From: Felis catus
Lineage: Eukaryota
Assembly: GCF_018350175.1 (NCBI RefSeq)
Contig: NC_058380.1
Location: forward strand, 91,760,001-91,824,000
Direction: 5' to 3'
DNA length: 64,000 bases
The notes under the pieces were generated by a model, which worked only from the letters and a program-made list of their open reading frames with translations, ran no database searches and was not told the DNA's origin. The translations under genes were made by a program, and so were the position numbers. This document shows, one piece after another, positions 1 to 64,000 of this stretch. Each line of letters begins with the position of its first letter. Within the stretch, counting starts at the first letter, position 1.

Positions 1-658
1 GTATACACCACAGAACGCTCCCGCGCTCCGCGTCGCGACCTCACCACTCAGAGCCGTTAGGGTGCTACTGACGTGCACGACCGGATCCCCTGAAGCCCGA
101 GCCCCGAAGCCGCCAGGGCCTGCTGTCAGCCTGCCCTGCTCCTGCCGCTGTCTGCCGGTTTCCTGATCTTCCACCAGCAGCTCCAGTTTCTTGGAACTTT
201 ATCCCCGGAGCCTCTCCAAGGTCCGGGCTGGAGCCGCCGTCGGAAGGCACCTGTGGTATTTCTGCCCGTTGTTCGGAACGCTAACAACCTGGGAAGACCT
301 TAAGTAAACCCTCCGTTTCAGACTTCGGGACCACACTGATGATGCAGAGGCAAACCCTCTCGGAGGTCACCCACTGGGCTTGCACGGATCTGGCTTTGGG
401 CGGGCTCCCCTGGGAGAGGCCCCTTCTAGAATGGGTTCAGGGTTTTCCCTCCTGCCCCACGGGGACCAGCACCCAGCCAGGGTCAGGCAGGTGCCTCAGG
501 GAGAAGGCGGCTGCAGAGCCGGCTTCCCTCCCAACATCACCCCCTTTGCTTTTAAGAAATGTGCACTAGACAGCTGCACAACCTTTATCTGAGTTCAGAA
601 CTGAGTGATGCGTCGACGTTTTCCTAAATGTTTTATTCAAACTTTTAAAATGCTTTTT

Positions 659-861
659 GGGGAGCCTGGGTGGCTCAGTCGGTTGAGCGTCCGATTTCAG
701 CTCAGGTCATGATCTCGCATTCGTGGGTTCGAGCCCCACCTCGGGCTCTGTGCTGATGGCTCAGAGCCTGGGGCCTGCTTGGGATTCTGTGTCTCCCTGT
801 CTCTCTGCCCCTCCCCCACTCACACTCTGTCTCTCTCCTTCAAAAATAAACATTAAAAAAA
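659..861 (+). mobile_element. CanSINE (tRNA-derived, SINEC_Fc-like) in RABL6 intron 1
   Basis: GGGGAGCCTGGGTGGCTCAGTCGGTTGAGCG head, B-box GGGTTCGAGCCC, CT-rich tract, A-rich tail. Confidence 0.9.
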
Positions 862-883
862 TATTTTTTTTTATTAAAAAAAA

Positions 884-1095
884 TTTTTTTTTCAACGTTT
901 ATTTATTTTTGGGACAGAGAGAGACAGAGCATGAACGGGGGAGGGGCAGAGAGAGAGGGAGACACAGAATCGGAAACAGGCTCCAGGCTCTGAGCCATCA
1001 GCCCAGAGCCTGACGCGGGGCTCGAACTCACAGACCGCGAGATCGTGACCTGGCTGAAGTCGGACGCTTAACCAACTGCGCCACCCAGGCGCCCC
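884..1095 (-). mobile_element. CanSINE (young SINEC_Fc-like)
   Basis: Reverse complement of the CanSINE body (…GCGCCACCCAGGCGCCCC) with poly-T. Nearly identical to the copies at 16279 and 45139. Confidence 0.9.
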
Positions 1096-1251
1096 CCCCC
1101 CCCAAATTTTTTTTTTTTAAGTTTTTTAAGGGAAGGGCTGTTCAGCTTACTTAACTTTATCACGCTGCCAGAAACAGAGGTTGGGCGCTATGGTAAAGAA
1201 GGCGTGAGAAGTCCATTTCCTACATATAACAGTGTCCCAACAAAGGGAGAC

Positions 1252-1253
<2 letters not shown>

Positions 1254-1298
<45 letters not shown>
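1254..1298. repeat. (CA)n microsatellite
   Basis: About 22 perfect CA units. Confidence 0.95.
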
Positions 1299-1299
<1 letters not shown>

Positions 1300-1300
<1 letters not shown>

Positions 1301-1423
1301 TTTTAAAGTAGGCTCCATGCCCAGCGCAGAGCCCAACGTGGGGCTTGAACTCATGACCCCGAGATCAAGACCCGAGCTGAGATCAAGAGTCAACGCTTAA
1401 TTGACAGAGCCATCCAGGCACCC
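1300..1423 (-). mobile_element. Short CanSINE (SINEC_b-like)
   Basis: …gagatcaagacccgagctgagatcaagagtcaacgcttaattgacagagccatccaggcacc. Confidence 0.75.
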
Positions 1424-1698
1424 TGGGAAAATTCATTATTTTTATGTTAATTTTTTCCCTTTAGAAGGGCACGCATCTGCCCCTGCTCCACACTTGTATT
1501 TTTTCTTGTGCTGGTGGAATTCTATGTCCTAGTGGAAAGCTCAGTGAAAGAGGGGAGTCCTTGCCTTGGTCCTGATTTGAAAAGAAACGCTTCCTATGTC
1601 TCATTAGTATATACGGACGCAGGTTATGGTAAATACTCTTGAACAGGTAGAAGAAGTTCCTTCTGTTCCTAGTTTGCTTCTTAAGAAGTGGGTTTTCT

Positions 1699-1812
1699 CA
1701 GGGTACCCAGCTGGCTCACATGGTGGAGCATGTGACTCTTGATCTTGGGGTTGTGGGGTCGAGTTCTATGATGGTGTAGAGATTACTAAAAAATAAAAAT
1801 CTTTAAAAAAAA
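1699..1812 (+). mobile_element. Short CanSINE (SINEC_b-like)
   Basis: gggtacccagctggctca…gagcatgtgactcttgatcttggggttgtg…aaataaaatctttaaaaaaaaa. Confidence 0.7.
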
Positions 1813-2589
1813 AGTGGGTTTTCTCTTTTTATTTTCTGTAAATCACGAACGGGCGTTGAATTTTACCAGATGTTCTTGCACCTTTTTCTCCTTTAACCCG
1901 CCGGTAAAGCGTAGAATGTATCTTTTCTATTAATCTGTGCACTCCTGGGCAGTCCTGCTTGGTCTCGATACAACGGTTTGTTATGAATATTTTGATGACT
2001 TTCTAGATCCGATTTCCTGGCTTCTCACTGGGTTGTTCCCTCTGTGCTCATGGACAGGACCGGACGGTTACCCTTTTGGTACTGTCCTCCTCTGTCTTGG
2101 CAGCAGGATTTACCAAGTGCAGGAAGCAGGCTGAGTGCCCCTGCCCTCTGTGTCTTCTCCATCAGTGTGATGCTTGCCTCTCTGATCTCAGATTTTGTAT
2201 TTCTCAGGGTCGGCTTTAGGGGCCATTCTCTAGGACACTGCCCACTCTAAGTTTTCCGTTCTACTGGAGCAAAATTATTCAGAACATTTTGTATCTTAAA
2301 ACCTTGTAGTTATGGTTGCGGACTCTTGATCACTCGTGACATTTGTCTTTTTTCTTTATCAATCTCTCCAGAATCTGCTTTACCAGACACACACCATGTT
2401 CCATTCTGGTGAACATTTCAATTGAGTCTTTTAAAAGAGTCACGGGTTTTTGCTTTTTTCTTGGTCATTTCCTTCCTTCTCCTTTCTTGGGGTTTATTCT
2501 TTGTTTTTTTCCTAAATTTTCAAACTGTATTCCTAAGTCAGTGACCACAAGTACGTGGGGTGTTCATGATCACTGAATTGTATTGTTTT

Positions 2590-2801
2590 AAATTTATTTT
2601 TATTCACTCATTCATTCGTTGAGAGACAGGGAGAGCGAGCGAGCAGGCACCGGGGAGAGGGGCAGAGGGAGAGAGAATCTTCAGCAGGCCCCATGCCCGG
2701 TGCGGAGCCTGACACGGAGCTTGATCCCACAACCCTGGGATCGTGATCTGAGCCGAAATCAAGAGTGGAACGCTCAACGGACTGAGCCATCCAGGCGCTC
2801 C
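2590..2801 (-). mobile_element. CanSINE
   Basis: Reverse-complement CanSINE body ending …gactgagccatccaggcgctcc. Confidence 0.85.
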
Positions 2802-4715
2802 CGCCCAGTAACTTAAATTCTTAACATTCATTCACATTTGCTGTGACACATCTCAAGTTAATTAATCTCTTTATCTTCCTTGTAAACAGCGCAAGGCCTT
2901 TCCAATGCCTTAACTCGGATCAGCTCGTCCCGGGCTCTGTGAGTCTCTCCAGGGGTTCAGTCCCTCCTTCCACCTGGACCATGTTAGTCACCATCGCGGT
3001 GATGGCCACGACCAGCGCTTGCTTGGATCTCGCCCCACATATTCACCGGTCTCGGCGCTCACCTTAGCCTTCTGAACCCCACCCCCGTGTCGCGGGCGCC
3101 GTTTCCATCGGCCCGGCGCACGACCTTGGTATTATTTCGGTGGGCGCCTGTGCACAGCAAACGGTCCAGCTCCGACTGCAAACGAGCTGAAGCACACACA
3201 CTCGCGAGTAACTGCTTCCTCGGGTGAGGACCTCCCTCAGGCCGCGAACGGGGCTGCTGCTTCCGTGGCGTGTGGGCTGCTCCTCTGAAGGCGGGCTGGG
3301 CTCTGGCTGCTCCGTGGACTTCGATGTTGAAACGCTCGCGGGATGTTTTTAAAACCCTGGACTGGGACTTCTTGGGAGTTTCACGTACTTCATGGATTCT
3401 GGAAAACCCTGCCTTCGTTCCCTCAAATATTGCTTCTTCCCCGTTCTTGCTAATCTTGTGTGAAACTCGTACCCCATGTGTGCTCCATTCCTGTGCCACA
3501 CAACTCTCTTCCGGGCGTGAATTCTCTCCTTAGTGTGGTTATTACGCCGATTCACCTGACTGCTGGCTTCTTGCTTTTAACGGCCATGTTTCTCATTCCC
3601 AGCTGTTCTTTTTGGTTCTTTTTCAAACATGACTTGTCTGTTCACACACTCTTGATAGGATTTGAAAGCCGTTTCCTTCTTACCCTGGAAAAGCTCTCAC
3701 CCTGAAATCAGCCTTTCAGAAGGTTTTTCAGTGAGAAAGTGTTTAAGTCCATTTCTAAATTCTAGCACTGAGATCCAACTGGCCAGGACTCTGGCTGTCC
3801 CAGTGTCTGGACGCTGTCTTTGTGAGGAGTGCAGTCCTGACAAGTTCCATTACGACTGGCGTTTCCTGACCTGGGAAGGTGCCCCAGTTCAAGCTTCTTC
3901 ACTAAACGCGGCCAGTAAATCGTGTCCAGGGTAGAAAGGATAGACCAAGTCAGGTAACATCCTTTCTTCCACTTTGAATGCAATTAACTTTCAAACTATA
4001 ATTATGGTCCAACGTCTCATTCGGGTTTGATTCTAAGTTTGATGTGTGTGCTGGGGCTCTTGCATATATGACATGAATCACTTCTATTATCACAGCAATT
4101 TAAAAGAAAACTTTGCCCTAGGAGGACAAGGTTCCGTAAGAGGCAACAGATACACTTGGAAACCATCAACCCTTGCGTGTAAATATCTTGAACCTATAGT
4201 CATCAGATTGCTGGCTGGTTTCCCCTAAATAAGGTATTTTGGAAAATAAATGAAGGAAATTAAAGTTTCCAAGTTGCACACTGTTCACCTACTGGGCCAA
4301 TCTCCCTCTAAATGAGATTTCTCTCCATCTCTCCACCTTTGCTGCAGTTGTAGGGAGTCACAGCCTGTCCCTCAACCACCCGAGGCTGGGTTCACCTCTC
4401 TGGAACAACTCTATGGCACCTCCCCCTTTTTCCTAACCACCCTCGCCAGGGGATGTGCCCGTCAGGGAGTGCTTTTTAGAAGGTGAAAAGTTTAGTTGCC
4501 AGCTCTGATTTCCACACAACTAGAATTAAGCTTAAAATAATACTCTAAGTAATAAAAGTAAATAAGAGAGCCAAATGGAAATTCTAAAGCTTTGTACAAA
4601 TGAGTAACTCGACTTACCATTCTCTTCTCTGAAAGTGACAAATGCATACAAAGTTGAGAGTTGAATACACCTACATCTAAAATATCTCTCTTTAAAACCT
4701 GCACAGAGGTCTTTA

Positions 4716-4921
4716 GGGGCCCTGGTTGGCTCAGTTGGTGAAGCATCCTACTTTGGCTCAGGTCATGACCTCGTGGTTCACAGGTTCGAGCCCCGCGTCG
4801 GGCTCTGTGCTGACAGCTCGGAGCCTGGAGCCTGTTTCAGATTCTGTGTCTCCCTCGCTCTCTCTGCCCCTCCCCCACTCGTGCACCGTCTCTCAAAAAT
4901 AAATAAATGTAAAGAAATTAA
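4716..4921 (+). mobile_element. CanSINE
   Basis: ggggccctggttggctcagttggtgaagc…aggttcgagccccgcgtcgggctctgtgctgacagc…aaaaataaataaa. Confidence 0.9.
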
Positions 4922-6045
4922 ACCTGCACAAAGGTCTTTCTAATTAGTTTAATATTGCATGGTACCACCTCAATATGTCATCATAGGGACCAGAGAGTTC
5001 CCCTGAAAGTGGCAAAGGGGGCGGGGGTAGGGAGGAACCCAAAATCTTGTAGCAATATATGCAAACACTTGAAACGAAAACAATTTAAAACCAGATAACA
5101 TAGAAGTCCTTTAAGTAATGCTAGGAAAAGGCCAGCCAGATGGAAAACCTTAAAAGAGGCCAAGAGGACCATCAGCCTCAGGAGCTATACATTTTACATA
5201 ATTTATGACAGGACTGGAAACGTCCTGGGCTCCGAGGGCGTCTGAAAATAACTCCTCCTTCCCTCGGGGGAAGAGAAGTCTCCTACAATAAGAGTCTCTG
5301 TGCCTTCTGGAGCTTTTTCCAAATATATCCCTTACAAATGCTTCTTAAAAAAAAAAAAAGAAGAGGGGGGCAGGAACGCGTGGCGTAGATGATATTCTCT
5401 TCAAACTGAATGCGAAGTCTACAAAGAAAAATCCCAAAGCTCAAACCACCACATCCAGCTGGATCTCACCGCCCCTGGGCAGGTTGTCACGTGGTTCATT
5501 GACGGGGAGCCCATCACCCCTTCAAGCGTCACAGACCACAGAGCTCTCCCCACGTTATATAAGAATCACTCTTGGACGAGGTTATCCGGGCCAATCAGGG
5601 CACCGCAGAACGCACCAGGAACCGCCTGGGCGAATTTTACCGTGCAAACTAAACGCACAGATTTCTTAACGTGCCCGTATTCCTCGGGAATGACCCACCG
5701 GTCAGAGGGGAACGCCACGGGCCCAGGCGCCCCCACTCCGGCCCTGGGGTCCTCCAGGACCTCGTCTCCAGCCCGGCATCACCTCCCGAGCCCAAGTGAA
5801 CATCCCTAGGGTACCTGCCACAGGTAAGGGCTCAGCACATCTCACACGGAGCAACAGGACTTGCCACGTCTCCCCGCAGACCGCCAGGCCCCGGGGGCGC
5901 GACAGGGCCCTGGTCTCTGCCAAGTCCCAGTCGCCAAAGCCCGGGCCTGCGGACCCTGCGGGGCAGCGCCCTCCTCCACCCGTGCCCTCGGACCCCCCTT
6001 TCCACGTCCCCTGGCAGGAACCCAGCGCGCCCGGCCTGCACTCAC

Positions 6046-6175
6046 TGTTGTACTGCACCCCTTTGGCGAAGCGCCTCTGCAGCGCCTGGTTCATGGATTG
6101 CAGCCCGGCGGGGATATTCTTGTCGCGGCCGGGAGCCTGCTCCGACCCCACCAGCTTCTTGAGCGCGGAAAACAT
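6046..6175 (-). CDS. RABL6: RAB-like protein 6, first coding exon (gene continues off the left end; 1-6045 is intron 1)
   Basis: ATG at 6175 gives MFSALKKLVGSEQAPGRDKNIPAGLQSMNQALQRRFAKGVQYN, the RABL6 N-terminus. The 130-nt exon ends in a GTGAG donor (6045-6041). It lies in a CpG island. Confidence 0.95.
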
Positions 6176-6179
6176 CTTC

Positions 6180-6700
6180 CCGCTCCCACGTCCGAGCCCG
6201 GCGCGGCCCGCGAGCTCAGCGGCGGCGGCGACGACGGCGACCCGGCGCGGATCGCACCATGTCCCGGGTCCCGGCGGCCGGGCGCCTGCTTCGAGGGCAG
6301 CTCAGGGGCTCAGCCGCGGCGGTTCCGCTCCAGCCCCGGGGACCCCCGGCGCGGCCGCCCTCCGTCTGTCAGAACCGCCATCTTGGCGTCGGCTCGGCTG
6401 GGCGCGCGGCTACGGGGTGCCGCGAGGGCCAAGAGGGTGCGCGCATGCGCGGCGGAACGCGAGCGGAAGCGGACTCGGCCGGGCGCGCCTCTGAGGGGCG
6501 CCGCGAGTGCCCCGGCTGTGCGGCGGCCTGGGGCTGTGCGCATGCGCGGGGCAGTGGGCCGGAGGTGCGCGCGGAGCCACGTCAGCCAGCCGGCAGGCCG
6601 GCCGGCCGGCCTTCGGGGCGGTCCCCGGGCTCGCAGAAGGCGCTTGACACCTGTCCGCTTCCTCGCCGGACCCCTCCCCCCCACCGCCGTTCACCCCCTA
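6180..6700 (-). promoter_or_regulatory. CpG-island promoter and 5'UTR of RABL6 with NRF1, ETS and YY1 motifs
   Basis: Very CpG-dense. NRF1 palindromes GCGCATGCGC at 6441-6450 and 6538-6547; ETS core CGGAAG at 6464-6469; YY1 AAGATGGCGG (minus strand) at 6375-6384. Confidence 0.8.
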
Positions 6701-6831
6701 ACCCTGGCCCCTCACCCAGCACCACACGTTTCCGCAGACTTCCCAACGTGATCCCCCCACGTCTGCGTCCCCGCAGGGTTCATTTCCGAGACTCCTCTCC
6801 CGCGGTCCCCCCCGGCAGTCCTGGAAAAATG

Positions 6832-6837
6832 TTTATT
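6832..6837 (-). terminator. Polyadenylation signal of CCDC183
   Basis: AATAAA on the minus strand about 65 nt after the TAA stop at 6902. Confidence 0.75.
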
Positions 6838-6901
6838 TGTGTAACAAAGCGCCGGCTGGGGGGCGGGGGCTGCGGGGCGGGGCAGGGGCTCCTCCTCCGG
6901 G

Positions 6902-15347
<8,446 letters not shown>

Positions 15348-16049
15348 GGTGGCCGTCAGGGTCCTCCAGGCCCCCGTGCAGCTCCCGCCCTCCCTGTCCT
15401 GGGCCTGTTCAACAGAGCCGCAAGCAGTTCACGTCCCCGGAATCTCAGCCCATTGTGATGGGGGCCGAGATTCTCAACCACGGGGCCCTGGAGATCCCGG
15501 CCCTCCCTGCCCCCTTTCTGTGCCCCCCGCCAGCCTTGGGGTTGCCCCCTGCATGCTCGGGTCAGCTGCTGTCTGCTCAGGAGCACTGCTGGGGTCAAGG
15601 CACTTTCCATAAGGAAGTGATTTGTGGTGATTTGACACAGCACCCCGCGCCAGCCCCCTGTACCCTCCCCATCCCCTCCATACCCCAAGGCTGTCCTCCG
15701 CTGAGCCTCCTAAAACCTCTAATCTCTGCCTTATGGGATCTCCATTTCTTCACCCCACCCCAAGCTCAGATTCCACACCCGGGGCGACCTGGCTCATGAG
15801 ACCTCAGCTGTCAGCCCGGACGACTTCACCCCGCCCTGACCTCCACCTGCTGCCTGGAGCCCGCCCTGCTCCACCTCCACGTTCCTGGGGCAATTCCCGG
15901 GTCTAGTTTCGATGCCGCTTACCCCAGGCGGGGTCGTGTGCAGCCCAAGCTTCCCGTGGGGTTAAGCACTCCGAACACCTGCCAGCCTGGGACCCTGAGG
16001 GAGGCACACCAGATGGGTTGCTTTTTCCAGCGGCGCCGCATGGATTTGC

Positions 16050-16600
16050 AGGGGCCGCCACAGCCAAGTGGCAGGTGGCTGAAACAATGGCAATTGCTCG
16101 TCTCACATCCTAGAGGCCAGGTGTTAGCAGAGCTGGCTCCTCCTCAGCTTGTAGGTGGTCATCTTCTCGCTGTGTCCCCACATGGCCGTCCCTCTGTGCG
16201 TGTCTGTGACCTCCCCTCCTAACAGGGACACAGGCCGGAGTGGATCAGGGCCCACTTCGTTTCAACACAACCATTTCTTTTTTTTTTTTTTTTCTTTTTT
16301 TTTTCAACGTTTATTTTATTTTTGGGACAGAGAGAGACAGAGCATGAACGGGGGAGGGGCAGAGAGAGAGGGAGACACAGAATCGGAAACAGGCTCCAGG
16401 CTCCGAGCCATCAGCCCAGAGCCTGACGCGGGGCTCGAACTCATGGACCGCGAGATCGTGACCTGGCTGAAGTCGGACGCTTAACCGACTGCGCCACCCA
16501 GGCGCCCCAACACAACCATTTCTTTAAAGGCCTGATCTCCAAGTGCAGTCATGTTCTGAGGTCCTGGGGGTTAGGGGTCCAACATGTACATCTGGGGACC
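16050..16600. mobile_element. MaLR LTR (MLT1-like) interrupted by a SINE
   Basis: tctcacatcctagaggccagg…gcttgtaggtggtcatcttctcgctgtgtccccacatgg…tctccaagtgcagtcatgttctgaggtcctgggggttagg resembles MLT1 from memory. Confidence 0.6.
16279..16508 (-). mobile_element. Young CanSINE with target-site duplication
   Basis: Near-consensus SINEC_Fc body; TSD aacacaaccatttctt at 16265 and 16509. Confidence 0.92.
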
Positions 16601-16692
16601 CCACTCATGACCATGGCCTTCACTCAGATATTGTCACGTGCAGGTCCTCCACGACCTCACACAGACCTTTTCGGCTTTCTGGTCATTGCCAG

Positions 16693-16917
16693 TTTTTTTT
16701 TTTTTTTTTACACATTTATTTATTTTTGAGAAACAGAGTGAGACAGCGTGAGTGGGGGAGGGGCAGAGAGAGAAGGAGACACAGAATCCGAAGGAGGCTC
16801 CAGGCTCTGAGCAAGCGGTCAGCACAGAGCCTGATGTGGGGCTCAAACCCATCAACCGCGAGATCATGACCTGAGCCGAAGTCGGACGCTCAACCGACGG
16901 GGCCACCCAGGCGCCCC
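16693..16917 (-). mobile_element. CanSINE with target-site duplication
   Basis: TSD gtcattgccagttttt at 16682 and 16920. Confidence 0.9.
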
Positions 16918-18088
16918 AAGTCATTGCCAGTTTTTAAAAGGGGAGTCCAGACCCATTTAAAACTCCAAGCTCAGCTTCTGCCCTCCCTCTGAGACCTCAG
17001 GGGGTTGGAAGGACCCGTCAAGGGCCTGGTCTGCTCCCTACAGTGCCAATTCTGCCCCCTGTTCTCCCAGGGCCTGAGGCCAGGCTGCTCACTGTCCCTC
17101 AATATTGCTTCTCCCTTCTTCCGCAGATGTACACCCTCTGAATTTTAGTGGGGCACGTGGTGGCCCAGAGCAAGGCTGCCCCCCCCTAGGCGCCTTGGCA
17201 CCAGGGATATCATGGGACTCTGTTTTGGCCAATGGAGTGTAAGCACAGGTGGGAGGGAGCTGTCCTCCTCCCCAGGGACTGGAACTAGCACCGCTGTCAC
17301 CATCTCGGACCACGAGGTGGCTCTGGAATACAGGCCGTCACAGCAGGGAGCGGGCCAAACGAGCCCGGGCCCCTGACGGCCTGTGGGTCCCGGACCACCC
17401 ACTTGGACACGAAAGAAAACTCAAACCCCGGCCTGCTCCCCCCGTGGTTATCCCGGGCTTCCTGTCATTGTGCCTTCCCGCTAACAGATTCCCTGCTGCG
17501 CAGTAGGTGCACAATATTCTTTCGAACGACTGGCTAGGCCGAGAGGTACGGGAGCTGAGCCAGGGCTGGGGCGGCGTGGCCCTGTGCCTGTGTGTCCTCA
17601 GGTTACTGGGAAGGTGGACTTGCCCAGGTTTTATGTGATCTCTGCCTCTTCCTCTGCTGGGGAGGGTGGGGTGTGTGTCATCTTACCCACTCCAGAACTT
17701 GCCTGCCAAGCGGACGGAGCTTCTGCAAGCTAGCTCTGGCCTGCCCCCAACCCTCGATTCCTCCTCCCCTGGAGAGAAGGACGAGTCTGATAGGTGGGTT
17801 TGGAATGGCAGGCAGGCAGGCACAGCCGCTTCCTGCCCCTCGTCTCTTGGGAGTCAGGCGCTGATTGGCCCAACACCTTCTGCTCTGCCCCTCCGGGACT
17901 GGTTGTGTGGAAGTGGGTCCCATAGGACAAGGCCATGGTGGTGGCCTTCCAGTGCCCGCAGGGCCTGATTCTGGGGCTCAGTGTTAGGAACTGCCCTGGC
18001 AGGTCCTCCCGTGTATGATGCGAAGGTGACATCTGCTTTGACGTGCTTCCCGATGGCTGCAGAACTCAGGCTGGAGAAGGGCAAGGCA

Positions 18089-18094
18089 TTTATT
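18089..18094 (-). terminator. Polyadenylation signal of TMEM141
   Basis: AATAAA on the minus strand about 400 nt after the stop. Confidence 0.65.
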
Positions 18095-18500
18095 TGTCCA
18101 GCGCCCCCCAGCAGCAGCTGTCCCCTCTGACTGTGGGGGACGCCGGGGCCAGACAGGCAGTGTCAGAGCACCAGAGCATGCAGATGGCCCTTCCGCCAAG
18201 TGCCCAGAGCCTCTCTGACCCTCTGCAGCCTCGGTGGCCACCGTGTTTCTCACTGCCCTATGGGAGCCAACCACCATGGGGACAGCCCCTCTGGTCTGAC
18301 CTCCTGGGCCGGTGTGGAAGCAGTTTGCACAGGTTTGGCAGATCTGGCCACGCCTGTGTGCAGGGGACACCCGCTGGGTCACCTTAGGGTGTGGGGAGGG
18401 TCTTTGTGGGGGGAGAGGGCCAGTTTGGGGTGCAGACGCCCTGAGGGCTGTGTTCCGGAAGTCTTTGGCCCAGGTCTTCTGCGCCCCAGCTGGAGCTCTC

Positions 18501-19910
<1,410 letters not shown>

Positions 19911-19940
19911 GTCTGGCGGGTCACCGGGAGCCAGCGGGCG

Positions 19941-20175
19941 AGCCTGCGCAGGACCCGGCAGAGGGGGCGGGGCCGAACAGAGGGGCGGGCCTGCGCAGGA
20001 CGGCGGAGAGGGCGGGGCCGAACAGAAGGGCGGGGCCTGCGCCGGACCCGGCGGAGGGGGCGGGGCCGTACAGAGGGGCGGGCCTGCGCAGGACGGCGGA
20101 GAGGGCGGGGCCGAACAGAAGGGCGGGCCTGCGCAGGACATGCCGAGGGGGCGGGAGCGAGAAGAGGGGCGGGGC
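19941..20175. repeat. About 47-bp GC-box tandem repeat (about 4.5 units) directly upstream of the TMEM141 start codon
   Basis: Unit cctgcgcaggac…gggcggggccgaacaga(a/g)gggcggg with about two Sp1 GC boxes each, alternating A/B variants. Confidence 0.85.
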
Positions 20176-20629
20176 CTGTGTCGGAAGGTGGGGGGGGTGT
20201 CTAGGGTCCTGTGAGAAGGTGGGGAAGGGTGGGGGGTGATGGTGGGTAGTCTGGGCGATGGGACTCAGGTGGCCTTTGAAGTAGAAGGGGAGTGAGGCTG
20301 GGTCCTGGCCAGGTCTTCTGGGGGAGATTGACCATCAGTTTAGGTCGCCGGTCAGAACGTTGAAGTCCCAGCTGGCACAGGGACCTGGGAATGGACAGAT
20401 TCCCTGGGCTATTGGGTCCTGTGTGACATGTGGGCAGGTCTAGCTTACCTGTATGCCCCAGCCACGGTGGAGAAGCAAAGCTACCGCCTGGCCTGAGGAT
20501 GAGGCCAGGCCTGGGCTGTTTTCCTGACTCGGGGGCAGTGCCTGTCCAGTGGCCAAGGCTGAGCATTCTGGCTGAGGCAAGACCCCTCCTTTGAGGCTCC
20601 GGCCTTTTACTAAATGGCCATGTTGACCT

Positions 20630-20960
20630 TAAGAATGAAAGTTATTTTACCAGCAGATATGGGTTGATTGGGGAATAGCACAGAATTGCAATTTGGGATA
20701 TGCAAGCTAACGGCAAAACCACAGACAAGGCCAACAAAGGAGAGAAACGTTATTTTATGGAGAAGAAGGAAATGGGAGGGGTCCTGAACCAAAGCCCACT
20801 GGAGAAAAGCAAGGGTTCAGGGTGATGGAGACTTTTCACAGGCTGAGTTGCAGGGGCCTGGATTTCGTGTAGGAGGGGTGGTGTGGGTCTTTGCCCATGG
20901 GGCCTGTAACTCGTGATTTCCCCCGATTGACACTGTATGGCGTGGCTCCTCTGTAGGCCG
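20630..20960. mobile_element. Probable LTR-element fragment
   Basis: AT-richer island (gggaatagcacagaattgcaatttgggat…ttattttatggagaagaagg) resembling carnivore LTRs from memory; family not resolved. Confidence 0.4.
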
Positions 20961-21444
20961 GGAGAGGCAGGGCTGACTCGGAGGATGGTAACCCCGTCCT
21001 CACCCCCAGACCCACTACCTTCGCTTGCGCACACAACAGGGGAGGGTGGGCTGCAGGCTGGTGCCCCCGCCCCCTCCCCGGCACCCCGAGGAGGCCATCC
21101 TGGGCCGTCCACACTCCCTTTGCCAGGATGGGCTTCTCCTGCTCTTCCTACCCCCTGCCTCCCACATGCCCACTCCTTAGAGTGTGTGCGTGTGTGTGCG
21201 TGTGTGCTGACATGTCTGCGCGAGCCCCTCTTACCTGGACAGGGGCCTCCCTCCTGGCCCGGGGCCCTGGAGGGGAAGAGACGGAGGAGAGACACAAGGG
21301 TCCAGAGAGCAGGCCACCCCGTTTCTCTGCGCGTGCTGCTCCCTGGTTCCAGGTCGGGTACCCCACAGTGGCCTCTCACTAACGAGGTGGGGTCAGCCCC
21401 TCTCCTGCCTGGCTGTGCCCTCTTCTGGCCTGGAGGACACCATC

Positions 21445-21700
21445 CCCTTCCTCCTCCCCTCTGCTTCCTCCCCTCCTCACATCCCTCTCCTCCCCCCTCG
21501 CCCCTCGTCCTCTCCTTTTCCCCATTTCTCTCCCCCTCCCCTCTTCCCTCCCCTCTCCTTCTCCCTCCTCCCCTCCCCTCCCCTCCTTCTCTCCCTCCTT
21601 CTGTCCTCCCACCCCTCCCCTCCTCCTCCTCCCTTCTCCACTCCCCCTCCCCTCTTCCCTCCCTCTTTCTCTCCTCTTCCTCCTTCTCTTCTCATTCCCA
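21445..21700. repeat. Polypyrimidine (CCT/CT-rich) low-complexity tract
   Basis: About 250 nt of almost pure C/T. Confidence 0.9.
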
Positions 21701-24700
21701 TACTTAGTGTGGCTGCCCCAGCAAAACCGGAGGCCCGGCACATGGGAGGATCTCCAGACCCCGGGTGGGGCAGCTGCCAGTGGACCAGAGGCTGACTTGA
21801 GGCAACCTGGTGGCTGAGGTCGCCACCTGGCCCCACAGGTGCTCTCATGGGTGCGAGCTCTCGGGCCTGCCATCAGGGGCATGACGCGTCACCCAGGTTT
21901 GGCAAGAGGAGGAGGCACGGGGGCCTGGCTGCTGAACGGTGGGGGCTGGGACGACCCAGGCCCGCAGAGCCCACGTCCTGACTGCCCTGCACACTGAAGC
22001 TGGGGCAGGGTCACGGTGGCCTGCAGCCTGTGATCGGGGTGCTGAAGGTACCTGAGGGACAGGAGCATTGGAGGCAGCTGCCTGGTTTGGATTCCAGGTG
22101 AGGGTGGGGGCAGGGGCCCCTCCTGAAGCCCCAGGCAGAGATGCCCAGCCCCGACCCATTTCCTGGAGGGACACAGAGGGCACCCACAGATTAGGAGAAA
22201 GTGGGTCGTGTGTTTACACAGAAACTATGCGCACGTGGGTGGGGTGCAGGGGACCCTGAGAGCCCGTGCAGGAACCTAGAGCTGGGAGCAGCAGAGCTGA
22301 CCCACCCAGGTCAAAGGGTGGAGGGGAGGACGGGTTCTAGAAGGTCGAGGTGAACTGTGTAGGTGAGGCCCCCAGTGACCATAGGGAGGATCTGGCCTCC
22401 GCCCTCCCAGCTCCTGCAGGGGCTCCCTGGGGTGGAGTCTGACTAGGCAGGGGGCCAGGGGGCCCTTGACATTGTCAGCACAGTTCGGACTCCCTCTGTG
22501 GTCAGCAGGGTGGAGGCACGGAGACCTGGAGACTGCTTCTCCCCCGAGGGCAGAGGTCTGGGGGCAGAGAGCAGTGCCACGAACCTGATGGCTGGGCCTG
22601 GGGGAGACAGTCAGCAGCCCTGGGCCACCGAAACCAGTGAGAAGTGACTGGAAGGATCCTGGGGCTCCTGGATCGTCAGGAAGCTGGAGAACCAAGCCGG
22701 TGGGGTCTGGGATAGCTCTGGTGAGCGGAGATGGACAGAACAAGAACCTCCAAGGGAAGTGTTGGGTCTGAGCCACGCTGGGGGTGCCGGCTCCAACCAA
22801 CCCCTGAGTCCCAGGGCTCCGCCCCTCAGGGCTCAGACCCCAGGGTGGGGGTAAAGGCGCTGCTGGGCAAGGTGGCAACCCCCACACCTGTCCCCTTGGC
22901 CTTCACAGCATGACGCTGGGAGGGGCCGAGGCAGGGAAGCCAGATGGCCCCTCGCCCACCAATTCTGTCCTCAGTGGCTGCTCGAGCTTGGCACAAGGGC
23001 AGGAGCAGGTGAAGGGTGCTCGGGGGAGCCCCAGTTCCTGCCTCTTGGGTGGTTGTGCTGCAGTTGGGCGGGGCCCAGGGCCCACCCCTCCACACAGCCT
23101 GCAGGGGAGGGGCTCCCCCCGCCCTCACCCCTCCCTACCTCTCACCAGGAGCTGCTGGAAGTCCCTGCTTCCCTTTGAGAGGGGAGGAGGTGGCCTCTTC
23201 ATGGCCAGAGCCTTCCTTGACCCACAGTGGGGCCTCCTCCTCAGCCCGCAGGGCATCTCTGTCTGACTTGGCCCCAGGAGGCACACGGAGGAAAGGCCAG
23301 GGTGTGGTCCGCGTTTCGGAGAACTCGCCTTCCCTGCATCTTTTCACATCTGGAGCTGGACCAGCCCTGGCAGAGTGGGCAGGGCATAGGGGCTCAGCTT
23401 GTCTGGGGCAGCCCTGGAGGGCAGACTGGCCCTTCCTGGATGGCACCCACCCCCGCAGCACTGGGGCTGGGGCCCCGCTCCTCTGTGCCCCTGGTCTCCC
23501 CCAGGGGCTGAGAGGGCGATGCCATCTGCTCAGTGCCCACCCATCGTCAAGAAAGAGTCCCCCACCCTGCCCCAGCTCTGGGGCCAGGGTGTCTCTGCAG
23601 GTGAGGGGAGAGGGGGCTGCAGAAGCCATAGCCGGATGCACCCCTGCCTCCAGGGAGGTCACCCTTCAGTGCCTTGGGCCTTGTCTGTGCATGCCCGCCC
23701 CCGGTGGGCTGTCTGTGCCCGGGCCCTCCTGACCCCGGCTGGAGTAGGGGTGGGGCGTGAGGTGAGCTTCACGTGTGCATTTTCTTTTTCCCGGAATTAA
23801 GTCTGTGGCTCTGTCTGTGTCATAACCTGTGTCGTCCGTGAAGGCCAGGATGGCCTCCGGCAGCATGTGTCACTTCTGACAGTGTGGGGTTTACTTCGCG
23901 ACCCCACAGCTCAGCCATAAGTGTGTGCGGGGGCCGGGCAGCCCCAGCTGGGGGAGACCCAGACCCGTTGACCAGTCACTCGGGACCCCCAGCCCCGGCA
24001 GCCACCGATGGCCTTTCTGTGGGTCCGCAGAACGGGGTGGCTCGGGTCTCTGTGTCTCTGCACGACGCGCTCGAGGCTCATCAGCGACGCGGCCGGTCGG
24101 TCCTCGGTCCTCCCTGTTCTGGGCGCCGTCCCCCGCTCTGTGTTTGTCGTTCACTGCCGCCGAGCCCGCCTGCGGTTTGAAGCGGGTTTACAGTCCCAGG
24201 ACGACCACGCTCCCGGCGGGCCGGACGCCCCGCCCGAGCCCTTCCTCAGCTCAGGGTCCAGCCAGCGGGGAGCACCCCCCCCATCTCCCCACGCACAGAG
24301 CCTGCTGTGTGTGGCTGTGGAGCACTGCCCTCCAGGGTGCTGGGTGGGCAGGACGGGGGAGGCCCGGCAGCTGCCCTCTGCGTGCACTCTGGGGGGCTCG
24401 GGGGACGAGGCTGCGGCCTCAAGGGCCTGCTGCGGCCACGGACAAGGCAGGCTGAGGCCACCCACACAGCCTGTGCCCTGGCCACGAGTGCTGCGGTGTC
24501 TCCGGAGGCCACGGTGTGTAGCGCCCCCCGCTGGCCGACGTGACTTTCCTCCCTCGTTCATCCGCAACTGTGAACAGAGAACCCCCTGTGGGGCCTCAGA
24601 AGCCAACGGGCCACCAAGAGCTCCCGCTGTCACCGAGTTTATAGCATGTGCAGCAGGAGGAGAGTAAATAAACACGGAGGAAAATGTTAAGCTCAAAGCC

Positions 24701-25224
24701 CGGAGGAAACAGACCAGGGGTGGGGTGCACGCTGGGGTGCGAGGAGGGCTGCTTGGAGGAGGCAGAGGCCGGAAGCCGCCCCGGGAGCAGCAGGCTCCCC
24801 CAGGTGCTGGAAGGGCCGCAGGGCCAGGGGGCCGATGCCGCCGGAGGCTGGGTTTCGTCCCAGGTGCCCCGGCGGATGACTCGGGGACGGACGACTCGGG
24901 GACGGACGACTCGGGAGGGTCGTAAGCAGGGATGCTCCAGATCTGTGCCCCTCAGGGTTCGCTCCGGCCACGGTGTGGAGAGCACGTCCCGGGGGGCGAG
25001 GAGCAGGGGGGCCGGCGGGTGGCCGAATGGCACTCAAGACCCCGGTCAGGGGCACGCCGGTGGCAGGTGTGTCTTCTGTGGGTTGGGGCGCTGCCTCACA
25101 CCGCTGAGGCTCCTCAGGGGGGTCTGTCCCTCGGTCCTCGCTGGCTGGAGGAAGGACTGACGCACCACCCTGGCATAGCAGTCCTGTGGCTGGAGGTCAC
25201 GTCTGTCCTGCCCCCACCCTTTCC

Positions 25225-26027
25225 TTGGAGCTCTGGACTTGGGGCCTGGGGACTTGGGCCTGGGGACTTGGGGTGTGGGGATTTGGGGCCTGGGGACTTG
25301 GGGGCATGGGGACTTGGGGGCTTGGGGACTTGGGGACTTGGGGCCTGGGGACTTGAGGCCTGGGGACTTGGGGTGTGGGGACTTGGGGCCTGGGGACTTG
25401 GGGTATGGGGACTTGGGGCCTGGGGACTTGGGGTCTTGGGGACTTGGGGGCTTGGGGACTTGGGGCCTGGGGACTTGAGGCCTGGGGACTTGGGGTGTGG
25501 GGACTTGGGGCCTGGGGACTTGGGGGCATGGGGACTTGGGGCCTGGGGACTTGGGGTGTGGGGACTTAGGGGCTTGGGGACTTGAGGCCTGGGGACTTGG
25601 GGCCTGGGGACTTGGGGTGTGGTGATTTGGGGCCTGGGGACTTGGGGGCATGGGGACTTGGGGCATGGGGACTTGGGGTGTGGGGACTTGGGGGCTTGGG
25701 GACTTGGGGCATGGGGACTTGGGGTGTGGGGACTTGGCTTGGGGACTTGGGGCATGGGGACTTGGGGTGTGGGGATTTGGGGCCTGGGGACTTGGGGGCT
25801 TGGGGACTTGGGGGCATGTGGACTTGGGGCATGGGGACTTGGGGTGTGGGGACTTGGGGGCCTGGGGACTTGGAGCTCTGGAGTTGGGGCCTGGGGACTT
25901 GGGGACGTGGGGACTTGGAGCTCTGGACTTGGGGCCTGGGGACTTGGAGCTCTGGAGTTGGGGCTGGGGACTTGGGGACTTGGGTACTTGGAGCTCTGGA
26001 CTTGGGGCGTGGGGACTTGGGGACTTG
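25225..26027. repeat. G-rich minisatellite (about 15-bp TGGGGACTTGGGG-cc/tg/ca units)
   Basis: About 800 nt of repeated GGGG runs; it produces the spurious PSPQ/WGLG ORFs in the track. Confidence 0.95.
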
Positions 26028-27783
26028 GCACTCCTTTGGCCTTCCTGTCCCCCAACCCAAGGGGAGTGTTTTTGAGGAAGATCTTGGAGCTTGTGCGTGT
26101 GTGTTTTAAACAAGGTATGATTTACGTACGGTAGGACTCACTTTCTGGGGACAGATCTGCGGGTTTTGACAGATGCAGGCACATGGCCACCAGGGTCCGG
26201 GCTCCAAAAGTGTCTGCGTGCCCCTCTGCCCTCCGCCGCCCCACCACCCCTGTTCTTGCCACCAGAGCAGTTTCTGTCCCCAGGGACGTGCCTAGTCTGG
26301 CAGGTCCGTGGCCTTTCCGGAGAGGCTTCTCTCACTCAGCAAACGCATCTGGGATTTGTCTAAGCTCTTTACCCGAGCGGATGGTTTGGGCTTTTCATTC
26401 GCTCCCGGCTCGGAGGGACCCCACCCGTCCACTTACCCACTGAAGACATTTGCTTGTCTCCGCTTTTTACTGGTTGTGAATAGAGCCCTCCGAACATCCG
26501 CGTGCGGGTTCATTTCTCTTGCGTCAGTGCCGAGGTGCGCGACTGACTGCCTGGGACAGGACCGTCTCCCTTTGTGAGAATCTGCCACACCGTTTTCCAG
26601 GGTGGCGCCTGGCTTTTCCCGCCCAGCGCCCGCAGGAGGGTGGATTTGCAGGCGGCCCTGCCACCTGAGGGCCGCGCAGCGTGTCTCGTGTCTCGGAGCG
26701 GCTCCCCCTTCCTGTCCCCTGACTGGTGGGCGTGTTTTCACGTGCTTACTTTCCTCCTGATGTTTTCTTTGGTGAAGTGGTTTTTCAAATCTTTTGCCTG
26801 TTTTTTTTTTTTTTTTTCTAACTTGGATTGTTTGTTTTTCTTATCATTGCGTCTGTCTCGAGTTCTTTATACATTCAGGATTTAAGCCCTTTATCAGACG
26901 TGTGTTTTGAAAATATTTTCATGGGAAGGCTTTTCCTGCGTTGTGCCCAGTGACTCTGGGGCCTGGCCGCACTCGGAAGCACCCCCCTCCCACCTCAGCG
27001 GGGGGAACCCTTCCACTCTGAAGCACTCAGTAGTGTCGGCCCTCCCTGGGACCCCTGCCCCCGATCAGAGGTGTCGGGGCGCTGTGCCCCCGAGGACACA
27101 GGGTGATCGCAAGTAGTGTCTCTGGGTGCTCTGCGTGTGTGCACACAAGAGGTCACTGGGGAGCCCCCACCAGCCCATGGCGCCTCCTTGGCGATGCTCA
27201 CGCCTACAGGCTTATGCAACCCTTGATAAGGTGGTTGTGATACCATAATCCACCCAGACTGGCGGCTCAGCTCCACCCTCCAGACGGGCTGCTGGAGGCC
27301 CAGTTGGTGGCTGGGTAGGGGGCGGTGGGGTCTAGAGTGAGGGGCACCCAGGCCTCCGACGTCCCCTCTGTCACAGCTGGCCCGGGCAGGCTCTGCTCCT
27401 AGGTGAGGCCCCGAGGCCTGGCCGATGGCGACTCTGTGGCAGTGTGGGGAGGAGGGATTGAGGACTTCGGGGGCCCAGACCTTGAGTGGGACCCTCTGGC
27501 TGGAGCAACCCCAAGGGGGTCCCGAGCCCCAGCCAGGCTGGAGGTGGATGGAGGCCAGGATGAGTGTCTCTGCTTCGTCCTCGGCGACTGCCTGGCAGGC
27601 CTGGGGCACAGATCAGGGTCAGAAGAGGGGAGAGCTCACCTCTCTGGGGCCCTCCAGGAAATGACCCCTGGGGCGGGGGCGGGGGCGGGGGGGGTGCTCT
27701 TGAGTGATCGTGCCAGACAATGGACAAAGGGGACTGGGGTTTCCAGAGCCAAGTGCCTTCTGAGCCCAGCTGGTGGGCCGGGC

Positions 27784-27789
27784 TATAAA
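27784..27789 (+). promoter_or_regulatory. TATA box of LCN15
   Basis: TATAAA 46 nt upstream of the ATG. Confidence 0.75.
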
Positions 27790-27829
27790 GCCTGGCCTCC
27801 TGGGGCTCCGACCGAGCCCGAGGGCAGAC

Positions 27830-29985
27830 ATGGCGGCCAAGTGCATCCTCCTGGGCTGCGTCCTGGTGCTGCTCTGGGTGTCCGTGGCTTGGGCCGAGGT
27901 CCTGGTGCAGCCCGATTTTGATGCCAAGAAGGTAACAGAGGCCGCTGCACTGTGCCACAGGTGGGGTGGGGGCTGAGCCCACGGCAACGCTCCACCACGG
28001 GGTGACGGCTGCCGCTGCTGGCCACGGGTGCCTGCTCTGTGCCTTGGGCCTGCAAACCTGGGGGTCGTCTCTCCATTTCATCCCGAAACGACCCCGTGGG
28101 GATAATTACTGAGCCATTTCACAGCCGGGGGAAGTGAGGCCACGCGACCCGCCCAGGTAGGTGGCAGAACAGGGGCTCGGACCAAGAGACAGGTGCTCAG
28201 AGACCCCCGGTCGCGTGGTTCCCGACAAGCCCGTGTGGCCACGTGGCTTTGGGGCCCTGGGGCCCAGGGCAAGGGGGTCCGGCCTGGCGGCCACCGAGCT
28301 TCCTTACAGTTCTCAGGCCGCTGGTACGTGGTGTCCATGGTCTCCGACTGCAAGGTCTTCCTGGGCAAGAAGGGCCATCTGCTGATGTCCTCCAGGGTCG
28401 TCAAGGCCACGGCAGGCGGCAACCTCAGCGTCCACATGGAGTTCCCCCGGTGAGTGCGGTGGGCCGGGGTGGGGGGAATGGGGGCGAGCCGGGCCGGCGG
28501 CCGGGAGTGAACACCGGGCCTGCACCCCCAGGGCTGACGGCTGCAACCAGGCGGACGCCGAGTACCTGAGGGTGGGCTCCCAGGGCCACTTCAGAGTCCC
28601 AGGTGGGTCCTGCCCCGCCCGCCTTCAGGGGCCCCTGACGCGGCTTCTCCGTGGGGTGACCCGGACCACCCCCCGGCGCCATCTCCTGACCGCGCCCTCG
28701 CCCTCCGCCCTCCGCCCCTCCCTGGGGCCCAGACGCGGAGGCCGGTGGGGGTGGGGGTCGGCGCCCGGGCCCCGAGCACTTGGCCACGGCTGGCCAGCTT
28801 ACCTCCTCTGCAGCCCTGGGCTACCTGGATGTGCGGGTCGTGGACACCGACTACAGCTCCTTCGCCGTGGTCTACATCTACAAGGAGCTGGAGGGGGCGC
28901 TCAGCACCATGGTGCAGCTGTACAGTGAGGCCCCCCCCCCCCCCGCCTCTCCTCCCCACCCAGGCCCCGCCTTCCCCCCCCCCCCCGGCCCTGCCCCTTC
29001 GGGACCGGCCTCCCCTCAGCCATCTCCCCCAAGTCCAAGCCGAGAAGGACCGGGGGTGGGGTGGTGGGCCCCCACAGCTCTTCGGATGGGTTGAGGTTGG
29101 CTCGCGGGGCCTCTGGGGCCCAGGCACCCGGGCGGAAGCTCGGGTAACTCTCTGGCCCCCTTTGGGTGGGGACCCCCCTCCCCCTCCCCCTCCCCTGCCC
29201 GGCCCCACTGCCTGAGAGCTAAGTGGGGGCTGAGATCCTGTTTCGCTTTAATTTCTGAGGGCCTTGGCAGAGCGGGCCAGGGGCTCCCCAAGGTGCAGAG
29301 GTTGGGGTGAGGGCTGGAGGCTGGTTTCGGGAGCCCGAGGGATGTGGGGTCCAGGGGGATGTGACCCTGGGAAACAGCCAGGCCATCCCAGTCTCCCAGA
29401 CGCTCTTGTGCGAATTAGGAAAGGACACCCCTCTGGGTGGCTTCCAGTCCCCACTGGGGTCTCAGCCAGGCAGGCACTTTTGTGCAGTGCACAACCTGCG
29501 CAATCTTGGGTGGCGAACCTGCTCCCAACTCTCAAGGAAGGGACCTCTGTCTCCCCTGACCCCCACCTCCGTGAGCCACAGAGCTCACAGTGGCCCTGCT
29601 CTGCCCCAGGCCGGACCCAGGAAGCAAGTCCCCAAGCTGTGAAGGCCTTCAAGGACTTCTACCCCACGGTGGGGCTCCCCGATGACATGGTGGTCATGCT
29701 GCCCAAGTCAGGTACACGGGCCAGGGTCTACGCAGTCCCCAGCCCCCAGCCCCCTTCCCTGCTAGGTTGTCAGGCCCTCGCCCTCCTGCCCGCAGCCCCT
29801 CTTTCCCCACAACACACGCTGCAGAAGAGGTTTCAAGCAGCTGGGAAGGGAGAGTCTGTTTGGGGGCCCGGGGCCCCAGGGGTTAGGGGCCGCAGGAGGC
29901 CGTGGGCAGTCCCGGCTGGCCCAGCCTCACCACTGTCTTCCTTCCCACAGACACATGCTCCTCTGGGGACAAAGAGGCTCCCTGA
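27830..29985 (+). CDS. LCN15: Lipocalin-15, 6 coding exons, 186 aa, intact
   Basis: Exons 27830-27931, 28310-28449, 28532-28602, 28814-28924, 29610-29711, 29951-29985 (561 nt). Signal peptide, then EVLVQPDFDAKK|FSGRWYVVSMVSDC (GxW), DTDYSSFAVVY, SRTQEASPQA, DTCSSGDKEAP*. A probable non-coding exon 7 starts at 31586 (donor after 30017). Confidence 0.95.
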
Positions 29986-30234
29986 CTCCTCGGGAGACCC
30001 ACCGTGGCCCTTCCCAGGTAGGAGGGAGATGGGGTACGTCCTCTGTCCTGTTGTCCGGGACCTGTCCGGGCAGCTCCTGGCCACCCCTCTGTCTGCCTGT
30101 CACCCTGCCTCCTGCTCTGCACGTGCGGACCCCACCCCCCACTCCCCCCTGCCCCCTGTTCGGCCTGGCCGTCCACTCTTGTGATTCAGGCCTCAGCTCA
30201 CACGTTACCTCCTCCAGGAAGCTTCCTCTGACTT

Positions 30235-30650
30235 CCTACGGCTGCCATAACAAATCACCACATACCGGTGGCTTCGAAGGACAGAAATGTATCCCCTCTG
30301 ACGTTCTGAGGCCGCAGGTCCAAAGTCAAGGAGGGGGCAGGCCTGGCCCCTTCTGGAGGCTCCAGGGGAGAACCTGGCCTCTCCCGGTGTCTGGTGGTGC
30401 CGGAGGTCCTTGGCGTCCCTTGGCTTGTAGACCCGTCCCTGCCACCTCTGCCTCGGCTGTCACATGGCCGCCCTCCCTCTCTGTGTCTGTGTTCAAATTT
30501 CCCTCTTCTTACGAGGACACCCGTCACGGGATGCGGGGCCCGCCCTCAACCCAGGGCGGTCTCGTCTCGGTCCTTAACCGATCACATCTGCAAAGACCCA
30601 GACTCCAAGTAAGGTCCCGTTCTGAGGTCCTGGGTGGACGTGAATCTGGG
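30235..30650. mobile_element. MaLR LTR (MLT1-like)
   Basis: ggctgccataacaaatcaccaca…acagaaatgtat…gtccaaagtcaagg…cacatctgcaaagaccc…gttctgaggtcctggg. Confidence 0.7.
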
Positions 30651-31698
30651 GGGACGCTGTCCGGTGTGCTGTGTGTCCCCACAGTGTGTGGCTCCCTCCC
30701 TGGGGTGCTGGGCCTGGGATCTCAGTCTCTCCGGGAGAGTCTCATGAGGTGGGCGCTGCCGCTATCTTCTTGTTCACTGCCGTCACGGGGCTGGGTCCCA
30801 GGAGCCCTTGGGACATGGACGCGGGTGGACTCTTGGGGACACCCTCCCCCAAAAGCGTCACCAGGAACCCGTGCCGCCCCTTACCAAGTTCGTAGTGCAA
30901 AACTTGGGAACCTACGTTAGACGATAGGTGATAGGTGAGACGTGACAGTCCTGCAGCGTGGGAGGCCACCCTGCGGCCGCCCTGGCAGGAGAGGGTGTGG
31001 GGGGTGCTTCTTCCTCAGCCTGCGTGCCCGTCGTCCCGCTCTCCCTGGCCGTCCTGGCTATGCACCTAGGGGGGCGTTCGGGCTGTTTTAACTCCCCGTG
31101 GCTCTGCAATACGCCTGCCCAGCCTCCCGGCTTTGCCCCTACCACGGGTGCAGCTGTTTTAGGCGGGAGGAGAGGAGGGAGGGAATTGTGCCAAATCACG
31201 CACCTTCTGGAAGGCTCTGCCTTTGGAGCGTGGGAGCCCCATCTTCCTGCTGCGTGCCATACCCTGACTTTCAAGGTAAAGTGCCCCAAGTGGGCCACTC
31301 CGGTGCTGAATATGGGGTGTTGCTGCGGCTTAGTGGCCGTTCTGGGGCTGTCTTGCCACGCCAGCCCCTTATCTCCTGACAGCGAGCAAGTGAGGCTCCG
31401 GGAGTGTGGCAGGTGCCCAGGCCACGGCAAGGTGCTGGACTCGGCCTGGGGCCTCCGGGGCAGCAGCGGTGGCATTGGCTTGCCCTGGCCGGGCAGGCGA
31501 CGTGTGACGGGGGCCGCGAGAGGGGCCCGAGTGTTTGCTGAGTGACTGGGTGCATGCGGTGATGGTGCCTTTCCTGTCCCTGCAGGGTGAGCTGGGGCAG
31601 CCGCCCTTGTCATCCTGAGCTGTCTGGACCCACCCCCCAGGCCCCCCTGCCTTTGGGTGGCTGCCTCCTGGCCATCTCTGGGCCTCCCTCATCTGCTC

Positions 31699-31704
31699 AA
31701 TAAA
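31699..31704 (+). terminator. Polyadenylation signal of LCN15 (3' non-coding exon)
   Basis: AATAAA about 115 nt into the exon that follows the acceptor cctgtccctgcag at 31585. Confidence 0.65.
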
Positions 31705-33108
31705 CGTATTCTGCAGTCTAGCGGGTCCTCACCTCTTTGCAGAGGCCCCTGGGGAGGGCGCAGTGAGCCCCGTCTTGACCCAGAACTCCTGGGGAAACTG
31801 AGGCAGGGAGGCGGGCGTGTAGGAGCCACTGGCCACTGGGCACCTCCTGGCTTGAGGGGACAAGAGGCTCCAGCCCGTCTGGCACCTGTGAGGGGCTGCA
31901 CCGTAGGCAGTCAGCGTCTAACGCCACTGGCCTGGCCCCCTCGCGTTCACGGCGCCTGTAGCAGGGGCTCCGCGGTGCACACACACCCCTGGAGGCACAG
32001 CGCCCTCCTGCCGCTGGGGTGACCTTGACCTTGGGCGTGTCATACAAACCTCAGTAAGGCCTGGAGACGGGTCATGGTCATGGCTGGTGCCCTCGGGGCC
32101 CTCGCCGCTGGCCCGGCCCAGATGCTCCACAGTGGATCCCTGGACACACGGTGAGCTTGTTTCGCTCCTTGTTTGGGAAACTGAGGCACAGAGAGCTCGG
32201 TGACTTACCCGGCAAGGAGCCAGGCTGAGGTTCGGGCCCCAGGGTCGGGCTCCAGGGCCTGGGCTCCATGCTGAGCCTCCGGGAGACGTAGGGGGCAGGA
32301 GAGGCCTCCCTGGGGCCCTGGCCGCTGCCGTCCCCCCCGCTAGGAGCTGCATCCAGTGAACACACTTCAAAGGGGTGGGGGCGGGGGTGGGGCAGGAAGG
32401 TAGTGGCGGTCCTGCTTCATGGCTCACGGGCTGGAGCTGGAGGCCATCAGCCACATCAGATGAGGGACATCCGTCCTAGCCCTGCTCCTGCTTATCCACA
32501 GACAGTGTCCCCCGCGCTTCCTGTCCTCCCTCTCCTGCCTGGCCAAGCACGTCCTGGGGGGGCCTCTCCTGTTAGTCTGGGCCGGGAGCAGCCTGGGGCT
32601 CAGATCGGCCGGTCCTCAGCCTCCTCGGGGCCCCGCCGCCCCCGCTGTGTCGATGCCCCCCACCCCCCTCCCGGTCTCAGGCATGCCGGCCAGTCCTGGG
32701 CCCCCCGTCCTAGCTTGACCTTTCCACACCTGCCTGACCCTAAACTGACAGCCTCTGTGGGAGGGCAGTGTCCAGGGTCCAAGGTGGCCGGTTCCCCTGG
32801 TGGGTGGGACCTCCCCTTCGGCTGACCAAGCCTGGGGCCATCCCAGGGTGGGCTTTTCTGGCCCCGAAGCTGAGAAGGATCCCTCCTACCGGTCAAGAAC
32901 CAGGATGCAGCCTCAGACCCCTCCTGGCCACGTGGCACTGTCCCTCTGCTTTGTCGCCAGTACACGTGGGGAAACCGAGGCAGCGCAACTTGCCCCGAGT
33001 CACACAGCTGGTGGGGCCAGGGCTGCTGTTCATGAAGCCATCAACCGGGATAAACCGAAGTTGGGGGGGGGGTCCAGATGGGGAGGAGGTGGGGCTGGGT
33101 CCCACCAC

Positions 33109-33162
33109 CCTGGCTCGTGTCCTGGCTCGTGTCCTGGCTCGTGTCCTGGCTCGTGTCCTGGT
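33109..33162. repeat. 12-bp tandem repeat (cctggctcgtgt) x4
   Basis: Four consecutive perfect copies. Confidence 0.9.
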
Positions 33163-33723
33163 CAGCGTCAGCAAGACAGGGCCGCTCTCGGGCCGGCCTT
33201 CTGGGCTCCGGGTCTTACCTGGCTGTGCACCGAGGCCTGAGTGAGTCCAGTGGGGGACGGGCGCGGGGCCTGGCCTGGTTCCTGTCACGGTGGCAGAGGA
33301 CACAGGCCATAGGAAGGTGTCTGCAGAGGTCCCTGAGCCTCGGCCCCCCCGAATCTCCCATGAGTCCTCCCCCTCACCGGGGCTCTGTGCTTCCTCCCTG
33401 GAGACCTCTGCGGGGAGAGGGACCCCTCATTCATTTCCTCACCTGGAGGGCAGGGCCCCCATCGGCTCGGTGCTGCGCTGGCCGGATGTACCCGGCCGTC
33501 AGGACGTTTCCTCACTGTCCCAAGGCTGATCTGAAAGAGCCAGAAAGAGAAAGCTGTTCTGAGCCCGTGGGGCCTGGGCCCGGCATGCCCCTCGGGCTTG
33601 GGGCTGTGGTCCCGAGCCGCCCCATGGGGGTGGGGGGCCTCCTCCCTCCTCCTCTTGGGGACCCCAGGCGGGCCCACCGTGGGGCCGTGGGTGTCCCCGG
33701 GAGCTTGTGCAACACCGTCCCGA

Positions 33724-33729
33724 TATAAA
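33724..33729 (+). promoter_or_regulatory. TATA box of the LCN8 locus
   Basis: TATAAA 43 nt upstream of the mutated start codon, similar to the LCN15 spacing. Confidence 0.65.
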
Positions 33730-33766
33730 CCCAGGTGCTGGGGCAGCAGAGGCTCCATGAGCGGCG

Positions 33767-35672
33767 ATAGACACGGGGCTGCTGAGTGTCATCCTGGGCA
33801 CTGTCCTAGTGCGGGTGGAGATGGCCACGCCGGACCTCAATCTACACAAGGTGGCTCTTCTGTCTTACGTGGACAGGTCGGGCAGGGAGGGGCCTGCGTG
33901 TCCGCTCCGCCGGCCCCGCCTCCGTCCCTCCAGCCCCCAGCCGACGCCACAGCAGCCACCCCGGGGGCCCCGGGGCCCACCCAGGTTGCTGAGGGCACGA
34001 GCCTCTCCTGGAGACGGGGTGTGAGAGCAAGGACCCAGGGACCGGCAGGGCCAGAGCCCTCCCTGAGCGTTTCCTGTGGGCAGGCCGGCTGGCCCTGCGG
34101 GGTCTCCGGGGCCCGGGGCTCGGCGTGGTCACCTCCTGCTCCCGGATCGGTGGGGTCGCCCGCACCCTCCATGGCGCCACACCCCGTGGCGCCCGGAAGA
34201 GGCTTTCCCAGCGTGGGGCCTTTGGTTCCCGTCTAGATGCTTCTTCGCCAGTCTGTGTTGGCTGCTGAGTCAGGAGCACACCAGAAGGCACAGAGATGAC
34301 AGACGCTGGGGACACGGATTCTTTTCTCTTGCAAAACGATCAGTTTCTGAGTTTCAGATGGAAGTTCTGGGCTCCGGGCGGGTGCCCGGCCTGCCCCAGG
34401 CCCTCCTGGGTGTGGATCTGCTGCTGGAGCCCTTTCTGAAGACGCATTCCCCTCTCCGCACCCCTGTGACGGGCCCGGCAGAAGGAACGCAGGCTGGCCT
34501 TTCCCTCATGGGCCCTTTGCTCCCTTCCAGCTCAGGAAATTGTGAGACAGAAGAAATAGTGGGCTCAGAAATAGATGTTTTGGGGAGATCCTGCTTTTCC
34601 TGGTAAGAACCGCTGCCCTGTTGTCACCGTTACCACCCCCTCGCCCTGCACGCCAGCTCTCCTCGGCCTTGCCGTTTCCTGCGCTGTTCCTCATGCTGTT
34701 CCCTGTGCTCCTCCTCATGCCCCAGACCCTCCCATTCTCTCAGCACAAACTGGGTCATCGTTCAAGGCCTGGGTCCCCCCGGCCCTCTGCCTGGTGTTAC
34801 TGGAGGGTCTGGTGCTGGGCAGGGACAGGATGGAGTCAGACCTCGCCCAACCCGGTGCACGCGGGCTCTCCTCCCCCCGCCCCCCAGGCCACAGGGAGAT
34901 CCACGTGATAGACACGGACTACGAGCAGGACGCTATTCAGAGGGTGTCCCTGCACTGGCAGGGCCAGGATTTCCACATGCTCAAATACTTTAGTAAGCGC
35001 ACCCCGTGGTGGGGGCCGGCCTCGCTCCCGTGTCCCGGGGTCGGCCCAGCCCAGCCCCCTGGTGTCCCCACAGCTCGGAGCCTCGAGGACGAGTACGGAC
35101 CAGGCTTCTGGAGGTTCCGGGAGTTGACAGCTGATGTAGGGCTGTACCTGGTGGCCTGGCACGGTGAGCCCCAGGTCTTCCGGGCGGGGGTTGGGCTGGG
35201 GACCCCGAGGGTGGGGTCCGGGGGCCAGTCCCACAGCACCTCACGCTCCTCTGTCCCACAGGGAGGTGTGCCAAGCTCCTGAAGGAGGTGAGCCTCGCCC
35301 CCCGCTGCGCCGAGCCCCCAGGCTGAGTCTCCCGGCCTGACAGGGGCCCTGGGTCATTCTGGATTCACGCTGCCAGATGGGGACCCTGAAGGCTGGGGGA
35401 CTGAGGACAGGGCTGGGAGAGGGAAGGGGAGAGGCGGAGCCCGTATGTCCCACTCGGGTGGGGACACAGACCCCGTGTCTCAGGTTCTCACTGTGCCGGC
35501 CCATCCCCTGCCTGAGCTCCGAGAGGTGGGGACTATCACCCTGCTTTGCAGGTAGAGAAACTGAGGCCCAGGGAGGCTGCTCACAGTCATGCAGCTAAGA
35601 CACGGGCTCCCACCTGTGGCCCCAACCACTTCCCTGAGGCCCTGCCCTTCTGTGTCTCAGGAGCTGATCTAG
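33767..35672 (+). pseudogene. LCN8: Epididymal lipocalin-8, apparently disabled
   Basis: Exon 1 (33767-33850) starts ATA in Kozak context gcgATAg. No exon-2 sequence (xGFWREVxVASD) seen in 33851-34530. Exon 3 (34531-34602) is 72 nt instead of 71 (SGNCETEEIVGSEIDVLGR, then a frameshift before AFP). Exons 4-7 (34888-34992, 35074-35163, 35262-35287, 35661-35672) are open: HREIHVIDTDYEQ…RSLEDEYGPGFWRFRELTAD…GRCAKLLKE ELI*. AATAAA at 35760-35765. Confidence 0.85.
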
Positions 35673-36939
35673 AGGATCCCCTGACCCCAGGCCAGCATGG
35701 TCCGAGCCCCCGCCCGCCTGGCCTGCCCTGGCCCCAGGAGGCGGCTCGCACCCACTCCGAATAAACCCCATGCCAAACCCACTGCCCTGAGTGTCTTTCT
35801 TGGGGAGGCGGGCCTGGGGGGTGACAGGTGGGTGCAGTGGGTGTGTGTCCCATGACTTCCCTGAAGCAGCAGCAAAGCTAAGGGTTGCATGTTTGTTCAC
35901 CGTGAACGGTGGCGCGTGTGAACCACTCAGGTCCCGTCCCTGGCTGGACCTTTGCCCAGACAGGCCTGGGCTGGGGGGCCACCTCTGGGCAGGCTGGCCC
36001 CCCGTCTGTCCCGTGTTTCCTTCCCTGTGGGGCCCGGGGGCCACACAGCTCAGACGCAGGGTGACAGCCCCCGGAACCTCCCCCCTTCCCGTCCTGAGGG
36101 TCTCACCCGGCCCTGCCCTGCTTGGGGCCCACGAGCCAGGCTGCCCGGGTACGTGGGCCCCGTAACCATCCTCCCACCACCGTCCCACTCCCAGAGAGCC
36201 TGAGCGGCCCCGAGCCGGGCATCCTTGAGCTGAGCTGCTGGTTAAGTCTCTCAGATGAAAGGGGACCACACTGCATTTCTGCCTACATTCTCCCATGGCT
36301 CCCTCTCGCCCCAAAGTCAGATCCCACAGGCATGCAGTCCAAAGTCCTCCAGTCGAGGCCGCTCTTCTGTCCACCGGCTGGCTTCCTCCCACCCTCCCCT
36401 GCATGGTCAGCTCAGCCCTTTCAGTGTCCGGGTCCCCTCATGCACGCTGTCACCCCATGTCCTACACTGACTGATCGCCCCACTTCCTTTCCACCAGCGG
36501 GGGCTGAGACCACAGGGCAGACAGGGTGTCCTGGTCAGGGCAGAGAAAGTGGGGAAGGTCTCAGCCCAGGATGACCAAGGCTCACAGGGAGCAGCTGCCT
36601 CATGGGTGAGGCCAAGCAGTGCTGGGGGGCTGGTGGGGACCGGCCCAGCCCCAGCAGAAACCGCCCCCGCTCAGGCGTCCGGCACCCTCCGCCAAGGCCT
36701 GCCTGGAAGGGAGGCCTGCCCGAGGCGGGGGCCTGCCCGGGACCTGCCGGACCGAATCCCGAGCCAGGCTCCCGACAGACCCATGTTGCTCAAAGCTGCC
36801 CCTGACAGGTTAGAGGGGACAACTGGGACTTTCCACGCATCCGTCCGCCCGAAGCTCGCAGTGCTAGGTGGTCCGCGTGCCGGTGGGCTCACCGGCTCGG
36901 GCAGCCGCCACAAGCTCCACGGGCCTGGAGGGGGGGCGG

Positions 36940-37275
36940 CGGGGCTCGGGGGAGCAATGCGGCACAAGAGTTTATGTCTCACGCATCTGGAAGTTGGAAG
37001 CCCGAGACCTGGGTGCTGATGGGTCGGTCTCTGCTGAGAGCCCTCTTCCGGCCTGGAGCCCGTGGGCTTCCGGCTGTGCCCTCGCCAGGCCCCTGCCCCA
37101 CACGCCCCGGAGAGACCTCTGTGTCTTGCCTCCCTCCTCTCAGAAAGGCGCCAGTCCTACCCTCACGACCTCCCCCCACCCCGTCACCCCCTCAGAGGCC
37201 CCGTCTCCAGGCACAGCCACAGTGAGGATTAAGGCTTCAACCGTTGCATTTCTGGGGGCACGATTCAGACCCTAA
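36940..37275. mobile_element. MaLR LTR (MLT1-like)
   Basis: gagtttatgtctcacgcatctggaagttggaagcccgagacc…tctccaggcacagccacagtgaggattaaggcttcaac…gggggcacgattcag. Confidence 0.65.
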
Positions 37276-37421
37276 CGAAAGCCAGCGGGATTCAGAGGCT
37301 GACTCTGGGTCCAGGGCCTCCGCACTGCGTCCTAAGTGCACGCGCTGCTGGACGTACGAGGAAACAGAAAAGGACGGGCTGAGCTGCACACGACGAACAG
37401 GAGCGCTGCTAAATGTGACCC

Positions 37422-37625
37422 GGGGGCGCCTGGGCGGCTCGGTTGGTTGAGCATCTGACCGGCTCAGGTCACCATCTCACCGTTCGTGAGTTCGAGCCCC
37501 GCGTCGGGCTCTGTGCTGACAGCTCGGAGCCTGGAGCCTGCTTCGGGGTCTGTGTCTCCCTCTCTCTCTCTGCTCTCCCTGTTCACGCTCTGTCTTTCAT
37601 TAAAAAAAAAAAAAAAAAACAAAAG
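37422..37625 (+). mobile_element. CanSINE
   Basis: ggggcgcctgggcggctcggttggttgagc…gagttcgagccccgcgtcgggctctg…poly-A. Confidence 0.9.
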
Positions 37626-38305
37626 TGAGCCGGAGAAGATCCGTGGACGGAGCGAGAAGACAAGTGGAGAGGGGCCTGGTACGGACACAAAGGGACGAAA
37701 GGAAGGCAGGCTCAAGGGACTAACTCGCCGACGAGACAGCAGAATTAAACAGCTGGCTAACGAACCCAGAACGAGCCAGCCAACGGGGCCGGGGGCAGCG
37801 CGACAGGGGCCATCAGGAGAGCCAGGCGGGGACGCCAGGGCCGCATGGCGCAGCAGCCGAGACGAAAGCTTGCCCGGACGGGCGTAGCGGACCGCAGGGG
37901 GCACGAGCCAGTGGCCGTGAGCCTGGGACACACCGGCACAGACTGTCCAAGCTGAGGAGCAGAGAATGACCGCCAGCGGCCGGGGTCGGGCGTGTGAAGT
38001 ACTCCCAGGAAGAGAAGGGAGCGAAAATTGGGCAGAAAAAGATTTGAAGAAATAGAGGCGAAGATATGCCCACTTGACCGAACACATCCCGGGCGCAGGG
38101 AAGCCAGAGCAGGATGAAAGAAACCACCCCCAGGGACATCGTGCTCAAGTGGACGCAGCGGCTTGGGGACGACGTTCACGGAGCCGCAGAGAAAAGGCGC
38201 TTCGCAGCCAGAGGCCGTGACAGCTGGCTTCTCGTGGCACGGGACGCAGGCACATCTCTGAAACCAACTCGGAGTTCTGGGAAAGAAAGCTATGCTGTTT
38301 AAATG

Positions 38306-38503
38306 TATTTTTAAAATTTATTCATTTATTCTTGGGGTGGGGGGCACAAGCAGGGGAGGGGCGGAAAGAGAGGGAGGGAGAGAACCCCAAGCTGACTCGG
38401 CGCAGAGCCCGACGCGGGGCGCAAACCCACGAACGGTGTGACATGATGACCTGAGCCGAAATCACGAGTCGGATGCTTAGCCGACTGAGCCCCCGGGGAC
38501 CCC
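38306..38503 (-). mobile_element. CanSINE (diverged)
   Basis: …atgacctgagccgaaatcacgagtcggatgcttagccgactgagcc. Confidence 0.8.
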
Positions 38504-39294
38504 AATAAAGCTACGCTTCGAGAAATCAACGTGGAGGGAATTTGTCCCTCGTTCACCTGCAGTACAATAAATTACTGCTAGCGTGTTCCTCAGGCAGAGG
38601 GAAATTGCAGGCGACGCCCCCCGAGGTCCGCGGGGAGGACGGCGGCGCAGGGGATGCCGGGAGAGCGCGCTCAGCGGGAACAGAGGGTCAGTGACCTCCC
38701 GTGATCGCAAGACTTCGCTTCTCCACCACGTGTTTCTTGCCTGTCAGTCCGGACCCAGGAACGCTCCCTTCTTTCCTCTAGAGGCGCAAACCCGTCCAGA
38801 TCCTTCCAGTGGGGGCTCCTCCCGGACAGCCGCTGAGTCCTTTTGACACACTTCCCTGATTCCTCAAACACGTGTTTACTGGAAACACTCCGAGTCCTTT
38901 CCTGTTGTCCGTGACCCCACCCTGGAGTGATCCCCCCACGGAGCCGGCTCCTTCTTGCAGAGAGCGATGTTGAGAGAGCAAGATCCGAGAGCCAGGTGCC
39001 CCCCGCTCCCTCCTCACTGGGCTGGCATGGGCTTGGCCTCGGCAGAGAGATGCCCCCCGCTTTCCAACCCTGAGAAGACCGCCACCCTCTGACGCATCCC
39101 GGAGCGCACAGAAAGCCGTTTCGGGCTCGCTCCCCCAAACCGCCGCGAAGGACGAGCCTCAGAAAATCCAGAACTCAGGGTTTGTTTGGGGTTCCTTTAC
39201 TCTTTAGCCTGAGAATATACAGAAAAAATCAGGGCTGATTCCGCTGACCCCGTTCGGGTGTTATGTCATTCGTCTATTACACAGTTTTATTCCT

Positions 39295-39512
39295 TTTTAA
39301 AAATTTTAAATGTTTGTTTACGTTTGACAGAGAGAGCCAGTAGAGTGTGAGATGGGGAGGGGCAGAGAGAGAGGGAGACACAGAATCCGAAGCCGGCTCC
39401 GGGATCCAAGCCGTCAGCGCAGAGCCCCATGCGGGGCTCGAACCCACAAACCACGAGATCATGACCTGAGCCGAAGTCGGACGCTCAACTGACGGAGCCT
39501 CCCAGGCGCCCC
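39295..39512 (-). mobile_element. CanSINE
   Basis: Reverse-complement body ending …cccaggcgcccc. Confidence 0.9.
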
Positions 39513-39699
39513 TGTGCAGTTGAATCCCACTCGTTTACTTTTGATGCAATAGGTTACCCAGATCCCAAAGTCAAAGCGACACCAAGGAGGCATGCGGGGG
39601 GGGGGGGGGTCTAACTTCCTCCCCGGCCCTACCTACCCTACCTGCCCCTGGGGGGGACCGCACTCCTTAGACTCCGATTTCTCCCTTCTGGGTTTCTTC

Positions 39700-41550
39700 T
39701 GGCAGAAGGAGGCAGACACACACGTTCTGAGTCTCACCCGCCCGCTTCGCGTGCCCTTCGGCACTTTGTTCTTTCACTTGACGGTACACCCGCGTGTCAC
39801 GTCACCCGACACCAGTTCACGGAGACTTCCCACTGCGTGCGTCGCCGCGTAGGGCTCCGCTGCGGGCACACCGTCTTTGCGCCAACCAAGCTCTCGTGCG
39901 TGGCCATTTAGGTGGCTTCCAACGGCTTTCCGTTAGAAACAGTGCTTTGGTGAGTGAGCACCGCGCACATCCATTTTTTGTGTCCTGGCAGGTGATTCTT
40001 TAGGGTAAGTTCCTGAGCGGGGTTCTAGATCAGAAGATAAATGGGTTTTGTTAGATGTCGCCACGTTTCCCTGTATAGGAATCGTACCCTTTTGCGGTCT
40101 GAAGAGCCAAACGTGGCTTGCTCGGGGCCCCACGGCCTGGCCAGGGAGCGTGTGTTGGGGCCAACCTCTTCGATTTTTCGCCAGGTGATAGGTGATAAAC
40201 AGTTATCGGTGTTGTTTTAATTTGCGCGTCTCCCATGGTGAATGAGAATGGAGACCGTCTCCATTCACCGGGGCTGCGCCCTTACGAAGGACCACAGCCC
40301 TAAACGTCAGAGGTGGATTCTGTCCCAGCTCTGGAGGCTGGAGTTTGGAACCCAGATGGCTGGGTTGTGTCCTCCTGAGGCCTCTCTCATGGCCATCTCC
40401 TCCCCGTGTCCCCACACGGTCTCCCCTGTGTGGTGTCTGTGTCTTAATCTCTTCTCATAAGGACCCAGTTATGTTTAACCTGTATGACCTCGTTTTGATT
40501 TAATCCCTCGTCAAAGGCTCCATCTCTAAATAGTGCTGCATTCTGAGGTGTTGGGGTCAGGACTTAAGCAGAGAAATTGGGGGGGGGGACACAATTCATA
40601 GCAAACATCTTTTTGTATGTTTAGGCATCGCTTTAAGTTTTTTTGCATGAATTATCTGGGTATGTCATTTGTCCATTTTTCTGATGAGTTTTTGGCCCTT
40701 TTTTCTTCAATTTTTAACTATTTATTTTTGAGAGAGAGAAAGAGCGAGTAGGGGAGTGGCAGAGAGAGAGAGAGGGAGAGAGAGAGTCCCAAGCAGGCTT
40801 CACGCTGCCAGTGCAGAGCCCAATGTGGGGCTTGAACTCAGGAACTGTGAGATCCTGACCTGAGCTGAAGTCGGACACTTAACTGACTGAGCCACTCAGG
40901 TGCCTTTTTTCTTTAATTTTTAAAAGTTCCTTATAGAGCATGGCTATTAGCCCTTGCATGTGATATATGTTGGACATACTTTCTCCAGATCTGTCATTCA
41001 TCTTTTGACTTTGTTTGTGGCTTATTTTTACTATAAAAAAGTTTAAAAAATACAGACGGGTTATTTATCCATACTTTTTTTTTAAATTACATCTGGATTT
41101 TGATGCAAGTTAGTGTGGCCTATGGGTTTGTAATGGCTTGATTTGCCTCAGCTGCACGGCGTTTCCCAGAATTCCCAGAAGGCGACAGCCTTACAGGGCT
41201 TATGGAATGGGCTCCCACAGCGACATGGGGTCAAACTCCTGCCCTAAATCCCTTATTTGTGAATTCATATTCCTCCTGGCGGTTCTGCTTTCAGGAGTGA
41301 ACTGATGCAATTAGAAAGCCTTTTCCTACATCCATGTAATAGGGAAATTCACCAATGATTTCATTCATTACTCGTGTGGTTCTATTTCCACATTTAGTGT
41401 CAGATCTCTGATCCATTTGGTGTTTACTCTCGCGCACGAGGCGAATATGTTTCATTTTAATCTTCTTCCAGATAGATATTCAGTTGCCCTGACAGCATTT
41501 ATTTACAAAAACCGATTTTTTCCTGCGATTTGAGACATCTCCTTTGCAGC
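39700..41550 (-). mobile_element. Old L1 (L1M-type) 3' fragments interrupted by MLT1 (about 40270-40600) and a CanSINE
   Basis: T-rich L1-antisense phrases such as ggccatttaggtggcttccaa, gttgttttaatttgc, tctctgatccatttgg, ttccagatagatattcagttg…cagcatttattt. Confidence 0.6.
40710..40904 (-). mobile_element. CanSINE
   Basis: …gagctgaagtcggacacttaactgactgagccactcaggtgcc. Confidence 0.85.
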
Positions 41551-44500
41551 ACAACGTGTCCAATCTGGCTCAGGAGAGCCTACTGTATAATATTTTTGCC
41601 CTAAATCTGCATTCCGTAAGATCATTTCGGGCTACCCAGATGTCTTTTCATCTCTACCATGTTTTATGGTTTCCAGCTACATTACAAGAATTTAAAGAAC
41701 ATAGTGTAATTTCAGATGTGGCTCTTATCTTGTTAAGCCAGGTGTTCGTAGCCGTTCTCACAATCTGTGTGGTTCCAACGTGTGTGTCGGCCCCCAGCAT
41801 TCCTGTCGGCATCCTGACCCCCAACATGATGGCGCTGGGAGGTGGGGTTTTGGAAGGTGACAAGGTCATGGGGGTGGAGTGCCCATGAGGGGAATCGGTG
41901 CAGCCGGAGCCCCCCACGTCCCCCCGCCGTGAGGACACCGAGACGCCCTTGTCCATCCTGCAGGCACAGCTGACTGGAACACCCGGCGTCCAGAACTGGG
42001 AGAGATCAGTGTCTGTTGCGCGTAAGCCAGCCGGTGTGCGCTTTTGTGATGCCAGCCCCGGGGCACTAAGGGAGGCCGCCTGGGGGTCCCAATGCAGGAA
42101 GCGTCCGTGGGGCTTCTGTTACCTCATTCTTCTGCTGTGTTTCTCTCCGTTCACCTTAGTCTCCCCGAATGTTTTGTCAGGAATCTCCATGTGAAAAAAC
42201 AGCAAATAGGATTACTCTGAAGAGTAGGGTGATATTTTTGTCCTTGTGAGTCATCTCCAGCTGCGAGGCATCGGAGAAGCTGGCAGTCAGGGGCCATCCT
42301 GATCCACGTTCGAGGCCCGACACCTCCCGGGCTCCGGGGCAGTGGGAGCTTAGCTGCATGTTTGTGCCGGGGCTGGCTGGTTTACCTGTGTCCAACTTCC
42401 CCACGGGGCTCACCAAGGGCCGGGTGGTGGCTCATCAGGGGTCAGTCCTTAGACCTGGCAAGACACGTGGCTTTATCTTTCCTTCACCTTCCGCATCTCG
42501 CTTGTTTTTGTGTTGTTAGAACCCTTGGAAGCCGACTGGCAAAGCCATTGGAAATGTAGTCTGCCCATTCCACCCCCACCCCCCCGGGGAAGGATCCTGC
42601 CGGCTGCCTCCCCTTGGATTTCGGGGGCTCCGGCGGATCCCGCCAAGCCCTCTTTCCTCTGCTCCCAGGTAGGGGCTCAGATGACCCAGAGGTGAGAAAC
42701 CCAGGCCCACAGAGAACTCTCAGGGAAACTTGGGGATGTGCAGCTCCTGGCCCAGGTCATGGAGTACAGAGGTGGGGGGCAGCAGGCCAAGCCTGGCCGG
42801 AGAGTGGGCGAGTCCAGACAGGTGGAGCGGAGGGGCAGAAGGAACAGGACATTCCGGGCTGGCTGCTGACTGTGTGTGGGGGCAGGAGGCCAAGGCCAGC
42901 AGAGCAGAATAACGGGTGGTCAGGAGGGAGTGGGAGGTTTTTTTTTTTTTTTTCCTATTTTTAATGATTGAGACAAAAGATCTGAAGTGCAGCTTCTAGA
43001 ACTGTTTGTGCCTTCCCTTGGTCTTGACTTTGGCCTGCTGCCAGCCACGGTTAAAGACCAGGGTCTCTGGCCTTCCCAGACTGAGCAAGGGAGAGCGTTG
43101 AATCCCCAGTGGTGTCAGTGGTTTGACCGGGGTTAGGATGCCCATTCTGGAACCGCCCAACAGAAGGAAGCAGACAGAAGCAGGGATCGGCACGGCAGTG
43201 CTGACGCTCCCCGGGGCCCAATCCCCATTCTCCAGCGCATCGGGGCAGGGCACAGGGGCCGCCACTGAATAATAATGCCACCCCCTCGGGAAATGTCACC
43301 ACCTTGCAAGGAGACAGGCCAGCGTGGTGTCTTGGTGGTCAGTGGCCGCCCACAGTGACCCACGCAGAGACGTTTGAACGGGTTTACACGGGCCGGAGGG
43401 ACTGCGCAGCCCCGGGCCCCGCGGCAGGTGTGCTGGTGCACAGACTTCCGGAAGATGGGGAGCGTCCTGCTCACTGCTCTTCTGACGTCGGTCTCAGCGC
43501 CTTGCGCCCAGGCTGTGTGCCTGGGAAGGCTGGACCCGAGGCAGGTAACGGCCCATCCGTTGGTGCCAGCGCTGGCCTCGAGCCCTGTCGGTCCTAGGGG
43601 CCCAGGCCCCTCCTGTGGGGCCACAGTCTCTGGGTTACCCTCCCGGTGCCGGCCCAGACCGGCAGCGGCTACGGGGGGACGGGTCAGCCTGAGTCAGGGG
43701 CCCTGGACTCCCAGACAGAGAGGACGCCTCAAGGGGCTGGGGGACCCGGCCCCCCTCACCTTCTCCTCTCCTCCCAGCTTCTGGGGTCCTGGTACATTCT
43801 CGCCGTGGCCTCCGGTGAGAAGGGCTTTGCAGTGGAGAAGGCCACGAAGGACATCGAGGGTGTCGTGGTGACCCTTACAGCAGAAAACAATCTGAAAATG
43901 CTGTCCTCCAGACACAGGTGAGCGACCTGTGCTCTGTGGGCCTGTGTCCCCGGAGAGCAGTTCTGGTGGGCCTCTGGGTGGGGTCATGGTGGATGCGGGA
44001 GGCCTCTCGGGGCAAGGCCCCCCCTCAGCTGCCGCCTAAACCGGGCTCGCGCGTGGTGTCTCAGAGCCGCTGGTAACCTTCCTCCCATACCCGCGTCTGC
44101 CTTCGGGAGCCGTGGGGCCCTGGGTCCCGCTGGGACGGGCCTGGCCGTGGGACGAGCGAGGACAGAGGAGGTCTGGGGTCCGATGGCGGCCCCGCTATGT
44201 TGGGTGAGCACACACGGTCACATGCGCCACGGTGTGGGCCACGAAGCCACGTGGCTGGCTGTGTCCCGGTGAGGCTGGCGGAATCAGACATCCAAATCCA
44301 GAAGCCAGGCGTCTGGAGAGCCTCAGGCTCTGTGAAAAGCCACCGGTGACCTAAGGGCCACGGGGGTGGACGTAAAGGCCACGGGGGTGGCCGCGGGGCT
44401 GGGACGCCATTCTGGTGTCCGCTCTCTGGTGTGACTGGTTAGCAGCGCCCCCTGGTGCTGTGTCACCTGCACCTCTGGGGACCGCGGCCAGACGCTGGTT

Positions 44501-44560
44501 TGGAACGAGTATGGTGCCGAGCCCCCCTCCCCACCAGGACTGCAAGTGGGTCCTCTTACA

Positions 44561-44596
44561 TTGAATTGAATTGAATTGAATTGAATTGAATTGAAG
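44561..44596. repeat. (TTGAA)n pentanucleotide microsatellite
   Basis: Seven perfect units. Confidence 0.9.
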
Positions 44597-44835
44597 TCAT
44601 CTGTTGGCCTTCGGATAGGAAGTGCATTTGCATGGCTCAGAAGTCAGTCACCGAAGGTACTCAGAGCGGGTCCTTCCCACCTGCCCAGCCAGCCTGTCCC
44701 CTCCCTGCAGGTGACCCATGCTTGTGATTCGTGGCGGCTCCTCAGACACGGGCGGCCACACGCCAGCACACGTGTGTCACCGAGCCACGCACGCCGGGAA
44801 CCTCTCCGTATCTGTCCACACAGCCTCTGCTCTCT

Positions 44836-45084
44836 TTAATTTAATTTAATTTAATTTTTAATTTTTATTTTTTTAAGTTTATTTATTTTTGAGACAGATA
44901 GAGACAGGGAGAGACAGAGCATGAATGGTGAAGGGGCAGAGAGAGGGAGACACAGAATCTGAAACAGGCTCCAGGCTCCGAGCTGTCAGCACAGAGCCCG
45001 ACGCGGGGCTCGAGCCCACGAACCGCGAGATCATGACCTGGGCCGAAGTCGGACGCTTCACCGACCGAGCCACCCAGGCGCCCC
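44836..45084 (-). mobile_element. CanSINE with TSD in LCN6 intron 2
   Basis: TSD cctctgctctcttt at about 44824 and 45086; (TTAAT)n tail. Confidence 0.9.
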
Positions 45085-45138
45085 ACCTCTGCTCTCTTTG
45101 AGAACATTTCACCTTTTATTCTCTTCTGTCTTTACTGA

Positions 45139-45352
45139 ATTTTTTTTTTTAACATTTATTTATTTTTGAGACAGAGAGAGACAGAGCATGAACGGGGGAG
45201 GGGCAGAGAGAGAGGGAGACACAGAATCGGAAGCAGGCTCCAGGCTCTGAGCCATCAGCCCAGAGCCCGACGCGGGGCTCGAACTCCCAGACCGCGAGAT
45301 CGTGACCTGGCTGAAGTCGGACGCTTAACCGACTGCGCCACCCAGGCGCCCC
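45139..45352 (-). mobile_element. Young CanSINE in LCN6 intron 2
   Basis: Near-consensus SINEC_Fc; tgaattttt on both sides. Confidence 0.9.
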
Positions 45353-45359
45353 TGAATTT

Positions 45360-45900
45360 TTAAAAATTGTAGTAAGATAAATGCAGCACAGAAACGGCCG
45401 TCTTAACCACTTTCAAGGACGCAGTTCGGGGGCTTCAGGCGCACTCACACTGTCGTGCAGCCGTCCCCCCCCACGCCGTCCGTCCCCAGAACGTGTTCGT
45501 CTTCCCAGACTGGACTCGGTCCCGTTACACGTGGACCCTCCCCTCCCCAGCCCCACCCTCCCGCTCTCCGTGTCCGTGGCTCCGACTCCTCCAGGGCCTC
45601 CGGTGAGCGTCCACTCCTACAGGGCGTGTCCCCCTGTGACGGGCTGACGTCACTCAGCACGGCGTCTTCTGGGTTCGCCCAGTTGTAGCAAGTGCCGCGA
45701 TTCCCCTCCCTTTTGAGGCTGACGTTCCGTGGTGTGGCCGGAGCACGTGGCAGCTCCCGCCTCTTGGTTTTGTAAATCACGCTGCCGTGAACGTGGGTGT
45801 GTAAGTCTCCCTTCAGATCCTGCTTTCGGTTCTGGGCGCGCACAGCGGCGGGACCGCGGGGTCACTTGGCGATTCCATGTCACATTTTCGGAGGCGCTCT
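45360..45900 (-). mobile_element. Old L1 3' end (L1MA/MB-like), GC-shifted
   Basis: cttaaccactttcaaggacgcagttc…cactcacactgtcgtgcagccgtc…gtcactcagcacggcgtcttctgggttcgcccagttgtagca follows the L1M 3'UTR antisense pattern from memory. Confidence 0.65.
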
Positions 45901-45906
45901 GCTCTG

Positions 45907-46136
45907 TTTTTTTTTAAATATATGAAATTTATTGTCAGATTGGTTTCCATACAACACCCAGTGCTCATCCCAGCAGGTGCCCTCCTCGATACCCCTCACC
46001 CACCCTCCCCTCCCTCCCACCCCCCCATCAGCCCTCAGTTTGTTCTCAGTTTTTGAGATTCTCTTATGCTTTGGCCCTCTCCCACTCTAACCTCTTTTTT
46101 TTTTCCTTCCCCTCCCCCATGGGTTCCTGTTAAGGT
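45907..46136 (-). mobile_element. 5'-truncated carnivore/felid L1 3' end with TSD
   Basis: Poly-T, then aatttattgtcagattggtttccatacaacacccagtgctcatccc…cctcagtttgttctcag; TSD tctgctctgtttt at about 45898 and 46137. Confidence 0.8.
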
Positions 46137-46739
46137 TCTGCTCTGTTTTACAGCTGCGTATTGGTCCAGCAGGCTTTGTGCCAGCGCCCTGCTGCTGGGC
46201 AGACGGGGGTCTCCAATCTTTTGCAGTTGGAAACACACTTTGGGGAGTGGGCCCAGGGGTCTACCCGAAGGATACATCTCTCGGAGTCCCCGTGTCTCCA
46301 CATCACACATGGCTGGTCCCCTGAACTGGCGCCTGCCCCGGGCATTCCCTTACTCTTTGTTCTTTGCCATCTGATGGGCAGCAGATGGCCCTGTGTCAGC
46401 TTTTATGCATCTTCTGTAAGGACAAAGGCCAGGGGCATCCTGGGACATGTCAACGTGCCTTTTGTGCTTCCTCCCCAATACGGGGCTCAAACTCACAACC
46501 CTGAGATCAAGACCTGAGCCGAGATCAAGAGTCAGACGCTTAACCAACTGAGTCACCCAGGCGCCCCTGCCTGTTCGTATCTTTGGCATATTTTTCTGTT
46601 AGGTGTGTTTTTACCGGTTTGTAAGAACCCTTGAGTGTTCGGGATATTAGCCTCTCATCTGTGATAAAAATTAGTTGCAAATATATTTCCCAGTTTGTAA
46701 TTTTTCTTATAACATTGAGACGGGTTGTTTCTGTTTGTT

Positions 46740-46972
46740 TTATTTTTTTAATTTTAATTTTTTAAAGTTTATCTACTTATTTTGAGAGGGAGAGAAATTG
46801 TGAGTGGGGAGGGCCAGAGAGAGAGAGAGAGGGAGAGAGAGAGAATCCCAAGTAGGTTCCACGCTGTCAGCACAGAGCCTGACACGGGGCTCGATCCCAC
46901 AAACCATGAGATCGTGACCTGAGCTGAAATCTGGAGTGGACCCTTAACCGCCTGAGCCCCCCCGGCCGCCCC
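46740..46972 (-). mobile_element. CanSINE (a partial SINEC_b-like copy lies at 46480-46567)
   Basis: …gagatcgtgacctgagctgaaatctggagtggacccttaaccgcctgagcc. Confidence 0.8.
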
Positions 46973-49390
46973 AAGACCAACTGCCTGTCTGTTGTGTCCG
47001 TTCACTTTAGGGACTGAGTGGCCCCTTGTGATGCTGGGGCTCCTCACCCAAAATTGCAGAGGGCCCAGCGTCTGTCTGAGTCTCATTTTGTGCCCTTTGT
47101 GCCCCCACCACCCTGGGGAGGGAGCTGATCTGCACTTGGCTCTCTTGTGGCTCATTCCCGAGCCAGGCTGGATTCGCTGGAGAGCGAGGTTCCTGGGTAA
47201 CGGGGGCCGTCAGAGGAAGCCAGGCTCCCCTCTGCGACACGCTGGCGGCAGGCCGGGCCCCGGCGGCAGGACCCTTATGTCCTCTGGTCCCGACTCTGGA
47301 CCCTGAGCTGAGGACGGACGGTCTCTTTTCAGGGCTGGAGAGGTGTGACGTGGGCACGGTGTTGCTGCGGAGACAGAACTCTGGATGGGTGTTTGAGAAC
47401 CCCTGTAAGGTGACAGCCTCCGCGGTGTCCCTCGGGGTGCGGAGCAGCATGGGGATGGGCTCGCTCGCCCGGCCAGCACTGTGGGAAGGGGAGGGGATCG
47501 GTCACCCCCAGACTCCCTCTGTGGTATGCAGGGGGGTGGCCCTCTGCCCCCGTGGGGACAGGACCGGGGGAGTGTGACCCCGGATGAGCTGGAACAGGCC
47601 CTCGCCAGCTGGCCATCCCTCACCGGGGACCCGGGGACCACGGGGTTCTGGGGCTCTGAGCTTGCCGGGGGGCCTCTCGTGTCTCCCAGCCCTGGGCGTG
47701 TCAGACTGCCGGGTGCTGGGCACCGACTTCAGTGACTACGCCATCGTCTTCACCCAGCTGGAGTTCAAGGACGAGGCCTTCAGCACCGGGAGCTATACAG
47801 TAAGTGGAGGAGACCCCGGGCCCGCCCACAAACTCCCTGCCGGCCACAGCCACGCTGTGCGGGAAGCACATCGTCCCAGGGTCCGGGGCCAGAGAGAGGG
47901 GCCCGCCGCCTGGGCTGGCCCCTGTGCCCCCAGGGACCCGGTGCCTCGCCATGGCCCTCTCTGCCTGGGGCCTCATCCCTGCACTCCCCCTGCTGCAAGA
48001 GGGGCAGCTGGGGCGGGGGGCACAGGTGTGAAGGTCCCCTCCTGCCCCACAGGTCGCACGGAGCTGGCCAGCCAGGAGGCCGTGTGCCTCTTCACCAGGT
48101 GGAGCAGGGGCCTGGGCTTCCTGTCCCAGCAGCCGGCCACGCTGCAGCGGGACTGTGAGTGTCCCCCGGGGCCGCCCCCCACGCCCAAGGGTCCCCCGGG
48201 GCCGCCCCCATGCCCAAGAACCCGCTCACTTCCGCTGGTCTCGGGGAGCCTCCCGGCCTCAGTGAGTCAGGCAAGACTAGGGAGGGTGAGTTCTTCAAGG
48301 AGTCACCTGCTCCCTGCCCGAAGTCAGGCCGACAGGGGAGGCCCCGTCTCGGGTGAGGCTGTGGGCCCGACCTCACGACTCCCCTTGTCCCCCCAGTCAC
48401 CTGTGCGCACAAGGCCTTCCAGGTAAGCTGGCTTCCCAGCATCACCCCGTGTCCTACACCCCAGTGCTCTGCAGCCGTGAGGGGCCGGGGACCCGGGTGG
48501 AGGCAGACTCCCCTCGAACCTGGGGTCCTCCAGTGCTCTTCCTGGTTTTCAGTGAATGCTTCGCCTCCAGTGGGGACAGTGCCCACCGTGTCCGGGCGAG
48601 GCCAGCCAGGCGCTGGCAACCTGCTCAGCCACCCGGGTGCTGGGTGCTGGGTGCTGGGTGCTGGGTGCTGGGCAGGTGCTCCCAGGGACTCTTGCTGCGT
48701 TTCCAAATAAAGCAATTCCACAAACCGCTGTAGTTACCTCTCACTCGTGTGCTGGGCTGGGCTCGGTGTTGAGGGCGGACAGAGATGGACGGGGAGCTGC
48801 TCTCGTGGGGCTCGGGCCACACAGGGAGAGGATAGGGTGCGGTGGGCACACCCTGGCTGAACCACACGGCAGAGAGCCAGCTCGGGGGCGAGAGGGCCGG
48901 CCTGCACTTGTGTCCCTCGGCAGAGTCCCTCTGGGTGGGGGGACCCGCACACATGGGTCTTGGCTGGGGAGTAGGGGCTGGGCCGGAGGCAGCCGCTCCC
49001 CAGGGAGGGATCACACAGCCCCGGGCCGATGGGAGGGTTGTCTGCTTGAGTGAGAGCAGGCCTGCAGTTCGAGTTCGGACAGGGTGCTGGGCCGACGAGG
49101 TGGGCACTGGTGCCCACCGGGGTGCTGGGCTGGGGCACCTCGGAGTCCGGGGCAGGGCTCTGGGGCAAGGCCAGGGGCCCAGGATTGCAGAGGCCTGGCC
49201 TGTGGGTCCTCCTGTGGTCTGGTGGGGCCCTGCCGGAGGTCCTGGCAGAAGCTGGGGTGGGGGCTGCCCATCCCTCACGGCGAGGTGGGGTGCACGCCAG
49301 GAAGGCGGCAGGCGGGCACATACAGGAGAGCTGCACGCACACGCACACGCACCCCATGTGCCTGTGCACACACACCGGCTGCCCCCTCTG

Positions 49391-50275
49391 TCAGCACCTG
49401 CTCAGGACAGACCCCCCGTCAGCACCTGCTCAGGACAGACCCCCCGTCAGCACCTGCTCAGGGCAGACCCCCTGTCAGCACCTGCTCAGGACAGACCCCC
49501 CGGCAGCACCTGCTCAGGACAGACCCCCCGTCAGCACCTGTTCAGGGCAGACCCCCCCGTCAGCACCTGCTCAGGGCAGACCCCCCTTCAGCACCTGCTC
49601 AGGACAGACCCCCCGTCAGCACCTGCTCAGGACAGACCCCCGTCAGCACCTGCTCAGGGCAGACCCCCCTTCAGCACCTGCTCAGGACAGACCCCCCGTC
49701 AGCACCTGCTCAGGGCAGACCCCCCATCAGCACCTGCTCAGGACAGACCCCCCCCCCTCCGTCAGCACCTGCTCAGGACAGACCCCCCCCCGTCAGCACC
49801 TGCTCAGGACAGACCCCCCTTCAGCACCTGCTCAGGACAGACCCCCCGGCAGCACCTGCTCAGGACAGACCCCCCGTCAGCACCTGTTCAGGGCAGACCC
49901 CCCCGTCAGCACCTGCTCAGGGCAGACCCCCCTTCAGCACCTGCTCAGGACAGACCCCCCGTCAGCACCTGCTCAGGACAGACCCCCGTCAGCACCTGCT
50001 CAGGGCAGACCCCCCTTCAGCACCTGCTCAGGACAGACCCCCCGTCAGCACCTGCTCAGGGCAGACCCCCCATCAGCACCTGCTCAGGACAGACCCCCCC
50101 CCCTCCGTCAGCACCTGCTCAGGACAGACCCCCCCCCGTCAGCACCTGCTCAGGACAGACCCCCCTTCAGCACCTGCTCAGGACAGACCCCCCCGTCAGC
50201 ATCTGCTCAGGGCAGACCCCCCCTCAGCACCTGCTCAGGGCAGACCCCCCCGTCAGCACCTGCTCAGGGCGACCC
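49391..50275. repeat. About 28-bp minisatellite, 31 units, upstream of LCN10
   Basis: Unit TCAGCACCTGCTCAGG(A/G)CAGA(C)5-10(G/T). An internal 12-unit (346-bp) block is present twice. Confidence 0.95.
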
Positions 50276-50645
50276 TGCAGTCAGGTCCTCCTTCTCACAC
50301 GCAGATAACCTTGTGAAGTGACTCATAGTGACACTAGCTGGCTGTTGTCTCTCTTCCGGGGGTGGGGAGCTAGTGTGAGAGGCCCAGGGCTCCCACTGTG
50401 AGGAGGGACGGCTCCAGGGGACACGTGGTGACCTGAGGTCTGGGGGGAGTGACCTCGGGAACACGATGGTTTTGTCTGACGCCTCCCAGGCAGGCGGCAC
50501 CGACCAGGCTGAGCACCTGGGCCGGCCCTCTGTGCCCGGGGCAGGAGAAGGCCCGCAGCCCCCCGGCCTCCCCATCGGCCCACCCCAGGCCGGCTCAAGG
50601 CTCCGGGTTGGTTGGACGGCCACGGCAGGGTCGGTGGGTGGGGAG

Positions 50646-53849
<3,204 letters not shown>

Positions 53850-56800
53850 GGGCCACCACCTTTACTTTGGGGCTCCGCTCGTGGTCCTCCGAGACCCCAG
53901 GAGCGTTCTTCGCGATTCCGGGAGTTCTCATCCCGCGGCTTGCTGAGAGGTGTCTGGTGACCCCAGGCCGCTGATGGGGTGAAGTCCGAGGGCCGTGGCT
54001 CTAGCCCAAGAGGGATCCTTGATGATCCTCAGGAGCTGGGGATAGGAGGGCACGTGCTGGCCGGCAGGGAGAGTCCGGTCCTGGCCCGTCAGCTCGTGCC
54101 CTCCAGGTTCCACGGCCGAGAGGGGCTGTCACCTCCTGTCTGCTGGGAAATAGACCTCGGACCGGTCCAGTGTAATCCTCGCCGCGTGTCTTCTCTGCAG
54201 TGAGTCTGTGCACTGCTCCCTGGGCTCCCCGACACCCCACACTTCCCCAGAAAGCAGCTCACTCCTTCAGGAAACACGTAGAAGCACCCGTGACACGCCA
54301 GGCACGTGCTCGCTGCTGGCGAGAGGGCAGTGAGCAAAATAGGCAATAGCTTATTGGAATTTGGGGACTGTCAGCCTCTGAGAGAGAGGGCCTCGAGCGT
54401 CCTAGATGCCTTCTGTACAGCTGCACAAGGACTATGCACACCATAATTCTTCCAGAGTCTCCACAAAGACATTACCCTAATGAGGTGCCTGCAGGAAGAG
54501 CTCTTGACCACCTCACACTTTCTGTGCCAGTCTCCCGGCTCGGCTCGGCTGGGAGCCTCAGCCCCACGGTCACCCAGGAGGCCAGGGCTGCAGCCTCAGC
54601 TGAGGCTCGACTGGGGCAGGGTCCGCCTCCAAGACCGCGACCGGGCACGTGCTCTTGGCAGGATTCGGCTGGGACTGGGGGGTCTCAGGACGTCTGTGTC
54701 TCAGCCCGGGGCCTCTGCAGGTTCTTGGCCCTGGGCCTCCTGGGGCAGCTCATGTTATCTGCTCTTGCTTCGTCAGAGAGAGACACACACACAGACACAC
54801 AGACTGACACAGAGACAGAGAATGGACCCGGGAGAAAAGGAACCTGGAGACACCACAGGCTTTCATGAACCACCTTGGAAGCGACACCCATCGTTCTATT
54901 CTCTTCCTCAGAACCGGTCACACGGGCCTTCCACCGGGGAGGAGAGGGGATGTCACGAGGATACAAGAGGCTGTGTTAGTAAAAGAGGGCACATGTCGGA
55001 GACAGAGACCCTTGTTTGTGCTGTGACACCACAGCCTGACGCCAGCAGGGACACGGCTGGTCCTCCCGTGGCCCAAACAGAAACCGGGAGATGCAGAAGG
55101 CTGGATGGTCACACCACAGAGGGGAGAGCATCCCTCACGACCCAGGGCCAGAAGGTTCACAGGCCTCTGGGCCAAATAATGCGCCAAAGCCAGTGCGTTC
55201 CCCGGGATGGAGGCCAGACCTGTCCCAGTCCAAGGGGAGGCGGCCCCCACGGGAGCAGGCGTCAGAGATGCGGGTCGTCCCGGGGAGGGACTCGGGCAAG
55301 TGAGACCCAAGGGAGGCAGCGGTGGTCTCTTCAGACGGGCAGGTTTCTGGTCTAGGGACTGGCAGCCCAGGTGACAACGTGAGGAAGCAGAGGCCCCAGC
55401 CGATCCCCAGCAAGAAGTCCTTGTCCTGCAGGGGACCGGCTGGCCCAGTACTGGGAGAGCCCCCAGAGCCCGGAGTCGGCCCTTCCCCAGCCCCATGTGG
55501 GGCCCCAGGGAGGTTGGTCAGCTCTGCTCCCCTGAGATCAGTGCGAGAGGGCCCTCGGCGGGTGGTGAGAACCCCCAGGAGGAGGGACCCCGAGCCCCAG
55601 GACGCCAAGATGCACGCCTGCGGGTAGGACAATCCAAAGTCAAGGAGATGGGCTTCCTGACCCAGCTTGTCTTCCTAGTGACCCAGGCTGTGCTATTAGC
55701 CTCGGTGCCCCCATCTGTGACATGGGGACGTAACGGGCCTTCTAGATGGGTTGGCGCATTCCCTGAGACATGAGGTGGAATCGTGGCCTGGTGCCTGGAG
55801 GACATAAAGGGCCACCTGGAAGGCTGTCCCAGAGTCCCCCAGGGCACAGGATTCCGGAAGCCCCTCCTTGGCCCCTGCCTGCTGTCCCCCTTCTGGGAAC
55901 ACTCAGCGTTGTTTGCGGAGGAGGTGGAGACGATCCAGGAGGTCAGCAGGTCCCACGTGAAGGAAGGTCAGCGCTGGTGGGACAGAAGGACGTGTCCCGT
56001 GCCCCCTTCCAGGGCCCGAGCTGTGATGCCCTCTGACTGGACCTGGTGTGGACCCCACTTCTGTGGGGCTGGCGGGGGACGAATGGGGAAGGAAGGCTCT
56101 GGGTACACGGTGACCCTGGGGACCGAGATATTCTGCAGCAAAATTCTGTGCCATGGTTCACAGCGTCGTGAGCATACCCCGTGCTCAGGAATTGCACAAC
56201 GTAAAATAAATAAATTTTTATTGAAGATTAATGTGGATTTTAAACATACCATGAACAAATAATGTACCACCTAAAAGGTAGAGGAGCGAAAGGATAAGGG
56301 AGAAGAGGAAGAGTCATTCTGGTGGAGGCGTCGGGGACTGGGACTGGAGCAACAATTAGAAATACAATAAACACCCCTCGAAGGCCTTTGAGCCCTGGAT
56401 TTGTGGCCGGAATCCACAGGGGAACAAGGGCGATGGCAGGAACAGTGTTGGGAGCAGAAGCAGGAACCAGCTGACTCTGCTCAGGTGCCCGCTGTCCCCG
56501 CACAGGTACCAGGTCACCTGCTGGCTCTCCGGCCCCTGCAGGAGTCGCCCCAGACTCCACCCCTGAATGCAGAGACGCCGAGGACCCCGATGCCCTTGGT
56601 TCGGGCTCTGGAGCCGCACCGGCTTCTGCTCCTGCCCCGGAATCTTGAGAAGAAAACAGAGTGATGGTTGCAGTGGCTCCAAGGCCTCAGGGTGAGAGGA
56701 GGGACGGTCCCCCACACCACCCAGCGCCGGCCTCTCCAGGGGCCTTTGCAGACACACAACTCACCCCAGAGCCTCCCCGAGAAGCCGCGGCCAGGAACCC

Positions 56801-59800
56801 ACACCAGGACCTCTGCCCCCCTGCAGGCCGCAGCCCGGGGCTCTCAGTCTCTGCTCCTGGCCCCACACCAGCCCCCGGGGGCTCCTCCCAGGGTGGCCCA
56901 GCACCGCCCGGGCCCCGTGAACACACGTCTCCCACCCCAGCCTTCTCACCCTCGGGCTCTGCCTCCGGGGGCTCCGGGTCCTGATCCCAGGACCCGTGAA
57001 CCAGCACCCTCTGGAGGGGCCAGGGCGGTGAAGGAGGCCTTCCCAGGCCATCTCCAGGCTCTGCTTCACATGAACTCTGTGCGGCCACTCTCTCCCTGGG
57101 TCCAGGGTGGCCCTCCTGGGCGACGGGGCACACGCACAACTCTCTACGGCAGGTGTAATGGGATTCGGCCAGACGTTTCCCGATTTCATCGGTTGATTTC
57201 TGTAAAGACAGTGACCCGCGGACGGCCCGGAGACATCACAGCCCCACCCAGTCATCCTCAGTGTCCTTCCTCCCTCTCCACCTGCGGCTCCCAGATCGGA
57301 CACAGACCTGAATGTGCACAGCCCTGCGCCTGGGACACAGTGACATCCACCTACAGGGCTCCGGATGAACATCGGGGACAAGAGGGCCAACCCAGCAGAC
57401 CCTGTCCCTCCCATCCAGCCTTGACCGGGGTGTGGGCCTGACCTGACGACCAGGTATCTGACCCCTTGATCAGCCTGCAGCTGCTCAGGTGGGCCCTCCA
57501 CACACGACCCCTCCTTCCACACAGACACACACCGACACACACACGTACAACACACACACACACAGGGGAGGGGACCTGGGGCCACACAAGTCAGATCAGA
57601 GTGGTGTCAGGCTGGACCGGCTGTCTCTGGGTCTCCCTGTGTTACCTTTGGGTCCCTGCGAGCTAGAGACCTGAGGCGTCCTGTGCACGACCTGACCCAC
57701 TGTCTCCAGGGTCGGGAAGGGTCGCGGCCGCGAGCTCCCCCGAGCCGGCAGCCGCGGGACACGGGCACACAACAGCAGAACATGTTCGTCAGGCAAAGGT
57801 GTCCCAACGAATGAGCCCAGTCGGGCGCTGTCTCCAGAATGTGGGTGCCTGGTGACCCGGGTTCTGAGTTCAATTGGGCTCTGTGACCAGGGAGGTGAGG
57901 TCACTTCCTGGGGTCCCCTTACCCGGCTTCCTGCTCCTACAAGAGCCCCTCCCAGGCTGCAAAGGGCTCCCCTCCACCCCATACCCTGACCCTACAGTGA
58001 CACCAACACAGCCCAGACACGTCCCCTCGAGGCCTGGTGCAGCCGGTGCCACGGCTTTGGGGCCACAGAGCTGGGTTCAGACCTGGGTTTTCCCCCTGAC
58101 CAGTGCTGGGACACTGCATTGTGCCTCCTGGGGCCCCCGGTCACCCGTCTGCACAGTGGGGTCCTTCTGGCATCTACTTGTAGGGGTGCCATCAGGGAGC
58201 CACCTGTAGACACGTCCCGTGCCTGCTATCCCATGAGGCTCGTGGGCACACGTGATCGTGGAAGGACGAGGAAGGGGTGGGCCTGGCACGGAACACACTC
58301 ACGCGGGCCTGGGTCCGCTGCGGGTCCAGGCACGGCCACCCCTCCTGCCTGGGTCCCAGGCCCAGGGAAGGTGGAGGTGAACTCGTTCAGACCCTGTACC
58401 CACCGGACACGCACTCCAGGGGCCCCATTGCATTTAGGCTCGGGCCCCACTGCCTCCAGCCTTTCTCTTCTGTCCCCCGTGTTACCCACCCTCTCCCAGT
58501 GTGGACTCCTCTCTGATCCCCAATTGGACAGTCAGAGTGTGTGTGTGTGTGCGCGCGCCTTTCTGGAGATGCCCAGAGGTCACAGCCTCACACGGATGGG
58601 GTGGATAGGGAAGCCCGAGCCTCTCAGGGGCTCTCGTTCCCAGGGAGAACCCCATGGGAGGCTAGAGGCTGGCCTAGGACTGGAGATCAGCCCTGCTCCC
58701 TGGACTCTGCACACCTCATTTGTCCTGGGCCAGTCCTTGCCTTTCCTAACCTCAAGATCCCCACTGTCCCTGAGGGTCAGATGGCGACGTGCATCAGTGT
58801 GGCCACGGCCCAGGCTCGCCCCAGGGGTAGGTGGAGGGGAGGTGCCCTGGGTACACAAGTCTCCCTCCCCGGGGCCGGCTGGGTCGTGGGGTGGCCACGT
58901 GTGCCCAGGGACCTGCACCCAGCACCTGTGGATGATCCAGAGGTGACGCTGACGTGCATGAATCTGATCGCTCCCCGCCTGGCTGGTCCCCCATGTTCCC
59001 ACCTCCGCCAACTGCTCTGGGAACCGAACCTCTCCTCAGCCCCAAAAGCATCCAGGCAGGCCTCAGGGTGCGAGGCCAGGTGGGTTGGACATCTGGGGAC
59101 ACGACGGCCAGTGACTACACCCATCCCACCCAGCTGGCCTGGATCGCAGACTCCACCCCAGGGTCCAGGTGCTTGGACCCTGTGGCATGACTTGGCCAGG
59201 GCTCCTGGAGGCAGCAGTGGAGGCCGACTCAGGGCAGGGAGAAGTCGGTCCGCCCCCTGCCCTTCTCCTTTCCTCCTTCCGCCTTGTCTTCCTGGCAGGA
59301 CCTTGGACAGAGGTCCAGCCTTGTGCCTGGCTGCAGCCCTGTGAGCAGTCAGAGGGTGGCAAGCTGCCCGGGGAGGCCGGGGGCCACCTCCAGGATGACC
59401 AAGTGTCAGGGGCCACTGTAACTGGTCATCCCCCAGGCGCTCAGTGATTTCAGCCCTTTGTATACATGAGCCGTGACCCCGGGACCGGGTCCCAGCCCCC
59501 TCTTCATCCCACGAGGCCCGCATCCTTCCCAGCCCGGGCCCCGTGGGTGGCCGGCCCTCCCTCCAGCCCCAAGAGGTCCAGCTGCTCCACAGGCTGTACA
59601 TCTTTCCCGGCTGGAGCCTGAGCAGCCATCAGGGGCCTGGATCTGGGCCCTGGAGCCCCTCAGGGAGGACAGGTGGTGAGACCGGGCAGGAGCCAGGAGA
59701 GGGCCGAGTGGAGTCCCGTTGAGGTCATGGCCTCCTGCTCAGCCCAGACCCAGGTGTGTGCCGACCCCTAGGGCATCTGGGCCCCAGCTGCCGGGCAGGC

Positions 59801-62345
59801 TCGGGGACAGAGACCACAATGTGGCTCCTGGTAGCTCACAGGTGTCCCTGTGCCCTGTAGCTAGACCTGTCCTACCGGCTGGACTCCCTCCTGTTCGGCC
59901 AGCAATACCCATAGCCAAGAGGCACAGGCCACCGTCAAGGTCTGGGAAGAATGAGTGGCCAGGCACAAGGGGAAGGCTCGCCCTCGGCTCGGGTGGTCCT
60001 TGCCGGGCTGGCGGGGGCTCCGGAGGTGGTTTTCCAGCTCTCTGCTGACCAGCCCTGTGCCCAGAAACACCTGCCTCCCTTCTCTGGGCCTCACTCTCCT
60101 GCTCCGTGAAATGGGTGATGCAGAGCGATCACTCCCATGGCAGGAACAAGGCGGGTACCGGTGACGGATGGAGCACCCGTACAGGACCCGGATCGCAGAC
60201 CACAGAGGGGAAGGGGGGAGGGGACGCCAGTGAGGCCCCGCCCCCAAAGCCATCCAGCCTTTCCATCCGGCCACTAGGGCCTGGCATGGCCCCAGGTGCG
60301 GTGGCCGACCAGACTCCTGACACAGGTCCCTGTGGCCTCTTTCTCAGCAGTGGGGACCCGGGGGCGGGGACACCCACGGTGCAGGGGTGCTCGGGGCCAG
60401 CTCCTCCCTTGGGGGGAAAGAGAACAATGGAGACGTTCTCTGGGGTCCCCCCAGGCCAGGAGAAATGGGAGGAGCCCTCCCCCAGCCCAGACAGCTCTTC
60501 CCCGTGACTATTTCCCTGGCGGGGGTTGGGGGTCAGCGGGTGTAGACTGGCTGTAGACAGAGACTCTACACTTGATTGTTAGGTGGAAATTCTGCTTCTA
60601 CTAGAACCTGAGCTTTGTGGCTTGGATCTTTCACTTGCCAGGCTGAGGGGACACACGTGCTCTCAAGGACTCCTCGAACAGAGAGCTCTCGCAGGGTCCT
60701 GAGCCTACTGGCCGTGGGGAGGGGGTGGGGCCGGTCCCCTCCCTGGTCCTGATGGAGACCCGTCCTCCCAAAGACAGGGTCATTCCCGGGCGGGATCCTG
60801 GGCCAGGGCTGGAGACAGCCCCTCACTCCCTGGGGGCTCTGGAGGCTGAGGGGCTTTCAGAGACAGGGCAGCGCCCACCGAACATGGGGGTTTGGAGAGA
60901 ACACACGCCCGGGCCAGGTCCTGCCCCGGGACGGTGTCTGCCTTGGACAGCTTGGGGGAGAAGGTGACTCCCGCCCTTCCACCCGACAGCCCCTCCCGGT
61001 GCCGTGTTCCCCAGCCCACACCCACGAGGGCGCCGGGGCCCAGGAGCTGGAGCCCAGCCTGGGGTGCCCTGCAGGGTCCGGTCATCTGCCGGACGCGCCC
61101 GCCCCACCGCGCCGAGCGCCCGCCTCCGTCCCCGGTGGTTTCTGGCACCGTCAGCCTCAAGCAGCCCCTCGTCTTCAGCTGCCACCAAGGCCCTGCCTGC
61201 CACACGCACCCACAAACGCTCTGTGTCGGGGGTCTGCAGCCACAGGTCCGCGTTGCAGCTCTGCTTCCAGCCCGGAGACAACAAGGGGTCACCCGCGTCA
61301 CCCCCGATGTGGACAATGGCCACCTGCACCAGAGCAGCCTGGGGCGCCCCCCGGCGGGGAGGCCTGTCGGTGCCCTCCTCCCTCCGTACGGTCCTCTTTT
61401 GTAAGGGCTCCTCGTGACCGAGCCCGGTCGGTTCTTCCTGGCAGCATGCCCGACTCCGGGAGGAGGGACGCCTTAGCCCCACCCTGGACACAGAAGGAAA
61501 CTGAGGCAGGACTGCCCTAGAGCCAGAACCAGCTCCGCAACGACTCCTCAGAGCCAGGGTCAGAGGACGGGCCGGCCACAGCACGGGCTCCAGCAGGAGC
61601 TCCAACCTCGCCACCTGTGCCGGCACCGGTCCCGGCCCCGACGTCCGAGGACGGGGTCTCCGGTGCCAGCTCCAGAGCGAGACGAAGTTCCCGCGTCAGC
61701 TCTGACGCCAAAGCTGGAGGCAGAAGGCACCAGCATCAGTTCGAGCGCCAATGCCAGAAACAGAGGCAGGTGTATGGCCAGGCCCGGGAGCGCTCCAGCC
61801 GTCGTTCCAGCCCCGGGTCTGGAGCCAGGGCCGGGTCCGGAACCAGCTCGGGCCCAGTTCCAAGCTGGAGCCCGGCCAGTTCCAGGGCCAACTCCAGCCC
61901 CCAGAGCAGCTCTAGGTCCAACACAGAAGCTCCCAGAGGCCCGAGCGCCCCCATGCCCAGAGACTCCAGAGACAGAGACGCTCTGTCACCCGCCCCGGTG
62001 TCGGCTGGGCTCCCGGCTCCAGGGCCGTGACCCGCTCCGACACGTTCGCGGAGACAGCCGGCGCAAGGCCCAGACTAGAGCCGGCCCCGCATTCGCTCTC
62101 GCATCCCCTCCTGACGCGGAGCCGGCGCCCTCGACACGGCGAGACCCCCGGCAGCACCAGCTCCGGAGCCAGACCCGGCTCCCGCCTGCCTCGGCACCGC
62201 TTACGAGACACGGCCGGTGCCAGCTCCAGACCGGAGTCTTCCCGTCCTCACCCGGGAAGGCATTCTTTCTCTTTTCTTGGTTTGCTTCTTTTCACGAGTA
62301 CGTGTATTTATGTCTCAAATGTAATATAAAATCGACTCTCTCGCT

Positions 62346-62557
62346 TTAATTTTTTGAACGTCTGTTTTTGAGACCGAGAGAGACACAGAGTGCGAGCGGG
62401 GGAGGGGCAGAGAGGGAGGGAGACACAGAATCTGAAACAGGCTCCAGGCTCCACGCTGTCAGCACAGAGGCCGACCCGGGGCTCGAACTCACGAACCGTG
62501 AGATCGTGATCTGAGCCGAGGTCGGACATTTCACCGACTGAGCCACCCAGGTGCCCC
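62346..62557 (-). mobile_element. CanSINE
   Basis: Reverse-complement body ending …gagccacccaggtgcccc; imperfect TSD tcgact(c/t)tctc(g/c)(c/t)ttt. Confidence 0.9.
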
Positions 62558-62569
62558 TCGACTTTCTCC

Positions 62570-62871
62570 TTTTAAACATTTAACATGGTACAAGTCCCTG
62601 ACCTTAACTACGCTTCCTCTGCCGGGCGCCATCACCACCATCTAGTTCCAGAACATCTGCATCACCCCAAGCAGAAAACCAGTCCCCGCCGAGGGGTCAG
62701 GCGCTGGCTCTTGCCGACCCCCCGTGCTCCCCGGCAACCAGCGACGTGGCTCCCGTCACTATTTCTTTACTTATCATTATGAGTTTTTCACACGGGTGAG
62801 ATCCTACAGCGTGTGGTATTTTCTGCCTGGTTTCTGCCACTTAGTATAACGTCTTCTAGTTCACCTACGTC
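62570..62871 (-). mobile_element. Old L1 3' fragment, truncated near the duplication junction
   Basis: catcaccaccatctagttccagaacat…catcaccccaa…tttctgccacttagtataacgtcttctagttcacc. Confidence 0.65.
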
Positions 62872-62902
62872 GGAGGTGCCTGGGAGGCTCAGTTGCTTAG
62901 GA

Positions 62903-64000
<1,098 letters not shown>

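Follow-up and report, generated by a model that had tools for sequence, protein, structure and literature searches.

The LCN8 locus and its lesions

The window, which is the whole 64,000-nucleotide stretch of domestic cat DNA analysed here, contains a lipocalin cluster in the order LCN15–LCN8–LCN6–LCN10 (Table 1), which we take to be the gene order in other mammals. Both sequence and position identify the locus under study as cat LCN8. Exons 1 and 3 to 7 can be aligned with felid and other mammalian LCN8, with tblastn matches to mammalian LCN8 at 65–79% (intron gap counted) and 76–79% identity between exon 1 and residues 1–29 of felid LCN8. With exons 4 and 5 as the query, 55 proteins were found among 56 candidates, and every named match was LCN8, the top one being the Felis catus RefSeq model P0001 on a contig of 95,154,158 nt. 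The AG acceptors and GT donors of the LCN8 exons are present, and five introns are kept alongside the disabling lesions, which rules out a processed pseudogene. The TDY motif (SCR2) is retained in exon 4 as DTDY, with Y110D and L113Q flanking it. TATA boxes similar to that of LCN8 also lie upstream of LCN15 and LCN10.

Table 1 Features of the lipocalin cluster in the window
Feature	Position	Strand	Remarks
LCN15	27830..29985	+	Frame intact; upstream neighbour of LCN8
LCN8 TATA box	33724..33729	+	TATAAA
Upstream ATG, out of LCN8 frame	33757..33759	+	Exon 1>3 splicing from this ATG gives 40 junk residues
LCN8 exon 1 (signal peptide)	33767..33850	+	Start codon is ATA; GT donor intact
Remains of introns 1 and 2	33851..34530	+	680 nt; exon 2 (about 131 nt, GxW motif) absent
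LCN8 exon 3	34531..34602	+	72 nt (+1); premature TGA at 34543–34545 if joined to exon 1
Spurious ORF of P0001/P0004	34575..35163	+	Out-of-frame ATG in exon 3; reads through intron 3 (P0001 also intron 4)
LCN8 exon 4	34888..34992	+	105 nt; TDY motif; Y110D, L113Q, V126M
LCN8 exon 5	35074..35163	+	90 nt; R159W
LCN8 exon 6	35262..35287	+	26 nt
LCN8 exon 7, coding part and stop	35661..35672	+	AATAAA at 35760
LCN6, pseudogene	43455..48422	+	Exon 3 47333–47404 (72 nt), exon 4 47690–47799 (110 nt); in-frame stops
LCN10	50688..53849	+	Frame intact; downstream neighbour

An earlier note on this DNA had described LCN8 as inactivated by start-codon loss, a missing exon 2, and a frameshift in exon 3, and these lesions were all recovered. 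Positions 33767–33769 read ATA in place of the ATG of the signal-peptide exon, while all nine named felid LCN8 models that retain exon 1 start with MDAG. The next in-frame ATG, at 33821, falls at the end of the leader, leaving neither start codon nor signal peptide. The interval between exons 1 and 3 lacks an exon 2, and LCN15, LCN6, and LCN10 do have the 140-nt exon 2 that the note gave as the standard; for LCN8 itself, however, the intact fishing-cat protein P0010 predicts an exon 2 of 131 nt (43 codons plus 2), not 140. Exon 3 is one base longer than the 71 nt both seen in LCN15 and LCN10 and expected from intact LCN8 proteins. The extra base lies at 34589–34592 by comparison with intact LCN8 or in the T run at 34595–34598 by comparison with the in-frame "SCFP" models of leopard, jaguarundi, and fishing cat, its exact site being ambiguous within 34589–34598. 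As the note had also predicted, direct splicing of exon 1 to exon 3 yields ...LHK LRKL*, with the TGA at 34543. Compensation of the exon 2 loss by the exon 3 insertion is excluded, because the stop precedes the insertion and the summed shift is not divisible by three. The LCN8 transcript would end after 14–40 codons or, if exon 3 is skipped from the upstream ATG, encode a leaderless half protein.

Search for exon 2

An HMM built from 64 distinct LCN8 exon-2 peptides, which themselves score 85–105 bits, gave a single domain across the whole window, at −3.6 bits, and the intron had none; as both strands were covered, an inverted or displaced exon 2 inside the window is excluded. No exon 2 appeared among the matches listed when six LCN8 proteins, intact or nearly so, were run in tblastn. 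Of the 8-residue pieces of fishing-cat exon 2, the best matched the intron at 4/8 residues, compared with 4–6 in 30 shuffles. One chance GxW occurs between exons 1 and 3, at 34217, and no exon with the GxW motif (SCR1) was found at the LCN8 locus. In a search for the deletion breakpoints, translated intron pieces of other mammals matched only weakly and at low complexity. The window holds no second LCN8 or other lipocalin remnant that we could find, and Pfam on three window pieces returned nothing useful. In particular, no remnant was found at 35700–43400, between LCN8 and LCN6, the position of Lcn5 in mouse. Some bat and river-dolphin LCN8 models extend into a further lipocalin-like segment.

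Database models of the locus

The RefSeq model P0001 and the UniRef cat model P0004 match the window without a single difference, yet both start out of frame and read through an intron, and the two databases thus still list a dead locus as coding. Against the Pfam lipocalin family (PF00061), P0001 has no match and P0004 scores 15.9 bits with a cut-off of 23. With the stop at 34543 and the database products below cut-off, no open frame spans the whole of PF00061, as one would in a functional kernel lipocalin.

That the locus still yields a useful short protein, as these models imply, is very improbable. In its favour, the locus keeps its TATA box, its poly(A) signal, and the splice sites of six exons; introns 3 and 4 can be read through in frame, and joining exon 1 to exon 4 from the upstream ATG gives the correct frame in exon 4. 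Against this stand the Pfam results, the lack of a signal peptide and of GxW, and a first conserved cysteine that is out of frame; the retained exons, moreover, carry Y110D, L113Q, and R159W.

Conserved residues and the reality of the lesions

Conserved LCN8 columns were defined from 72 of 92 non-felid models, 20 having been dropped for coverage or identity. The window LCN8 has 5/54 of these columns changed versus 15/790 in ten non-felid carnivores (Fisher p 0.007; computed at the protein level with filler masked, on rows that are not independent, and with one dog isoform left out). Eight of ten other felid-type LCN8 models have 4–11 changes, and the lion model P0016 has 0/59. Across the wider non-felid models the median is 2 changes but the maximum 17, so that the count alone is no proof of a pseudogene. 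The pattern nevertheless points to relaxed constraint on the window LCN8.

Assembly or sequencing errors would be a highly improbable source of the lesions. The region is GC-rich (about 65–68%), the extra base may sit in a run of four T, and the lesions are known here from assembled sequence, an assembly that both database cat models may share. However, matching defects occur in other felid models, namely the loss of exon 2 in fishing cat and an exon-3 frameshift in Canada lynx, and five further conserved residues are changed in the window LCN8, damage that is not of the indel kind, while LCN15 and LCN10 read cleanly. In addition, 14 runs from nine studies (one of which may be the source) contain 82–94% of 226 sampled words, a sampling that tests the presence of the stretch rather than of each lesion; two RNA runs of another organism, with small shares of 0.10 and 0.05, carry no weight here. 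The earlier view that three such lesions are unlikely all to be errors thus holds. Judged from its sequence, the LCN8 copy in the window is a real, inactivated pseudogene.

LCN6 and the flanking genes

LCN6 in the window is broken as well. Its exon 3 has an extra G at the acceptor, and the frame is regained at exon 5, with stops in between. The exon-4 break is common to the Iberian lynx, Iriomote cat, and probably tiger models; these three and the window have N55D and L105S in common, and in each the break falls at the STVELYS motif. The neighbours that had been used as a comparison for LCN8 are therefore sound for LCN15 and LCN10, with their intact frames, but LCN6 is not an intact control.

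A recent tandem duplication repeats the LCN10 promoter and exon 1 (49225–51017 versus 62900–64000, 98.8% over 945 nt). Its junction lies near 62870–62900, after a SINE-like head, and the duplicate, with a second ATG at 63671, continues off the window; it represents either a real second LCN10 or a false duplication. A 28-nt minisatellite upstream of LCN10 has about 31 copies at 49390–50275 and seven in the duplicate at 63058–63258. GC-rich minisatellites also lie upstream of LCN15, at 25235–26028 and 19936–20178 (a 15-nt unit in about 53 copies and a 45/93-nt unit). Three SINE-like copies, at 884–1095, 16296–16508, and 45138–45352, one of them inside LCN6 intron 2, are 95–98% alike and thus appear to form a young subfamily.

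A second LCN8 and LCN6 block in felids

Predicted proteins and the sizes of their contigs place LCN8 and LCN6 in two blocks in felids. In the fishing cat, P0009 on a contig of 94,870,271 nt is an LCN8 without exon 2, like the window, and P0010 on a contig of 4,463,871 nt is an intact LCN8 with 0/79 conserved columns changed and a Pfam score of 42.5 bits. An intact fishing-cat LCN6, P0130, lies on a contig whose length is likewise 4,463,871 nt. The LCN6 search, with 56 matches among 85 candidates, also returned leopard cat P0132 on a 159.9-Mb contig and a Felis catus in-frame LCN6, P0131, whose coding sequence is absent from the window. P0131 differs from P0130 at 2/171 residues, whereas the window LCN6 differs from P0130 at 13/168. 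Apparently working paralogs are thus found elsewhere for LCN8 and LCN6 in fishing cat and for LCN6 in cat. The two cheetah LCN8 models are on contigs of 93.0 and 156.4 Mb. We assume that the 95-Mb cat contig is chromosome D4 and that the 156–160-Mb one is probably C2. Four odd residues at the start of exon 3 in P0132 count against the reading preferred below. The LCN10 tandem repeat was rejected as the home of the second block, as it begins past the end of LCN6. Walrus LCN6-like models P0146, P0163, P0173, and P0181 lie on four contigs of differing size, some apparently broken, and hint at a separate LCN6 expansion in walrus.

A false duplication, which would make the second locus an alternative haplotype and the intact form an allele of the broken one, is extremely improbable. 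The intact fishing-cat copies do lie on a small contig of 4.46 Mb, and P0131 has no contig; however, the cheetah and leopard-cat second copies are on contigs of 156–160 Mb, and the sequences cluster by type across species rather than by species. A unitary pseudogene, with no paralog in the lineage, is likewise rejected for felids as a lineage, given a second LCN8 in fishing cat, cheetah, and probably lion. The inactivation of this LCN8 copy thus stands, but not its reading as a simple gene loss. Because a second block lies elsewhere in felids, the window locus is most likely a dead duplicate and no proof that cats lack LCN8.

An intact second LCN8 probably exists in the domestic cat too, although none labelled Felis catus occurs among 55 and 105 cluster representatives. 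That the duplication is real but the domestic cat is left without any working LCN8, its second copy missing or damaged, for example by gene conversion from the dead copy, seems unlikely to us. Besides the missing cat label, this reading draws on the mosaic state of both cheetah LCN8 copies (see below) and on two metagenome ORFs, P0002 and P0003, whose cat-like LCN8 proteins match the window at 91% and 94% identity and have Y110D or R146W. P0003 resembles a mosaic of the window and P0002. The two may derive from other small cats or from a further cat copy; if they were the second copy of the cat, that copy would also be damaged. Such a loss could be tolerated, as single Lcn8 knockout mice are reported to be fertile (PMC10506895, PMC10707520). 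On the other side, the cat retains an intact second LCN6 near-identical to the copy beside intact LCN8 in the fishing cat, whose genus is sister to that of the cat, the P0010 cluster comprises five sequences at 90% or more, and lion P0016 has no conserved column changed. When P0010 was used to scan metagenome contigs, 384 stretches matched, and none was confirmed. The PDB yielded just a weak match, to a quail lipocalin (E 0.33), and AlphaFold modelled P0010 with a mean pLDDT of 50.5, too low for the model to be informative.

Trees and timing

Maximum-likelihood trees were built from short protein alignments of 11 and 16 rows, with odd gene-model filler residues masked. The felid clade has a support of 100 for LCN6 and 98 for LCN8, and within it the decayed-type clade has 90 and 94, respectively, each holding Panthera together with small cats. 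In this sampling, from which hyenas and civets were left out, the decayed-type clades spanning Panthera and small cats place the duplication after the meerkat split and before the felid radiation.

V66G, the change of RFV to RSC, and Y110D are common to models from leopard through cat. Exon 2 is missing from both the cat window and the fishing-cat model and was thus perhaps lost in their common ancestor. Among these models, Canada lynx is the only other with the additional base in exon 3, while leopard, jaguarundi, and fishing cat are in frame; the insertion may therefore have arisen twice in the T run. The start-codon change is known only from cat.

Proposed history

We consider it likely that the LCN8 in the window is the dead original of a gene that was duplicated, together with LCN6, to another chromosome before the felid radiation, after which the original decayed. 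A segment with LCN8 and LCN6 would have been copied in the felid ancestor, as the protein and contig evidence for two loci and the timing from the trees suggest. The changes at conserved residues are consistent with new copies that retained the function, so that selection on the originals lapsed. Decay would then have been stepwise: the shared substitutions and the LCN6 exon-4 frameshift would precede the Panthera split, exon 2 was probably lost in the ancestor of Felis and Prionailurus, and the start codon would have gone in the cat line, an order suggested by the gene models. A transcript from the original should now stop within a few codons or lack the signal peptide and the GxW exon, and would give no secreted lipocalin. 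In the cat, LCN8 is probably produced from the second locus instead.

Cheetah LCN8 and felid sperm

The two cheetah LCN8 models, P0005 and P0056, fit this history less well. Both continue across the exon-3 donor and combine residues of the intact and decayed types. Past the donor they run on as AKNRCPVVT, where the read-through of the window has G, suggesting that the donor GT is lost in both cheetah copies and that a cryptic donor 27 nt on is used. The 93-Mb copy has an intact-type exon 3, the 156-Mb copy has the decayed-type I100T, Y110D, and L113R, and I100T and Y110D occur in both models. Their Pfam scores are 29.9 and 21.4, compared with 42.5 for P0010. The second cheetah LCN8 copy is thus damaged, which counts against the history proposed above. 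Two-way gene conversion, or assembly polishing that mixed the paralogs, could each account for the mosaics. Whether the cheetah is without a working LCN8, as a natural null, is a question on which we lean slightly toward no.

Lcn8-null mice are reported to be fertile, but their sperm are more often abnormal, less motile, and undergo an early acrosome reaction (PMC10707520, citing Wen 2021; PMC8476925). A further study describes Lcn5/6/8/10 quadruple knockout mice as subfertile (PMC10506895), and teratozoospermia is reported in almost all wild felids sampled, worst in cheetahs (PMC8997001). We regard as doubtful the idea that the dead parent kept converting the live copy, poisoning the working LCN8 in some cats and so contributing to felid teratozoospermia, worst in cheetahs. 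If it were true, an LCN8 null would be a named genetic contributor to this condition. The state of the second locus across cats, set against sperm morphology, would be a cheap species-by-species test of the long-standing question why many felids make so many malformed sperm.

More broadly, an apparent gene loss would become a gene move, which changes the reading of cat fertility genes. The loci annotated as LCN8 and LCN6 in the cat appear to be the dead ones, the databases naming the dead copy LCN8 and the live copy "LCN8-like," and studies of expression, variants, or gene loss may target the wrong copy. In a literature search that mostly lacked subscription journals, no account of LCN8 loss, pseudogenization, or duplication in cats or felids was found, although genome-wide gene-loss screens may already list cat LCN8 in their supplementary tables.

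Comparison with known systems

Compared with mammalian LCN8 (epididymal-specific lipocalin-8, EP17, PF00061), the cat window is alike in exons 1 and 3–7 and in its lipocalin neighbours. It differs in that the cat copy is without a start codon and exon 2, has a frameshift and five changed conserved residues, and has a felid paralog elsewhere. PMC6381713 places these lipocalins at human 9q34.3. The single and cluster knockouts of mouse Lcn8 indicate the effect of a loss from which the cat probably escapes through its second locus.

An unprocessed pseudogene can result from duplicative transposition if it is the syntenic parent that decays and the new copy that persists. Such decay of a parent after its duplication is a textbook mechanism, apparently undescribed for LCN8 and LCN6. 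Like other duplicated pseudogenes, the window LCN8 keeps its introns and carries disabling lesions, with an intact paralog on another contig in fishing cat and relaxed constraint in the parent clade. Unlike a typical one, it would have been left behind when two adjacent genes moved together from an otherwise conserved cluster, and the cheetah copies are mosaic.
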